Positions 1 through 59,986 of a DNA stretch of 59,986 bases are shown piece after piece. The DNA is from a virus (lineage: Duplodnaviria > Caudoviricetes): positions 1 through 59,986 of IMG/VR virus record IMGVR_UViG_3300022746_000173; one strand, written 5' to 3'. The position numbers were made by a program, and so were the translations under genes. Numbering within the stretch: the first letter of the stretch is position 1; the number at the start of each line of letters is the position of its first letter. The notes beneath the pieces were generated by a model, which searched no databases, was not told the origin of the DNA, and worked only from the letters and a program-made list of their open reading frames with translations.

Positions 1-972
1 GACGATACAGGATTCACTACAATGAAGCCTGTTAGTTGGGATTATAGGTTTACCAATCTATGTAATTTCAAATGTCGTACTTGTGGTGACATGTTGAGTA
101 GTAGTTGGGAGACTGAGCAAAAACAACATAACATGATAGATTGGTCCAATCCAAAGAATATTTGGATGCAACCTGAAGTCAAGAAGCAGATTGAGAGATT
201 TCAAGACCATGAGGTCGAAGCAGAGTTTAGTCAAGCAGTAGAAGAGCACCGTGTTGAAGAGGTCTACTGGGTTGGCGGCGAACCTCTTATGTATGAACAA
301 CACTGGCGCTATATGCAACGCATAATAGAACTAGGGGACGGAAAAAATGTTTATGCAAGGTATAACACTAACCTATCAAGAGTGGACTATCGCGGGGTTA
401 ATCTTTATCGCGACATCCTTAGCAAGTTACGCGACTGGCAGATATGTGCATCGCTCGACGGAACAGGCGCGATTGGAGAATACATTAGAACAGGCCTCGA
501 CTACGATAGTTGGCTTAAGAACTTCTCTGAAGGAGTATCGCATTCAACTCATCCTAGACAGATGCGAATCGATTTCACCCTTACCTTGCCAGGAATGTTT
601 GAGGTTGAATGCATTGACAGATTGTCCGCAGCCCTCTCCGTACAAGTTTTGGCGAAAGTAATTTTTAGTTTTAGTCCGGACATAGTTATGTCACCGCTTG
701 CACTACCTAGAGAGATTTTACATCCGTGGGTAGACGAGATAACCGACCAGTTAAAAGGCTCTGGCGGCGCCTTGAGGGATATCTTAGTCCAGCTAAAAAC
801 TAGACCCACGTTTGCTGAACAGTGGCCAAATGAATATCAAGCAGCAGTTGCTAAAGGCAAACAGCGTGTGTTAAAATTAGAACAAATACGTACACAATCA
901 ATTACAATGCGTGAGATACTTGCTAAACGTCCGCAAGTGTTAGAATGGTGGGACTCAATTGGGATATCGTAA
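1..972 (+). CDS. Radical SAM protein (5'-truncated; frame open to the window edge)
   Basis: CxxxCxxC motif (NLCNFKCRTC), GGEP motif, YNTN and SLDG radical-SAM core motifs. Confidence 0.9.
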   Translation, partial: DDTGFTTMKPVSWDYRFTNLCNFKCRTCGDMLSSSWETEQKQHNMIDWSNPKNIWMQPEVKKQIERFQDHEVEAEFSQAVEEHRVEEVYWVGGEPLMYEQHWRYMQRIIELGDGKNVYARYNTNLSRVDYRGVNLYRDILSKLRDWQICASLDGTGAIGEYIRTGLDYDSWLKNFSEGVSHSTHPRQMRIDFTLTLPGMFEVECIDRLSAALSVQVLAKVIFSFSPDIVMSPLALPREILHPWVDEITDQLKGSGGALRDILVQLKTRPTFAEQWPNEYQAAVAKGKQRVLKLEQIRTQSITMREILAKRPQVLEWWDSIGIS

Positions 973-1168
973 ACGCTTAGACAGACTATATCACACTCAT
1001 GCAAAAAATCCTATCGGGTTCGAGCGAGTAGCCAAATTGCTTCAGCAGGAATATCCGGGGAACTACATAGTGCATGAGGCATTTATCCCGTCTAAGATGA
1101 GTTGGGGACCACAATTGGAGTTTGAGGACGAACAAGAAGAAATTATGTTTCGGTTAAAATATGAGTAA
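959..1168 (+). CDS. Small hypothetical protein (F-x-D/E...F-x-L C-terminal family)
   Basis: ORF overlaps both neighbours; C-terminus LEFEDEQEEIMFRLKYE. Confidence 0.6.
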   Translation: MGYRKRLDRLYHTHAKNPIGFERVAKLLQQEYPGNYIVHEAFIPSKMSWGPQLEFEDEQEEIMFRLKYE

Positions 1169-2246
1169 AGTAACAGTAACATTACAAAACCCCTTAGACA
1201 AAACAGACACAATCAATTACTTTATTGATGTCAACGACTCTCCAATGGGGCAACGTTGGTTTAGTGCTCTACAGGAAATTGTACAGCGTAACCTATATCT
1301 TGAAAAGAACTTTTGCTTTTTGGGATTCCCTGATAGTCAACGCGATTTAAGATTTATTTGTCAAGAATTGTTTTGGGCAGTAAATGAGATTAACAGTTTC
1401 TTTGACGACTATCACATTGAAGAATTGTACACGCACACAACCTTGCGTGATCCAATAACATTAGACCCTAACCAGGATTTAATGAATAAGTTGCATAATC
1501 ATTTTGAGATCCTGCAAGGCACAGTCGATGGGCTTAGTGACTATTACAAAAGAGCAGACTATACTACAAAGTTTGCTATTAGGCAATTAAACAATCTTTG
1601 TCATGAGGCAGAGAGCTTGATGTTGAGTCAACGCAAAAAGGCAACGCAACCTGAATGGGTCCGGCCCAGTCAAATTACAACATTTTTAAACGCACCCCGA
1701 TATGAATTCCCAACAGATTATAGAACTACATTTGAAGAATCTAGATACGATAGGAAATTCGGGGAAGTATACCTACATTGGACGCAGATTGGCAAGACTC
1801 TTTATGAAGTATATCGAGACGAAAAAGGCGTCGACGTGGACCAGAGTGTGTGTGATGCTATTACTCATCTACGCTACTATAGCGGCGAGTTTGACATCGA
1901 ATGGGCGCAGGATGTATGCTTCAATGGCCCTCATCCATGGCACACAACTGAAATGGCAGGATTCCGAGAATGGCTGGGCAGGAACGGATTCAACGTCAAC
2001 GACCCGCAATATAACTATGGGTACCACCCTGTTGGTCAGGTTGATTTATTGGCGTCTTTTGGAACAACCAACTACGATGACGTTTGGCCAGTTCTATCGA
2101 GGTACCTCGACATACAGGGGATCACTACAGATGATGGGCAGGGGCGTATACTACGCTCCGTATATCCCTACACTTGGACCGACCGAGACTACTACATCCG
2201 ACAAATAGAAAGATTAAAGCCAGGGTATGATCATAGCAGCAGGTGA
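1161..2246 (+). CDS. Hypothetical phage protein
   Basis: 361-aa ORF coupled to its neighbours; no motif recognised. Confidence 0.75.
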   Translation: MSKVTVTLQNPLDKTDTINYFIDVNDSPMGQRWFSALQEIVQRNLYLEKNFCFLGFPDSQRDLRFICQELFWAVNEINSFFDDYHIEELYTHTTLRDPITLDPNQDLMNKLHNHFEILQGTVDGLSDYYKRADYTTKFAIRQLNNLCHEAESLMLSQRKKATQPEWVRPSQITTFLNAPRYEFPTDYRTTFEESRYDRKFGEVYLHWTQIGKTLYEVYRDEKGVDVDQSVCDAITHLRYYSGEFDIEWAQDVCFNGPHPWHTTEMAGFREWLGRNGFNVNDPQYNYGYHPVGQVDLLASFGTTNYDDVWPVLSRYLDIQGITTDDGQGRILRSVYPYTWTDRDYYIRQIERLKPGYDHSSR

Positions 2247-3000
2247 CAGTTTTGTCTACGGTAGTGAACTAGCAAGTCCTGCCAATACTTTTACAGCATT
2301 GCTGGGTGCAGATGAATGTGTTGCTTGGCCTGGCTATAGCAATGACGCCATTGCACGTACCACAATCGAACGTTGTGAGCAAGGTGGGGTGTCTGGGGCA
2401 ATTGTCAGCTGGACATTCCCTGGTCGTTACGAGTTTAGGTTTGCATACGATACACGGCAGCGCAAAAGTCCGTGGTACAGTATTAACGCATGGACTATAA
2501 AAGACGATGTTACAGATATCGAACGAGAGTTTGTCACTAAAAATAAAGCTATACTGGATACCCAGTTGGAAACCATTAGAACAGCGAAAAAGACTGGTGT
2601 TGTGGATTTCGCAAAAACGTTTTTCACGCACGTGGGTTCTACGGAATATTGGGAAGTGTATTCAAGTCTTAAGGAAATTGTTTACCTCCAAAATTATCTT
2701 AAGGTAAACAACATTCCTTACATGTTTACGTGTGCAGATAATAGCCTGTTATACAATCATACCGTCGATCAAGGTGACAGTGTGATAAACAGTTTGACTA
2801 TGCAGATTGATATGAATAAATGGTTTTGGTTTCCTGCAGGCACAAAGCCAAATGAAACTTGCGACCCAAGAGGTTTTTATCAATGGGCAAAGGAAAATAA
2901 ATACCCTATAGGAACTACACATCCTCTGGAACTAGCACACAGCGATGCTGCCAACCTAATGCAGGAGAAATTCAATGAAATGGTTAAAAAATCTATATAA
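2227..3000 (+). CDS. SGNH/GDSL hydrolase-like protein
   Basis: N-terminal GDSF, GxSN block, C-terminal HP...H. Confidence 0.75.
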   Translation: MIIAAGDSFVYGSELASPANTFTALLGADECVAWPGYSNDAIARTTIERCEQGGVSGAIVSWTFPGRYEFRFAYDTRQRKSPWYSINAWTIKDDVTDIEREFVTKNKAILDTQLETIRTAKKTGVVDFAKTFFTHVGSTEYWEVYSSLKEIVYLQNYLKVNNIPYMFTCADNSLLYNHTVDQGDSVINSLTMQIDMNKWFWFPAGTKPNETCDPRGFYQWAKENKYPIGTTHPLELAHSDAANLMQEKFNEMVKKSI

Positions 3001-3076
3001 CAGGATTCGTCTAGAAATTCGTTATCGTAAAAAGCTCAAAGAGTTACGTAAGAGAGATCCGTTTATCTACAAATGA
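2975..3076 (+). CDS. 33-aa basic micro-protein MKWLKNLYNRIRLEIRYRKKLKELRKRDPFIYK (absent from the ORF track)
   Basis: Translated by hand; fills the gap exactly and its TGA overlaps the next ATG (ATGA). Confidence 0.7.
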   Translation: MKWLKNLYNRIRLEIRYRKKLKELRKRDPFIYK

Positions 3077-3726
3077 TATACTGTATTGGTGATAGTTTTA
3101 CTTTTGGCGAAGAATTGCCGGACACAAATTCAGCTTGGCCGATACTGTTAGGCAACCTGCTTGACAGGCCTGTTGTTAATTTAGGCAAACCTGCAACCGG
3201 TAACTATCGCATGGTAAAACGTACAATGGATTCTGTACTAAGCGGAGATGCAGAGTTGGTTGTAATTGGATGGACCGACCCTGCCAGACAAGAGTTTGCA
3301 GATGATATTGGTATCACTGATCTGTGGGCCGGCCGCGAACATAGACGAATGCAAAGTTGCAATGATCATCGCATAAACTTAATCAAGTACATGACTGCGT
3401 ATGACGTCCCGGGCTACTATTACACAAAATGGTTAAGGCAAATAATTCTAGTGCAGAGTTTTTGTAAAGCAAATCAAGTTAGATGCATCATGTTTAACGC
3501 CTGTAGCTCAGAAGATTGGCACAAGTTATACCTAGACAAAAACGCACAGTTGGCTAAACACATAGATTCAACCGACTTTGTGGGATGGCCCTATAGTGGA
3601 TCCGGTATATGGACCCACGGCATGCCAAAAGGACCTAATGGGCACTTTCTAGAAGAAGGGCATGTAGCAGTGGCAAACAAAATCTTTAATCATATTCAAA
3701 ATGAAAGTACTGACACTAGGGTGTAG
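3073..3726 (+). CDS. SGNH/GDSL hydrolase-like protein
   Basis: IGDSFTFG, NLGKPATGN, GWT..R.E, C-terminal GHF...GH. Confidence 0.8.
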   Translation: MIYCIGDSFTFGEELPDTNSAWPILLGNLLDRPVVNLGKPATGNYRMVKRTMDSVLSGDAELVVIGWTDPARQEFADDIGITDLWAGREHRRMQSCNDHRINLIKYMTAYDVPGYYYTKWLRQIILVQSFCKANQVRCIMFNACSSEDWHKLYLDKNAQLAKHIDSTDFVGWPYSGSGIWTHGMPKGPNGHFLEEGHVAVANKIFNHIQNESTDTRV

Positions 3727-4345
3727 TTTTACCTATGGTGAAGAATTGTCTCGTGTTGATAATGCATGGCCCTATTTGTTGGCTAGAACGAACAATTGGA
3801 CACTAACCAACTTGGCCAAAAGTGGCGCAAGTAATGACAGGAACATACGCCTGCTATTTAACGAGTTGCCCAATCAGTACGACCTGATAATATTTGCATG
3901 GACTAATCCGGATAGGTTTGAAGTACCGTATAATGATCGCATAATAGATATCTGTGTTAATCACGATTTAGTTACGCAGTTACCGTGGGTACTAGAATAC
4001 TATGCAAATCACAGTGAGAGGTTTTACAATTACGAAAAGTGGATAAGAACGGTAGTAATGTTACAAAGTCACTTAGAAGCAATTAAGCAACCATATCTAT
4101 TTGTTAGTACATTTGGCATACAAGCCGATTTAAATCAAGATTACTACAACGAGTACATGCCTAAATTAAAATATCTAACCGATCAAGTTAATGATAAATT
4201 TTATATAGACTGGCCAAATCTTGGAATGTTAGATTGGCAAGGAAATTGTCCGTTGGGACCGGGAGGCCACCCGTTAGAAATAGGTCATCAAAGAATAGCA
4301 GAACATATTAATGAACATATTAGGAATATCAGCGGGCTTTCATGA
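3701..4345 (+). CDS. SGNH/GDSL hydrolase-like protein
   Basis: LGCSFTYG, NLAKSGASN, WT..R.E, C-terminal GHP...GH. Confidence 0.8.
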   Translation: MKVLTLGCSFTYGEELSRVDNAWPYLLARTNNWTLTNLAKSGASNDRNIRLLFNELPNQYDLIIFAWTNPDRFEVPYNDRIIDICVNHDLVTQLPWVLEYYANHSERFYNYEKWIRTVVMLQSHLEAIKQPYLFVSTFGIQADLNQDYYNEYMPKLKYLTDQVNDKFYIDWPNLGMLDWQGNCPLGPGGHPLEIGHQRIAEHINEHIRNISGLS

Positions 4346-5795
4346 CGCAGCAGCAACAGTACTGGACAGTGATGGTAACATATTGTTTGCATCGCATAGT
4401 GAACGTTACTCCAAGAAAAAGAGTGACGCTAATTTTTGCAGTCCTCTCATTCGTGAACTCGAAACTTATAACCCAATCGGGACTGTGGCATATTATGAGC
4501 GACCACTTATCAAACAACTACGGCAGCTCTATGCAGGACAAGGGTTTGATTGGAGCAAATTGTCTACAAAGAAGTTGGTTCATGATCAAATTGGTCATGC
4601 AAAGTGGTGGGACCTACAGAATTATAAATCGTACAACCATCATTTATCCCACGCAGCCGCGGGGTTCCAAACGAGTGAATTTGATAGAGCCACAGTAGTT
4701 GTCATTGATGCAGTTGGGGAGTTCGAAACAACCAGCATTTATGGAGCCGAATATGTTAATGGCCGGGCTGTATATAAGAAGTTGTGGCAACAACATTATC
4801 CTCACAGTATTGGCATGTTCTATACTGCAATGACACAGCGAGTAGGACTGAAGCCGCTTGATGAAGAATACATTTTAATGGGCATGGCTGCATACGGTGA
4901 TAAGAACTATGCAAACGTCATGAGTATGAGTTTAGTTGACCATGAGTACGATATAAAGTTTAAACAAAACTTTCATACTGGGGTTGATGCAGACTTCTTG
5001 GATATACTATCGGACTACGATGTTGCTGCTAGCACACAAGAAATAGCAGAGAGATTGATTCTCAATGTTATGACTCGTGCTAAACAATTTAAATGGAGTA
5101 ATAACTTAGTCTACTCGGGCGGATGTGCTCTTAATTGTGCAGTTAATGCAAGAATAGGAAATTATTTTGAAAACATATGGATTATGCCTAATCCCGGTGA
5201 TGCTGGTAGCAGCCTTGGCGCTGCCGCTTTGGCTCATGGGGGTAGAATTAACTGGACTAACGCTTATCTCGGGTATTGTATTCCTGGGCCTTATCCTGTT
5301 AATGACATACTTGATGAGTTGCTTACTAAGCAAATTGTGGGAGTGGCATCCGGACATGCCGAGTTTGGCCCAAGAGCGTTGGGGAACCGTAGTCTCTTGG
5401 GCGATCCAAGAGGGATACATATTAAGGAAAAAGTAAATGAAATTAAACGTAGACAACAATTCAGACCCTTTGCGCCAGTTATTTTGGAAGAACTGGCTGA
5501 TACTTACTTTGATATGCCTCGTGGTTGGAGTAATAGCAGGTATATGCAGTCAGTCGCTCGTTGTAGGGTGCCTGACCTATTTCCTGCTATCGTTCATCAC
5601 GACGGAACTAGTCGTGTTCAGACTGTGCCGAAAGATGGATCAGGTATCAGAGATTTATTGGAACGCTGGTTTGTATTAACCGATTGCCCTATGCTACTCA
5701 ACACTAGCCTAAACATCCGCGGAGAACCAATGGTAAACGATCGAGCAGATGCAGATAGATTTGAGCAGTTATACGGAGTAAAGGTCTGTTCCTAA
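4311..5795 (+). CDS. Carbamoyltransferase, NodU/CmcH family
   Basis: HDAAA, ERYSKKK, HHLSHAA, DAVGE, GGCALNC, PGDAGSSLGAA, EFGPRALGNRS, FRPFAP, LLNTSLN. Confidence 0.95.
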   Translation: MNILGISAGFHDAAATVLDSDGNILFASHSERYSKKKSDANFCSPLIRELETYNPIGTVAYYERPLIKQLRQLYAGQGFDWSKLSTKKLVHDQIGHAKWWDLQNYKSYNHHLSHAAAGFQTSEFDRATVVVIDAVGEFETTSIYGAEYVNGRAVYKKLWQQHYPHSIGMFYTAMTQRVGLKPLDEEYILMGMAAYGDKNYANVMSMSLVDHEYDIKFKQNFHTGVDADFLDILSDYDVAASTQEIAERLILNVMTRAKQFKWSNNLVYSGGCALNCAVNARIGNYFENIWIMPNPGDAGSSLGAAALAHGGRINWTNAYLGYCIPGPYPVNDILDELLTKQIVGVASGHAEFGPRALGNRSLLGDPRGIHIKEKVNEIKRRQQFRPFAPVILEELADTYFDMPRGWSNSRYMQSVARCRVPDLFPAIVHHDGTSRVQTVPKDGSGIRDLLERWFVLTDCPMLLNTSLNIRGEPMVNDRADADRFEQLYGVKVCS

Positions 5796-6229
5796 TGCAA
5801 CGCATTCTCATAATGGGACTACCGGGCGCCGGAAAGACTACACTGGCAAACACATTGCGAGACAAGTTAATAGTCGCGGACAAAAAAGTTGTGCACTTAA
5901 ATGCAGATGAAGTACGCAGGGAGTACGACGATTGGGATTTTAGTCTAGAAGGAAGAATTAGACAAAGCAAGCGTATGCATTCTTTGTCAACAATATTGGA
6001 ATGCGATTACTGTATTGCTGACTTTGTTGCACCATTGCCTGAAATGCGTACAAACTTTGAGCCACACTGGATAATATTTGTTGACACAATTGATTCTAGT
6101 AGATACGATGATACTAACAAGATGTTTGTTGCACCCGAGTGGGCGGATATTCGTGTAACCACGCAAGATGCCGATTATTGGAGCAACATGATCATTAAAA
6201 CTATTTTATACACAGGCAATGGAGACTAA
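5795..6229 (+). CDS. cysC: Adenylyl-sulfate (APS) kinase-like P-loop kinase
   Basis: GLPGAGKTTLA, LNADEVR, DFSLEGRIRQ, FVAP; shorter than cellular CysC. Confidence 0.7.
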   Translation: MQRILIMGLPGAGKTTLANTLRDKLIVADKKVVHLNADEVRREYDDWDFSLEGRIRQSKRMHSLSTILECDYCIADFVAPLPEMRTNFEPHWIIFVDTIDSSRYDDTNKMFVAPEWADIRVTTQDADYWSNMIIKTILYTGNGD

Positions 6230-6422
6230 TAAACGTAGTCTAGCAAAAACCGTTAGCTGGAGAATCACCGGAAGTGGTGCTACGTTTGCTATTTCTTATT
6301 TGATCATCGGAGACTTAAATGTATCGGGCACCATTGCTGCTATACAGTTAACTTTTAATACTCTGCTTTATTTTATCCACGAACGTATTTGGAATCGTGT
6401 TCGTTGGGGGCAAGAGGAATAA
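6219..6422 (+). CDS. DUF2061-type small membrane protein
   Basis: RSLAKTVSWR...YFIHERIW..V.WG pattern. Confidence 0.8.
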   Translation: METNKRSLAKTVSWRITGSGATFAISYLIIGDLNVSGTIAAIQLTFNTLLYFIHERIWNRVRWGQEE

Positions 6423-7611
6423 ACTGCCGATATTGGTTAATAGTAAATGGAATGTCGATATCTCTACGGTAGTACTTGGATATATCAGTTAAAGATTGTT
6501 TTAACGTGTTCCATTCCTTGGCAATAAACGCAGGGCTATTAAACAATTGATAATTGTGTTCTAGTATTGTCTGCATATCTAATAACATCTCTTGTTGCTG
6601 CTGATTACTCATACTGCTGATGTTGTTGAGTATTTTAACAACAGCGTCCATTCGTTCAATTGGATCCTGAATAGAGTCGTAACTCTCGTCCCAATAATCG
6701 CCGAATGTTTTAAATCCGTAATTACGCAAGTACTTGAGATTGTCTGCACAACCAACTAATACAAATGGCATCTTGAGTACGATAGGTTTAAATATCTTTT
6801 CTGTCAGGTGCGTCTTTGTTTGCCAGTAACAAGTTTCAGTTACAACAAACACAAAACTTTCCATAAGCTGAGGCAATGGACTCAGCGCCATACTTTGATT
6901 TGGTATATGTTTTTGATCTGCAAAGTCTATACGCAAGGGATTGGGTTGCTGTGCCAATGTAATGTTATGAATAGTGTCGGCGCACAACTCACTTGATATT
7001 AACCTGTCGTCTCTTGCTTTGGTTAAGTTTTCGGCAGATGGTAAATGATTGTCCGGGCACACATCGCTATAACTAACATGCCCGTGTTCTAGTATTCCTT
7101 GTTTAAACAGTTTACTAACAAATATACTGCGGTATACACGCTCATTACTGGTCAGTCTATTAAATGTAATGTAGCTTTTGTTTAGAGTTCTTTGTGCAGG
7201 TTCTACTAGGTGTGGTAAGTATTGATGGCCCCTATACCAATCTGCTGCTGCAAATATATGAAAGAAATAATCGATGCTGGCAAATTTGTAATGGTCGCAT
7301 ATACGATCCTTTTCGACACTGTCCTTTTCGGTATTAACTAACACATAAGGGCCTTGTGTAGTGGACACAATGTAATCAAACAAATTTTTATTGTAATTAA
7401 AGTTTAATGGTTCTTGATCGTAGAAAATAAACACAGGGCCACGAGACTCAGGTGGGTTACGCATATCCGGCGGATCAGAATCGTCTCTTAAGGTCTCTAT
7501 ATTTTCTGGTTGTGTTGATCCAAATGGGTGTAGATATATTACGGTGGGATCTGTTATAATAGTTTGTAGGTGTTGGTAGATATTTTCGTAGTGATTGGCA
7601 ATATTATACAT
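6373..7611 (-). CDS. Hypothetical glycosyltransferase-like protein
   Basis: VVTET...HLTEKIFKPI...PFVLVG...GFKTF..YWDESYD resembles the C-terminal region of GT-B/GT10-like enzymes. Confidence 0.6.
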   Translation of the reverse strand: MYNIANHYENIYQHLQTIITDPTVIYLHPFGSTQPENIETLRDDSDPPDMRNPPESRGPVFIFYDQEPLNFNYNKNLFDYIVSTTQGPYVLVNTEKDSVEKDRICDHYKFASIDYFFHIFAAADWYRGHQYLPHLVEPAQRTLNKSYITFNRLTSNERVYRSIFVSKLFKQGILEHGHVSYSDVCPDNHLPSAENLTKARDDRLISSELCADTIHNITLAQQPNPLRIDFADQKHIPNQSMALSPLPQLMESFVFVVTETCYWQTKTHLTEKIFKPIVLKMPFVLVGCADNLKYLRNYGFKTFGDYWDESYDSIQDPIERMDAVVKILNNISSMSNQQQQEMLLDMQTILEHNYQLFNSPAFIAKEWNTLKQSLTDISKYYRRDIDIPFTINQYRQFIPLAPNEHDSKYVRG

Positions 7612-9859
7612 GTTTGATGTTTTTTACTTTGGCCCAAAGCCAAATCTTTTTGTATTTGAAAAATATGCAAAGGACTTAGACGCTGCTGCGGCTATGTGTA
7701 CCACTGGGTACTATTGGTATATTTATGGTGGTAATGATTATACCAATTTCGATTTTTCATGGCGCCCTGTTCCTTGGGAAAAAGACCATGTGCATGTGTG
7801 GCCAAGCCAACACCAACAATGCGGCGATGTTTTCCTAGCACACGTTGACAGCGTAGCAAACAGACAGTGGCACTTTAGACAAGAGCAATCAGTTACACGA
7901 ACGCCCGATCAAACTAATTGGACTATCCCCGAAGAAGTCAATGCCGCTACAATAGACTTTAGCTGGCATCCTAATTCAATTGAACCGCCATTTTCCTATC
8001 ACTTTGGTAGTGAGTACCAACAAAGCATAGGCTTAATCTATACTGTGCCTGGTGCAACAGAAATTAAGTTTGCTGGACCCATGCCTTCGCAAGGGTATCA
8101 TAAAATAACTGCGATGCAAGTGCTGGATATTTTCTTTATTGACAAAGGTAATCCTACAGCACAGGTACGCTATGATAGACTCAATGAAATGCACAATGTT
8201 ACTAAGGTTCGTTATGCAAACAGCATGATAGACACAATCAAGCGTTGTGTTAACAGAGCCAAGACCAACAAATTCTGGATAATCAGCAGCGAGTACGACT
8301 ACACCGGGTTTGACTTTCGATGGCACGCCGAGCCATGGCAACAGTACATGACTCACATATTCCCGAGTCAACACAACAAGTGGAGTGACACGTTCCTAAT
8401 TAACAAATGGGAATTTAGTCGTCATGCCGAGTGGGCCAAGGGCCTTGAAGAGTTTCCTAACTTAAACTTTGTGTCCGATCAAAGTGTAGTCAAGCCCGAA
8501 TCCAATTGCGACATGTACTTTGTGGATCACGGTAACGCTGATAGCGACCTGGACTATGCTGCACTGCTAGCAAGGTATCCGGATATGGTCAAGACACGCT
8601 TTGCAAACACATACCTAGATACCTTCAAGCGTATCATGCAAAATGCAGACACCGAGTACGTGTGGATTCTCAACAGCGTGTGTGACTACTGGCTATTTGA
8701 CTTTTCGTGGGAGCCCGAGCCTTGGCAGCGTGAAATGATTCATTGCTTTACCAACGAAACTGATTCTGTATTAACACGTGATAAGCGCGGAGACACATTT
8801 TACATACACGTTGAATCATTTAAAAAGCAAATGGTTGAACTGGAGTTGTTGGATTGGTTCAATGTGATTAACTATGTTGACGGACACTTTGTTAGACGGT
8901 ATCCAGTGCCAGCGGTGCATTATGATGGCGACAACTTAATTGAAGCAATTAAGAATCATACCTTTACTAGTCCCTATGCATTGTTTACCAAGGAAACGCA
9001 ATGCAAAGGCATGAATGGAAACACTACATGCCTATGGACCGAAAAGGATCGTATTGCTATTGACGTCAACGCAGACAAGAGCACCAGTTTGATTCCACGC
9101 GACATCAAGAAGTATATCGAAACTCAAGTGTATGATTACCCGCACCTTGTAGAACATCCGCGCTTGCGTAATATGCGGGCAGTAAAAGACCTAGACATTG
9201 TGTTCATCAGCAATGGCGAACCAGATGAACTGAAATGGTTTGAGCACACAGAGTACATGAGCAATCGTGATGTAAAATGGATTTGCGGCGTCAATGGGCG
9301 TGTAGCTGCATATCAAGCAGCGGCCAATGCCAGTACAACGGATTGGTTTCTAGCAGTGTTTGCCAAGCTAGAAGTATTCGGTACAAGGGATATCTGGGAG
9401 TTCCGCCCAGACTATTGGCAAGGCCCTAAGCATTACATCTTTAATGCACAGAATCCCGTCAATGGACTAGTCTACGGACACCAAGGAATGATTGCCTACA
9501 ATAAGAGCCTCGTTTTAGCAAATAACGACCCTGGAATTGACTTTACACTGTCACAACCGCACGAATCGGTGCCTATTCTTAGCGGGGTAGCACACTATAA
9601 CCAAGATGCCTGGACTACGTGGCGCACAGCCTTTAGAGAGGTATTAAAACTGCGATTGTTTATGGATACGCAGCCCACAATAGAAACTGAGCATAGATTA
9701 AAAGTCTGGTCTACTGTAGGCGAAGGGCAGTATGCAGGTTACAGTATTATGGGCGCCAATGACGCGATTGAATACTACGAAGAAGTCGACGGTGATCCGG
9801 CAAAGCTACAGTTGAGCTTTGAATGGGCGTGGTTACGTGCAAGATTTGATTTAAAATAA
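7610..9859 (+). CDS. Large glycosyltransferase-like protein with internal repeats
   Basis: Repeated W....DY..FDF.W...PW.....H units; C-terminal DIVFISNGEP...AWTTWRTAFRE GT-A-like domain; ATG at 7610. Confidence 0.6.
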   Translation: MFDVFYFGPKPNLFVFEKYAKDLDAAAAMCTTGYYWYIYGGNDYTNFDFSWRPVPWEKDHVHVWPSQHQQCGDVFLAHVDSVANRQWHFRQEQSVTRTPDQTNWTIPEEVNAATIDFSWHPNSIEPPFSYHFGSEYQQSIGLIYTVPGATEIKFAGPMPSQGYHKITAMQVLDIFFIDKGNPTAQVRYDRLNEMHNVTKVRYANSMIDTIKRCVNRAKTNKFWIISSEYDYTGFDFRWHAEPWQQYMTHIFPSQHNKWSDTFLINKWEFSRHAEWAKGLEEFPNLNFVSDQSVVKPESNCDMYFVDHGNADSDLDYAALLARYPDMVKTRFANTYLDTFKRIMQNADTEYVWILNSVCDYWLFDFSWEPEPWQREMIHCFTNETDSVLTRDKRGDTFYIHVESFKKQMVELELLDWFNVINYVDGHFVRRYPVPAVHYDGDNLIEAIKNHTFTSPYALFTKETQCKGMNGNTTCLWTEKDRIAIDVNADKSTSLIPRDIKKYIETQVYDYPHLVEHPRLRNMRAVKDLDIVFISNGEPDELKWFEHTEYMSNRDVKWICGVNGRVAAYQAAANASTTDWFLAVFAKLEVFGTRDIWEFRPDYWQGPKHYIFNAQNPVNGLVYGHQGMIAYNKSLVLANNDPGIDFTLSQPHESVPILSGVAHYNQDAWTTWRTAFREVLKLRLFMDTQPTIETEHRLKVWSTVGEGQYAGYSIMGANDAIEYYEEVDGDPAKLQLSFEWAWLRARFDLK

Positions 9860-9867
9860 AATAGACT

Positions 9868-10971
9868 TTAAGCGTAAAAGTCTTTAACTGTTTGCACTAC
9901 GTACTCGACTTCGCTGTCTGTTAGTTCGGGGTGTATAGGTAAACTCAGACATTCTCTGCTGAATTGGTCGCTGCCTGCTCTAAGATTTGCGCCAGAATAG
10001 TTATATGCAACACCCAAACTATCCAGTGGATGCGGATAGTGAATTTTTGTTTCTATTCTGTTTGCAGTTAAATGACTTTGTAACTGATTACGATACTGTT
10101 GTACCCGAATAACAAATTTGTGCCATGCATGCTCTACGTCCGGCCCTGGACCTAATACATCAACATAGGTACTCAACTGTTGTGTATAGTATTTTGCAAT
10201 AGCATCGCGACGATCTTGCCATGCATCAAAGTATTGTAGTTTTACAATCATCTGTGCACAGTCTGATTCGCTCATTTTACTATTGGTACCTGGGTACATG
10301 TGTACGCTTGATTTGCCATTGTCCCTGAGATCCTTAACGGCTTCTGCAAGTTCAAAATCGTCAGTTAGAACCATGCCACCGCTACCATAGTTAGGCAAGT
10401 TCTTGGTTGGATCAAAACTCAGTACACTTACATACCCTAGCTTGCCACTGGGAATGCCTTTGTATTTTGCCCCGAAACTTTGTGCAGCATCTTCTACAAT
10501 GCGGGGACTCTGTCCCCAGAATTCAGTCATAACACGCAGCTTATCGTAATCGATTATGTTGCCGAACAAGTTAACATACATTACAGCGGCAATATTTGTA
10601 TCGTTAAAACTAAAGTTTACACTATTTAAATCCATTATGCCGCCATAATCAACATCAACAAACGTGGGCTCATGCTCGGTTAGTAAAACGCTGTTTAACG
10701 TGGCTGCAAAGCTCATAGTAGGTATGAGCACCCGCCCGGCGGGAAAAAGCGTTTGTAGGGCAAATACAAGCCCTTGTGTGCATGAATTAACGGATATTGC
10801 GTATGCTCTATCGCAGCGATCGGCGATTAACTGTTCAAATTGCTGGGTGTATGGCCCATCTAATACTTTACCACTAGTGTATACTTTATCAGTAACATGT
10901 AGTATTTCTTCACGCAGGTTTGCGTATTGGCGCTTGACACCAAAGAATGGAATTAGATTCGGGTTTTCCAA
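9868..10971 (-). CDS. DegT/DnrJ/EryC1/StrS family PLP aminotransferase
   Basis: NSCT, EDAAQSFGA, SFDPTKNL..YGSGG, LSLPIHP. Confidence 0.95.
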   Translation of the reverse strand: MENPNLIPFFGVKRQYANLREEILHVTDKVYTSGKVLDGPYTQQFEQLIADRCDRAYAISVNSCTQGLVFALQTLFPAGRVLIPTMSFAATLNSVLLTEHEPTFVDVDYGGIMDLNSVNFSFNDTNIAAVMYVNLFGNIIDYDKLRVMTEFWGQSPRIVEDAAQSFGAKYKGIPSGKLGYVSVLSFDPTKNLPNYGSGGMVLTDDFELAEAVKDLRDNGKSSVHMYPGTNSKMSESDCAQMIVKLQYFDAWQDRRDAIAKYYTQQLSTYVDVLGPGPDVEHAWHKFVIRVQQYRNQLQSHLTANRIETKIHYPHPLDSLGVAYNYSGANLRAGSDQFSRECLSLPIHPELTDSEVEYVVQTVKDFYA

Positions 10972-11921
10972 AATGGGCTCGATTTAAACCAGTCGTGATA
11001 TTTTTGGAAGCCTTCTTCTACGTCAACTTTGGGATCAAACCCAAAGTCTCTACGGGCAGCATCAATATTTAATGCACCACGGCTCGGAAAGTCAGCATCC
11101 TTATCGCGAACTTCTACGTTACCTTTACCTGCAATCTTGATAGCGAGACTAGCAGCTTGGAGCAGGCTGCAACTGTGGCTCTTAGTAATGTTGTAGGTGC
11201 CATTAACTGCACGATCGCTAGTTGCCGCAGCAGCGATACCCGCAGCAGCATCTTCGACGTAGGTAAAGTCTAGTGTTTCGTTTGCGCCGTTTACCTTAAG
11301 AGTTTCTCCGCGCATAGCTGAGAGCATAAATTTGGAAACGACTCGATCTTCCACGTCATATTCACCATATACAGCAGAGGGGCGTATAATAACGTGATCA
11401 AAAATGCCACGACGAGTATAGTCTTTAACAAGGTGTTCTCCCATTAGTTTCATGATGCCATATTGGCCTTGCGGTTTACAGTTATAGTCTTCGGTAACAT
11501 CATTTTCAAAGTCACCGTATACCATGCTTGAGCTGATATAAACGAACTTAGGTATTTTATAGTTTTTTGTAATTTCCAGCAAGTTAACCAAGGCAGTACC
11601 CATTACTTCACTGCCCCATACTGGGTTAGCACTTACGACCTTTTGGCGAGGAAAGCTGGCCAAGTGAATAACTGCATCGCAACTGTGTGCAAAGTTTCTA
11701 AAGAAGTTGTTTACTGCTTCGTGGTCACGCAGATCGATATGATGGCCGCCTGAACGCATACGCTTGGTACGCTCGCTATATAGATACTTGAGTTCGTCTG
11801 CATTTACAAACCCATAATCGGTTACGATATCTAATACAATGCATTCGTGTCCTTGTGCTTGCAGTTGACGTACCACATTATGTCCAATAAAGCCAGCACC
11901 GCCTGTTACGATAAATCTCAT
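10953..11921 (-). CDS. NAD-dependent NDP-sugar epimerase/dehydratase
   Basis: TGGAGFIG, SSSMVYG, YxxxK (YGIMK), DFTYVED. Confidence 0.95.
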   Translation of the reverse strand: MRFIVTGGAGFIGHNVVRQLQAQGHECIVLDIVTDYGFVNADELKYLYSERTKRMRSGGHHIDLRDHEAVNNFFRNFAHSCDAVIHLASFPRQKVVSANPVWGSEVMGTALVNLLEITKNYKIPKFVYISSSMVYGDFENDVTEDYNCKPQGQYGIMKLMGEHLVKDYTRRGIFDHVIIRPSAVYGEYDVEDRVVSKFMLSAMRGETLKVNGANETLDFTYVEDAAAGIAAAATSDRAVNGTYNITKSHSCSLLQAASLAIKIAGKGNVEVRDKDADFPSRGALNIDAARRDFGFDPKVDVEEGFQKYHDWFKSSPFWKTRI

Positions 11922-12499
11922 ACTGCCATCTCCTTAATAACTACGCCAACAAAGGCCCCACGTCGTGGCATACTTCCTTTTGCCATTCGTTGTATAGTTG
12001 CGTAGGCATTTGGTACGCTAACCTTGAATTCTTCTGCGATTGTTTTTAAACCTGCCACTTGTTTACGATCTCCATTTGGGTATTGTATTATATATTGCTT
12101 AGTGTAAGAAAGTAAAGCTGGGTCAATGCCTTTTATCCAGCTATTATTTCCCGAGTGTGCTTCTCTATTTTTTTGCTTTGTATCTTCTGAGTGTGTTTTT
12201 CCAAAGAACCCATTCTTTTCACCAGTTCTCTCTTTTGCAAGATTTTTTAATTTCTCTTTACCTTCGGCTGTCCAATTTTTTGGACCAAGTAACTTTAGAT
12301 AATTTGCTTCTTCCTGCCCTATTTGCTTTGATAACACCAAAAACGCAATTCGATCAAATTTGCTTCCGTGTTTTTCAAATAATAACCTATGGGCCTCTGC
12401 ATGTTCCTCTACAGTAAGTTTAACTAGATTAGACGGATCGTCAGTGCCGCCCATGTGCTTCGGGATAATGTGGTGTATATGATAAATGGTACTGCTCAT
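11918..12499 (-). CDS. Free-standing HNH homing endonuclease with NUMOD3-like motif
   Basis: HHIIPKHMGGTDDPSNLV.LT.EEH..AH; GEKNGFFGKTHSEDTKQK. Confidence 0.9.
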   Translation of the reverse strand: MSSTIYHIHHIIPKHMGGTDDPSNLVKLTVEEHAEAHRLLFEKHGSKFDRIAFLVLSKQIGQEEANYLKLLGPKNWTAEGKEKLKNLAKERTGEKNGFFGKTHSEDTKQKNREAHSGNNSWIKGIDPALLSYTKQYIIQYPNGDRKQVAGLKTIAEEFKVSVPNAYATIQRMAKGSMPRRGAFVGVVIKEMAV

Positions 12500-12534
12500 G
12501 CTTTATTTAGCATCTTAGCAGTACCTTTTAACGT

Positions 12535-13434
12535 TTACACAGCCATTGGGGCCTTAATTGCTGGATGCGATTCGTACCCTACAAGTTTAATATCGTCCAT
12601 TGTAAATTTTGTGATATCTGTTACTTCTGGGTTTAGCCATAATTGTGGCAGAGCCAATGGGCTGCGAGTGAGTTGCTCTTTCACTTGATCTACGTGATTT
12701 AAGTATATGTGAGCATCGCCTAGTACGTGGATAAATTCACCAACCTGTAGGTCGCAAACCTGCGCAATCATTGATAAAAGTAAGCTGTAGCTTGCAATAT
12801 TAAACGGAACGCCAAGTAAAAGATCAGCTGAGCGTTGATACATCTGACAACTCAATTTCCCGTTGCTAACGTAGAATTGTGCAAAGGTATGGCACGGGGG
12901 CAGGGCCATGGACTCTAGTTCGCCTGGGTTCCATGCAGATAATATATGTCGTCGTCCGTGTGGGTCTGCTTTAATGCCGTTGATTAGGTCTAATAATTGA
13001 TCAACTTCATGTCTATCAGCGGCCACTCGCACACCGCCTAAGTGGGCAGGACCCATTTCCTTTTGCTCTTTGTATTGACGCCAGTGTCTCCACTGTACGC
13101 CATAAACTCTTCCCAAGTCGCCTTTGAACTTGGCCTTACTTTGCCAATATGGTGCTGTGGCATTGGCAGTCCAGATAGTTGTCTTTTCCGACTCGGTGCT
13201 ACCATGTAATATCTCTCGCAACCGCGTTTCATCTCCCGAACCTTCAATGAACCACAGCAACTCGGACACCACTGATTTCCATGCTAGCTTTTTAGTTGTA
13301 ACCGCCGGAAAGGATTCTGCAAGATTATATCTTTGTTGCATACCAAACATGCTAATAGTTCCCACACCCGTTCTATCTTGTTTAGGGGTTCCATTAGTTA
13401 ATACCTCAGTTAAATCGCTTAAATAGGCTTTCAT
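12535..13434 (-). CDS. thyA: Thymidylate synthase
   Basis: DRTGVGT, ELLWF, MALPPCH, YQRSAD..LGVPFNIASY, DAHIY.NH. Confidence 0.97.
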   Translation of the reverse strand: MKAYLSDLTEVLTNGTPKQDRTGVGTISMFGMQQRYNLAESFPAVTTKKLAWKSVVSELLWFIEGSGDETRLREILHGSTESEKTTIWTANATAPYWQSKAKFKGDLGRVYGVQWRHWRQYKEQKEMGPAHLGGVRVAADRHEVDQLLDLINGIKADPHGRRHILSAWNPGELESMALPPCHTFAQFYVSNGKLSCQMYQRSADLLLGVPFNIASYSLLLSMIAQVCDLQVGEFIHVLGDAHIYLNHVDQVKEQLTRSPLALPQLWLNPEVTDITKFTMDDIKLVGYESHPAIKAPMAV

Positions 13435-13906
13435 ATACCACAGTCGTAAAATTTGTATTTGGGTCCGCAGTTGCAGTCTTTTGACTCCAACCTGACAAGA
13501 ATGTTTTTAAGTTTATTCTAGTATCTATTTTATACGAGCCCTTGTGATGGGTCAAGTATAAACGATCAAATATACCATCGCATTGTGCCAATAAGTCCGG
13601 TCCGCCAATAACCCAAATAGTTTTACCAGGGTGCTTCTTTTCTAGTGCAAGAATTTCTTCTCTCATGTCACCTGATATAGTGGCTGTATGTAGCAATGGT
13701 GGTTTAGAAGTGGCAACGTATGTAATGCGATTCTTTAAAGGCTTAGGCATGTTCTTATCGTCCCAGGTCTTACGACCCATAACAACGACATGTCCGTCGG
13801 TTAGTTCTTTAAAGTTTTTTAAGTCAGCAGGATTGTGGGGCCATGGCATGGTGCCATTGAACCCCATCCCACCGTATTGGTCTACGGCGAAAAGGGCGTT
13901 TATCAT
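13406..13906 (-). CDS. folA: Dihydrofolate reductase
   Basis: MPWP...DL..FK..T, VVMGRKTW, KPLKNR, WVIGG; adjacent to thyA. Confidence 0.93.
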   Translation of the reverse strand: MINALFAVDQYGGMGFNGTMPWPHNPADLKNFKELTDGHVVVMGRKTWDDKNMPKPLKNRITYVATSKPPLLHTATISGDMREEILALEKKHPGKTIWVIGGPDLLAQCDGIFDRLYLTHHKGSYKIDTRINLKTFLSGWSQKTATADPNTNFTTVVYESLFKRFN

Positions 13907-14250
13907 AAATTTTTGAGTAGATTATCTGTGAATGGTTGAACAAATTTCGCTACACTGTCAACGCTGATGTGAAAATCAACATCTTGAATGATGTGATCCA
14001 GTGCGTCTAGTTTGTCTGTAACCATTTGTTCGATAATTTCGGGGTCGGCTCCGTCTTCTAGCATTTCTGCTATATTGACTTCCACTGCCGTCCCGTCATT
14101 GAGATTTACTGTTAAATAGAGAATGACATCAATAGGAACCTGCTCTTTGTTGACTTCCTTGAGCAAGCGTTCCCATTGTTCACGCTTATTTAAATTAAGC
14201 CGTTTGCTTTTTAGTCGGCGCGGCTTTTTTGGCTCTTGTTGTTTTGACAT
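13903..14250 (-). CDS. Hypothetical protein
   Basis: Basic N-terminus and acidic C-terminus; ATG at 14250 preferred; coupled to DHFR. Confidence 0.65.
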   Translation of the reverse strand: MSKQQEPKKPRRLKSKRLNLNKREQWERLLKEVNKEQVPIDVILYLTVNLNDGTAVEVNIAEMLEDGADPEIIEQMVTDKLDALDHIIQDVDFHISVDSVAKFVQPFTDNLLKNL

Positions 14251-14896
14251 TTTTCGCAGGTGCAAGGGACGATGCTTCATTTTCTAATCTTTTGGCTTCG
14301 GCGAGTAATTGCTCTGCCTGACGTTTCATTTCTTCAGCTTGACTTAACCTTTGCGATGCTAAATCGTCGTCGGTTAGTGTACCCTTTACGTAGGCTGCTG
14401 CATTAGCGTTACTGTCTACGTCAACGTTGGTGCGACTCAAACTTTGATTGTTTGGTGGCATGCCAACTTCGCGACCTTCACGAACACGCTTTTTAGTTTG
14501 CATGCCCGAGTTACGGTCAATGTCGGCTAGACGCTTAACAGCTTCTTCGCCTTTTTCCATTTCGTCTAAGATGCTGTTTAATTCATCTAAGCGAACTGTG
14601 GACTTTGATGTTGGAGTAATTAGAACTTGGCTTGTTGGGATTTTCTTGATAAATCCTTCGCGGTGCAATACTTCTAAACAGTTACGACCATCTGCCATAG
14701 TTGTGCGGAAAAGAACTTCGTTTAATTCCTTGGCATTTTGTCCAATTGGACTTTCTAACGCCCGCATTACTTCGTCGTGGATCATACGTGGCAATGTGTC
14801 GCTGTATAAAGCCAATGCCATATGTCCTTCGTTTGGAACGCTTCTCCATAACAAGACAATACGCTTGTTATTGTGTTTACCTACATGTTTAATCAT
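14195..14896 (-). CDS. Hypothetical protein with coiled-coil and basic C-terminus
   Basis: 233-aa ORF with GAGG SD. Confidence 0.75.
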   Translation of the reverse strand: MIKHVGKHNNKRIVLLWRSVPNEGHMALALYSDTLPRMIHDEVMRALESPIGQNAKELNEVLFRTTMADGRNCLEVLHREGFIKKIPTSQVLITPTSKSTVRLDELNSILDEMEKGEEAVKRLADIDRNSGMQTKKRVREGREVGMPPNNQSLSRTNVDVDSNANAAAYVKGTLTDDDLASQRLSQAEEMKRQAEQLLAEAKRLENEASSLAPAKNVKTTRAKKAAPTKKQTA

Positions 14897-14909
14897 TTTG
14901 ATTTCCTCT

Positions 14910-15128
14910 TTATTCAGCTGGTGTAGCTGGTTCGTTTGCTGGTGGCTGTATTGCTCCGCTGTCTTTTAAGAATTTGACAATGCGGTCGTATACAGTACCA
15001 ATCTGCACGAATTCGTCTGCTTTAAATGCTCCACGCTGGCTTGCAACCTGGATGATTTGTACACATGCTAAGATATCTGCAATCTGTAGCTGTGTAGCAG
15101 TGGTTTGTTCTGGTGTCGTATCTGACAT
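14910..15128 (-). CDS. Hypothetical protein
   Basis: GGAG SD and upstream TAAATA; ASQRGAFKADE motif. Confidence 0.7.
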   Translation of the reverse strand: MSDTTPEQTTATQLQIADILACVQIIQVASQRGAFKADEFVQIGTVYDRIVKFLKDSGAIQPPANEPATPAE

Positions 15129-15187
15129 AGTATCTCCAATAAACTATGCATATATTTACGATCCAAACAAACTGAGGAAAAATTTTC

Positions 15188-15460
15188 TTAGAAGTTATCG
15201 TATTGATTAATGGTATCTAATATCAGACTAAAGTAGCTGGCCTCACCTGGAATCTCAAAAGAAACCATTTTTTGGACATCGCCTTCAGTGTATTCGTCGC
15301 CTACGTAGAAACGACCTGTTAGGTTTTCGTAAACCCAGTCGGTAATCTTCTTTTCTGATGCGCTCAAGTCAAAGCAAACCTTGACAAAATGCGGGGGACA
15401 GTGTTCCATCCTCCGCATTCCGAACACATGAAGTAAGTTAACTTCGTTGTGCTTTAACAT
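15188..15460 (-). CDS. Small hypothetical protein (W...G....F....A..F.L family)
   Basis: ITDWVYENLTGRFY...SFEIPGEASYFSL. Confidence 0.7.
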   Translation of the reverse strand: MLKHNEVNLLHVFGMRRMEHCPPHFVKVCFDLSASEKKITDWVYENLTGRFYVGDEYTEGDVQKMVSFEIPGEASYFSLILDTINQYDNF

Positions 15461-15462
15461 GA

Positions 15463-16155
15463 TTAGTCGTCGCTGCCCGGTGCTACGCCGATGATTTGCA
15501 GCAGGTTAACAAACAAGTTGATAAAGTCCAGATACAAACTAAGTGCACCAATGACTTCAAGTGCAGCACTACTTTCGTTTTCTACGCTGAGAGATTCACG
15601 GATTTGCTGTGTATCGTATGCAGTAAAGCCCAAGAAGATCAAGATAGCAATAGCACTAATAACCATTTGCATTACTGTGCTACCAATAAACATGTTGATG
15701 ATGCTGGCAATGATAATTGCAATCAATCCAACGAACAGCAAACTACCTAGCCCACTTAGATCTCGTTTGGTAAAGTACCCAAAGAAGCTCATAGTACCAA
15801 ACAATACTGCGGCACCCATAAACGCTGTAAAGATACTGGTCATTGCGTATGCCACAAAGATCACACTAAGACTCAGTCCCATTAGTGCAGCAAAGCCGTG
15901 TAGCAGGCCCACTGCAACAGGAGCAGGTGGATCAGCGGCCAGAGCCGGAGTAATGAAAAAGATTGCAACCAATGGTGCAAAGATTACAACCCAGTGCATG
16001 ATTCCTGTTAGGAAAAAATGTGTCAGGGCCGGAGTGGTGCCAATGATGTAACTGACTAACATACTGTTTAGCACAGCAGTCATCATGTAAAAGTAAACAC
16101 GACCCATTGCTGCATTGATAGCAGGTGCGTCGCGATAAATGCCTGTTGCAAACAT
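15463..16155 (-). CDS. Bax inhibitor-1/YccA family membrane protein
   Basis: About seven hydrophobic segments; TAYDTQ.I and ALSLYLDFINLF..LL signatures; AGGAGA SD before ATG 16155. Confidence 0.93.
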   Translation of the reverse strand: MFATGIYRDAPAINAAMGRVYFYMMTAVLNSMLVSYIIGTTPALTHFFLTGIMHWVVIFAPLVAIFFITPALAADPPAPVAVGLLHGFAALMGLSLSVIFVAYAMTSIFTAFMGAAVLFGTMSFFGYFTKRDLSGLGSLLFVGLIAIIIASIINMFIGSTVMQMVISAIAILIFLGFTAYDTQQIRESLSVENESSAALEVIGALSLYLDFINLFVNLLQIIGVAPGSDD

Positions 16156-16165
16156 AAAGTTCTCC

Positions 16166-16528
16166 TTAGATTGCTTGTGGTTGTTGATTGGCTTGACCTG
16201 CAACTTGCCCAGCAAGTGTAGGATCAAGTTTACCTGTAATCACAGTAAGATTCATATCTCCTGTGTTTTCACGTTTAAGAGTCATCTTGTCTTGCAATGA
16301 CTCGTCGGCTGCCTTACGGAAGCCTTCAAACAATTCAAACTGTCGAGTGATCTCAACAATCTCGCTGGCTCGGGCCAAATCTTCCAACCGCATTTCCAAT
16401 TCCATGATGCGTTTGACCGCAGCAAAGTAATCTTTTGGGGCATTGATTGTGCCGTTTTTAATATGCTCCATCTCCTCTTCAGGAGTCATACGCATATCGT
16501 CGAGCAGTTCATTTGAAGGTGTAGTCAT
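16166..16528 (-). CDS. Hypothetical protein
   Basis: 120-aa ORF with AAGGA SD. Confidence 0.65.
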   Translation of the reverse strand: MTTPSNELLDDMRMTPEEEMEHIKNGTINAPKDYFAAVKRIMELEMRLEDLARASEIVEITRQFELFEGFRKAADESLQDKMTLKRENTGDMNLTVITGKLDPTLAGQVAGQANQQPQAI

Positions 16529-16537
16529 TTTCGTCCT

Positions 16538-16771
16538 TTAACGAGTTGGTTTGGTTTCTGGTTCTAAAGTTGGAGTGACACGGGCCATTTCTTCATCTGT
16601 TGCAAAGCGAGTTGGTCCGTGATCAAAGTAACTTGGAACCCATATTTTAACAGGTTTCCAATATTTGTGCAAGATGTTGTTAATAAACACGATTGCTACT
16701 GAGAATACAGTAACGCCCAGTCCAATTAACACACTCGATACTAAAAATTCTGCTGCTGATTCGATTTCCAT
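16538..16771 (-). CDS. Small membrane protein
   Basis: Single hydrophobic segment; SD and upstream TAAATA. Confidence 0.65.
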   Translation of the reverse strand: MEIESAAEFLVSSVLIGLGVTVFSVAIVFINNILHKYWKPVKIWVPSYFDHGPTRFATDEEMARVTPTLEPETKPTR

Positions 16772-16830
16772 TTTTGTTCCTTACATAGTACAGTCATATT
16801 TAACTGTACTATGTTATGGGTGGGTAAAAA

Positions 16831-18090
16831 TTACTTTTTACCTTTAGCTGCTTCTTCGTAGTGCGCCCACACACCATGTGGTGGCTCACAACCTGGGTTA
16901 CCTTTGATAATCCAAACTGTGTCAACGTAGTTTTCGTCGCCCCAGCCATCACCTGTGTAACCGTCAGTAAACATAATGAACTTCTTAGGTTCAATACCTT
17001 CTTCTTTCATGTATTCCCAGTTGACGTTGAAGCTAGTGCCGCCACCGCCTTGTGGGTCATACTCAAGAATGCTCTTCATGTTGTCGCTGTCGAATGTTTG
17101 ATCGTTGTAGATGTTTGTATCAAAACACCACACGCGGATCTTGTATTCGTCATACGAGTCCATAATGCCCTTGATCTCACTCAAGAAGATCTTGCTATCT
17201 TCGCTGCTGATAGAACCAGACATGTCAATGCTCACAGCAACGTCAATGGTCTCACCTGGCTTCAAGCCTGGGAGAATAGCGTCCATGTGCCAGCTCTTGC
17301 GACCAGGGCGAGCAAACGTGTAATCATTCTTGATAGTGCTTTGGATTTGTTGTTCCAACAGCTCTTTCCAAGAAATCATTGGCTCAGTCAAGTCCTTAAC
17401 AAGACGCTTGACGCCTGCGGGCAAGTTGCCTGCACCAACAGCCTGTGCAGCAGCCAACATGGCTTCTTTGATCTCATCGCGGATAGCATCGCGCTCGGCT
17501 TTGCTCAAACGTGGAGGGCCATTGCCATCTTGATCGCCATCGTCGCCGCTACCATCGCCGTCATCACCTTCCAAATGCTGATCCAGCACTTGTTGAGCAA
17601 GTTTGTTGATATCGATCTTGTTGGCATTTTCCATCAAGTCGTCATAGACTTCTTCCATTGCCATGCCTTTGTACTTTGGATCGTACAGCATAGGAACAAC
17701 AGTGATCTTCTCGCCAACACGTTGATCAATCAAGTCACTGTTAACGCAGAAGTCAGCAGCAATGTTCATAATCTTGCGATCGCGATTGCCAGTACGACCC
17801 ATATGATCGTAAACAGCATGAAGAACTTCGTGACCGACTAAGAATTCAACTTGCTTGAGTGGCATGTTGTTAACGAACACACTGTTGTAATAAAAAGTAC
17901 GACCGTCTGTTGCCGCAGTAGGGCACCACTCGTCTGCATTAACCAGCTTCATACGAGTTGCAAGGTTACCAAAGAATGGTGCTTTGAGCAACAGACCGAT
18001 ACGTGCTGTAATCAGTTTTTCTTTGGCTGCATTGTCGATTTTAGGGTCCGTAACAGTTACGGATTTTTGTTTAGTTGCGGTGTCAGACAT
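16831..18090 (-). CDS. Metallopeptidase-like plus vWA domain protein (DUF2201-like)
   Basis: TAATDG, HEVLH (HExxH), acidic linker, MIDAS motif DMSGS...GGGT...FTDG. Confidence 0.9.
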   Translation of the reverse strand: MSDTATKQKSVTVTDPKIDNAAKEKLITARIGLLLKAPFFGNLATRMKLVNADEWCPTAATDGRTFYYNSVFVNNMPLKQVEFLVGHEVLHAVYDHMGRTGNRDRKIMNIAADFCVNSDLIDQRVGEKITVVPMLYDPKYKGMAMEEVYDDLMENANKIDINKLAQQVLDQHLEGDDGDGSGDDGDQDGNGPPRLSKAERDAIRDEIKEAMLAAAQAVGAGNLPAGVKRLVKDLTEPMISWKELLEQQIQSTIKNDYTFARPGRKSWHMDAILPGLKPGETIDVAVSIDMSGSISSEDSKIFLSEIKGIMDSYDEYKIRVWCFDTNIYNDQTFDSDNMKSILEYDPQGGGGTSFNVNWEYMKEEGIEPKKFIMFTDGYTGDGWGDENYVDTVWIIKGNPGCEPPHGVWAHYEEAAKGKK

Positions 18091-18131
18091 GGGTACTCCT
18101 TGTTAATGTCTATATTATACACGATTTTGAA

Positions 18132-18593
18132 TTATGGTAACTTGATGTTGCCATGGTAAACGTTCAACATAATTTGGCCTAATTCACGGTTTTCCATGAT
18201 ATTAAAGCGTCGACTAAAGTCAAAACGCTCACTAATGTAGCCAGCAGCCTTCTTCTTAGTTGCTGTATTGGTAATTTCGTACCTAGAATAGCTGCATGAG
18301 CAGTGGTAAGTGGTCCCTGTGCCGCTTATGTACGCCCAACGATTGTAACAGCTTCTATCGTTGCCAATTGGGCGGATATTCATGCTTGAAACAATCTGTT
18401 CGTTTGCCGATATGTTACGCTTTACTACAATGCGATTTAGCTTACCGCCAATGCTAACTAGATCCTTGCCATCAAGTCCCATTAGTGTAGCATAGTTAAC
18501 CAGTGCGCGAATCTGATCTTGCTTTTCTTGTGCGAAGCGTCTAAAGTGAAGAACAACTTCTTCCTCAACGCTGTTTTCGTTTACTTCTTCCAT
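18132..18593 (-). CDS. Hypothetical protein
   Basis: 153-aa ORF in operon context. Confidence 0.6.
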   Translation of the reverse strand: MEEVNENSVEEEVVLHFRRFAQEKQDQIRALVNYATLMGLDGKDLVSIGGKLNRIVVKRNISANEQIVSSMNIRPIGNDRSCYNRWAYISGTGTTYHCSCSYSRYEITNTATKKKAAGYISERFDFSRRFNIMENRELGQIMLNVYHGNIKLP

Positions 18594-18594
18594 T

Positions 18595-18870
18595 TTACTT
18601 CCATTTAAGGGTAAAGTGTGTTAGGCATTCATCTCTGAGATAAATGTAATGCTTTGAGGGACTTTGGTTTAGGTGCCAACCCCACTTAGTATCTTTCTTT
18701 GTGTGAACTAGATCTCGTTCAACGCCGGGACCAAAAGTTTCCCAGCACCACTCGCGTATTAGAACAAACTCTTGGTCACGTTCTATCCAAGTGCCAGTTA
18801 TTTCGGCTCTGTGAGAAAATATTATATGGCCTGCGTGACGACCATCGAGTTTAGTAATGACTATTGACAT
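18595..18870 (-). CDS. Small hypothetical protein (WCWETFG...F.LKW family)
   Basis: IREWCWETFGPG...IYLRDECLTHFTLKW. Confidence 0.65.
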   Translation of the reverse strand: MSIVITKLDGRHAGHIIFSHRAEITGTWIERDQEFVLIREWCWETFGPGVERDLVHTKKDTKWGWHLNQSPSKHYIYLRDECLTHFTLKWK

Positions 18871-18875
18871 GGTAG

Positions 18876-18913
18876 AAAAAGGAGGACTTACGGTAAAATT
18901 TACCAGCCTCCTT
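18876..18913 (-). terminator. Probable rho-independent terminator after the AAA ATPase
   Basis: Minus strand AAGGAGG...CCTCCTT stem with inner GGTAA/TTACC, followed by a T run. Confidence 0.55.
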
Positions 18914-18931
18914 ACCCAGCACTACCTAGGA

Positions 18932-20032
18932 TTACTTACCAGACGCTGCGATAATGTACTTACCGAAACGCTTGTGGAACTCGTCAAAGTTTGGCATTTT
19001 GCCAGGAACCATTGGCAAGCTGTATGTAGTAAGTGCAACACGAGCACCCATCACAACCAACTCAGTAGTGAAGTTCTCCATCATGAACTTCAAGAAGTTG
19101 TCTGCTTGAGCATGCCAGTCAGCCATCTTGTCCTTGCCCAGTTTCTTAAACTGTTCTTGGAGCTCGTAGCACAAGCTAATAGTCAAAGAGTACATAGCTG
19201 ACACTTCTTTAACTTTCAACTCTTTGACCTTACCACTCAACACATCTGTTGGGTTAGGCATTTGGCCAGCAACCTTGCGGTGTGCCATGAACTTAACAGC
19301 AAGACCTTCGCCCACTGTACCTGCAATCAAGTCAGTCAACTCTGCGTCAGTGGCGTCTTCGTCGTACAAGAAGTCAGACACGAAAGTCCAAGTACGCGGT
19401 GTAGCAAAGCTACGGCTGGCACTCTTAGGATCGAAGTCAAACAAATCTTGCTTGGCAAACGAAATGTAACCAACAACGTCCTTATGGATACCTTTGTTAA
19501 CAGCCCACTGGAACCAGGAGTCAAAGTCTTGACGCACTTCCAAGTGAACGAAACGGTTAGCCAATGGGCTAGGCATGCGATAAGACACACCCTTGTCGCT
19601 TTCACGGTTACCCGCAGCAACCATCACCACGTTGTCGGGCAACTTGTAGGTACCAACTTGACGATTCAAGATCAGCTGGTAAGCAGCACCCTGCACAGCA
19701 GGAGCAGCACTGTTCATTTCGTCCAAGAACAACACCACGATTGGATATTGTTTAGCGAATTCTTCGCTTGGCAGTTCAATTGGGGGAGCCCAGTTCATAA
19801 CGCCTTTGTCGCGATCGAAGTAAGGGATACCACGCAAGTCAGTGGGTTCACATTGGCCCAAACGCAAGTCAATGCAAGCGCCGCCCAGTTCTTCAGTAAG
19901 ACCTGCAATCAGTTCGGATTTACCGATACCTGGAGGGCCCCACAAGAATACGGGTCGTTTGTTTTTAAATGCACGAAGTACGCGACTACGTGCTTCGGAT
20001 GGGGTTACGCTACGGTGCTCAGTTACAGCCAT
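18932..20032 (-). CDS. MoxR-like AAA+ ATPase
   Basis: Walker A GPPGIGKS, DLRG.P, Walker B LFLDE, AAGN, PLANRF, TPR.W. Confidence 0.92.
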   Translation of the reverse strand: MAVTEHRSVTPSEARSRVLRAFKNKRPVFLWGPPGIGKSELIAGLTEELGGACIDLRLGQCEPTDLRGIPYFDRDKGVMNWAPPIELPSEEFAKQYPIVVLFLDEMNSAAPAVQGAAYQLILNRQVGTYKLPDNVVMVAAGNRESDKGVSYRMPSPLANRFVHLEVRQDFDSWFQWAVNKGIHKDVVGYISFAKQDLFDFDPKSASRSFATPRTWTFVSDFLYDEDATDAELTDLIAGTVGEGLAVKFMAHRKVAGQMPNPTDVLSGKVKELKVKEVSAMYSLTISLCYELQEQFKKLGKDKMADWHAQADNFLKFMMENFTTELVVMGARVALTTYSLPMVPGKMPNFDEFHKRFGKYIIAASGK

Positions 20033-20136
20033 GAATTTCTCCTTAAAGTGCTGTGGTTAAAAAATTGTTTTGAATCTCTATTGTATGCGAAGTTGAATTT
20101 AAATTTTGACTTTTCAAAAATATTTTCAACTTGTTA

Positions 20137-20406
20137 TTACTCGTCATTGTCGTTTGCGTAGACAGCGTTGACACTGGCTTTGCCAATCACAACACGACCA
20201 CCTTGTGTCTTGGTTGTAACTTTATTTGGCACACGACCGAATGCATCATTTGCAAAGAAAAATGCAGCAGGGATTGGATCAACTTTAGCAGGACGGCCAC
20301 GCTTGCCAGTCTTGACACGAGTTTCGATGACTTGGCCAGTTTCCACATTGTATTGTGAACCGTAGTTGCCTTTGTTGATGATACCTGATTTAGTTTGAAC
20401 TTGCAT
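20137..20406 (-). CDS. Small basic protein with AT-hook-like motif
   Basis: KRGRPAK; AGGAGA SD before ATG 20406. Confidence 0.65.
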   Translation of the reverse strand: MQVQTKSGIINKGNYGSQYNVETGQVIETRVKTGKRGRPAKVDPIPAAFFFANDAFGRVPNKVTTKTQGGRVVIGKASVNAVYANDNDE

Positions 20407-20442
20407 TTTGCTCTCCTTGAGCGTTGTGTTGAACATGTATTG

Positions 20443-20512
20443 ATTATAACCGATTTTTGAGCTATTTTACAAAAATGGTAAAATATTTTAAAGTGTTGCA
20501 TTTCTGCAACAC
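20443..20512 (-). promoter_or_regulatory. Putative early promoter: -10 TATAAT plus upstream palindrome GTGTTGCA-N4-TGCAACAC
   Basis: ATTATA at 20443-20448 and palindrome at 20493-20512; same layout at 20838-20901. Confidence 0.5.
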
Positions 20513-20518
20513 CTTGTA

Positions 20519-20791
20519 TTAGGCAAATTTGCGCTGGTACTTGCTACCAATAGTAGACAAACCTTCGCCGGACATAAGCATGTTCCAGCCGATACGAATA
20601 ACATCGTTTTTGCTACGAGCCGCATTAATGTTAGTGTGCAACTGTGCAACTTTTTCAGGCTTAATGGCGTACTTGCTACCAGCAGCTTTTTCAACAATAG
20701 CGTGGAGCATTTCTTGTGCAGCTTCCATGGACTCTGCTGTTTCGAGGGTTTTAAGATCGTCTGCGGTAAAGTTTGCTGTAGCTTTTGACAT
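20519..20791 (-). CDS. Hypothetical protein
   Basis: AGGAG SD and its own promoter-like region. Confidence 0.7.
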   Translation of the reverse strand: MSKATANFTADDLKTLETAESMEAAQEMLHAIVEKAAGSKYAIKPEKVAQLHTNINAARSKNDVIRIGWNMLMSGEGLSTIGSKYQRKFA

Positions 20792-20837
20792 GTGTTACTC
20801 CTGGTTGTTGATTACAGCACTGTGCTGCAATAACTAG

Positions 20838-20901
20838 AGTATAACACCGTTTTTGCAAACTTTACCAAAAAGATAGAAATATTTCGTTGTATTTTTACAA
20901 C
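20838..20901 (-). promoter_or_regulatory. Putative early promoter: -10 TATACT plus upstream palindrome GTTGTA-N4-TACAAC
   Basis: AGTATA at 20838-20843; palindrome at 20886-20901. Confidence 0.5.
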
Positions 20902-20918
20902 AAATTACAAAAGTAATA

Positions 20919-21479
20919 TCAAAGTATTACTAAATGATCGAAATAGCTGTAATGCTTTTCCAAAGTCCACGTAGCTGGATCAACTTGAGTGTTGTCGTAC
21001 GTGGTATATGTTGCAGTAAACACGTTGGCATAACGTTGAAATGGAAGCCACATGTCGGGAGTCTTACTGGCCCAACCTGCATCTTTAAGTGCCATATGCT
21101 TGTCGTGGCTTAAACGTACAGTAGGGGCATTGAGTCCTTGTGTAACGGTTATTGCTCCGCATAGCAATAGATCGCGAATACGTGCAGCAGGAATCAAATG
21201 TTCAAAGTCGCAGTTTTCATCTGCACCAACTTCGTGATAGTGTGCTTGAATGCCATCACGTTCTTCAATGCAGTACTTGTGGTAACGGCGCAGATAGTAA
21301 TCAATATCATTGCGTATTTCCCGCATCAGCTGGCGATCAGTTGTGACTGTTTTATAGTCAGCAACCAAACGAGTTAGGTTAGCTGCACTGTAACCGGCCA
21401 CAGTTTTATATGTATCCGAAGTGCGGCTAACCTTGCTGTAGACTGGAGCCACAAATTTGTCTAATGATTCTTTAAGCAT
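20919..21479 (-). CDS. Hypothetical protein, possibly a degenerate HNH-like nuclease
   Basis: DFEHLIP...N...H pattern; weak. Confidence 0.55.
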   Translation of the reverse strand: MLKESLDKFVAPVYSKVSRTSDTYKTVAGYSAANLTRLVADYKTVTTDRQLMREIRNDIDYYLRRYHKYCIEERDGIQAHYHEVGADENCDFEHLIPAARIRDLLLCGAITVTQGLNAPTVRLSHDKHMALKDAGWASKTPDMWLPFQRYANVFTATYTTYDNTQVDPATWTLEKHYSYFDHLVIL

Positions 21480-21510
21480 AGAACGATTATACTCAAATGT
21501 GGCTTTTATG

Positions 21511-21930
21511 TCAAACTACTACTTTAGTTTGATCAGTGTGCTCTGTGATCTGTCTGCACAACTCCCTGAAGGCATCATCGTTAAATGCTCCCTTCATTTT
21601 GTTAACGCACCAACATACTAATTGTATGTTGCCTGGTACATAACCTTTGTCGTTGTCAATACGATCCATAGTACACCCAAGATCGTTGGTACGTGAAGTT
21701 TCGCTACCACGAGTAAACTCAAGATCCCAACCGGTTAGTGCACATTTTCCCTGTTGTTTGCGTAACAAATCTAAAACGTAATCTAGTGTAATAGTAAATT
21801 CCAAGTCACGCTGGTTTCTTGCAGCATATTTGGTCTTACTAAACGTCACTCCCAGATACGATGGACCCAGTTGCATGTATGCAGGCTTTGGACGCATTAG
21901 GCGTCGGAGTACTTCGGCATTATGTGACAT
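21511..21930 (-). CDS. HNH-family endonuclease
   Basis: QQGKCALTG, MDRIDNDKGYVPGNIQLVC..VN.MK. Confidence 0.8.
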   Translation of the reverse strand: MSHNAEVLRRLMRPKPAYMQLGPSYLGVTFSKTKYAARNQRDLEFTITLDYVLDLLRKQQGKCALTGWDLEFTRGSETSRTNDLGCTMDRIDNDKGYVPGNIQLVCWCVNKMKGAFNDDAFRELCRQITEHTDQTKVVV

Positions 21931-21932
21931 GC

Positions 21933-22979
21933 TTATACTCCTTCTGGGAAAAGACCGGGAGCGGCATTGTTTGCAAGGATACCCATGTGTGCGCCTTGCC
22001 CGTGGTCGGGTAACTGTAATGTGCCATTGTTGCGGACATGCAGTTCACGCAAGAAGTTGGCCATTGCTACTGGAGCACTCCAGCTACCACCAGGAAATTG
22101 GTGTGCGTACTGATTACGTGCCTTGGCATGAATAGTTTGACTACTGCTGAAGGTGGGCTTGATACTCAACAACAAAGTCTTCATCCAGTTGTCTTCTAGT
22201 TGCAAATTACATTCACGTGCAAAGCGATGCAATTCATACAGGCCGATGAACACCCCTTGATCGATTTCTTCTTGGGTTGGAAACACTGTCTTGATAGCAT
22301 CTAAGATACTGTGTAGGATCTTTCCGCTAGAATCAACTTCAATGCCCTTGTATGCATATTTGAAGTGACTAAAGAAGTAGTCATTGTTGCCACGCAGGCT
22401 AGGACTAGCACGGCTGTTCTTGTCTTGAAGGTCAATACCCAATGCATCAAATTGATCTTGCAGTGTACGTGCCTTAACGTTCTTCTCTTCACGGCTTCCG
22501 TTCTTGTAACGAACCAACGCATTGCGGTGCAGGTCGCCTGGGGTCAAACGTTTAACGCCGGTGTCGTTTAGCATTTCAAATGCATAGCTGGCAAAGTTTG
22601 GATCAGTCGTAACTACCACTGCACCTGGGATTTCTTCAAAGCCAAGGATAGCTGCTGCAATGGTTCTGTGTTGACCATCGTAAGCATCGATTCGTGTGTT
22701 ACCGACTAATTGGCATGCACTGACAGGACTACAGATTCGTGGGTCCCATTTACGCATGATATTTTTGATGTGATCGTGAATCACGTCACGCTGAACTTCA
22801 TAGTCAATCCAAAGCTCAGCAATTTGGATCATTTTGCTTTCAGGAAAATTCAGCATACAATTTCTTGCAGCTAATCTCCAAGCATCTAGTTCTTTTTGTG
22901 TTACGTTGAAATGTGCTTTAAGTTGAATTTCAACTTCTGTGGCCACGTCGGCCAGCTTGCGTACTAAGCGTTGACTCAT
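21933..22979 (-). CDS. ParB/Srx-superfamily DGQHR domain protein
   Basis: VQR...WDP...P....YDGQHR, later F..LN; AGGAG SD. Confidence 0.75.
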   Translation of the reverse strand: MSQRLVRKLADVATEVEIQLKAHFNVTQKELDAWRLAARNCMLNFPESKMIQIAELWIDYEVQRDVIHDHIKNIMRKWDPRICSPVSACQLVGNTRIDAYDGQHRTIAAAILGFEEIPGAVVVTTDPNFASYAFEMLNDTGVKRLTPGDLHRNALVRYKNGSREEKNVKARTLQDQFDALGIDLQDKNSRASPSLRGNNDYFFSHFKYAYKGIEVDSSGKILHSILDAIKTVFPTQEEIDQGVFIGLYELHRFARECNLQLEDNWMKTLLLSIKPTFSSSQTIHAKARNQYAHQFPGGSWSAPVAMANFLRELHVRNNGTLQLPDHGQGAHMGILANNAAPGLFPEGV

Positions 22980-23126
22980 AATATACTCCTAAGGATAATA
23001 GCGGCGGTACGATACGCCTACCTGCTAACACACTAATTTAAAGTACCATACTGATAAGTGTGTGTTAACTAAGTTGTTACTATTATATTTAAGTGCCTAT
23101 GGAGTTTGCAATCTAATTGAGTATCT

Positions 23127-23504
23127 TTATTGGTCTTTATTGGATTCAAGATTATCTAAATACTGTGCTAAATTACCTGCGTGTAGTTGCAACATCACAG
23201 CATCTTGTTCGCTAAACACATGCAACGATTTAGATCCGATATAGTAAGGTGCTTGAAATAATCTTTCCAATTGTAGTAGGTGCTTGAATCTAAGATCGTT
23301 TACCAGTTCAATATCATATGATGGCAAGTTGATCTGCTTGCTAAAGAACTTGAAGCCCGGCCAAGTTAACCTTAGACTATTGTGGTTAGTGGGATTGCGC
23401 CACCAATGAATAGATAACGATACAAAGATTCTAGGGTCCACACCAGATGCGGATATAACGCGGTCTTGAAACTCGCGCTGTCTATTAGGGGTAGATTTGG
23501 TCAC
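23127..23504 (-). CDS. Hypothetical phage protein
   Basis: WWRNP...SLRLT..G...PYY...VFSEQDAVMLQL. Confidence 0.7.
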   Translation of the reverse strand: MTKSTPNRQREFQDRVISASGVDPRIFVSLSIHWWRNPTNHNSLRLTWPGFKFFSKQINLPSYDIELVNDLRFKHLLQLERLFQAPYYIGSKSLHVFSEQDAVMLQLHAGNLAQYLDNLESNKDQ

Positions 23505-23772
23505 CTTGTTTTAGTAGCACAACAGTAAATTTATCTGTCTTGAACAGAGTGTTTAACTTCTTAGCCAAGTTGATTGCGTGTCCGGGATTACTAAAAGAAA
23601 CTTTCTTGTACTTAGGTCCCGGATAGCTGATTAGTACGTTTTGTGTTTTAAGGTTAATGGGCTGGCTATCGTAGAATACCGCCCAGATACCTTCAGAGCT
23701 TAGTACCTGATCGCTCTTATAATTGGTTTTGTTAACGTGATCCAACAATACGGTTGGTTTTGGTCTTGACAT
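23485..23772 (-). CDS. Hypothetical phage protein (MSRPKP...)
   Basis: ATG 23772 preceded by AAGGA and TAAATA; GPKYKKVSFSNPGHA. Confidence 0.75.
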   Translation of the reverse strand: MSRPKPTVLLDHVNKTNYKSDQVLSSEGIWAVFYDSQPINLKTQNVLISYPGPKYKKVSFSNPGHAINLAKKLNTLFKTDKFTVVLLKQGDQIYP

Positions 23773-23821
23773 TACAGTAGTCCTTGAGTTACTGTTATTT
23801 ATCTCAGTAATATACGTATAT

Positions 23822-24040
23822 TTACTTGAATGACCCGCCGTCCATATTAATATTAGACGCACCACTGGTGCTGCTAGTGGCTTTGCTTAAAGAGGCAATT
23901 GTTGCCATCAAATCGTAAATTTCGGCGTGCAAACTACGTGCTTCTTGTGCATTTAGTGTAAGTATCTTGCCGTTACTTTGATTCATCTGCTTGACACGAT
24001 CGTTAAGCAGCTTGATATGAAATGGTAAATTATCGCTCAT
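23822..24040 (-). CDS. Hypothetical protein
   Basis: ATGA-coupled ORF ending MDGGSFK. Confidence 0.65.
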   Translation of the reverse strand: MSDNLPFHIKLLNDRVKQMNQSNGKILTLNAQEARSLHAEIYDLMATIASLSKATSSTSGASNINMDGGSFK

Positions 24041-24510
24041 GATTCGTTTGCAGTCTTCATGGCCTTGGACATATCTTCAGTGGTACGAAATGGTCCTTGG
24101 AACTCATAACGATTTAACGTGATAAGTTTTGGGCAAGTTGCCTTGACCCACGAATTGCTAAACTTGATGATGTAATAGCCTGCACAAAAGAAACTCTTGC
24201 TCTTTAATGTTTTAGTGTAGATGGGCAGCTTACGTTGCACATCAAATACTTCGTTGTGCGGAGTAGATGTAGCAGGATATCCGTAGACATTGTGTCCTAC
24301 ACTTTTATCCTTCTTAATCTTCTCTGCTTTGGCAAACTCAATATTGTATTGTTTACTCAACACCTTAATGCTGGGAAAACGCTCACGTTGGTTGTCGTGT
24401 ACGTAAACAAAGCCACCTTCCTCTACTGCTTGGATAGTGGCAATTTTTGTCCCCTCGGATTCTACGATCCAATATTTGTTTTTAACTATTGGTTTAGCTA
24501 CTGCGTTCAT
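24037..24510 (-). CDS. Hypothetical phage protein
   Basis: 157-aa ORF; SKSFFCAGYY..CPKLITL.RY...GPF. Confidence 0.75.
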   Translation of the reverse strand: MNAVAKPIVKNKYWIVESEGTKIATIQAVEEGGFVYVHDNQRERFPSIKVLSKQYNIEFAKAEKIKKDKSVGHNVYGYPATSTPHNEVFDVQRKLPIYTKTLKSKSFFCAGYYIIKFSNSWVKATCPKLITLNRYEFQGPFRTTEDMSKAMKTANES

Positions 24511-24739
24511 TTTTATTATCTTTCTTTAAGTAGTGCATAGTTATAATTTTACCTAATTCAGTGCCTAGGTCTTTGCTTTCGTCAATAACGTATAGGTCAC
24601 CTACACGAGATTCGTTGTGATCAATTTCAACGATGGTACCCCCTGATGCAGGAGTAATTTTGAGATTTAGTGCACCGGCTATTGCGTTTCGAGCTCTCAT
24701 ATCTAGATCAAGTATTTCTTTAAGAATATCGCTAGCCAT
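24494..24739 (-). CDS. Hypothetical protein (paralog of 24746-25027)
   Basis: Shares GG.[IV][VL]....D...+G.I+ pattern with its neighbour. Confidence 0.65.
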   Translation of the reverse strand: MASDILKEILDLDMRARNAIAGALNLKITPASGGTIVEIDHNESRVGDLYVIDESKDLGTELGKIITMHYLKKDNKNERSS

Positions 24740-24745
24740 AGCTGA

Positions 24746-25027
24746 TTAGTTTTTTAGTAATTCCAAAGATACAATTTGACCAATACGTTCTGCAACGTTT
24801 TCGTTTTCGGGAATTAAGTGAGTAGAATTGTCTGTGCGATCTCGTTTGTGGTCGTAACGGTATAGCTGCAATACAACACCACCGCGGCAATTCAATACGT
24901 TAAATCGCAAGCTACCATCCATATCAATGCTTTCGCTTGACGCACTAACTGCAATCTTAGACATTTGGACTCCGCTGTCTGATGGATACAGGAACTGATG
25001 TAGTTTATTTCTTAGCCATGATTTCAT
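24746..25027 (-). CDS. Hypothetical protein (paralog of 24494-24739)
   Basis: LRFNV...GGVVLQ...YD...IGQIV. Confidence 0.65.
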   Translation of the reverse strand: MKSWLRNKLHQFLYPSDSGVQMSKIAVSASSESIDMDGSLRFNVLNCRGGVVLQLYRYDHKRDRTDNSTHLIPENENVAERIGQIVSLELLKN

Positions 25028-25383
25028 TTGTTTTCTTCCTCTGTTAGAGCCACGACAACTTTTAGTTTATCGTATGCTTCATTGATTGTGTTCATTGCAT
25101 CTGCAACAGCAGGATGTTTTTCTGCCAGTCGCTTGATGCTTTCCTCTTCGATCATTTTGGCTTGTGCCCATGCAATTGCAGCCTGTGCAGCTCCGGTTAT
25201 CGAAATAGACGGGTATGCCCCGCCTACTGTTATCCAATTGGATCCGTCAAAAGCCTGTAGATCGCTGCCACTGATTCTAATCATCCCTTGCATTGGGTTA
25301 CTGGGATTTTGATTGACGTAGGGGAAACTAAAATACCCATTGTCAACTTGAATACCATTGCCGGCTGTAATACTTCTAATCAT
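25024..25383 (-). CDS. Hypothetical protein
   Basis: ATGA-coupled; FDGSNW...HPAVADA. Confidence 0.65.
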   Translation of the reverse strand: MIRSITAGNGIQVDNGYFSFPYVNQNPSNPMQGMIRISGSDLQAFDGSNWITVGGAYPSISITGAAQAAIAWAQAKMIEEESIKRLAEKHPAVADAMNTINEAYDKLKVVVALTEEENK

Positions 25384-25754
25384 GACACTACTGCGTAAAC
25401 AATACCAAGATAGGTAAGTTGATGTACCATTTGGTCAAGACCTAAATGATTCCAGAACAACGGATTTTGTATGTCTCTGTTACCGTAGTTCATCTTTGCC
25501 CAATCGGTATGATAGTGAATTACAAAGTCCGCAAATGCCAGCACCATTGCGTAACCAATGTAGGGAAATCCTGTTACAGCTAGAATACACATTAGTGTAC
25601 CAAAGCCATGTTTGGCACTGTGCATGATACCTGGCCTGTCGCCATAGATACCTTTGCTGTTTACTTCTTCCATTGTTTGATCAACAAAGTCGATGTACCA
25701 GTGCTTGAGTTGTAATAGCACAAGGATAAAGAAAGCTGCTCCAATAAGTGTCAT
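25380..25754 (-). CDS. DUF3307-like membrane protein
   Basis: KH...DF..Q, HS..HG, HY..DW.K, GLDQ..H pattern with hydrophobic helices. Confidence 0.75.
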   Translation of the reverse strand: MTLIGAAFFILVLLQLKHWYIDFVDQTMEEVNSKGIYGDRPGIMHSAKHGFGTLMCILAVTGFPYIGYAMVLAFADFVIHYHTDWAKMNYGNRDIQNPLFWNHLGLDQMVHQLTYLGIVYAVVS

Positions 25755-25984
25755 AATCCAAACCTTTCATTGATTGCAATTTTAACTCGTTCCATAGTAG
25801 CGTCAAATTGACTTTTATCAAACGAGGTATAAACATGATCGTGGTTAGTGTAATCAAGAGCAAGTAAACACTCTTTGATCACTGCTCTAACCATCTTATC
25901 GTGTAGATCTGGGTTAACAGAAGGGTAGTGCGAGCCGCCTACTTCTAGTGCAAGCTGTGCCACTTTATCATTGAATTTACTCAT
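25751..25984 (-). CDS. Hypothetical protein
   Basis: GAGG SD; IKEC...I..RFG. Confidence 0.65.
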   Translation of the reverse strand: MSKFNDKVAQLALEVGGSHYPSVNPDLHDKMVRAVIKECLLALDYTNHDHVYTSFDKSQFDATMERVKIAINERFGL

Positions 25985-26000
25985 GTTGTCCTCTATTACG

Positions 26001-27014
26001 TTATAGTAATGTTCGTTGTGCAGGCTCTACAGGATATGCAGAGCTTAGGATTTCTGCATACTGTTGAGCTTGTTCGCCAATCTTTTTAAGTTCATACTTG
26101 CCGCAGAACTTTAGGAACTTGGTACCAACTTGTCCCACATCCTTGGCTACGCTGTTTTCAGCAATGGTTTCCGCAATCCAGACCTTTACGTGATCTGGTT
26201 GTGCAGTCAAGTCAATCAGTGTAACGTTGCGATTGTAGTCGTCTAATACCCTATGCTCCTCGCCGTTATGGTCGGTCCAAGACTGAAGCATTAGATTGTT
26301 CCAATTAAATCCTTTAGTCGTACGGTCTGCAAATGCCTCCAAGAGACCGACTTTTTTCGACGTACCTTTTGTACGGACCCCTGGGAACGCAGAGAAGACA
26401 TTATCGGATACATCGCCTCTAATGCATTTTTCGAAGAGGATCCAAGTTGGGTCCGGTATGACTTTTGGCTCCTTAGTTTTTTTATCTTTGACTGGGGCAC
26501 CTTTTGCATCAAAAATTCCTTCTAGTGTGTGCAGCTCGTCGGCTACGCCGTTGTATTGTTTCACGTTAGGAGCCAGTAACTGGTGAAAGTCGCTGTCTGT
26601 ACTAATGATTACGTGCTCATCGTTAGGGTGTGCTTGAATCCATCCTGCCACCAAGTCATCTGCTTCGAGGTTTGGGTGCCTGAGAACAGTACAATTGGAC
26701 TTTTCTGTGACGAACGTTTTGAGTTCATCAAAAGTTTCCCAAAAGAGTTTATCTTCTTCCAACTCTGTTTCTGTGAGCGCGGCTTTGGCAACTGCTCGGT
26801 TTTTCTTGTACGGGGCATAAAAATCTTTTCTCCAACTACGTCCTTCTAGACAAAATACAACGTGGTCTGCTTGATGCACTCTCCACGCTTTGGCAATACC
26901 TGCTAAAGTAACGTGAATTGCAAATCCAAGTTTATCCCACGTGTCGCTTTGTCTATGTGCTGCGTGTCTTGCTCGAAAAAATGTGTTGGCTGTGTCGACA
27001 ATTAGATATTTCAT
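26001..27014 (-). CDS. rnh: 5'-3' exonuclease / T4 RNase H-like flap nuclease
   Basis: IVD..N..FR, SWRK..Y..YK.NR, LEADD, STDSDF.QL, GD.SDNV...PGV. Confidence 0.92.
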   Translation of the reverse strand: MKYLIVDTANTFFRARHAAHRQSDTWDKLGFAIHVTLAGIAKAWRVHQADHVVFCLEGRSWRKDFYAPYKKNRAVAKAALTETELEEDKLFWETFDELKTFVTEKSNCTVLRHPNLEADDLVAGWIQAHPNDEHVIISTDSDFHQLLAPNVKQYNGVADELHTLEGIFDAKGAPVKDKKTKEPKVIPDPTWILFEKCIRGDVSDNVFSAFPGVRTKGTSKKVGLLEAFADRTTKGFNWNNLMLQSWTDHNGEEHRVLDDYNRNVTLIDLTAQPDHVKVWIAETIAENSVAKDVGQVGTKFLKFCGKYELKKIGEQAQQYAEILSSAYPVEPAQRTLL

Positions 27015-27043
27015 ATATTAGTAGTAATAATAACAGTTAATGA

Positions 27044-27817
27044 TTAATTAGTCAATAACTTTTGAACATAGTGTTGGTATAAGAACTCGGCCCATGCTGC
27101 ATGTGCATCTGCTTTATAGTGGTAGCTGGTAGGCGTGGCAGTTTTAAACCCTTTGGCTTTAAGCCAGTTGTAATAGGTATAGTCTGGATCATATGGGCCG
27201 ATATATGAGTTATCCCAGTTGTACTCTTCTACTTGTAAATGCTTGAGGTGCTGAATGTGACTAAAATCCGAATAGGTATTAAAGAATAAATGGGGGATGT
27301 TGAATTTGTTTAGGGTTTTATGAAATTGATAAATCAAACTGTGCTCGCCTATTAACTTTGTGTTAATGACTTCTGGATCCATTTGATCAATTACCCACTG
27401 TTTGTATTTATTCTTGATAGACGGCGGCCAGTCGTGTCCTATGCCGCCTGCGTTAACTTGCCAATAGCGTTGTGTATCAGAGTCAAACCATTCTTCTCGT
27501 TCCCAAGTGGCCCAGCCAATAATCAATAGATCCGGTTGGTTTACTAGTTTGCCTGTTGTTTGAACTAGGTCATCTACCCCAAACAGATAATCCAAGGTAG
27601 TGCGAAGAATGCGAGCGTTGCTGCTGGCGCTTCTAGCATCACATTTTAATATTGCGTTTAGTGAGTTGGCCAATTGGCATCCGTAACTGGCACGTTCGTT
27701 ATCTGGATGTGGCTTATTGCCTAATGCCCAATAAAGTGGGTCATCTTTTGCAAAGCAGAAACTATTTACTGCTTCTGCACCTGCACTGTGGCTGTCGCCA
27801 TTGACGTATAAAATCAT
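27044..27817 (-). CDS. SGNH/GDSL hydrolase-like protein
   Basis: NGDSHSAG, ASSN.RI.R, GW....R.E, C-terminal HY...AH. Confidence 0.75.
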   Translation of the reverse strand: MILYVNGDSHSAGAEAVNSFCFAKDDPLYWALGNKPHPDNERASYGCQLANSLNAILKCDARSASSNARILRTTLDYLFGVDDLVQTTGKLVNQPDLLIIGWATWEREEWFDSDTQRYWQVNAGGIGHDWPPSIKNKYKQWVIDQMDPEVINTKLIGEHSLIYQFHKTLNKFNIPHLFFNTYSDFSHIQHLKHLQVEEYNWDNSYIGPYDPDYTYYNWLKAKGFKTATPTSYHYKADAHAAWAEFLYQHYVQKLLTN

Positions 27818-28014
27818 ATCTTTAATTGTATAAATGTTGCCATCTTGGGGTCATCAAATCGTACAATGGTTCTGATAAATCCATTGTGAGCCGGTCTTAC
27901 ATCCCATCCCTCACCGCCTATGCGATTGTGTAGATGGAACTTGCGTGGCCCAATGTGCTTTTCTAATTGGTCTGCCATCCAACGATATCCGCAATCAAAT
28001 TCAACTTCAACCAT
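27814..28014 (-). CDS. Small hypothetical protein (F-D...ATF..L family)
   Basis: HIGP...GGEGW...VRFDDPKMATFIQLKI. Confidence 0.6.
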   Translation of the reverse strand: MVEVEFDCGYRWMADQLEKHIGPRKFHLHNRIGGEGWDVRPAHNGFIRTIVRFDDPKMATFIQLKI

Positions 28015-28318
28015 TTTGTTTTACCAGTTCTACAACTACACGTAATCTTTCAATTGCATCTGCTACTGCTGAGTTATCGTAATACTTTGCCGCATCGTTT
28101 AATATATTCATGACTGCATTATAATTCTCTAAATTTGTAATCATGGGAAACAAAAACGTGGACCCATCTCCCATGATACTGGCAACAGTACCATGTGGGC
28201 TGCTGACATGAATGTGTGATCCAATGTCTGGCGGTGAAGAAAAGCTAATAGACTTTACACCGGTAACATAATCAATACCGGGCAATTGCATTACGCCGTT
28301 TATGTGAACAGATACCAT
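28007..28318 (-). CDS. Hypothetical protein
   Basis: V.INGV.Q.PG.DY...ISF..PP..G motif, typical of phage tail-associated beta domains. Confidence 0.6.
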   Translation of the reverse strand: MVSVHINGVMQLPGIDYVTGVKSISFSSPPDIGSHIHVSSPHGTVASIMGDGSTFLFPMITNLENYNAVMNILNDAAKYYDNSAVADAIERLRVVVELVKQNG

Positions 28319-28575
28319 TATTCTTTGTATGCTGGGTTAGGAAACTCGAGTTCAAACACATGCCACGTTGACTTGACGCTGCCAGCTGGTGTTGTGTCTT
28401 TGAGTATCTCAAGTGTTCGCATATGTTCTGCTTCTTGTAGTGTTGAATAGAATCCAACGCCTAGTCCGGTGCCGCTACTGTTAGTTGTAGAGTTCACTCC
28501 GCTAAGATACATTCCAGTCATTTTAATAAGCTGGAATATTTTAAAAGTTTTTGGCTGTGCAATAGGTTCCATCAT
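28318..28575 (-). CDS. Hypothetical protein
   Basis: ATGA overlap at 28575. Confidence 0.6.
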   Translation of the reverse strand: MMEPIAQPKTFKIFQLIKMTGMYLSGVNSTTNSSGTGLGVGFYSTLQEAEHMRTLEILKDTTPAGSVKSTWHVFELEFPNPAYKE

Positions 28576-28883
28576 TGCCATCCTAATATACACATTGTCT
28601 TAAACATTTCCCAATCCTCTTCTAATTCAAAGTAAAAACGATTGCTGGTCTCCATCCACCGTCCTTTGCAAGCAGATCCAAGATATCCTCGAATCTGTTC
28701 AGTCTGAGTTCTTGTTGCATCACGATCCCATTCAGTCCAACTACCTCGTAGTGGGTTGGCAAGATTAGCACCACTTACTGGTTTGCTCATAGGCTTATCG
28801 GGCAAGACCCAGTAATTAAATGATTCCAGTTTGTTACCGCTGGAATCAAACTGCTCACACTGTGGATGTGACCCTGATTTCAT
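28572..28883 (-). CDS. Small hypothetical protein
   Basis: CKGRW...FYFELEEDWEMF. Confidence 0.6.
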   Translation of the reverse strand: MKSGSHPQCEQFDSSGNKLESFNYWVLPDKPMSKPVSGANLANPLRGSWTEWDRDATRTQTEQIRGYLGSACKGRWMETSNRFYFELEEDWEMFKTMCILGWQ

Positions 28884-29296
28884 CAGCTGACCTCTGTGCG
28901 CCCATCACCTAGGTCTTTGCGATCCACAACCCTCGGTCTGCCGTCTACCGGTTGATTGGCTTCCCATTGTTCATAGTTTTCCAAAACAACATTTCTACAT
29001 ACATCCTGGAACCAACGGTCAACAATATCTTGGTCGGTCTTGCCTTGATACCCTGCACGTACTAGATTAGTAACAAACTTGTCATTCCAGTCTAGTTCAA
29101 ATGCTCCATTACCGATGTTGTCTGGGTCTAGCTCAACCTGGATTACACTAACCCATGGTTCACCTTTTTCTGTGGCAATATCTTTAGCGGATTTCTTAGA
29201 TGCCTTGGTCTTTGGCATTGGTGGATATTCTTTTGGTTCAGGTAACCGTCCGTCTCCGTTGTCCTTCTTGCCAAATATTTTATCAAATAAACCCAT
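28883..29296 (-). CDS. Hypothetical phage protein
   Basis: AT.KGEPWV.V...G.FELDWN..FV..L...GY.G..D..IVD.WF..VCR. Confidence 0.75.
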   Translation of the reverse strand: MGLFDKIFGKKDNGDGRLPEPKEYPPMPKTKASKKSAKDIATEKGEPWVSVIQVELDPDNIGNGAFELDWNDKFVTNLVRAGYQGKTDQDIVDRWFQDVCRNVVLENYEQWEANQPVDGRPRVVDRKDLGDGRTEVS

Positions 29297-29297
29297 A

Positions 29298-29555
29298 TTA
29301 GTTGTCCCTTAATCCTTTTAACATCATAATTATTCCTTCATGACGATGATACCACCGATCTTCGTAAATAGGCTCACCAGGACCTGTAATAACACGCCGC
29401 CCGCGAATGGCAACACCCCATACTAACCGCTGAGATTCATAACACCTGCGTGGTATAATACTAGTTTTATATTCGAACGTAGCACGATCATTAAATGGAT
29501 CGTACGATTGAACATTACCCATACCAAATCCTAAATATTCATCCGGGGGCTGCAT
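29298..29555 (-). CDS. Hypothetical protein
   Basis: Coupled ORF; PRRC..S...ITGPGEP. Confidence 0.6.
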   Translation of the reverse strand: MQPPDEYLGFGMGNVQSYDPFNDRATFEYKTSIIPRRCYESQRLVWGVAIRGRRVITGPGEPIYEDRWYHRHEGIIMMLKGLRDN

Positions 29556-29746
29556 TACTTCTTTCTAAACACGTTAACAATGCCCATGGCAATGAACAGT
29601 GTAGATTCGATCAACCAAGACCAGCTGGTAGTTAATACAGTAACCACAATACTTATAAACATAGCTGCCATGTATATAACAACTGGCGCAAAGGCAATTA
29701 TTAATGCCCAATTCACTATTTGTTGCAAATCAACTGTGAAGGTCAT
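29555..29746 (-). CDS. Small membrane protein
   Basis: Hydrophobic; ATGA overlap with the queE stop. Confidence 0.55.
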   Translation of the reverse strand: MTFTVDLQQIVNWALIIAFAPVVIYMAAMFISIVVTVLTTSWSWLIESTLFIAMGIVNVFRKK

Positions 29747-30600
29747 TTGCCCCATCCATTTCCCCACAAGTCAACATGTAGTCGCGGGCTATAGTTGTAT
29801 CCTTTGCTTAGTGCCCAGTCTGCTACCTTTACGCGATTAGCTGCGTAAGGAGTAACAACGCCACCTTGCGGCATTACATATACTGGACCATTAAAGCCAA
29901 CAGCACGATATTGCTTAACTGCCTTATCTACTTCTTCGAAGTGTTGTTCTGTTTCCACAACAAACTTCAAGTATGTAAAGCCGTAGTCTTGATACATTCG
30001 TACAATCTCTGGGCGAATTGCTTCTTCCCATGCTTCGCCCGACGCACTTAGCTTAGGGCTTACACTAAACGTAACTTCGTTACCAGCAATGTCGCCCCAC
30101 TCGAGTAAGTAGTCAATGAACTTACCTTGCAGAGTTTGTGTACCATTTGTTTCAAATGTAATGTTACGCAAGTCTCCCATACGTTCGTGGCTCAATAGTT
30201 CTGTGTATGCACGTTGCCAACCTAGCAACGGCTCACCACCTGTAATAACCAAATGTACATCGTTGCCGTTGTCTTGTACCCAGTGTTTGTTGGGAGTTAA
30301 CGCCAACATCTGATCCACTAGGTCTTTGGTCTCAACTGTTGGACTTAGTTCTTTAAATGCTGGATGCCAACTTGCGTAGCTGTCGCAGCCTGTATTAACT
30401 AGTGGTAAGCTAAGAAAGTCTTTGTAAAGATGTACATTCTTTGCCACTTCGTCGGCCTCTGTACTTTTCTCACCCGGCGCACAACCAAAACCGGAACACG
30501 TAAAGTTACAACCGAATGTTCGAAGAAACACACTCGGTACGCCCACAAAACGGCCCTCACCTTGAGCGGAATAAAATAGTTCACTTACTTTTAATTTCAT
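29743..30600 (-). CDS. queE: 7-carboxy-7-deazaguanine synthase (radical SAM)
   Basis: ELFYSAQGEG..VG.PSVFLR..GCN..C..(insert)..CDS, VITGGEP, ETNGT, SPKL, PRLH..LWG. Confidence 0.93.
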   Translation of the reverse strand: MKLKVSELFYSAQGEGRFVGVPSVFLRTFGCNFTCSGFGCAPGEKSTEADEVAKNVHLYKDFLSLPLVNTGCDSYASWHPAFKELSPTVETKDLVDQMLALTPNKHWVQDNGNDVHLVITGGEPLLGWQRAYTELLSHERMGDLRNITFETNGTQTLQGKFIDYLLEWGDIAGNEVTFSVSPKLSASGEAWEEAIRPEIVRMYQDYGFTYLKFVVETEQHFEEVDKAVKQYRAVGFNGPVYVMPQGGVVTPYAANRVKVADWALSKGYNYSPRLHVDLWGNGWGK

Positions 30601-31244
30601 GCAAATAGGTCCTCGTTCCATTCACGGTGACCTTCACGGTACGCCATGTTACTCATTGTTTCACGCACTTCAACACGATAGCACCACAGGCGTTCTGCTT
30701 CATGTGGGCCCCACATCTCTGGAATGTAAACGCCGTTTACATATTTGTAAAGCATATCGCTAAGTGCTTCGCAACCCAATGCAGGCAAAACTACAATCTT
30801 GGCCATGTTTTTTTCTTGCAGCAGTTTAAATGTTTCCATTTCTGGGTCATCTTGTGCAACAATCAACGTATGGTCGAATTGGTCTTCCAATGTTTTCTTT
30901 AGTTCCTTGAGTCCGCCGTAGTCAGCGGCCCAGTTACGCACGTCTAGGTCATTGGTTCCAAAGTAGAACTTCATGCTAAACGCATATCCATGGATTAGAT
31001 TACAATGACTGTCTGCACGCCACTGGCGGTATGCGACTGGAAAGGCATTGTGATATTCTTTTGTACTTGTATATTGATATGAAATTGCTGGACGATAATT
31101 AAGATAACCTTCGTATTCTTTTCGCATTGCGGCCTCTACTTCTTCAGTAGCATCTATGCCTATGTTTTTTAAACCTTCGACCGCTTCGGTTGAGATTTCT
31201 ACGGTGTTTTTCTTTCGCCAGTCTTCGTATGAGTATTTTGACAT
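30597..31244 (-). CDS. queD: 6-carboxy-5,6,7,8-tetrahydropterin synthase with ~50-aa N-terminal extension
   Basis: CNLIHGY, DYG.LK, FDH, CE.L, VEVRET; adjacent to queE. Confidence 0.9.
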   Translation of the reverse strand: MSKYSYEDWRKKNTVEISTEAVEGLKNIGIDATEEVEAAMRKEYEGYLNYRPAISYQYTSTKEYHNAFPVAYRQWRADSHCNLIHGYAFSMKFYFGTNDLDVRNWAADYGGLKELKKTLEDQFDHTLIVAQDDPEMETFKLLQEKNMAKIVVLPALGCEALSDMLYKYVNGVYIPEMWGPHEAERLWCYRVEVRETMSNMAYREGHREWNEDLFA

Positions 31245-31253
31245 GCTTATTCT

Positions 31254-31315
31254 CCTATGTTAATTTTAGCATAGGCAGCAGAGTTTGTATAGCGGGATGA
31301 TGCTCGAAGGCCGCT
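31254..31315 (-). ncRNA. preQ1-I-like riboswitch candidate with a downstream SD-sequestering hairpin
   Basis: AGCGG-CCUUCGAGCAUCAUC-CCGCU-AUACAAA-CUC: 5-bp P1, loop GAG able to pair with 3' CUC, A-rich linker; then a CCUAUG/CAUAGG hairpin covering AGG of the queD SD. Confidence 0.65.
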
Positions 31316-31342
31316 GTGTAGTTGAGTATGTATTTATTTAGA

Positions 31343-31666
31343 TCAGTAGTGCCAGGCATTGAGTTCTTTTAAGTTATGTCTTACTACATACTCATTAAAC
31401 TTTAAGAGGAACACGCTGGCTGTACTGGCGTCTTTGCCTAGAAAGTGCAGCCGAACATTGTTTGTTCCGTCTTGCATGTAATGACATGGTTTACTGTTGT
31501 ATGATACATAAGGCTTTTCTATTCGTGTGCCTCTGTAAGAAAATTCTTCTTTATGCCCAACCTGACCTTCAATTAACCTGTACCATTCAATTATGTCGTT
31601 GGTTAATTCAGTAATGTCTATAGTGATGCCATAGGCAACAGTACATCCCGGGGGTAATGCAATCAT
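31343..31666 (-). CDS. Hypothetical protein
   Basis: ATGA overlap at 31666; RLHF....A.VFLLKF. Confidence 0.65.
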   Translation of the reverse strand: MIALPPGCTVAYGITIDITELTNDIIEWYRLIEGQVGHKEEFSYRGTRIEKPYVSYNSKPCHYMQDGTNNVRLHFLGKDASTASVFLLKFNEYVVRHNLKELNAWHY

Positions 31667-32127
31667 TTTGTTTTTGCTTTTTGTGCTAGATAAAGTTCGT
31701 GGCGTACCCAATGGTTATTGACCAAGAATCCCCAGTTTTGTTTTTGTGGACCCGGCATAAACAATGTCCAACATTCAACGTCTGGGTCTAATTCAATACG
31801 ATGAAAACTGTGTGCAGGTGCGGTACGGAAACTGCCTGCACTACGCCACACAGAGATTTCCCCAATCTTAAGACCCTGCTTATTGAACTGTGGAATCCAC
31901 TCCCAATAACCACCTTTGATGATTAGGGTAGCGTAAGGCCATGGATGATCGTGCACATCATCGGGGTCGCTTTTTAAGAACTTGTGTAAGAATACATTAA
32001 ACGGAAAACGTTTACGGTCTTTAAGAAACAAGTAGTAGCGTTCAAGGTATGGTTCGTTGTTGATACGATCCATGATAACCAGTTTACGGCCCATTTTATC
32101 GAGCAACTTGAGAAACCATTTAACCAT
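31663..32127 (-). CDS. Cupin-fold protein
   Basis: HDHPW...GGYWE...HRI...WTLF..G....WGF. Confidence 0.75.
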   Translation of the reverse strand: MVKWFLKLLDKMGRKLVIMDRINNEPYLERYYLFLKDRKRFPFNVFLHKFLKSDPDDVHDHPWPYATLIIKGGYWEWIPQFNKQGLKIGEISVWRSAGSFRTAPAHSFHRIELDPDVECWTLFMPGPQKQNWGFLVNNHWVRHELYLAQKAKTK

Positions 32128-33318
32128 TTATAACTCCTGAGTATAAAGAATACTGTTGATTGATTGTAACATATAAAGTTTACCTGTACTACTGTTCTGG
32201 TAAACAATGCCGCTATCAACACTCCATGTAAAGCCCGGATAGTATCCTGCCTGCTCTGCCATTTCGGTAAACCGTGATTGCTTGTAGGTTGTGAACTGTC
32301 CGTTTTGCAATTGGTACAACCGTGCCTGTAAGTTTGCACCACTGATGTAAACTGTAGTGACTCCTGCAACATTCATGACATGGTAGTGATAAAGACTACG
32401 CACATCTGATTCGATTGTGTAGGAGTATGCATATTGTCCATGCCCGTTGTTTAACCACACTTCTCGGCGTCCGTGTATGTTGTCTGTTGTGCTGTTGAAC
32501 ACAAAGACAAAGTCTTTGGCACCGTCGTTGTTTATGTCTATACTGATACTGTCTGCTAAGTCTGTTGTTGTGGGGTCTTGGCTAGCAAAAGGTGTAGATG
32601 ACAGCAAGTTTAAATTACTGTCATATGTGTGCAGGATATTACTGTTGCCATTTACTATGGTAATGGTACCATTGGCTTCGTGATTGACACTACACACAGC
32701 ACCTGCCGACACTGCGTTGCTATATGTGAACGATCGGTTGCCATTGTTGATGTACAATCCCCCATCTGCTGCTCCGGTATAAACGCCACGTACTAATACG
32801 TCTGGTAACCCATCGTTGTTGATGTCATCAACACAGGCACCGTGACTGTCAACTAGCTCGGGTAAGATTTGTTGAACAAACTGCCCGGGTTGGTTCCAAA
32901 AGATCATACTGTGAACTTGGCAACCCGAAACACATCCGTCATTGAACCCCGGAACAAATATGTCATTGCGTCCATCGCCGTTGAAGTCCTTGATAAAGAG
33001 CCGCTGGCTACCACTGTATGTGGTTACAGGCAGAATTTCTGCTGTCTTGTCGGTCATTGTGCCGTTGACATTTTGTACCAGTACCTTAATATCAGTGTCG
33101 TGACCGGGCCCACTCCACCCACCAATGACAACGTCATCAAGCCCGTCGCCATTTAAGTCTCCTACTGCCATGTTCTTAACTGAGCTTTGCCCTGTTAAAT
33201 TGGCCACAGTGTGTAAACTGCTAACTGCACTCGTAACGGAAGGGCTACTAGAGCCCCCGCCACCTCCGCCGCATGCGGTTAATACTAAAGTTAACAAAAG
33301 TACTAGAATGTGTTTCAT
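32128..33318 (-). CDS. Lipoprotein with FG-GAP/VCBS-type repeats
   Basis: Signal peptide with lipobox LTAC and G/S linker; four D[LFI]N.DG..D repeats. Confidence 0.85.
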   Translation of the reverse strand: MKHILVLLLTLVLTACGGGGGGSSSPSVTSAVSSLHTVANLTGQSSVKNMAVGDLNGDGLDDVVIGGWSGPGHDTDIKVLVQNVNGTMTDKTAEILPVTTYSGSQRLFIKDFNGDGRNDIFVPGFNDGCVSGCQVHSMIFWNQPGQFVQQILPELVDSHGACVDDINNDGLPDVLVRGVYTGAADGGLYINNGNRSFTYSNAVSAGAVCSVNHEANGTITIVNGNSNILHTYDSNLNLLSSTPFASQDPTTTDLADSISIDINNDGAKDFVFVFNSTTDNIHGRREVWLNNGHGQYAYSYTIESDVRSLYHYHVMNVAGVTTVYISGANLQARLYQLQNGQFTTYKQSRFTEMAEQAGYYPGFTWSVDSGIVYQNSSTGKLYMLQSINSILYTQEL

Positions 33319-33342
33319 GCACACATTATAGCACCTTTTGGA

Positions 33343-34047
33343 TTAACGTGGTGCAAACTCTTGTTGCAGCTTGATATTATCGAAAAATTCCTTCTTAACG
33401 CTGGCATCTGTTTTAAATGCACCTTGAAGGACGGTAGTCTGCGTAAGACTGCTGTGTGCCATAATGCCACGATTCTCACAGCATCCATGTACAGCTTGAA
33501 TGTAGACTGCTACGTTTTCGCTGTCGGTGGCCTTGCTTATTTCCCTAGCAATATCGTTGCACAACTCTTCCTGGAGAGTCCCGCGACGAGCACACCACTG
33601 AGCAATACGAGTGTACTTAGACAAACCAATAAGTTTTTGTGCGGCGATGATGCCAATGTAAGCGACACCACTAACGGGCTGATGATGGTGACTGCACATA
33701 GAGCGCAACTCACTACGTACCACCAACATACCTTCGTAGCGGTCTTCGCTGTCGTTTGGAAAAGCTGTTGCGTCTGGTGCTGCTTCATATCTACCTGCCA
33801 TAATTTCGTTGTAGTACATTTTAGCAAGACGTCTTGCTGTGCCTTTGCTGTTGGGGTCAGTCTCGCGATCGATCAACAGTGCATCAAGTACACCTTCAAA
33901 CGCCACTGTTGCTTCTTCAATAAGATAGTTCTTATTGAAGTCGTCTGTAATGTATTCGCTGATGTTATCACCTGCCCAAAAGCGTTTGTTATCTCTTTTC
34001 ATATTTTCGCGAATAACTTGCGATAGGTTTTTACTCTTTTCTGTCAT
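33343..34047 (-). CDS. folE: GTP cyclohydrolase I
   Basis: T..R.AK, SMCSHH, IGLSK..R, LQE, H.C...RG, EFF; ATG 34047 after AAGGA. Confidence 0.95.
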   Translation of the reverse strand: MTEKSKNLSQVIRENMKRDNKRFWAGDNISEYITDDFNKNYLIEEATVAFEGVLDALLIDRETDPNSKGTARRLAKMYYNEIMAGRYEAAPDATAFPNDSEDRYEGMLVVRSELRSMCSHHHQPVSGVAYIGIIAAQKLIGLSKYTRIAQWCARRGTLQEELCNDIAREISKATDSENVAVYIQAVHGCCENRGIMAHSSLTQTTVLQGAFKTDASVKKEFFDNIKLQQEFAPR

Positions 34048-34048
34048 T

Positions 34049-34657
34049 TTAATCCTTAATAGTAATGTCTCGTAAGTCCGGGTAACCAACTGAAACAGGC
34101 TTTGGTTTAAGTTCCTTAATGCCGTTAAGCAAGGCAAGACCTTGTACTGCTTCTTCTGGTGTAGGCTTATAGTGATACCCAATTGTAAATGTCTTTTGAG
34201 TCTCCCATGGACTAATGGTTAAATCTCTGCCATCGTAGCGCATACGGATCAACGACTCGTATGCTTGTTTGTCATCTAACAGTATAGCACCACCACGGCC
34301 TATATGTAAAGGTTTAGTATGACCAAAACTCAAACACTGCATCATTCCCGTCCGATACATGTTTTCTTCTAGCCGTCTAGCACTGTCCCAAATACGTGTA
34401 CCTTCAAACTTGTATTCGCCGATCCATTGTTGTCTGTGTGCCAATGTATCTGGGTAATAGTCGTATTTGATTCCCAACTTGTGCATGGTCATTGGAATGC
34501 TTAGGTAGGTATAAGGTGTAAAGGTACACTGTGTAATCTTATCATGTCGTAAACATAATTCAATTGCATGTGTGCAGCAGTCAGTCATAACTGCATATGG
34601 TGCACCTGTGAACTCTGCTAGTGCAAGTTCAAATCTTTTAATATCGTCGAATGTCAT
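34049..34657 (-). CDS. Short DegT-family PLP-dependent protein
   Basis: FE..LA...GA.YAV..D.CT.A, WDSA, SF...K....GRGG, GY.Y; only 202 aa. Confidence 0.8.
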   Translation of the reverse strand: MTFDDIKRFELALAEFTGAPYAVMTDCCTHAIELCLRHDKITQCTFTPYTYLSIPMTMHKLGIKYDYYPDTLAHRQQWIGEYKFEGTRIWDSARRLEENMYRTGMMQCLSFGHTKPLHIGRGGAILLDDKQAYESLIRMRYDGRDLTISPWETQKTFTIGYHYKPTPEEAVQGLALLNGIKELKPKPVSVGYPDLRDITIKD

Positions 34658-35303
34658 TGTGTAACCTGTTAATCATTTCTTGAGTTTTGTCTGTTTTAAT
34701 TCCTGTTATTTGGAATGTGACTCTTGGGTGGTATCCAGCATTGGCGGTGGAATGCGGCATGTTTTGCCAGTCAAACGTAATAACATCTCCTGCACGCCAT
34801 TGGCTCCAATTGTAGTTGCCAAACTGATAGAACTGTCCCATTTGCCAATCAGTGAGTGCAATAAAAATACGCATAACACTATCAGGTTGGTCCGGAGCCC
34901 ATTTGTCTAACTTGTCTATATGTAAGTTCCATAGCTCTCCGGGCAGTTGAACATGTATGCGATTCATACAGTCTTTGAGACCAAATTCATCACTGAGTTG
35001 CTGTAACGAATCAGGAATGTCCCAGTTTAGATGTGTAATGATCATGTCTGTTGGAATGCCCGCACGTTCTAGGTCTAATTCTTCGGCAGCAAGATCACTA
35101 GTGGGCCCGGCAAGGTCTTTGCCTTTGTAACCACGTGTAGCCCATGTTGCTGGTTTAGCATTAGCAACAATATCGCGTAGGTCTTTATTCCATGTTGTAG
35201 CAACACACCCTAGATGATGTATTGCATAAGATGATATATCTGTTACTGTTGGATCAAAGTGGTAGTTGCTTTTTTCCTGGGCCAATTCCCAATTACTTTT
35301 CAT
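34638..35303 (-). CDS. Fe(II)/2-oxoglutarate dioxygenase-like (DSBH) protein
   Basis: HxD (LHID), distal H (PHSTANAG) and R.T..ITG. Confidence 0.7.
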   Translation of the reverse strand: MKSNWELAQEKSNYHFDPTVTDISSYAIHHLGCVATTWNKDLRDIVANAKPATWATRGYKGKDLAGPTSDLAAEELDLERAGIPTDMIITHLNWDIPDSLQQLSDEFGLKDCMNRIHVQLPGELWNLHIDKLDKWAPDQPDSVMRIFIALTDWQMGQFYQFGNYNWSQWRAGDVITFDWQNMPHSTANAGYHPRVTFQITGIKTDKTQEMINRLHNDIRRY

Positions 35304-35923
35304 ATTACTGTTACTCTAATATCAGACTGTCCGTAATCCTGATAGTATTCGGAACTGGGCAGCTGAATGTTTAGTATATTGCACAGCATTTGATTTGTCA
35401 AAGGTATTTTCCCCATATGTCGCAACATAGAGTTGGTGATGCCTTGGTTCTGTTCTTTAATACGAATAGCCATGGTTTTTAAATCTACGTAGTGTTGATC
35501 GTACTTTGGATACGTGATATCAAAGTGTCCACACTTTACCCACCAACCAAGGCAAGCATCGTCCGGCCTGTGTACCAACACAACAGGGCACTCGGGCCAT
35601 TGTTCTTTGATGTATTCGATATTATGTTGGTGACTGAATATATGGCTCTTGATTATTCGTATACCCGATCCGCTAAATGGAGCATCGAATAGTTCTTCTG
35701 CTTTTCTTTTGGTCAGCACACTTAGGCTCTGTGGCAAGGAAAATTCCATACCTGGATCAAAGTATGCACCTAGGTGCATTAAATCCATTGTGCCACTGGC
35801 ATCGTGATAGTAAAGCCTATCCTGTTTGTAGTCACTTTGGTCTATACTGGGACTAAAGTAAATGTTCTTAACTACACTACTCCACTTAGATCCAGGCGCA
35901 CCTGCCACAAATATGTATTTCAC
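35300..35923 (-). CDS. P-loop/sulfotransferase-like protein (paralog of 37682-38266)
   Basis: GAPGSKWS, IKSH, V.R, WW...G.F...YP.Y. Confidence 0.55.
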   Translation of the reverse strand: MKYIFVAGAPGSKWSSVVKNIYFSPSIDQSDYKQDRLYYHDASGTMDLMHLGAYFDPGMEFSLPQSLSVLTKRKAEELFDAPFSGSGIRIIKSHIFSHQHNIEYIKEQWPECPVVLVHRPDDACLGWWVKCGHFDITYPKYDQHYVDLKTMAIRIKEQNQGITNSMLRHMGKIPLTNQMLCNILNIQLPSSEYYQDYGQSDIRVTVI

Positions 35924-36888
35924 TTTTTGCTTTCTGCTGCGATGATCTTGTCACCAATTGGAATCCAAATACTACGCAAGTGCTCAATATGTTGTGCAAG
36001 CCCTTTAGGGGTTAATTCGGACTGCTCAACAAAGATAAAATTGTCCTTGTAAAACTGTTGTACTTCTGCTGTCTTGATTGCCGCAGCAAAGGCCTTTTGG
36101 TACCAGTCTACAATTTCCTTAGGAGTATCAGGCGGCAAGCTCAATGCCCATGCAGCAAACACGTTGATGTATTGTCCGCCAACTCGGTATGGTTCTGCAT
36201 CTAGTCCTGCAATACGTTTATCCCCGCTGATGCCAATTAGTTTAACACGCCCTGCATCCAATAACGGTTTAGCAATGGCCACAGGCATGATACCAAATTC
36301 CATACCTGCATCACTGGCCACAGCGGTAACAGCTTGCAATGGGCCTTGGTGCTGTGCGTACTTTACTAGTTCTCTGTTACCCCGACTCTTGTCCATAATG
36401 TATTCAAACGTCATGCGATGTGCGCCTGCGCCAACTGCAAAGGTAATTGGCTTGTCGGTATTACGCAGTAGTTCGTTTAGTTCTTTCGGTGTATTGACTT
36501 TAGATGTAGGGTTAGCAACAATGGCCATTGGACTTTTGCCCATGCCTATTACATTGGTGATTGAGTTGTATTGCCATTTCTTTAGGTCTTTTTGCCATAT
36601 GTCGTTTGTAACAAACGTACCCATATAACTTGGAATACTAATAGTGTGTCCATCGGGTTCTGCTGCTGCCAATGCATTGGTTGCCAATACACTGTCTGCA
36701 CCTGGCTTTAGTTCAACAATGAACTTGACGTCAGGGTTTGCTAATTGCACTTGTTTAGCAAGTACGCGAAACCCTACTTCGTTTCCTGATCCGGGTTGGA
36801 ATCCGATTAGTACGTTAACTGGTTTGGTGGGTTGCCATGCAAACGCCAAAGCGGGGATTAGAGCCAGAATGGCCAAGAGTTTTTTCAT
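35920..36888 (-). CDS. Bug/TctC family periplasmic solute-binding protein
   Basis: Signal peptide; W.P.KPV.++.F.PG.G.E...R, KPGA, PDGHT, P..TP..+V. Confidence 0.85.
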   Translation of the reverse strand: MKKLLAILALIPALAFAWQPTKPVNVLIGFQPGSGNEVGFRVLAKQVQLANPDVKFIVELKPGADSVLATNALAAAEPDGHTISIPSYMGTFVTNDIWQKDLKKWQYNSITNVIGMGKSPMAIVANPTSKVNTPKELNELLRNTDKPITFAVGAGAHRMTFEYIMDKSRGNRELVKYAQHQGPLQAVTAVASDAGMEFGIMPVAIAKPLLDAGRVKLIGISGDKRIAGLDAEPYRVGGQYINVFAAWALSLPPDTPKEIVDWYQKAFAAAIKTAEVQQFYKDNFIFVEQSELTPKGLAQHIEHLRSIWIPIGDKIIAAESKK

Positions 36889-36965
36889 GAGTGTGTCCTT
36901 TGATTAAATACTTATAGAAAATTTTGCATATCGCAAAAATATTTATCAATAACGGAAAATTTTTA

Positions 36966-37685
36966 ATGAATACTAAAATTTTTGCACTTCTTACTAAAAA
37001 TTTGCAAGATGCTTTTAACCTGCCCAAATACCAACACATAGAAATAGACGAAACTACTGTAGTGGACAAACTACCCTGGACTCCTGCACGATATCGCAAA
37101 TTCAAAGATGCGGTAGAAGCAGAATTAAGTCTACCCTGTGACTATGTAGGAACACTGAAAGAGATTACACATGACCTTAGCGAACGATATATCGACCGTT
37201 TCTTTGGGGAGATTTGGAAGCCTAGAACAAATGACTATGATTACACAGGTTGGCAACTTGCTGACGAGATTAACGCACTTAACCCAAGAAGTGTACTTGA
37301 TGTTGGATGTGGATACCACCCATTTAAAGGCCGTATTAACAATCTTGTGGGAATCGATCCTTACAATAATTGCTCAGATTACATGGTTGACATACTCGAC
37401 TATGTTGGACAGCACGATGTTATTATTGCTTTGGGGTCAATCAACTTCAACAGCCGAGACGAAATAGAATCTCGATTTAAGAAATGTGTTGATATATTAG
37501 ACAAGGGCGGAAAGTTTTATCTACGTGCCAATCCTGGCATTACACACAAGACTGGCCCTTATGTAGACATCTTCAATTGGACTTTTGAAGTGGTCAAGGA
37601 GTTTGGAGACAAATACAATCTTCAGTTAGAAACTTTTAAGAAAGATGCCAATGATAGATTGTACTTTGTATACCAAAAGAATTAA
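36966..37685 (+). CDS. Class I SAM-dependent methyltransferase with extra N-terminal domain
   Basis: VLDVGCG, GID, L..GG; upstream TAAATA at 36905. Confidence 0.8.
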   Translation: MNTKIFALLTKNLQDAFNLPKYQHIEIDETTVVDKLPWTPARYRKFKDAVEAELSLPCDYVGTLKEITHDLSERYIDRFFGEIWKPRTNDYDYTGWQLADEINALNPRSVLDVGCGYHPFKGRINNLVGIDPYNNCSDYMVDILDYVGQHDVIIALGSINFNSRDEIESRFKKCVDILDKGGKFYLRANPGITHKTGPYVDIFNWTFEVVKEFGDKYNLQLETFKKDANDRLYFVYQKN

Positions 37686-38266
37686 CGCACGATGGTAACT
37701 AGAATATCTCTGTTTTCTAGTTCTACTGTGGGACGATACCCAAAGTTATTGTAGAACCAATCAGAGTTGACGTGGCTCCATTGGGCTTGATGTCTATAGG
37801 CAAAGTCCATAATTGCAGCATTTTGTTGACGAATCTCTTTACGCATGTTTGCTTCGTCAATGTAGGCTTTGTAGTTTGGATAGTCCATGTCAAACCCACC
37901 AGCTTTGCACCACCATTCGTAGCTGGTTTCGTCTGGACGGAAAACCAGCAATATCCAATCATTGGGGTACTTTTCTTTAATTGCATCAAGATGGTACGAC
38001 CACTCGTGGCTTTTAATAAGCCGTGTATCGTTTGTGTGTTGCCAAATTGGATCAATGTATGCATCATCTAATATAGCATCAAACTCAAGACCGCGGCCAA
38101 AGTAATTTCCTTTGTTGCCACCTAATGGCCCGCCTACCCGATCGGGTGTGCGGTCTGTGGTGTTAAAGCCCGGAATCATTTCGATGTTTTGTGCAAGGCG
38201 GCTCCATCGGCTACCTGGCACTCCTGTAAAAAATATTCTACTTGGAAGTGTTATTTTGTGTACCAT
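37682..38266 (-). CDS. P-loop/sulfotransferase-like protein (paralog of 35300-35923)
   Basis: GVPGSRWS, IKSH, V.R, WW...GGF...YP.Y. Confidence 0.55.
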   Translation of the reverse strand: MVHKITLPSRIFFTGVPGSRWSRLAQNIEMIPGFNTTDRTPDRVGGPLGGNKGNYFGRGLEFDAILDDAYIDPIWQHTNDTRLIKSHEWSYHLDAIKEKYPNDWILLVFRPDETSYEWWCKAGGFDMDYPNYKAYIDEANMRKEIRQQNAAIMDFAYRHQAQWSHVNSDWFYNNFGYRPTVELENRDILVTIVR

Positions 38267-39234
38267 TTATATGCTGTATCTATAATAGTTTCTATGTCGC
38301 TGTATTTTGGAGTCCACTGAAGCCATTGTTGTGCATCAGTTGCATCAGCTATAAGTGTATCAGGGTCGCCTGCTCTGTTTGGCCCAAAGTTTACAAACGG
38401 TAACTGGTATTTGTCAGCAACGTAGGTAACGATGGTGTAATTGCTAGTCCCTTTGTTAGTGCCTAGGTTAAACACATGGCAATCTGCTACTGCTCCGGAT
38501 GCTGCTACTAATAAGTACTCTGCACCTTTGACATGGGCCTGTGCGATGTCCCATACGTGTACATAATCGCGCACACAGGTTCCGTCTGCGGTATTGTATG
38601 CTGATCCGTTTATTGTAACCGCGCGATTAGCAATACTGGCTTCTAACACACGAGCTACAATGTGTGTAGCACCAGGTTCTTGCCCTAGGTCAAAGTTAAA
38701 GGGTTCTGCACCTGCTGCATTAAAGTATCTAAAACAAATACTGTTGATCTTATATGCTAAGGCATAATCATGCAGTATATCTTCAACCATGGACTTTGTA
38801 TTACCGTATGGACTGATAGGACGTTTTGGGTGTCCTTCCTTTAACGGCAATGCATCTGGATCAGGGTCACCGTATACGCTGGCGCTAGAACTAAACATAA
38901 TCATTGGTGGACGATCCATGTCCTTGATCACATTGAGCATTTTAATTGTCTTACTGACATTGTTTTCATAATAGTCAGCGGGATCAATTACACTTGGTCC
39001 CACTAGGCTAGTGCCTGCACAATGCACAATAAAATCCGGTTGCAAGTCAATTATTGTTGACAATGATTCATCACTTGCAAAGTCATTGATAAAGAATCCA
39101 TCAATGTCTTTTAATGTATGCTCACGTAGTACACGATCAATAATGAATACTTTATCGCCGTTTTGTTTAAACGCTCGCGCGACATGGCTACCAATGTAGC
39201 CACATCCACCAGTAACGATGATTGTCTTAGACAT
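38251..39234 (-). CDS. galE: UDP-glucose 4-epimerase
   Basis: TGGCGYIGSH, YY.NN, FSSSA.VYG, PYG.TK, RYFNAAGA, DGTCVRDYVHV.D.A.AH, R.GD. Confidence 0.92.
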   Translation of the reverse strand: MSKTIIVTGGCGYIGSHVARAFKQNGDKVFIIDRVLREHTLKDIDGFFINDFASDESLSTIIDLQPDFIVHCAGTSLVGPSVIDPADYYENNVSKTIKMLNVIKDMDRPPMIMFSSSASVYGDPDPDALPLKEGHPKRPISPYGNTKSMVEDILHDYALAYKINSICFRYFNAAGAEPFNFDLGQEPGATHIVARVLEASIANRAVTINGSAYNTADGTCVRDYVHVWDIAQAHVKGAEYLLVAASGAVADCHVFNLGTNKGTSNYTIVTYVADKYQLPFVNFGPNRAGDPDTLIADATDAQQWLQWTPKYSDIETIIDTAYKWYTK

Positions 39235-39416
39235 TAGGCCTTCTTTGCTTCGGCCCGTGCGTTCTTAGTTTCGGTAATTTCGTTACGGCGAGCTTTAACT
39301 GCCTTGGCTAATTCCTGTAATGCTTTACGAGCACGAGTGCCTGCTGCATTGTTACCTGCTTCAAACTTTTCGCTCTCTGCTACGTATGCATCGAAGTGTA
39401 CCTTTAAATCTGTCAT
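39234..39416 (-). CDS. Histone H1-like Hc1 family small basic protein
   Basis: KF..GN.AAGTRARK.LQEL.K..K..R.EI...K. Confidence 0.8.
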   Translation of the reverse strand: MTDLKVHFDAYVAESEKFEAGNNAAGTRARKALQELAKAVKARRNEITETKNARAEAKKA

Positions 39417-39430
39417 TTTATTTTCCTTTG

Positions 39431-40096
39431 TTAAGCGTTTAAATTTTTAGTTAAGCCACGCCACTGCTTAACTGTTTCTTTGATGGGAGTTCCATCTTCT
39501 AACCATGCTTTGCCTGTCCACTCTAGCTTCTTCCAATTTGGAAAAGGCCAAGCGTCAATGACAGACATTTCGCATTCGTAAATTCCTAAGTGCACTGGCT
39601 TTACTTTACCATCAAACCAGTCAGTTACTTCTAGTTCAACTTCAACTGGCAGTTCCATGGTATGCACAACTGTGGCAGGATCGATTGTTCCGCTCCACTC
39701 TTGCCCTGTGTCCAAATTGGTCAGCTTCATTGGGCCATTGAAATAGAATTCGCAGTCGTCTTGGCTCCAACCTTCGCTTTCTAAACCCTCATACCATTGA
39801 TCGTTCCACAGCTCTTGTAGACGTTCTTGTTCTTCTTCGGGCATAGTATCCGGAAAAGTCCATTCAGTCCAGCAACCATCGTTGAGCTCATTTAATTCCC
39901 AGTCGTATCCGTCACCGTCAATTTGATAATCGTTGTCTTCGTTTACTAAATCAATTTCGGGTTTGGTATCGCTTTCGCAGATAAACGTACCCCAACGAAA
40001 TCCTTCTAGTTTGCGAATAACTTGGCCATCTTTGTACCATAGCTGTACTTCAATTGCACTCTTTTTATGTTCGGCAGTTAATTCCCACTTAGCCAT
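39431..40096 (-). CDS. Acidic hypothetical protein
   Basis: 221-aa ORF; C-terminal TDWF...KPV..G.YE...W.G..W...WRGL domain. Confidence 0.7.
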   Translation of the reverse strand: MAKWELTAEHKKSAIEVQLWYKDGQVIRKLEGFRWGTFICESDTKPEIDLVNEDNDYQIDGDGYDWELNELNDGCWTEWTFPDTMPEEEQERLQELWNDQWYEGLESEGWSQDDCEFYFNGPMKLTNLDTGQEWSGTIDPATVVHTMELPVEVELEVTDWFDGKVKPVHLGIYECEMSVIDAWPFPNWKKLEWTGKAWLEDGTPIKETVKQWRGLTKNLNA

Positions 40097-40281
40097 TATA
40101 AATCCTTTAAGTTTTTTAACATTACGTATTGGTCAAATAAATTAACCAATTCGGTGTCACCACCTAAGTACCAATCGCTAGCAGCTTTTAGGCTTAGGGC
40201 TTTTAGTTGGTCTTCGGTTAGGTTGGGATATTTCTCCCCAGCTAATGTTAACCAAATATCTTGTTTAGTACTTAGACTCAT
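40096..40281 (-). CDS. Hypothetical protein
   Basis: ATG 40281 overlaps the end of the glycosyltransferase. Confidence 0.55.
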   Translation of the reverse strand: MSLSTKQDIWLTLAGEKYPNLTEDQLKALSLKAASDWYLGGDTELVNLFDQYVMLKNLKDL

Positions 40282-41455
40282 GTGTATGTTTGCGGTAGTC
40301 TGTTGACATACGCAACCACTGTTCGCCTTTGCCTTCGATAATGTCAACAATACGATCTGCTGTGCCACTGGTCCATGCACTGATCTTGCCCATGTTCTCG
40401 CTTGGCTTCTGCAACAGTTTCTCTAGCTTGTCTAGTGCATCTTCTATGCTCCAGGGTACGTACATACGTGTATGATCGTTTGCAAAACTTTCAGGGAAAC
40501 TGCGATAAGCAGGATAAAGTACATTACATCCCAAAGCGTCAGCTTCGGAGACAGTGTTGGAGACCCAATCTTGTAATGCACAATTAAAAACAACACGGCT
40601 ATCGTTAACAATATCATAGTACTGATTCTTTTCTAAATCTTCGTAAATAGTCAACAATCCTGCTGCCTGCATACCACGTGTGCGTTCCATGTAGCTGTTG
40701 TTATTGCTCTTAAGTGCTGCGCCTGAGCAAACTGCAAACTCTACACCGCTACCAGGATGGCGTTCATGCCATGCTTTGATAACATCCATGTAGAAGTCTG
40801 GTTGCTTCTCTTGGTCCCATCGTGCGCTAAACACTACACGATGCTTACGTTCATTAAATGGGCGAACATTGTTGTCAACACGCTCACGCACTTCTTCTGT
40901 GTTAAACACCAAGCCTGAAATGTTGTAGATTGGACAATCCCAACCTGCAATCTTCATGTTCATGACCATTTCTTCGTTGGTTGCCAGAACAGCACCCCCA
41001 GATTTCTTAACAAGCTCGCAAACCATTTGTTCATACAAGCCCATCCATTTGCTCATGCCCCATACGTGGACAAAATCGTCGGGATCGATCGACTGAGCCA
41101 AACACCTAACAAAAATGCGAGGGCGTAGATTATCTGGAACTTGATCGAGGATGTACGGTAATGATTCAATACCCGGCTGAAACATGTCTTCAAAGTAGAT
41201 AACGTCATCTTTAGTTACTGCTCCTTGTTGCATTAATCGAACCAAGTTCATTAGCTGGCTCATGCCAAAGTAACTGCGACCGTGTGCATCAAGCACTTGC
41301 CCAGTTACAATCTTTTGGCTGTTGTCTAGTGTAAGACCTGGAACATAAACAGTTTCAACACCACGGCGATCAAATACACGCTTATTCCATTCTGTTAGTT
41401 GCAGGGTGTAGCGAGCTTTGTAGCTTTCTAGGCCCATGTAATATAGTTTACTCAT
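40265..41455 (-). CDS. GT-B (family 4-like) glycosyltransferase
   Basis: VVF.ARW..EKQP, Y..+...S.V....A.QD.....V.EA...GC....P....FPE. Confidence 0.8.
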   Translation of the reverse strand: MSKLYYMGLESYKARYTLQLTEWNKRVFDRRGVETVYVPGLTLDNSQKIVTGQVLDAHGRSYFGMSQLMNLVRLMQQGAVTKDDVIYFEDMFQPGIESLPYILDQVPDNLRPRIFVRCLAQSIDPDDFVHVWGMSKWMGLYEQMVCELVKKSGGAVLATNEEMVMNMKIAGWDCPIYNISGLVFNTEEVRERVDNNVRPFNERKHRVVFSARWDQEKQPDFYMDVIKAWHERHPGSGVEFAVCSGAALKSNNNSYMERTRGMQAAGLLTIYEDLEKNQYYDIVNDSRVVFNCALQDWVSNTVSEADALGCNVLYPAYRSFPESFANDHTRMYVPWSIEDALDKLEKLLQKPSENMGKISAWTSGTADRIVDIIEGKGEQWLRMSTDYRKHTHESKY

Positions 41456-41873
41456 TTTTTGATTTTCCGCCCAAATTTGGTATAGTTAAGCCAGAATTTA
41501 TTTGACGTAATACTTCTCGATCAATGCTTTGTGCTAGGTTTTGAGCCGCGTTGGTTGAGTAATATGTGTCTGGTACATTCCAGCTTGCCTTGTAATATTT
41601 GTCTTTTTGCTCGGCATAGTGATGGTCACGCTTCATTTCCATCTCTAGTCTGTCTAGTCGACGAATAATGTTATTTTGATCATCTAATACTCGACGTAAC
41701 GGCCCAATTACCTTTTGTCCAGTTTCGGGCGCGGTTAAAATGACCATCATCATTAAACTACGCAAAGCGTTAGTTACACGCTCGTCTCGACTGGTCAGTG
41801 CTTGATCAAACATGTCAACGAACCTGTCCAGATCGAAGTCATCCTGATCTTTCATTCTAGCTGCGCCCGTCAT
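41448..41873 (-). CDS. Hypothetical protein
   Basis: TAATG-coupled 141-aa ORF. Confidence 0.6.
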   Translation of the reverse strand: MTGAARMKDQDDFDLDRFVDMFDQALTSRDERVTNALRSLMMMVILTAPETGQKVIGPLRRVLDDQNNIIRRLDRLEMEMKRDHHYAEQKDKYYKASWNVPDTYYSTNAAQNLAQSIDREVLRQINSGLTIPNLGGKSKNE

Positions 41874-42139
41874 TATCTGTACTTCCAGTTAGTGTTGCGG
41901 TCACGTGGTTTGAACTCAGTACGTTCACGACGTGGGCTACGCCATTGGTCCCATGGTTCGCGACCTTTGGTGTACTTGATGTACTCTGCGTATGCAGGCT
42001 TACGCTCGTTGTATAGATGCGATTCGTCGAATACGTATCCGTATGCTACGCAAAACTTCTTGAATGATTCAAGATCTTCAAAAATGTCCCGAACTTCGGG
42101 TTTCATTTTCAAGTACTTTTGCAAGTGCTCATTTGCCAT
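41873..42139 (-). CDS. Hypothetical phage protein
   Basis: IFEDLE.F..FC..YG..FDE..LY motif; AAGGA SD. Confidence 0.7.
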   Translation of the reverse strand: MANEHLQKYLKMKPEVRDIFEDLESFKKFCVAYGYVFDESHLYNERKPAYAEYIKYTKGREPWDQWRSPRRERTEFKPRDRNTNWKYR

Positions 42140-42148
42140 TTTATTTCC

Positions 42149-42589
42149 TTAAATGCTAATCATTTGTGGGCGGTGAGTTTCATATTTAACGAGTGCGCCG
42201 TTTTCACCATCTTCGGCTACCTCGATCCAGACATTACGTCCAGGATACTTTGCTGAGATTTGCAAGTACAAATCATCTGACATCATTTCACATGACTTAA
42301 AGTCAAGCTGTAGTGTTCCGTCTCTGTAGAGATTTTCGAGCCAGCGTTTAAACTGGATAAACTCAATGTCTCTGTCGTTGTGGAATACGTCGATCCATAC
42401 TCTAAAGTGGAAGATATGGCGATGAGGAACACCCAAGAAAGACACATCATATTCATCGCCGGTCGCCAAAGCGGGATCAGTTGCTGCGGCTGGATATTTG
42501 TGAATACCTTCCTTACGAAAAGTGACCCAGATCTTTCGCTCTGCATTGTGTTTAATTCTTTCGTGCATGTCTCTTTGTTCTTGATTCAT
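42149..42589 (-). CDS. QueD-like T-fold protein, DpdL-type candidate CDG decarboxylase
   Basis: EG.H...LGVPHRHIF (LxxxHRHxF in place of QueD CxxxHGH), RDIEF, SCE, V.EDGENG. Confidence 0.75.
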   Translation of the reverse strand: MNQEQRDMHERIKHNAERKIWVTFRKEGIHKYPAAATDPALATGDEYDVSFLGVPHRHIFHFRVWIDVFHNDRDIEFIQFKRWLENLYRDGTLQLDFKSCEMMSDDLYLQISAKYPGRNVWIEVAEDGENGALVKYETHRPQMISI

Positions 42590-43092
42590 AATGGTTTATC
42601 TTTAGTGTATTGTGACCAATCCGTAAAGGTGGAACGATCTCTAAGGTTGTGTAAGCTATGACACCAGACTCCTGGATTAGTTGCAGCAAAGTCTTTGTCG
42701 TCGAGCTTGATTGTAGCATTATAGCCTAGCAGTTGTACATAGGGCAATTTCACCGAAATCATTGGGATAAAATTATTGTATTCACATAGACTACCTTCAA
42801 CTAACCCTTCCACACAACTAACATCAATGTCTAATGTGCACATGTAACCTTGTTTTAGATAGTGTGCAATCATATTTTCCCACTCATTCCATACTGGATC
42901 GTTTATTGCAGGATTAGGAAAGCTCATGTTGGCACCAAAGTAAATATGCTGACCCGGTTTGGATAACCTAGCAGTGATTTCACTAGTAGGTTGAACACCG
43001 ACAACAAATAGTGTATCCATACCATATGCGGGAGTATGCTCTACTTCAACACCGGTAAAGAAGTTAACATCTTCATGTCCTTGTCTGATCAT
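42586..43092 (-). CDS. Hypothetical protein coupled between the TGT-like and QueD-like genes
   Basis: FTG.EVEHT..G..TLFVVG, HIYFGAN.SF, KLDD.DF...NPGVW. Confidence 0.75.
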   Translation of the reverse strand: MIRQGHEDVNFFTGVEVEHTPAYGMDTLFVVGVQPTSEITARLSKPGQHIYFGANMSFPNPAINDPVWNEWENMIAHYLKQGYMCTLDIDVSCVEGLVEGSLCEYNNFIPMISVKLPYVQLLGYNATIKLDDKDFAATNPGVWCHSLHNLRDRSTFTDWSQYTKDKPL

Positions 43093-44728
43093 TTTCTAAA
43101 TCCTCTAATTTGTTTTCGTTTAAGTCTGGTTCTACGTATTCGAACAAGTGATTAAACAAAGTGTTTGCATTGGTTGTTTTTTCGCCTTTAAAACCTCGGG
43201 TACCAACAATTTGATTCCAATAACCGGTCTTTCTAGCATACTTTGGATCATCGATGATATCTAGTGCAGCTTGCTTAGTGGGTGCAGCAAAGATACGTTC
43301 GACAATGTCTTCAAAGTACTCGTAATCGGCACCATCGTGTCGCATCATTGCTGGATGCTCGCCTGCGTCAAAACGTCTGTTGGCTTCTTGTACAGCAGTC
43401 AAGTGCATCCATACATTGTGACCCATTAGTAGTGCATAGCTAAAACTATCCCACGATGTTGCACCTTCTTTACCTATCTTATTTAGGTCGCCGGGCTTGT
43501 AAACACAAATATCTTTTATTGTCCACATATCACTAAGTGGACTTTCTTCCCAGCTGGGATAGATACCGTCTTGTACTACTCCTTGACTCCACTTGCGTGT
43601 GTCTGTTGAGTATTTTTTATCGTCGGCGCTTGGGGCCATTCGGTAGCTCCATTTGCTGTCGTGCTCGAAGACGTTTTGGAAATAGACCTGCCCATTCGCA
43701 GTCGCCAAAAACGGACTAGCACAATCAAAGCTAATAGTAAAAGAAGGATTGACATATTTTCTCACTGCTCGTTGAATAACTGTGAGTAGAACTGCCCACT
43801 CCAGTTTGCTTGTACCCAAGAAGTGCATCCAATCATGTTTACCTTCTTGTAGTAAGTTGTCGTAACGTAATGCCACTAGTCGTTTTAATACCAGCTGCAC
43901 GTCACACATGTTTTGACCTCCCATGGCCCATCCATCAAAGTGAGTGTCTGGGTATACAGTTGGGTCACAAAACTCTTTCATTTCTTGATACCAGTCTTCG
44001 GCTGACGTATGATTGTCACCTTGTAACACGTTTAAGAACTTGGCTCCGCCATTCTTGACTCCTTTACGATGCTTCATAAAGTATAGGTTGTTGTACTTGG
44101 TTGCTGCAACTGCTTCTTCTAGGGTGCTGATACCACAAGCCTTGCTGGCCTTTTTGTCATGTATAACCCAAGTTGGAATATCAAGAATCATTCCATAGTC
44201 AGCAATACCGTCTAGCCATTTAAGTACGCCATCACGTTTCTTTTGCGCGGCATCTAACAACTTCTGATAATCTGCCAATGGATCAACTACAACAGTTTTG
44301 TTTTTAGCATTGGTTACAGTATGAGTGCCCTGTGCTGTTAACTGTGCAATCTTGTCTTGTACTTCTTTACTGTTTGGATCGCGCCAATCGCCTTCCCAAA
44401 GACCCTTTGCAATCTGGAACCCGCCCGAATCGCCGAGAATAAACGTATCAGGATCTCTATTCCGGACCATATCTTCTGACCAATCTTGCTTTGTAAGGTC
44501 AAGGTTTGCATGACCACCTGAATAGAGACTCCACTTATAAGGGAATAAAGCCTTAGTGGCATTGAGCCAGTTAAGCTGCTCCATATCCGTAAGACCGTTA
44601 GGAAATCTTTTCGGATCGACATAATGTTCGTTCCTTTGTTTACCTACGAATGTAGCATAGAACCCACTGATAGCGGGCAAGAATACTGCGTAATCTTTTT
44701 GTTTATTTGTTAAATTATCTTGGCTCAT
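43073..44728 (-). CDS. tRNA-guanine transglycosylase (TGT)-fold protein; candidate DNA 7-deazaguanine transglycosylase (DpdA-like)
   Basis: TGT motifs in order: DSGGFQ, M.LD.P, VLQG, DG.A.GG, HFLG, FDC..P, HN; no CxCxxC zinc site. Confidence 0.85.
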   Translation of the reverse strand: MSQDNLTNKQKDYAVFLPAISGFYATFVGKQRNEHYVDPKRFPNGLTDMEQLNWLNATKALFPYKWSLYSGGHANLDLTKQDWSEDMVRNRDPDTFILGDSGGFQIAKGLWEGDWRDPNSKEVQDKIAQLTAQGTHTVTNAKNKTVVVDPLADYQKLLDAAQKKRDGVLKWLDGIADYGMILDIPTWVIHDKKASKACGISTLEEAVAATKYNNLYFMKHRKGVKNGGAKFLNVLQGDNHTSAEDWYQEMKEFCDPTVYPDTHFDGWAMGGQNMCDVQLVLKRLVALRYDNLLQEGKHDWMHFLGTSKLEWAVLLTVIQRAVRKYVNPSFTISFDCASPFLATANGQVYFQNVFEHDSKWSYRMAPSADDKKYSTDTRKWSQGVVQDGIYPSWEESPLSDMWTIKDICVYKPGDLNKIGKEGATSWDSFSYALLMGHNVWMHLTAVQEANRRFDAGEHPAMMRHDGADYEYFEDIVERIFAAPTKQAALDIIDDPKYARKTGYWNQIVGTRGFKGEKTTNANTLFNHLFEYVEPDLNENKLEDLENDQTRT

Positions 44729-45338
44729 AATAATAGTTTGCTGATTTAATTAAAGTGTAATCAGCGTAATATCTGTCGATGATCTTAGCACGTAACATAG
44801 GATCTTGTTCGATCTTAAAGCGCATGAAATTAGATAGCTTGTTGGTATCGTAATTGTCTTCGCTGGCGTTACCGACTATAGGTTTATTTAGACCTAGTTG
44901 ATATCCTAAGAAACTTTCTAGATTCATACCCAGCTCGTGATTGAGTTTAAAGTATGTAATTTTTCTATCACCTAGCTGGTTAACAAATTTTACTTGTTCA
45001 GTTGTGTGGTCGTCAAATACAATTTGATCGAATATTAAGCGTTCAGTTAGGCTATTGTAGTCCTCACGAAAGTGATCACTGCCATAACCTTCACCTAATA
45101 ACCAGCTGGCTGCATATGTAGCAAAGCCGCTGATCCAACGCTCTACTGGGTCACGTAGTACAACTATACATTCCTTGATATCAGGGCTGTATACATCATT
45201 GTGGCGCCAATCACTGTCTACAAATAAATTAGTTAGATAGGTACTAGCATTCTTAGGAATGTTTAGGTAAAAAATCCCAGTAGGGGAAAGTAATCCACTA
45301 CCGGGTCTATACCCCCTAGATACTAAGTTATCTAACAT
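44715..45338 (-). CDS. Sulfotransferase family protein
   Basis: 5'-PSB-like IPKNAST and 3'-PB-like VLRDPVERWISG, H...Q, Y..D. Confidence 0.8.
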   Translation of the reverse strand: MLDNLVSRGYRPGSGLLSPTGIFYLNIPKNASTYLTNLFVDSDWRHNDVYSPDIKECIVVLRDPVERWISGFATYAASWLLGEGYGSDHFREDYNSLTERLIFDQIVFDDHTTEQVKFVNQLGDRKITYFKLNHELGMNLESFLGYQLGLNKPIVGNASEDNYDTNKLSNFMRFKIEQDPMLRAKIIDRYYADYTLIKSANYYYEPR

Positions 45339-46069
45339 TACTTTTGTTGAGCAGGGATAATGTATGAATATTGTGCAATACCGCTGTCAACGGTGATCAT
45401 TGATGCGCCTTCGTCACTGATTTTAAATGTCTTGTCGCCAGGCAATCCAAGGATGCTGATAACAGCATTAACAGGCCAAGCCCATGCTTTGGTTAATGTG
45501 CCAGTTACGTTGTTGTCAAATACAAAGTTACCTGCGTGACTTGATGCATCACCAAAGAAAAACTTTAACGCACCGTTTTCAGTTTTGGCAGTAAACGTAG
45601 TTTCTTCGCTGTTGGCACTGGCCATGAACTTCATACGTTGAATGCTTGCATTAGTTGGAACCATATCTACGTTCCACTTAACACCTTTGAACTTAATTGC
45701 CTTGAGTTTGTCGTTAACAACTTCAGCCATCATAAAGCGATAGTCGTTTTTAAAGTCGCCGTTTTTGTTTTCAAAGTGAATACCGACTGGTACTTCTTCG
45801 TTGTTGCGAACTTGTTTGTTGATGCTTAATTGTGCATCTTCTTTGTATTCTGGAATATTGAGAATAGTGTTTAGCTTGTTCAAGTTTGGCATACCAAATG
45901 TGCCAACAAACTCTGGCACAGGGTTTTTAAATTTAGCTTCAACAATAACGCTGCGGTCTTCTGCAATAGCGTTGATGCTGGTGTCGTTACTGTCTCCGGT
46001 AACTTTTACCAAATCAATCATGCCTAGTCCAAAGGTGTGTTGTACGATATCTGATAAGTAATCTTTCAT
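45338..46069 (-). CDS. Probable DNA polymerase sliding clamp (gp45/PCNA-like)
   Basis: 243 aa with two-domain alpha/beta pattern, FG+.NL..L..+L, C-terminal ISDEG....Y.YI.P; near the polymerase; TAAATA and GGAG upstream. Confidence 0.65.
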   Translation of the reverse strand: MKDYLSDIVQHTFGLGMIDLVKVTGDSNDTSINAIAEDRSVIVEAKFKNPVPEFVGTFGMPNLNKLNTILNIPEYKEDAQLSINKQVRNNEEVPVGIHFENKNGDFKNDYRFMMAEVVNDKLKAIKFKGVKWNVDMVPTNASIQRMKFMASANSEETTFTAKTENGALKFFFGDASSHAGNFVFDNNVTGTLTKAWAWPVNAVISILGLPGDKTFKISDEGASMITVDSGIAQYSYIIPAQQK

Positions 46070-46119
46070 AGTTTCTCCATTAATAAGTTAGTATACAGGT
46101 TTGTATTTAGGTCTGTCAA

Positions 46120-47061
46120 TTACAGATCTGCTCTTTTTGATATTTCGCCTAATGCTTGATGAGCTTTAATTGTCTTTAATTGACCGGGCTTTTTAATTTC
46201 CAACCAACTAATATTAGTGCTAGGTGAATAATCTGCAACTAATTCAAATCCCAAGCTATAACATAGCGGTAATAGGATGCTCTTAGGCATGTATGTTTGT
46301 GCAAAGTTCTCTGCCATACCTGCGCCAGCGGGGGTGTCGCCGTCGTTGTATGTAAATAGAAAAACTCCGCCCGGACGCATGAGTATATGCAATTGTTTTA
46401 AAAACTGATGCATAGTATCCAAGCTGACATAATTAAAGAATCCCCAACTAAACACAAACCCAAATTGGTTATGGGGCAACATGGTTATGTCGTTGTTCTT
46501 TAAAATGTATTTTCTAAGTCTAGACTGGTACGGTCCCGGAAACTGACTGTTTGTTGAATCCAAGAACTCTTGATATTGATCAACTACATACAGTGGATCA
46601 GCTGCAACCAAATATTTGGTCCACTCTCCGTCACGGCAACCGATCTCCAAACCAGGATACTTCCAGTTACTATAAAGATTTATTCGATCTTTAACTATAC
46701 TGGCAACATCGCTGGTTGGAATAAAAACTCTTCCGTACCTAACGTTATCAAACGATCCATGTCTGGTTTCTAATTCGTAGTTGTTGCTAAACAATTCCCT
46801 AGTTACTGTAGAAATTTCGTCGTCGATCAATTTAATTCGTTGGCTACACTCATTTGCAGTAGCCTGCGTTTGGGCAATAATGTTTTCGTATGCGGCTATG
46901 AGATTATCAATATAACCCGTATGATGCTCGGGTATAGAGGTTACATCTATCTTGATATCTCTTAGCTTACGACAAAGATTATTTAAATCAGTCAGAGTAT
47001 CATCGACGTTAACGGTGTTAACCAATGACTCCTTGAGTTTGACTAAGTTATATAATCCCAC
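46120..47061 (-). CDS. Class I SAM-dependent methyltransferase with N-terminal coiled coil
   Basis: LEIGCRDG, F..VFS...F.Y, MRPGG.F.FTY. Confidence 0.8.
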   Translation of the reverse strand: MGLYNLVKLKESLVNTVNVDDTLTDLNNLCRKLRDIKIDVTSIPEHHTGYIDNLIAAYENIIAQTQATANECSQRIKLIDDEISTVTRELFSNNYELETRHGSFDNVRYGRVFIPTSDVASIVKDRINLYSNWKYPGLEIGCRDGEWTKYLVAADPLYVVDQYQEFLDSTNSQFPGPYQSRLRKYILKNNDITMLPHNQFGFVFSWGFFNYVSLDTMHQFLKQLHILMRPGGVFLFTYNDGDTPAGAGMAENFAQTYMPKSILLPLCYSLGFELVADYSPSTNISWLEIKKPGQLKTIKAHQALGEISKRADL

Positions 47062-47064
47062 AAT

Positions 47065-49728
47065 TTATTCCCAACTAAACAGGCTATCAAATGTTGTCTT
47101 AATGTCAGTGCTTTCTGCAATCTTCCATTCTAGAACGCCCAGTAAGTTTTCTACTTTCTGATCTACAATAGTTGTTTCCATTAAGTCTTGGTCAAATGGC
47201 AAGTCCTTAAACCATTGTGGAATTTGACTGGCGTCTGTTGGATAACCGACACTGGTATAGCCCAATGGATTGTCTTTTAACTTACACACAATGGTCTTCA
47301 TACCATCGACAATTTGCATACTGTAGTTGTCACTGTGCATTCTGCGTAGATTGTTCCAGTTCATGGCAGCACGAACGTGTCCTGGCATGTTGGCGCGACC
47401 CATTCGCTTTTCGTCTGCTGTGTACTTGGTCAAGTTGTTTACACGCTTAGGTGTACCCTTTTCCCACGCCGGCAACTCTTTAAATGACAGTTTAAACTCA
47501 CGTACTTTGTCAATGATCGATTCTTTAGTCTTACCAGTAAGTGTGTCTAATAGAATTTCACTTAGAAAGTCTTGAACAATCTTTGGAGTATCACTACGCT
47601 TCAAGTCCAGCCCCATGGCTTTGACTTTGCCTGGCTTACCATCAACGTCGAGTCGTTTGCCTTCGAGATCGTAGATAAGAACAGCATAACGCTTCTTCTT
47701 GATAAACAAGCCCTTCTCTGCAACTAGCTCACGACCTGCTTTGATAATGCTACCCATTTCTCTTGGACAGTGACATGCACGTTCCATGAATGCGGGAAAG
47801 CTATTGTTAACGCTGTCGGCAATGGTGTCATAGAGTTGAACGCAGATATCTTTGCTCCACTCCATTGTACCTGCTTCTACTTCTTCTTTGATGGCCGGCC
47901 ACGCACTAAAGTATACGGAGTCCGTGTCCCCGTAGATAATGCTTTTGCCAGTGTAATCGTAGTTGCCCGTAATTGCCTCATTAACGTGGGAGTCCATGTG
48001 CTTGGCGATGATACGCCCAGTAAGCGTTGTACTTTGGCCAATTCTCTGGTCAAAGAACCTACACCCGGCATTAAGGATGGCGCCGTATAAGCTGTTGAGG
48101 TTAATCTTTTTAACGAGCTGACGCTTGTCCCAGAAAGCGGTTTCTTCCGGCGTTTCTGCGGTCTTCTTTTTAGCTTGGAGATCTTTTCTTTCTGCATACC
48201 ATCTTTCTAATAAGCCGGGAATAACACCCTTCATGTCGTACTTGAACAAAGTACCATTGGCACTCAAAGTCCATGGCTGATTACTGTCAAAGATCATGCG
48301 CCATACTTGCTCTGCACTGTGAGTTGTACTGCTATTGCCACCTTCCCAGTCGATTGTTATCTCAGTCCCCGGTTCCATGTTCATAACAGCGTTGTACTCT
48401 AGTGTACCAAACATACCTTCCCAAGCATCTGCAAAACTAGACCCTGCGGCTATTTTGTCTGCAATATACTTGTCGGTCATTACTGTTCGGATTTGTCCAA
48501 CGATTGTTTCTGGACCCATGTTAAGGGCACGAATAGCCGAGGGGTAGAGCGAGTTAAGGTCAATGGCTCCGATGTAGTCGTGCATGCCTTTTTTCGGGAA
48601 AGCAACATAGGCACCTGCTGCTTGCGTTTCTCCTTGATCATCTCTTCCCTTTCTATTTGGAACAATCATACCTCTTGCGTGAGCTTCGTTAATAATCGCC
48701 TGCTCCGTTACAGCTACCGCACCCATTGTGGTCTGTAACAACACAGTGTTGTCGTGTGCAAGTTCGTTAGCAAGGTCTAAGAAACGTAATTTCTTATCTA
48801 ACTTTGCCAACAGCATGGTATCTTGTCTGTTATAGTCAATGAACTTGGGAAAGTCCTTGTTATATAGCGCATCAAGTGTGCCTTCGTAGGCCACTTTACG
48901 CTCATCAAGTTCGTATTCGCCAATGGCGTCCAAACTATAACTATGTCGTTCTTCGTATGTATACTTGCGGTACAGTTGCATATAGTCCAAATGCACACGA
49001 CCCAACAAGTCAAAGGTAAGTTGCTTTGCACCAAAGCGTTCAAACTCTCGCTGCTTTGGTAATTGATTCCACAAGCATAGTCTACGTGTGTCGTCTTTGC
49101 TCAACACCTTGGTAATACGCATTGTGGTATAAGGAATATCGAAACCCTCTGAGTTCCATCCACTTAAAATGTCTGCATCCTCGATCAAGTCAAGGAATGT
49201 GTTTAACATATCCTCTTCACGTTCGAATAAGAAACAATTTTCAAACTTGTTGCAAATTTCCTGTGCACTTTCCCAACTATAACTCTTTGGTGGCACAACC
49301 AACGTGATTAATTTGTCCATCCAGTCTAGATAAACAGAGAAAGCAGTAATTGGGTTAAAAGGATCTTCAGGTCGACTGTAACCACGCTCTGGATCAAAGT
49401 CGACCTCAATGTCGAAAAATGCTGTTTGAAGTTTAGGAGAAGTTGCACCCAAGTAATTGGCTTCTAGACAACGGAAGATGGGATTGATATCACTTTCCCA
49501 TAAGCGTTTGTCTGAATTAATTCTTAGTTCTTTTTGGTATTCTTTATTATTACGTGTACTGAATCTGCTAACTGGTGTGTCATAGATAGTACGGAACTTA
49601 CCGCGGGGGTCGTCGTAATAAAAAATGTAATCTGCTGGATATTCTTTGTATACCCTTTGACCATTTACACGTTCAACAACGTGAATACGATCTTTTGCTC
49701 TGTCAAAAATTCCATCAACATAACTCAT
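47065..49728 (-). CDS. polB: Family B DNA polymerase (gp43-like)
   Basis: Exonuclease DIE, WN...FD.PY, YN..D; polymerase DLNSLYPS, K...NS.YG, YGDTDS, KKRY. Confidence 0.97.
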   Translation of the reverse strand: MSYVDGIFDRAKDRIHVVERVNGQRVYKEYPADYIFYYDDPRGKFRTIYDTPVSRFSTRNNKEYQKELRINSDKRLWESDINPIFRCLEANYLGATSPKLQTAFFDIEVDFDPERGYSRPEDPFNPITAFSVYLDWMDKLITLVVPPKSYSWESAQEICNKFENCFLFEREEDMLNTFLDLIEDADILSGWNSEGFDIPYTTMRITKVLSKDDTRRLCLWNQLPKQREFERFGAKQLTFDLLGRVHLDYMQLYRKYTYEERHSYSLDAIGEYELDERKVAYEGTLDALYNKDFPKFIDYNRQDTMLLAKLDKKLRFLDLANELAHDNTVLLQTTMGAVAVTEQAIINEAHARGMIVPNRKGRDDQGETQAAGAYVAFPKKGMHDYIGAIDLNSLYPSAIRALNMGPETIVGQIRTVMTDKYIADKIAAGSSFADAWEGMFGTLEYNAVMNMEPGTEITIDWEGGNSSTTHSAEQVWRMIFDSNQPWTLSANGTLFKYDMKGVIPGLLERWYAERKDLQAKKKTAETPEETAFWDKRQLVKKINLNSLYGAILNAGCRFFDQRIGQSTTLTGRIIAKHMDSHVNEAITGNYDYTGKSIIYGDTDSVYFSAWPAIKEEVEAGTMEWSKDICVQLYDTIADSVNNSFPAFMERACHCPREMGSIIKAGRELVAEKGLFIKKKRYAVLIYDLEGKRLDVDGKPGKVKAMGLDLKRSDTPKIVQDFLSEILLDTLTGKTKESIIDKVREFKLSFKELPAWEKGTPKRVNNLTKYTADEKRMGRANMPGHVRAAMNWNNLRRMHSDNYSMQIVDGMKTIVCKLKDNPLGYTSVGYPTDASQIPQWFKDLPFDQDLMETTIVDQKVENLLGVLEWKIAESTDIKTTFDSLFSWE

Positions 49729-49877
49729 TCAAGTTCACCTCGAATAGCTGCTACATCTTCTTGGACATGATTTGCAATGGCGCATTCTCTAATGCATCCA
49801 TTTGGGAATACGCAGTCTTCACACTGCTTACATTGTTCGATGAGATCTTCATCTTCGAAATAATTTCGATTACTCAT
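49725..49877 (-). CDS. 50-aa Cys-rich protein (absent from the ORF track)
   Basis: MSNRNYFEDEDLIEQCKQCEDCVFPNGCIRECAIANHVQEDVAAIRGELE; AGGAGA SD; ATGA overlap with the polymerase start. Confidence 0.7.
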   Translation of the reverse strand: MSNRNYFEDEDLIEQCKQCEDCVFPNGCIRECAIANHVQEDVAAIRGELE

Positions 49878-49887
49878 ATATTCTCCT

Positions 49888-49942
49888 GTATAATTTTGAG
49901 CTTATACTCACTCTACATGCCGTTTACAGTCCGGCGAGACTA
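49888..49942 (-). promoter_or_regulatory. Two tandem H-type pseudoknots in the leader of the polymerase operon
   Basis: UAGUC-UC-GCCG-GACUG-UAAA-CGGC and UGAG-UAUAA-G-CUCA-AAA-UUAUA, between TAAATA and the SD. Confidence 0.5.
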
Positions 49943-49957
49943 TTAGTATATTTACTA

Positions 49958-50248
49958 TTACTGCGTAAGCATTCTAATTAAACCGACACAGTCAATACTG
50001 ACTAGCAGGAAATAGTTAGCCAACATCCCAAAGCTCTTGCGAGTGTAAGCAGCCCATGCATACATAGCACAGCCACTAATCCAGATAGGATATAATACAA
50101 GTAAAGGGGGATTTGGAACTGTTGTAGCCATTGTGATTGAACAACCAATACTAATAGCCCAAGCGAGCAGCTCAATAGCAAAACGTACTGGATGAGTTCT
50201 ATAATCATCTCGGATCCACTGAAAGATTCCTGCTAGGATATCGTTCAT
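49958..50248 (-). CDS. Small multi-pass membrane protein
   Basis: About three hydrophobic helices; TAATG coupling. Confidence 0.7.
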   Translation of the reverse strand: MNDILAGIFQWIRDDYRTHPVRFAIELLAWAISIGCSITMATTVPNPPLLVLYPIWISGCAMYAWAAYTRKSFGMLANYFLLVSIDCVGLIRMLTQ

Positions 50249-50514
50249 TACAGTGTCTTGCCTACAGTTTCAAGGATAGTGTTTAACTCATCGTGGTCGC
50301 GATTTGTTTCACCTAACTTGGCCTTGTGTGCAATCTTGATGGCCTTCTTTAGGGTCGCTGGTTTAATTTCAAGTTCTTCTGCGATGGCTTTAATGGTATC
50401 GTTAAGACCTTCGTTGAGTGTATCAACTTCGTGTAGCACTTGCATGCCTTCGTTGATCAATTGTGTAAGTTTAATTTTGGCGTCGCCGTTAAAGCTGCGG
50501 TTATAGTCGCTCAT
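50248..50514 (-). CDS. Small dsDNA-binding protein (T4 DsbA/GapR-like)
   Basis: Helical L.....D.+KA+AEEL.+KP..L.KA+KIA; AGGAG SD. Confidence 0.6.
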   Translation of the reverse strand: MSDYNRSFNGDAKIKLTQLINEGMQVLHEVDTLNEGLNDTIKAIAEELEIKPATLKKAIKIAHKAKLGETNRDHDELNTILETVGKTL

Positions 50515-50575
50515 AAGTTCTCCTAGTTGATAGCAATATTGTATTAAAAAGTGTGGTAGAAAAGCAAGAGGAAGA

Positions 50576-50668
50576 TGCTCACTTTAAGAGTACATTCCGG
50601 GGCACGACTCCCATATACTCTAGCCCAGCAGCCGGGCAACACTAAGTAACCATAAGGTCCTAAGGTAG
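50576..50668 (-). ncRNA. Candidate structured ncRNA
   Basis: GC-rich intergenic segment with stems GCCCG/UGGGC and AGAGUAUAU/AUGUACUCU enclosing GGG/CCC. Confidence 0.4.
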
Positions 50669-51124
50669 TGTATCCTTTAAAAAGGTATCAGCAAACTGTT
50701 TGCAAAGTAGCTGTATCTTTTTGTTATTTGTTACTCTAAAATGTCTGTTAGATTGTGTGGGGTCACGGTACCCTGCATAGATGTTAGTGATACCACGTTC
50801 TTCAAGCAGGTCTTTGCAACTACTGCCAATTCTGTCATGCATGGTATTAGAGCATGGACTCAATGTGGTAACACACATACAGGTAGAATCGGCGTGTCCG
50901 TGTTTCTTTTCGTATGCATCAAGTGCAGCACGTTCGGCGTGTACATATTTGCCATTGACATTGTAACTAGTCCTGCCAATTTTGTTGCCATCCGGGCCAA
51001 TGATACAGGCTCCAACTAGTCCGTATAGATTTGGGTCTGTCGCTTGACCTTTTATTACCAATTCACATAGCTTGACCAAAATTTGATCAAGATCATCGGA
51101 ATTTTTTTGTGACAACTTGGGCAT
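50660..51124 (-). CDS. Zinc-dependent nucleoside/nucleotide deaminase (CDA/RibD-like fold)
   Basis: VGA, HAE, TTLSPC...SC, DP. Confidence 0.85.
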   Translation of the reverse strand: MPKLSQKNSDDLDQILVKLCELVIKGQATDPNLYGLVGACIIGPDGNKIGRTSYNVNGKYVHAERAALDAYEKKHGHADSTCMCVTTLSPCSNTMHDRIGSSCKDLLEERGITNIYAGYRDPTQSNRHFRVTNNKKIQLLCKQFADTFLKDTLP

Positions 51125-51127
51125 GAA

Positions 51128-51502
51128 TTACTGTTTTAATTGTTCTGGATTGTTCTGGTTAAAGTTACGCATAACTACACCGGCTTCGCTGTTGGCTTCG
51201 TTTTCTTGGGGAGTACCAGTTTCTCCTGCACCGTCTGTAAGGTCGCCGTTTAAGTCTTGACGATAGTGAACTAGTTCATGTGCAAGTGTACGCATAACAT
51301 CAACTGGATGTCTATTACCAACAACTAGATATAGTTTCTTTTCGCTTGGGCTGTATGTACCAAAGCTAGTTGTGACAGGTTGGTTTAAGTATTCTATCTC
51401 GCAAGGTTTTTCTAATCCCAGTTCTTTGCAGATCCAAGGAAGATGAGTTTTTATTAGTTCTACTGTGGAACTACTTTCTCTTAAGAAATCTTTTGCTCTC
51501 AT
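51128..51502 (-). CDS. Zincin-like metallopeptidase
   Basis: FG.Y...RTLAHELVH..Q...E.EA. Confidence 0.8.
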   Translation of the reverse strand: MRAKDFLRESSSTVELIKTHLPWICKELGLEKPCEIEYLNQPVTTSFGTYSPSEKKLYLVVGNRHPVDVMRTLAHELVHYRQDLNGDLTDGAGETGTPQENEANSEAGVVMRNFNQNNPEQLKQ

Positions 51503-51936
51503 TTTGAACTTGCACGTAGCATCCAGCTGTGCTTACGATGTGCATCCATGCGCTCTGCTAGAAAGTTACTGAATCCATGTTCGCCATGTTTCTCAGCAAT
51601 ATCGTAAGTCATCTTTAATATAGTTACCATCTTGTTGCTGTCATCAAGTAATTCTAGAATCATTTGCTCATATGGTAATACTTGAGTTTCGTCTTCGATC
51701 TGACTTAACATACTAAAGCGACTGTTACTACCCGGGGCATATGCGCCCAATGAACGGATCTTTTCCGCAAAATCGTCGATGCTGCTGTAAGTTTCTTCGT
51801 AGATCTTACCAAACAATTCATGCAACTGCGAAAAGTTAATGCATTCAACGTTCCAATGAAAGAATTGTGCTTTTAGATAAAATGTAAATTCGCTAGCAAA
51901 GGCTACCTTTGCTGCGTTGTGTAATTCTTCATTCAT
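51499..51936 (-). CDS. dps: Dps/ferritin-like DNA-protection protein
   Basis: K....HWNV...NF..LH.LF...Y, D..AE.+R.LG, H.K..WML. Confidence 0.93.
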   Translation of the reverse strand: MNEELHNAAKVAFASEFTFYLKAQFFHWNVECINFSQLHELFGKIYEETYSSIDDFAEKIRSLGAYAPGSNSRFSMLSQIEDETQVLPYEQMILELLDDSNKMVTILKMTYDIAEKHGEHGFSNFLAERMDAHRKHSWMLRASSK

Positions 51937-54658
51937 TGCCGTGCTTCTCTAAGTATGCTTTTAACAAGCTTCTTGCAGTATCTCTGCTCATATTGGCTTT
52001 AATGGTTGCACCGTTTGGAGCAATCAATTCCCATTCAGTGACAGAATTGCCATCTGCCAATTGACGTTTAACTGGTCTAATAAATGCTTTGCGTGGCTTG
52101 GTTTCGCCAATCATCATGTCGCCTACTGCTGCACCACCATCTGCACCGTGCCATGCATCTTTTGGTTCATTGCCGCCACCGTGCCAGCTATCACCGACTT
52201 CGTCGCTATGCCAATCATCTTCGCAAATACAGCGATTGTCTTCACGGTTACATGTTGGGCAGTAGTCTAATGCTCTTGCCGTTTTTTTAGGGGCAGCAGA
52301 TTTTTTAGCTGCTGGTTTAATTTTGCTAGTAAACATTCCCTTATTTTCGGCATCCCAATCGCCTTTAGTTTTACCATATTGACCTCGGAATTGTTGCGGA
52401 GTCATGTCATCACGTTCGCCCTTTTGGATAGCAAAGTCTTTAACACGGCCTTCTTCTAAGTCGTCTTCGTCATCAAAATAATCTGAGTCATCGCCTAGAT
52501 CGAAATGACGTTGTGCATATTCCATTGCTTGGTCTTCTGCGTAGAAAGGACCTTTAACTTGGCTGCGACGATAGTCATTGCGAATATGCTGCATGACATC
52601 ATCTGGGGTCAAGTAGCTCATATAGTTGCCACCCCAATTACCAGGAGCATCGCCAGCAACAGCACTTTCTCTCCAACGTCCGCCATCCTTAGTAACCATG
52701 CCCACAAATGCGCCATCATGTTCGCTTGCAATGACTACAAAGAAGCCGCCTTCGGCTACGCCATCATCGTCACCTAGGTCGCCGTATTCGTTCTCTTCCG
52801 CCACACCTTGTTGTTTTGATGTATCTGTATATCCATCGTTATATCCTTGATGTGATGCTTTGTACGATGGACTATCGCCCCACGGAGCTTGTTTTGGCTT
52901 ACCTTGTTTAGCATCGTTCTTACCAAGTCTGAATGCCTTTTGATATTGGCCATTTTGTCCCATGTTTTCTGCCACACCTTGAGTGGAACTGTCAACCCAG
53001 CCATCATTTCCGCGCCAATGAGCTATTAGTTTACCGCATAGCTTTACATAGTTTTGACCATCATCGTCTGTTTCTAACTGACTTGCGGCTCTTTTCCATT
53101 CTTGATAATCGTTGAACTGTTGACGGTCAGTCATACCTTCCGCCACAACTTCTTCGCCCACGTGCTTGAAGTACTGGACTTGACGCTCACGCTTTTCGGC
53201 GCCAGCCTTTGTAGGATACTTACCTAAGTTCTTGTTACCATGCTTGCTTTTAAGCTCGTAACCGCCCGACACTTTAACAATGTGTTCTCTAAGGTGTTTT
53301 GCATCTAGTTCATCTAAGAATTCTTTATACAACTCAGGAATTTGACGCATACTAAATCTAAAAAATGGATCACGTAATAACAAGTCTTGTAAATGACTAG
53401 CATCAATGATTCGAGAAATAGCAGGATCAGCAGCAACTTCTTTAATTGCTTTTCCTGCTTCACTTTCTTCAGACAACTTCTTTAATGTAGCGTCAGTATT
53501 AAAATATACTTCTAGTTTACTTTCATTACGCTCACTGCCGAGATTCTGAACTATTTTGCTCCATACCCCGTCCTTAACTGACAATGCTTGGACGGCCAAG
53601 TCAATATAGCTTTCTATTAGAGGCATGAGTTTGGCTTGTGTATTTTCATCAATGGTAATACCATATTCGCTTAGGTTATATTTAAATCCAAATACAGCAA
53701 TGCGATTCTTGTATTCACCGATTAAATTTGCCAATTGCGTTGAAGCTTCACGACTGTAACCGCGTACTGCTGCTTTGTATTCGTCGGTCATTAGTCCCAA
53801 TAGGTTATACTTGATTGCTTGCGACTTAAACACTGTTTGCAATGCAGGGAAACGTTTGGCCAATTGGTCCATGCCCTCGTCACCAATTTGGTGATCTTGG
53901 TAATCCATAAACTGTTTGGTTTCAAAGTGGAATTGATACTTTTCGTTATCGTCTGTGCGTTGTGCAGGAATAATAATGAATAGTGGGCCTTGTTTGGCAT
54001 AGTAATCAAAGCGACTGTTATCGCCTTCCCACGCAGTACACCAACGGTTAGTAACACCCTTCTTTGGGTATTCTTTTGCCCACCAGTAACCACCAAATTT
54101 AGTCAATGGTTGAATGATCAAGCAGTCAGTTGTAATACGACCTTGCTCATCCATTCTTCCGTAAACGTAACGCCAGTCGCGGTCGGGTGGTAATTGCACA
54201 GCACCGATTTTTTGTTGCTCAATTTCGCTGTCTGGATCGGGTAGTTGCTCGACTACGCTCATGAACTCATCCAAGCTCTTGTAACGCATAAAGTCGTTTT
54301 GCGGAGCAGGAATCTTCTTTTTGTTTTTTAGCTTGTCAAATTTGATTAGATACTGACTTAGTGTAGACTCAATATCTTCTAGCATTGTGCCACCCAAGGT
54401 GTACATTCTAGTGATAGCTTGTGCGTAGTTTTTGTTCTTTGTTGGGTCTGATTGCTCAATAACACCCATAACGTAGTCTAGAATTAACTGTTGCCCTTCT
54501 GGGGTATCTGCACCAGCTTTAATTGCACCATTTGGGAATCGCCCAATAAGTGCGTGTATAACTGAACGATCTTTTAAAGCTACAGCTAAAATCTTTTCAG
54601 CGTAGTTCTTAAGTGTTTGTCCACGGTCGTATTCTAATAAAATGTCGTTAAATCTCAT
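51929..54658 (-). CDS. Large modular protein, probable internal head (ejected) polyprotein
   Basis: N-terminal MRFNDILLE; WCTA domain; several small domains separated by (Q/D)GVAE and LxE linkers; TATAAATA upstream. Confidence 0.7.
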   Translation of the reverse strand: MRFNDILLEYDRGQTLKNYAEKILAVALKDRSVIHALIGRFPNGAIKAGADTPEGQQLILDYVMGVIEQSDPTKNKNYAQAITRMYTLGGTMLEDIESTLSQYLIKFDKLKNKKKIPAPQNDFMRYKSLDEFMSVVEQLPDPDSEIEQQKIGAVQLPPDRDWRYVYGRMDEQGRITTDCLIIQPLTKFGGYWWAKEYPKKGVTNRWCTAWEGDNSRFDYYAKQGPLFIIIPAQRTDDNEKYQFHFETKQFMDYQDHQIGDEGMDQLAKRFPALQTVFKSQAIKYNLLGLMTDEYKAAVRGYSREASTQLANLIGEYKNRIAVFGFKYNLSEYGITIDENTQAKLMPLIESYIDLAVQALSVKDGVWSKIVQNLGSERNESKLEVYFNTDATLKKLSEESEAGKAIKEVAADPAISRIIDASHLQDLLLRDPFFRFSMRQIPELYKEFLDELDAKHLREHIVKVSGGYELKSKHGNKNLGKYPTKAGAEKRERQVQYFKHVGEEVVAEGMTDRQQFNDYQEWKRAASQLETDDDGQNYVKLCGKLIAHWRGNDGWVDSSTQGVAENMGQNGQYQKAFRLGKNDAKQGKPKQAPWGDSPSYKASHQGYNDGYTDTSKQQGVAEENEYGDLGDDDGVAEGGFFVVIASEHDGAFVGMVTKDGGRWRESAVAGDAPGNWGGNYMSYLTPDDVMQHIRNDYRRSQVKGPFYAEDQAMEYAQRHFDLGDDSDYFDDEDDLEEGRVKDFAIQKGERDDMTPQQFRGQYGKTKGDWDAENKGMFTSKIKPAAKKSAAPKKTARALDYCPTCNREDNRCICEDDWHSDEVGDSWHGGGNEPKDAWHGADGGAAVGDMMIGETKPRKAFIRPVKRQLADGNSVTEWELIAPNGATIKANMSRDTARSLLKAYLEKHGNE

Positions 54659-54676
54659 GTCTAATCCTCTTATGAG

Positions 54677-54684
54677 TATTTATA
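54677..54684 (-). promoter_or_regulatory. T4-type late promoter TATAAATA
   Basis: Exact TATAAATA about 20 nt upstream of the ATG at 54658, followed by a GAGG SD. Confidence 0.65.
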
Positions 54685-54688
54685 CGAG

Positions 54689-56080
54689 TTAATGTCTAGG
54701 CCATCCAGATACAAAAACAGTCCAGACTGGGTCATTATTGCCGATTCGGTTGTTATCTCTGCGTACACCAATACGTTGTTTAATGGCACTGGCAATGTGA
54801 TCACCGTCTCGGCTACCAGCTTTGCCAGTTTCATAGTTTACTATTCGTGCAATTAAAGCGTCAAGCTGTTCCATTTTATACAGTTCGACGTCTAACCCGT
54901 CTCTGGGGCTGACTGCAAAGTCTTTGACCATTTTGGGACTGTAATCTAGTGCAGTTTCTACTTCTTTAACCCAAGTTCTAACTTCGTCGTTCCACTCTAG
55001 GTAGTTGTTTAGATGATCGTCTTCGCGCACACGGTCCCAATCAACATCACCATTTTCGTCTTCCCAGCCACGCTCACGTGCCTGCTCTGCTTGCCATTCA
55101 GTAAAGTAATCGTCTTGGTGTTCCCAATTCATTACTTCGTCCCATAGCCAGTCTCGGGCAATTTCTTTAATCTTTTCTAGTAACGGTGCCAATGTTTCAT
55201 CATCAGTGTAGGCAACATACTCTTTGATTTCTGGTTCTTGCTGCTTGAAGAAATCTATCAGATGAAAGCGATCATCAATGAGGTCAAGTAGTGAGACTTG
55301 TTCGTCTTGCTCGTCCATGAACTGTTCGCTAGGGAAATGTAACTGGTACTTTTCACCTTCATACCTAGCATGTGTTGGGATTAGGATATACAACGGACCT
55401 TGACGGCTGTAGTGGTTAAAGTAGTTGGTACCCTGTGTTGCGGCTGTACACCAACGTGTGCCACGTCCATAGTAGCAAGCTGCTGACTCATCTTCTGGTA
55501 CAACAATGCGAACTTCCGCATCCTTGTACATTTCAGTAACTTTGCCCTTATCAGCAACTTCATCTTCGGGCAATGCATACTCGTCCATGTTGTCCATGAA
55601 GTTACCAAAGCTGTTGTACCGGTTGATATCGTTTGCTGGAGGCTTTAGAATCTTTTTACGCTTTAGAATAACAAACTTATGTAGGTATTCCCTTATGGTA
55701 CTGGTAACATCTTCTAGCTTTGTATCGCCGGTAATGTAACGGGCAGCAATCCATTGTACATATTCTTTGTGTGCTGTTGGGTCGCCTTGTTCTAATGTTG
55801 CTAGAATAGCATCAATTAGTGCTGGTTTTATTTTTTGTAGTATTTCCGGAGCGTTTGCTTTATTGATAGTGGTCTTCTGCCCTAGTACATTCATAATGAT
55901 TGTATCTTCAAAGTGAAACTTTGGGCGAACGACCATATCTACTATAGTCCATGCGCCATACAAAATGTCAGGCAGGGAATGGCCGTTTTCCTTGGCATGG
56001 AACGATGTAATAAGACGGTCGCCCATCTTTTGGGCAGTTACATCTCTGCGGTATTCTAGTAAAAATTCTTTTGCTCGCAT
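54689..56080 (-). CDS. WCTA-domain protein, paralog of the N-terminal half of 51929-54658
   Basis: MRAKEFLLEY; DPT..K.Y, WCTA, F..Y...GPL+I, EKYQ.HF...QFMD..D. Confidence 0.75.
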   Translation of the reverse strand: MRAKEFLLEYRRDVTAQKMGDRLITSFHAKENGHSLPDILYGAWTIVDMVVRPKFHFEDTIIMNVLGQKTTINKANAPEILQKIKPALIDAILATLEQGDPTAHKEYVQWIAARYITGDTKLEDVTSTIREYLHKFVILKRKKILKPPANDINRYNSFGNFMDNMDEYALPEDEVADKGKVTEMYKDAEVRIVVPEDESAACYYGRGTRWCTAATQGTNYFNHYSRQGPLYILIPTHARYEGEKYQLHFPSEQFMDEQDEQVSLLDLIDDRFHLIDFFKQQEPEIKEYVAYTDDETLAPLLEKIKEIARDWLWDEVMNWEHQDDYFTEWQAEQARERGWEDENGDVDWDRVREDDHLNNYLEWNDEVRTWVKEVETALDYSPKMVKDFAVSPRDGLDVELYKMEQLDALIARIVNYETGKAGSRDGDHIASAIKQRIGVRRDNNRIGNNDPVWTVFVSGWPRH

Positions 56081-56087
56081 GATCTAT

Positions 56088-56798
56088 TTAGTTGTCTTCC
56101 GGTTCCCACCCGGTGAATAGCTCACGCAGGTCAATGTTATCGTGGTGTATTAACAAGTCAATAAAATCAATAGACAATACAAATGACAATGATTCTGCGG
56201 CATCGAGTGCTGCTGGTAATGGTTGTCTTCTGAAGGTGTTGGCTAGCTCAATTAACTGTGGAATGTCTGCAATTTGATCACGAGTCCATTCTTTTTCCAC
56301 AGGATCTGTGGCTATTTCTAAGTTGTGTCTTAGTTCTCTAAGTTCGCTGGTTGCAATGCGTATTAGTGCATCACCAATTCGCATGCCTTTAGTTGGGGCA
56401 AACATGTCGTCATCCGTCTCACTTAGATGTTTAGCATCGCCCTTCTCTTGCCACTTGTCCCACATACGTCTGCCTGCATCAAGTTGATAACTAGATGGAT
56501 TAATAGTATTACCTAGCATACGTGCATACGCATACATGTTAGATGCAATGCCTTTGTTTCTATATGACTTTGCAACTTTGGTCCAGTCACTGGACAATGA
56601 TAGCCCTTCATGTCGTGGAAGGCGAAACTTTGCAAATCCGATGCATTGTCCGCCAGCATATGCCCTAACAACAAACTGTTGGTCGTTCTTTAGTGTTTTA
56701 GCTCTGTATACAATACCGTCTATCTCAAGTTCATGAGAAAAATCCTGGTGGTAAACGTCAGGATTTATGTCTTCGACTACGAACTCACTAGCTCTCAT
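56088..56798 (-). CDS. GNAT acetyltransferase domain plus C-terminal helical module
   Basis: MRASEFVVE; V...YRNKGIAS.MY (acetyl-CoA motif A), Q...GR.MW; linker LSETDDDMF. Confidence 0.75.
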   Translation of the reverse strand: MRASEFVVEDINPDVYHQDFSHELEIDGIVYRAKTLKNDQQFVVRAYAGGQCIGFAKFRLPRHEGLSLSSDWTKVAKSYRNKGIASNMYAYARMLGNTINPSSYQLDAGRRMWDKWQEKGDAKHLSETDDDMFAPTKGMRIGDALIRIATSELRELRHNLEIATDPVEKEWTRDQIADIPQLIELANTFRRQPLPAALDAAESLSFVLSIDFIDLLIHHDNIDLRELFTGWEPEDN

Positions 56799-58822
56799 CT
56801 GATTCTCTTTGGCTCGTTGCCTAGTTGTGCAGCATTACTGATATTCTTGCTATCTGCCTCTGGCCATGCATAAATGTATTCACCTGCAAAGTCTTTGACC
56901 AACAACCAACGAATGCCTGCTGCACTGTACTGATGTGTCTGTGCAGAGTAACCTGGCATAACTTGTGCAAAGTCGATATCGCCCGGACCCATGTCGTTGC
57001 CGTTCTCACGTACAAAGTTAGCAACTGCATTTACTTCCATACGTGTATTGGGACCTTGACCACCCAAGTTACCGATCATGTAGATCTCTTCTGTCGGGGT
57101 GTTGGTCATGCTGCCAAACAACACTTTACCTAATTGACGAATCATGCGACTCATGTTGCCTGGTAAACGTGCTACCTGGTGGAATGCTGGGCTAGTTTCG
57201 CCTGCTGCTGCAAGTGCTTGTCCTGCCACTGATGGCAAGTTTTCGGTGTTAACTTCTGTACTAATGTCTAAAGTGGGCTCTTCATCTGGATAATCGGCCA
57301 AGTCTGGATCAATATCAATGTTACCTAAATTGTTCAAATGACGCATTGCTTCGGGAGGCAACTGTACACCTGCTGTGGCACGGCGTGTATCGCCTGCACT
57401 TGCTTGGCGCATCTTAGGAGACGCTGTGCCCGCAGACTTGTGTTGCTGTGGATCTGGGCGACTTGCTAGTGGCTGATCCTTTTGTTGTTGGAATGGATCG
57501 TAATCAAACTTTGGTTTAGTTTTTGTTTGCTGCTTACGCTCTGGTGCAGGCGGCTCATCTAATTCAACCTCAGCTTCACGAATGTTTCTAACCTGCTGAA
57601 CCATTTGTCTTGTAATTGGTAAACGTTTTGTTTCAAATCCTGGAGTGTCATCGTAAAATAACTCACCTAGTTCTTCTTGTGTCGGGTCTTCATCGAAATA
57701 TGTAAAGTCCGGAATAAAAGCAATTTGCTTGTTTTCGCGGTCAACAATGGTTAATCCGTCTGTGTAGCCACCAAAGCTATCATCAAACCCACCACCGCCG
57801 ACCATAAAACCCAATGGACCATCTTCGGGAAAGTTGAATTTACTTAGAATACGATCTAAATGAGATGCAAACATATTGTCATCGTCATTGTTTTCGTTTA
57901 CAGCATCGTTCTTAAAGAATTTACGTGCCGACTGTTTAAAGTCAGCATCGGTTCTCAAGGATTGATCTTTACTAAATGAATCCCAAGCCTGGTACAAATC
58001 GTTGTAATGACCTTCTTCAATCATCCAGCCAAAGTCAATTAAGCCTTCGTAGCCGGCTTCCCTAACTAATTCGTCAACGACATACGCTTTGTCAAATGGG
58101 GCGCCAGTGAGATCCAGCACCAAATTGAATAACATATCTACGCCGCCACCGGCCATGTCATCGTGGGCATCTGAGTAGTATTTTTGGATTCTAGGATTTT
58201 TCATAGCACGGGTTCCCTCTTCTTCAAGGGTGCGTAACAGTCCTAAACCGTACTCGTATATTTGACGTTGAGCATCTGGTGGAACACGAGTTGATGCAAA
58301 CATTTCGTCGTTTTCGTAGACGTCATCCTCGTAATCGTCTTCATCTTCGTCGTCACTCCACTGAGTTGGACTAGACATGTCATACATATCTGCTTGATTA
58401 GGATGATAGTTGCCATTACTATTTCGTATTGCAGCCATAACACCGTCTGTGATTTGGTCAAGTGCCAGGCCAATCTTGTTTTCTATTTTTTGGTTATCGG
58501 GATGTGTTTTTCCTGTGGCATACGGACTAATAGTGTTCCATAAGGTATGAGGAATATTAACACCAAATGATGGCAAATATTGCTGTAGGTAAGCAAGTGC
58601 TCCGCTCCAGTTGTTACCAAATCCGTTGTTATAAAAGTCGTGTTGTATTTTAGAAACTGCACGTAGCATTTCACCTTCAACGGTTTCTGCTTTGCCCGAT
58701 GCAGGAATTAGCTGATCCCAGAAGACACGGTATTCATGTGGTTGACGGTCTGAGTCGTAGTATTTTCCAGGACGCTTGGCAGCGAACATGTCGTCATTTT
58801 CAAATAATTCATTAATAAACAT
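56795..58822 (-). CDS. Acidic multidomain protein with DDMF-type linkers
   Basis: MFINELFENDDMF; internal VYENDEMF and VNENNDDDNMF. Confidence 0.7.
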   Translation of the reverse strand: MFINELFENDDMFAAKRPGKYYDSDRQPHEYRVFWDQLIPASGKAETVEGEMLRAVSKIQHDFYNNGFGNNWSGALAYLQQYLPSFGVNIPHTLWNTISPYATGKTHPDNQKIENKIGLALDQITDGVMAAIRNSNGNYHPNQADMYDMSSPTQWSDDEDEDDYEDDVYENDEMFASTRVPPDAQRQIYEYGLGLLRTLEEEGTRAMKNPRIQKYYSDAHDDMAGGGVDMLFNLVLDLTGAPFDKAYVVDELVREAGYEGLIDFGWMIEEGHYNDLYQAWDSFSKDQSLRTDADFKQSARKFFKNDAVNENNDDDNMFASHLDRILSKFNFPEDGPLGFMVGGGGFDDSFGGYTDGLTIVDRENKQIAFIPDFTYFDEDPTQEELGELFYDDTPGFETKRLPITRQMVQQVRNIREAEVELDEPPAPERKQQTKTKPKFDYDPFQQQKDQPLASRPDPQQHKSAGTASPKMRQASAGDTRRATAGVQLPPEAMRHLNNLGNIDIDPDLADYPDEEPTLDISTEVNTENLPSVAGQALAAAGETSPAFHQVARLPGNMSRMIRQLGKVLFGSMTNTPTEEIYMIGNLGGQGPNTRMEVNAVANFVRENGNDMGPGDIDFAQVMPGYSAQTHQYSAAGIRWLLVKDFAGEYIYAWPEADSKNISNAAQLGNEPKRIR

Positions 58823-58825
58823 ATA

Positions 58826-59986
58826 TTACTTATCTTCTGTGTAAATTGAACTGTTGCTGGATTCATTTTCATCAATGACAGGCGGGCCGTTCATTGGGTA
58901 CGACACATAAATGCCGCGCCCCGCCAATGCTAATCCTAGTTTTACTTTTTGTCGACGGTGCGCTTCTGCATATTCTGGACGGTTATCATCTTTGATGGCA
59001 TTCCATAACATTATCAGCGTATCCGTTGGCATCTTCTTGAGTTTGTCTAGCCTGGTAGTAGACTTTGAAAACATTTCATCATCGTCTTCAGATTCATTCA
59101 ATTCGCCTGTATCGTATTTGTCCATTAGTGCAGATAAGTCGATGCTAAAGTCAGCAGCAAGTTCACCTAGGTCTTCCCATGAGCTTGTATCTTCTAAGCC
59201 CGTAAGCTCGCTAATACCGGCACGTAGTCCATTTAGAAATGCATTTGATGCACGTTCTAGCACATATGCCTCTGAATGATATAGCTCGGCAGCGTCTGGT
59301 TCAACACTAGTTCTGGCATATTTGTGATATCTACGAGATAATTGATGAGTAATATTAGATAAAGTGCGTGGGTTAACCACTACACGGTTATTAGAAAACA
59401 TATCATCGCCATCTTCTTCGTCTATCGGTAAGTATTGATCGTCAAGTTGATTTAAGTAGACTTTGTGCTTGATTGCTAATTCAGAATCTATAGTCTCAAG
59501 TACACTTATGGCAACCATATCTAATCCATTAAGAAAAGCCTTGATGCCACCGCGTGCCAATTCGCCACGTAGATAATCGTAATCACTTAGATATTCGCCA
59601 AGTTTAATGTACCACTCTTCGCTATTGCTTGGGTCTGATTCGTCATATAACGCTTGATAGTGATCGTAGAATCCATCTAACACAGATTTAATTGCCTGTT
59701 CAGTTTTAGTTCGGGCGCTTGGCGCAAACATGTCATCTTCTTCAGTTAGTCCCAAATGTCCTGTGATTAGTTCTTCAGGATCCCAGTCCTCAACTTCTCT
59801 ACAATAGTTATAATAGTCTTCTCGGACGTCACGATCAACTAGTACCCATTGTACTAATCCGGCTTGCATGCCCTTTTTAAACGCTGCACCAGCAGCCAAC
59901 ATGGCTTTACCGTTACGGATCAAATCTCCTGCATATTCATGTACCGCTTCATCCTGTGAATACTGTACGTCACGGCCCATCTCTAA
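58826..59986 (-). CDS. Acidic repeat protein with DDMF-type linkers (5'-truncated)
   Basis: Frame open to the window edge; LTEEDDMF, IDEEDGDDMF and LNESEDDDEMF separate ~100-aa helical units. Confidence 0.7.
   Translation of the reverse strand, partial: LEMGRDVQYSQDEAVHEYAGDLIRNGKAMLAAGAAFKKGMQAGLVQWVLVDRDVREDYYNYCREVEDWDPEELITGHLGLTEEDDMFAPSARTKTEQAIKSVLDGFYDHYQALYDESDPSNSEEWYIKLGEYLSDYDYLRGELARGGIKAFLNGLDMVAISVLETIDSELAIKHKVYLNQLDDQYLPIDEEDGDDMFSNNRVVVNPRTLSNITHQLSRRYHKYARTSVEPDAAELYHSEAYVLERASNAFLNGLRAGISELTGLEDTSSWEDLGELAADFSIDLSALMDKYDTGELNESEDDDEMFSKSTTRLDKLKKMPTDTLIMLWNAIKDDNRPEYAEAHRRQKVKLGLALAGRGIYVSYPMNGPPVIDENESSNSSIYTEDK

Follow-up and report, generated by a model that had tools for sequence, protein, structure and literature searches.

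Does a glycosyltransferase encoded among 7-deazaguanine genes mean that a phage places a sugar on this base in its DNA? The question is raised by the window, the whole 59,986-nucleotide stretch of viral DNA analysed here. On its minus strand, a clamp-like gene, a sulfotransferase-like gene, a 551-aa TGT/DpdA-type gene, a 168-aa gene, DpdL, two small ORFs, a GT-B glycosyltransferase (GT) and GalE form a single run, and FolE, QueD and QueE lie 4-9 kb beyond it. Every ORF named in an earlier note on this DNA is present on that strand and at the coordinates below. Its description of tight packing agrees with the coordinates, by which adjacent genes share 1-20 bases or sit 9 bases apart. The gene order is not due to chance, because the same order recurs in 160 related metagenomic loci. 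We read the run as a module of the DpdL type (QueC-less) by which an uncultured jumbo phage would modify its DNA with 7-deazaguanine, and the GT as a dedicated and integral part of it. Cui et al. 2023 (PMC10516641) have already published the DpdL-type system to which the deazaguanine core belongs, and the novel part of the module is the glycosyltransferase. The features are as follows, with per-gene counts given as tblastn matches across 162 related loci, many of which are incomplete.

29743..30621, minus strand: QueE-like radical SAM enzyme, putative 7-carboxy-7-deazaguanine (CDG) synthase (NCBIfam and BUCT-ZZ01 homology)
30597..31244, minus strand: QueD, PTPS-type CPH4 synthase (PF01242, E 3.5e-14)
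33343..34182, minus strand: GTP cyclohydrolase I, FolE (PF01227, E 1e-39; NF006824, E 6e-40)
38251..39234, minus strand: UDP-glucose 4-epimerase GalE, 327 aa, possible donor supply (TIGR01179, 284.4 bits against a cut-off of 262.3)
39234..39416, minus strand: Hc1-type histone-like protein, 60 aa (PF07432, E 7e-15; 38/162 loci)
39431..40096, minus strand: very acidic protein, 221 aa, pI 4.2 (weak phrog_26541 match only; 23/162 loci)
40265..41455, minus strand: GT4-like GT-B glycosyltransferase, 396 aa (AlphaFold2 model, Foldseek, genomic linkage to DpdL)
41448..41873, minus strand: sporadic 141-aa protein (24/162 loci; no family match)
41873..42139, minus strand: basic 88-aa protein, pI 9.35 (142/162 loci; conserved within the clade only)
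42149..42589, minus strand: DpdL, 146 aa, QueD-like T-fold protein, proposed CDG decarboxylase (phrog_17812, E 4e-36)
42586..43092, minus strand: 168-aa protein, recurrent but dispensable accessory (no family match)
43073..44728, minus strand: candidate DpdA3-type DNA guanine transglycosylase, 551 aa, TGT superfamily (PA5oct homology, profile match, motifs)
44715..45338, minus strand: sulfotransferase-like protein, 207 aa, variable accessory (PF03567, E 7.3e-5)
45338..46069, minus strand: clamp-like protein, 243 aa, upstream neighbour of the module (phrog_12062, E 5e-32)

The core follows the QueC-less type. The search for QueC in the window was negative, and none of five larger clade contigs, three of them at least 92% complete, holds a match above the Pfam cut-off. 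QueD is 52% identical to that of phage ACP17. The QueE-like protein matches five NCBIfam QueE models (E 1e-11 to 2e-9), each below its cut-off, and shares 46.6% identity with BUCT-ZZ01 QueE (E 2e-82). DpdL contains L-G-V-P-H-R-H-I-F, the published LxxxHRHxF signature, which is invariant in 29/29 aligned relatives; by tblastn, it is 31.7% identical to DpdL of phiST and 59% to PA5oct QCG76199.1. Its decarboxylase activity is proposed and itself unproven, and DpdL and DpdA from phiST and ACP17 produced no dDG when expressed in E. coli (PMC10516641). The DpdL phages measured are limited to phiST and its relatives, and their DNA contains plain dDG (PMC10516641). The cassette is located within replication modules. 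The clamp-like protein is 35% identical by BLASTP to a Phosso protein annotated as a sliding clamp and 36% to PA5oct gp314. A promoter-like site (46119-46090, 11/12 matches) lies just upstream of its gene, and such sites are not enriched relative to shuffled sequences.

Profile comparison, motifs and homology to PA5oct make the 551-aa protein a candidate transglycosylase. It is 34% identical (E 5e-80) to PA5oct QCG76197.1, listed as DpdA3 in DS1 of Cui et al. 2023 (PMC10516641), and carries the motifs DSGGFQ at residue 100 and FDCAS at residue 334. An hhalign comparison with a DpdA2-type set (the DpdA proteins of ACP17, X1, BCSR5 and BUCT-ZZ01) yielded a probability of 93.9% and E 1.6e-7 over 270 columns, and the ACP17 member of this set matches TIGR00449 tgt_general (E 4.6e-7). 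HMMER searches of the 551-aa protein against Pfam, NCBIfam and PDB did not detect the TGT fold.

The glycosyltransferase is modelled by AlphaFold2 at a pLDDT of 94.4. Its best solved fold matches in Foldseek are MshA, BshA, GlgM and PimA, and the enzymes matched that glycosylate small molecules comprise MshA, BshA, LmbT, SenB and OtsA. Among viral models, the ACP17 GT and an unnamed protein of 370 aa come closest. PF00534 is matched by 47 of 55 relatives, and the window's own enzyme scores below the Pfam cut-offs. Across the 55 relatives, 14 columns are invariant and 25 near-invariant, and positions conserved to at least 90% number 20 in the acceptor-side domain versus 19 in the donor-side domain. 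Judged from this conservation, which is as strong on the acceptor side as on the donor side, the GT seems to be a functional and specific enzyme.

All contexts that we sampled show the GT linked to DpdL. This runs counter to the refuting outcome named in the earlier note, a GT without linkage to the TGT/DpdL genes across genomes, and bears out the co-occurrence of the GT with these genes. Among GT-anchored loci of the same clade with flanks of at least 3 kb, the distance from GT to DpdL is at most 4 kb in 47/47, and TGT-anchored loci with at least 6 kb downstream contain both DpdL and GT in 42/42. In loci fetched with GT relatives 31-33% identical to the window GT, DpdL adjoins the GT in 12/12 and 5/6, that is, in 17 of 18, the remaining locus being cut inside the GT. 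Five Pfam-annotated loci of these 18 have a family A polymerase, whereas the window has family B. Six lineages of isolated phages (PA5oct, ACP17, Phosso, X1, BCSR5 and BUCT-ZZ01) likewise have the GT within their deazaguanine clusters: the GT profile matches the cluster in five of five isolates (X1, BCSR5, Phosso, ACP17 and PA5oct; E 5e-56 to 4e-29), and in BUCT-ZZ01 a 63% identical GT directly follows DpdL. The same profile matched none of the whole genomes of five other DpdL phages (phiST, RHph_I1_18, Bakedbeans, Ahp1 and D479). A TGT/DpdA gene stands one to five genes from the GT in the window clade, in L191/L192 (metagenomic contigs fetched with the GT relative P0258), and in PA5oct, ACP17, X1, BCSR5 and BUCT-ZZ01. 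In Phosso, the GT is beside DpdL, yet the TGT is about 170 kb distant. With three profiles, no DpdA was detected in five small phages whose genomes hold GT, DpdL and FolE; where TGT/DpdA is missing, a conserved family of unassigned function directly follows the GT and could be an inserting enzyme that has diverged. Within the close clade, shared ancestry explains most of the linkage, and the independent evidence amounts to about 8-10 lineages, not hundreds.

The 168-aa protein, to which the earlier note gave a role together with the GT, is not a constant partner of it. It was detected in 100/162 loci, and one sub-clade lacks the gene throughout, so that TGT abuts DpdL there. No homologue was found in PA5oct, X1, BCSR5 or BUCT-ZZ01. 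Since it is missing from these phages and from a whole sub-clade, it cannot be required. Beyond the clade, homologues occur only in ACP17 (E 1e-19) and in 5/12 small-phage loci, while in Phosso a 121-aa ORF is matched weakly (E about 0.001-0.004). Searches of Pfam, PHROG and NCBIfam gave no family match. The AF2 model (pLDDT 80.2) matched no known fold convincingly (lowest Foldseek E 0.099; highest VIA Z 6.2), and the family has 48 invariant columns that include His, Glu and Asp residues. The sulfotransferase-like protein is barely a match to PF03567 (23.5 bits; cut-off, 22) and was matched in just 33/162 loci, and the 88-aa protein has no homologue in isolated phages. We regard the 168-aa, sulfotransferase-like and small ORFs as probable lineage-specific accessories. 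The interpretation in the earlier note is supported in part, by the linkage of the GT to the TGT/DpdL genes.

GalE scores as a true equivalog by its TIGRFAM model and was matched in 99/162 of the partly incomplete loci. Sugar-nucleotide genes near the GT elsewhere comprise an epimerase-like fragment in PA5oct, the only one in the annotated cluster flanks of the six isolated lineages, and a PIG-L deacetylase in BCSR5. Galactose from GalE as the sugar is only a guess. Further sugar-tailoring genes (DegT, epimerase/dehydratase, carbamoyltransferase) lie at 4311-11921 of the window.

We postulate, at about even chances, that the 7-deazaguanine of the virion DNA bears a sugar and is not plain dDG; the existence of this sugar, the way it is attached and its occurrence in DNA are our inference. 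The remaining steps are taken from the published pathway on grounds of homology: FolE, QueD and QueE would convert GTP to CDG, DpdL would carry CDG towards 7-deazaguanine, and the 551-aa DpdA3-type transglycosylase would exchange DNA guanine for the deazapurine. The GT would attach a sugar to the deazapurine, possibly from a UDP-hexose supplied by GalE. We lean slightly towards a sugar being added beside DpdL to the base while it is still free, and less towards T4-like glycosylation of DNA after insertion, because the best solved GT matches glycosylate small molecules, the Phosso GT stays beside DpdL although the TGT is far away, the DpdL pocket fits a base only (Cui et al. supplement, PMC10516641), and a free 7-deazapurine base is what HuiG glycosylates in huimycin synthesis. 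The DNA of PA5oct is resistant at several restriction sites that contain G and behaves as G-modified. The always-linked GT predicts a sugar-bearing DNA purine; we found no literature report of sugar-modified 7-deazaguanine in DNA. The chemistry counts against it, as 7-deazaguanine has no hydroxyl or carboxyl group for an ordinary O-glycoside.

The GT might instead belong to the pathway while its sugar stays out of the DNA, as part of a transient glycosylated intermediate or of a free, huimycin-like deazapurine glycoside acting on the host, with the DNA receiving plain dDG or nothing. The free N2-glycosylated 7-deazapurines made in the huimycin (HuiG) and dapiramicin pathways by GTs beside folE/queD/queE speak for this reading, as do the small-molecule GT4 enzymes among the best solved matches, and the five small genomes without detectable DpdA fit as well. 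We nevertheless consider it unlikely, given the TGT/DpdA gene close to the GT in the window clade, L191/L192 and five isolates, the possible diverged inserting enzyme where that gene is missing, the position of the cassette in replication modules and the G-modified behaviour of PA5oct DNA. Rather improbable, too, is an ordinary phiST-like dDG system whose early-gene block merely carries along a GT for phage or host surface glycans or for protein glycosylation. Glycans are common substrates of GT4 enzymes, dDG has no evident group to accept a sugar, and the window's DegT, epimerase/dehydratase and carbamoyltransferase genes suggest glycan work. Such a passenger, however, would not have been kept beside DpdL despite unrelated replication modules (family B versus family A polymerases) and different gene orders, and would not be missing from exactly those DpdL phages with a short phiST-type DpdA. 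The GT also has the GTs of other DpdL clusters as its closest viral structural neighbours.

We give least credence to the version of the earlier note, in which the 168-aa protein and the GT add GalE-derived galactose to DNA after insertion, as T-even phages glucosylate hmC. T-even phages do have GT-B enzymes acting on DNA, GalE is a true equivalog and frequent neighbour, and the 168-aa gene shares 20 bases with the TGT gene, its ACP17 homologue abutting the DpdA gene. Against this stand the absence of the 168-aa protein from a whole sub-clade and from PA5oct, X1, BCSR5 and BUCT-ZZ01, with a weak match only in Phosso, the annotated cluster flanks of the six isolated lineages, which show an epimerase-like fragment in PA5oct alone, and the GT itself, which matched no T4-type DNA glucosyltransferase family in Pfam.

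Among known systems, the dDG system of the Cellulophaga phage phiST (FolE, QueD, QueE, DpdL and DpdA3; Cui et al., NAR 2023, PMC10516641) resembles the window in FolE, QueD, QueE, a DpdL with LxxxHRHxF, the lack of QueC, a DpdA-class transglycosylase and a place beside DNA polymerase genes. It differs in having no member of the window's GT family anywhere in its genome and a P-loop kinase-like gene in place of the GT. Its DpdA3 measures 259 aa against 551 aa, and the two are weakly related by hhalign (probability 8.9%, E 0.0037). The Pseudomonas jumbo phage PA5oct, listed with DpdA3 and DpdL by Cui et al. (PMC10516641), has an order like that of the window: polymerase, clamp-like, TGT (QCG76197, DpdA3), GT (QCG76198), DpdL (QCG76199) and QueE (QCG76203). 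Its TGT and DpdL are 34% and 59% identical to those of the window, and its GT is matched by profile (E 4e-29). In PA5oct, by contrast, the GT lies between TGT and DpdL, a phosphoribosyltransferase joins the cluster, and the 168-aa and 88-aa proteins have no homologue; the accessible parts of the paper and supplement (PMC10516641) make no mention of QCG76198.

HuiG (huimycin, Kutzneria albida; also dapiramicin) is comparable by pathway description, as a GT beside folE/queD/queE that uses UDP-GlcNAc to glycosylate a base of the 7-deazaguanine type at its exocyclic N2 amine. Its bacterial cluster, however, serves secondary metabolism, includes QueC (preQ0) and lacks a transglycosylase, and the product is a free compound. 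The alpha- and beta-glucosyltransferases of T4 share the GT-B fold with the window enzyme, and T4-type enzymes sugar a phage DNA base from a UDP-sugar as a counter-defence (PMC13216743). Their acceptor, in contrast, is the hydroxymethyl group of a pyrimidine (hmC) on DNA, and among the viral fold matches, phage proteins bearing the name DNA alpha-GT rank only 17th and 46th (TM about 0.5). The best solved structural matches are MshA and BshA (3c4q, E 1.4e-12, TM 0.64; 6n1x, E 3.4e-11), GT4 retaining UDP-GlcNAc transferases of mycothiol and bacillithiol synthesis. They differ in sequence (9-14% identity), in their acceptors, inositol phosphate and malate, and in genomic context. In BCSR5, the GT is paired with a PIG-L family deacetylase, and such pairs of glycosyltransferase and deacetylase are also formed by MshA/MshB and BshA/BshB.

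The window covers about 14% of its genome (CheckV). Its family B DNA polymerase is closest to those of giant phages, namely Sinorhizobium phage Phosso (52%) and Agrobacterium phage Atu_ph07 (48%), and we therefore regard the window as a fragment of an uncultured jumbo phage. A megablast of positions 38251-46069 returned no nucleotide-level relatives from the phage collection. The gene run named in the earlier note is present, with all genes of the region on the minus strand and neighbouring genes either overlapping by 1-20 bases or separated by a 9-base gap. Promoter-like and terminator-like sites are not enriched over shuffled sequences (23 vs 22.7 and 10 vs 7.9, respectively).

Genes of the run and of the deazaguanine pathway in the window, in order of transcription
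47065-49728, minus strand: DNA polymerase (family B), first in transcription order
46120-47061, minus strand: methyltransferase, after the polymerase
45338-46069, minus strand: clamp-like protein, after the methyltransferase
44715-45338, minus strand: sulfotransferase-like protein (PF03567, barely above the cut-off)
43073-44728, minus strand: 551-aa transglycosylase (TGT) candidate, by motifs and homology to listed DpdA proteins
42586-43092, minus strand: 168-aa protein, after the 551-aa gene
42149-42589, minus strand: DpdL, 146 aa, with the LxxxHRHxF signature
between DpdL and the glycosyltransferase, minus strand: ORFs of 88 aa, then 141 aa
40265-41455, minus strand: glycosyltransferase (GT), 396 aa, with a GT-B fold model
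between GT and GalE, minus strand: acidic 221-aa protein, then a 60-aa Hc1-type histone-like protein
38251-39234, minus strand: GalE (TIGR01179, 284.4 bits, above the equivalog cut-off of 262.3, residues 5-326)
33343-34182, minus strand: FolE, further along the strand
30597-31244, minus strand: QueD, further along the strand
29743-30621, minus strand: QueE-like radical SAM enzyme, further along the strand

The QueD-like DpdL of the window reads L52-G-V-P-H56-R57-H58-I-F60, and residues L52, H56, R57, H58 and F60 are unchanged in 29/29 aligned sequences. The LxxxHRHxF signature of DpdL, as opposed to the CxxxHGH of QueD, separates the two proteins (Cui et al., NAR 2023, PMC10516641). By tblastn, the window protein matches the DpdL of phage phiST at 31.7% (E 2e-9), PA5oct QCG76199.1 at 59% and the ACP17 homologue at 55%; all three are entered as DpdL in table DS1 of that study, whose DpdL phages include PA5oct, ACP17, BUDD and BCSR5 (PMC10516641). 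FolE, QueD and QueE-like genes all lie in the window, on the same strand as DpdL. QueC gave no match in the window, itself about 14% of the genome, and none above the Pfam cut-off in five larger contigs of the clade (the window's close relatives among metagenomic loci), three of which are 92-100% complete; in these five contigs, the QueC model produced three sub-threshold matches of 14 bits. Under the scheme of Cui et al., a set of FolE, QueD, QueE, DpdL and DpdA, lacking QueC, would be expected to yield 2'-deoxy-7-deazaguanosine (dDG), as measured in phiST (PMC10516641). The deazaguanine core is thus already known, being the DpdL-type system of Cui et al.

Related clusters vary around this core. 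DpdL forms the C-terminal part of longer proteins in the phages Bakedbeans (L169:7182-8363, 393 aa) and MA9V-3 (L174:7428-8312, 294 aa), the N-terminal parts of which match no family. Just upstream of FolE, Bakedbeans, a DpdL phage lacking the GT, encodes a second weak Sulfotransfer_2-like protein (L169:5382-6053, E 0.0014), reminiscent of the sulfotransferase-like gene next to the window TGT. Phosphoribosyltransferase genes are found inside the deazaguanine clusters of PA5oct (L002:10946-11380) and BUCT-ZZ01 (L001:4093-4554), and none was seen in the window. They suggest a nucleotide-level deazapurine route beside or instead of base exchange.

The 551-aa protein and 30 family members show no match to PF01702 or TIGR00449 at E up to 10, and phmmer and profile searches of Pfam, PHROGs, NCBIfam and PDB with the 551-aa protein were all empty. 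DSGGxQ and the FDC-type Asp are catalytic motifs of the TGT superfamily. In the window protein they take the forms DSGGFQ (residue 100) and FDCAS (residue 334), with D100, S101, G102, G103, F104, Q105, D335 and S338 identical in all 30 aligned sequences. Its homologue PA5oct QCG76197.1 (34% identity, E 5e-80) is classed as DpdA3 in table DS1 (Cui et al., PMC10516641); the DpdA3 of phiST also needed HHpred for recognition (PMC10516641). The family profile aligns with the DpdA2-type set (ACP17, X1, BCSR5 and BUCT-ZZ01) at an hhalign probability of 93.9% over 270 columns, its similarity to the short phiST-type DpdA3 being weak, and the ACP17 DpdA in turn matches the general TGT model TIGR00449. 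The motifs, the PA5oct homology, the DpdA profile alignment and the ACP17 link together point to a putative transglycosylase. The ESM Atlas links the protein (score 0.92) to a cluster with PF01702 in 17% of its members, a match that we treat as a lead only. Median isoelectric points of the TGT and GT families are 5.7 and 5.8, so that charge is uninformative on DNA binding. A 596-aa relative of the window TGT occurs in Vibrio phage 2.275.O (L165, 7905-14931), where it neighbours QueF, a YhhQ-type transporter, a queuosine biosynthesis gene (possibly QueC), a nucleophile aminohydrolase and FolE, in a cluster without DpdL and without a window-type GT. From this context, the long TGT form also serves a preQ1-type pathway.

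The AlphaFold2 model of the GT, built with 55 diverse relatives (pLDDT 94.4, pTM 0.91), adopts a two-Rossmann-domain GT-B fold with at least 500 PDB matches at E <= 0.001. Its closest solved structures are retaining GT4 enzymes for small acceptors (MshA, BshA), followed by glycogen synthase, GlgM, PimA, LmbT, SenB and OtsA. Among viral predicted structures, a 370-aa protein and the ACP17 glycosyltransferase are nearest, far ahead of generic viral GTs. Profile matches of the window protein are faint (PF13524, 22.6 bits vs a cut-off of 25; PF00534, E 0.018), and PF00534 is matched by 47/55 relatives at E <= 1, the best at 4.5e-10; the family profile also matches WlaC (E 1.7e-4) across an R-x-D-x-E-K-x-P stretch. 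As modelled, the protein is a GT4/GT-B-type enzyme. Its family is broad, with matches in at least 7,995 protein clusters (90% identity) and 786 representatives at 50% identity. The alignment of the 55 relatives holds 14 invariant and 25 nearly invariant columns. Conservation is equally high in the N-terminal (acceptor) domain and in the nucleotide-sugar domain, which suggests one conserved acceptor across the family. Neither the T4-type alpha- and beta-GT families nor QTMAN_N (PF12038) is among the four Pfam families that match the window GT at E <= 1 (HMMER), and QTMAN_N is likewise absent from the 25 of 42 families listed for the 55 relatives (HMMER). By HMMER, the GT thus shows no relationship to the queuosine mannosyltransferase QTMAN/GTDC1, in which QTMAN_N precedes the GT4 domain. 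A predicted complex of GT and DpdL scored 0.00, uninformative either way.

The TGT and the GT each match more than 598 IMG/VR stretches, and 160 loci were kept. Clade loci share the order polymerase - (methyltransferase) - clamp - (sulfotransferase) - TGT - (168 aa) - DpdL - 88 aa - (141 aa) - GT - ... - FolE - QueD - QueE. DpdL and the GT both occur in every TGT-anchored locus that extends 6 kb or more downstream (42/42). Around the GT, DpdL lies at most 4 kb away in 47/47 loci with flanks of at least 3 kb, and the TGT is found in 34/34 with flanks of at least 6 kb. This linkage within the clade largely reflects shared descent, and loci beyond it are the stronger evidence. For a GT representative with only 33% identity to the window GT, DpdL touches the GT in all 12 loci, with FolE nearby; for two more distant representatives, DpdL is directly upstream in five of six loci, the sixth being cut inside the GT. 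The five of these 18 distant loci that were annotated by Pfam come from 52-98 kb phages whose polymerase is of family A and fused to UDG, in contrast to the family B enzyme of the window. No viral locus was found for the GT representative P0269. Four contigs filed under metagenome-assembled genomes (Haliscomenobacter, Phycisphaerae, Syntrophomonadaceae and Chitinophagales; L187-L190) carry a GT 61-74% identical to that of the window, with DpdL and TGT confirmed in both contigs that have flanks of at least 3 kb; they are most likely jumbo-phage contigs binned with bacteria.

Among isolated phages, the deazaguanine cluster includes the GT in six lineages.

Gene orders in the clusters of six isolated lineages (x, other gene)
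BUCT-ZZ01: FolE - GT-like - DpdA - DpdL - GT
ACP17: FolE - 168-aa homologue - DpdA - GT - DpdL - QueE
PA5oct: TGT - GT - DpdL ... QueE
Phosso: clamp - x - DpdL - GT ... FolE ... QueE
X1: GT - DpdA - DpdL - QueE
BCSR5: QueD - DpdL ... PIG-L deacetylase - x - GT - DpdA ... QueE

The GT profile picks exactly the cluster GT genes in 5/5 isolates (X1, BCSR5, Phosso, ACP17 and PA5oct) and matches nothing in the whole genomes of five other DpdL phages (phiST, RHph_I1_18, Bakedbeans, Ahp1 and D479). DpdL phages are thus split into GT and GT-less types, and DNA has been measured only for the latter (phiST: dDG; PMC10516641). The five GT-less phages all have the short phiST-type DpdA. Cui et al., however, file the long form of PA5oct under DpdA3 as well, and for this reason we make no class-level claim that relates DpdA to GT presence. 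Two of the GT-bearing clusters hold further genes of note. In BCSR5, the stretch between DpdL and the GT encodes a PIG-L family deacetylase as well as a PAPS-reductase-like protein (L171:9261-10628); in X1, FolE is followed by a gene for a PAPS-reductase-like protein (L168:3843-4376). In mycothiol synthesis, the pairing of a GT4 enzyme with PIG-L serves GlcNAc transfer followed by deacetylation, which the BCSR5 pair recalls.

GT, DpdL and FolE occur together in five small phage genomes, of which two are complete and have terminal repeats; searches of these five with PF01702, a DpdA2-type profile and a phiST-type profile revealed no DpdA. In 16/16 DpdA-less small-phage loci (L175-L186, L193-L196; for example L178:9383-10384, L185:9161-10051 and L194:6676-7587), the GT is followed, immediately or after no more than about 1.5 kb, by a member of one protein family (280-630 aa). 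In two metagenomic contigs fetched with a GT relative (L191 and L192), a TGT-type gene occupies this position. The family has no Pfam match and no hhalign link to the three DpdA profiles, and it may represent a further diverged or a new base-inserting enzyme.

The earlier note had proposed that the 168-aa protein and the GT add a further group, for example galactose supplied by GalE, to the inserted base. The linkage of the GT to DpdL and TGT loci bears out part of this reading, in which galactose as the donated sugar and the DNA base as its acceptor are conjectures; the 168-aa protein proved optional rather than a constant, needed partner, as it is encoded in 100/162 loci and absent from a sub-clade in which the TGT abuts DpdL. 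A homologue lies between FolE and DpdA in ACP17, and another just ahead of the GT in 5/12 small-phage loci. Of its alignment columns, 48 are invariant, with many His, Glu and Asp residues among them, and its model (pLDDT 80) resembles nothing convincing among known folds in Foldseek and VIA-align. Candidate identities were discarded in turn: RNase Z-like (Foldseek best E only 0.099), STAS, metallo-beta-lactamase or QueE (VIA-align best Z 6.2, in the range of common arrangements), and Endonuclease_NS (ESM Atlas score 0.88, 147-154 shared features, below the tool's trust marks). The 177-aa 'glycosylase' at the same position in Phosso is no relative by hhalign (probability 0.2%). As for the smaller neighbours, the basic 88-aa protein is restricted to the clade, and the 141-aa protein and the sulfotransferase-like protein each occur sporadically among loci.

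Elsewhere in the window, a block of sugar-tailoring genes (22-11921) could build a modified nucleotide sugar. In it, positions 22-972 encode a radical SAM enzyme, 4311-5795 a carbamoyltransferase, 5795-6229 an APS-kinase-like P-loop protein, 9868-10971 a DegT aminotransferase and 10953-11921 an epimerase/dehydratase, and two further genes encode DUF6071/GDSL-like proteins. Taken with the sulfotransferase-like gene (44715-45338), the block hints at a decorated or sulfated sugar. The region 34049-35303 holds a 202-aa ORF that matches DegT/DnrJ aminotransferases only in part, shares about 130 bases with the long FolE ORF and adjoins an unassigned 221-aa ORF; the order GalE - DegT fragment - FolE recurs in many clade loci (61/162 tblastn matches), and the 202-aa ORF may be a split or shortened aminotransferase. 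An HNH/NUMOD3 homing-endonuclease-like gene (11918-12499) sits between the epimerase/dehydratase and thymidylate synthase genes. Atypical phage cargo includes a Bax1-I/TMBIM-family membrane protein (15463-16227, E 5e-54), a homologue of the TctC-type tricarboxylate-binding receptor (35920-36888, E 4e-16) and a ferritin-like protein (51499-51936, E 8e-20).

In the pathway that we propose, FolE, QueD and QueE would, by homology, convert GTP to 7-carboxy-7-deazaguanine (CDG), and DpdL would act on the base, putatively decarboxylating CDG to 7-deazaguanine. The GT would attach a sugar to the deazapurine, and the TGT-type enzyme, again judged by homology, would exchange guanine in DNA for it. We postulate, with somewhat less than even confidence, that in the clade and in PA5oct, ACP17, Phosso, X1, BCSR5 and BUCT-ZZ01 the guanine of DNA is replaced by a sugar-bearing 7-deazaguanine, made by the DpdL-GT pair on the free base, as the first glycosylated DNA purine. 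Glycosylation on the DNA itself, as in T4, is less favoured, since we lean towards the free base as acceptor. The GT stays with DpdL where the TGT is far off (Phosso), its structural kin glycosylate small molecules, and the DpdL pocket fits only a base (Cui et al. supplement, PMC10516641). By analogy, HuiG of the huimycin pathway, which glycosylates a 7-deazapurine base at N2 (PMC7439116; bioRxiv 10.64898/2026.04.15.718813), argues in the same direction.

Chemistry is the weak point of a sugar on deazaguanine: since the plain base offers just N2 or pyrrole carbons, an unusual linkage would be required. There are two rival readings, in which the sugar is made but never reaches DNA, or the GT does unrelated work; the former would have to accommodate a TGT-type gene in the same clusters, and the latter the recurrence of the GT beside DpdL in distant loci. 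For the sugar-bearing base, two linkages may be envisaged. The carbon freed by CDG decarboxylation could be caught by a sugar donor, giving a C7-linked glycoside that a TGT-type enzyme could insert, much as the eukaryotic TGT inserts bulky queuine. Alternatively, an N2-glycoside resembling that of huimycin could be formed.

No title or abstract found in the literature reports a sugar-bearing deazaguanine in DNA, and a glycosyltransferase goes unmentioned in the main text and supplement of Cui et al. (PMC10516641). The constant GT partner is the new part of the system and predicts an undescribed DNA base. If true, this reading would identify the modified G of PA5oct, a candidate for phage therapy that END nucleases sense; the END-nuclease preprint inferred this modification from restriction resistance and reports no mass (PMC12191111). 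It would also account for the absence of dDG when DpdL and DpdA alone were expressed in E. coli (PMC10516641). The GT gene family is widespread and the window's giant-phage clade very common. A GT4 enzyme acting on a deazapurine, and a transglycosylase handling its product, would constitute new enzymology. To our knowledge, the known sugar-bearing DNA bases, glucosyl- and arabinosyl-hmC and base J, are all pyrimidines, and a glycosylated purine would represent a new class of DNA hypermodification.
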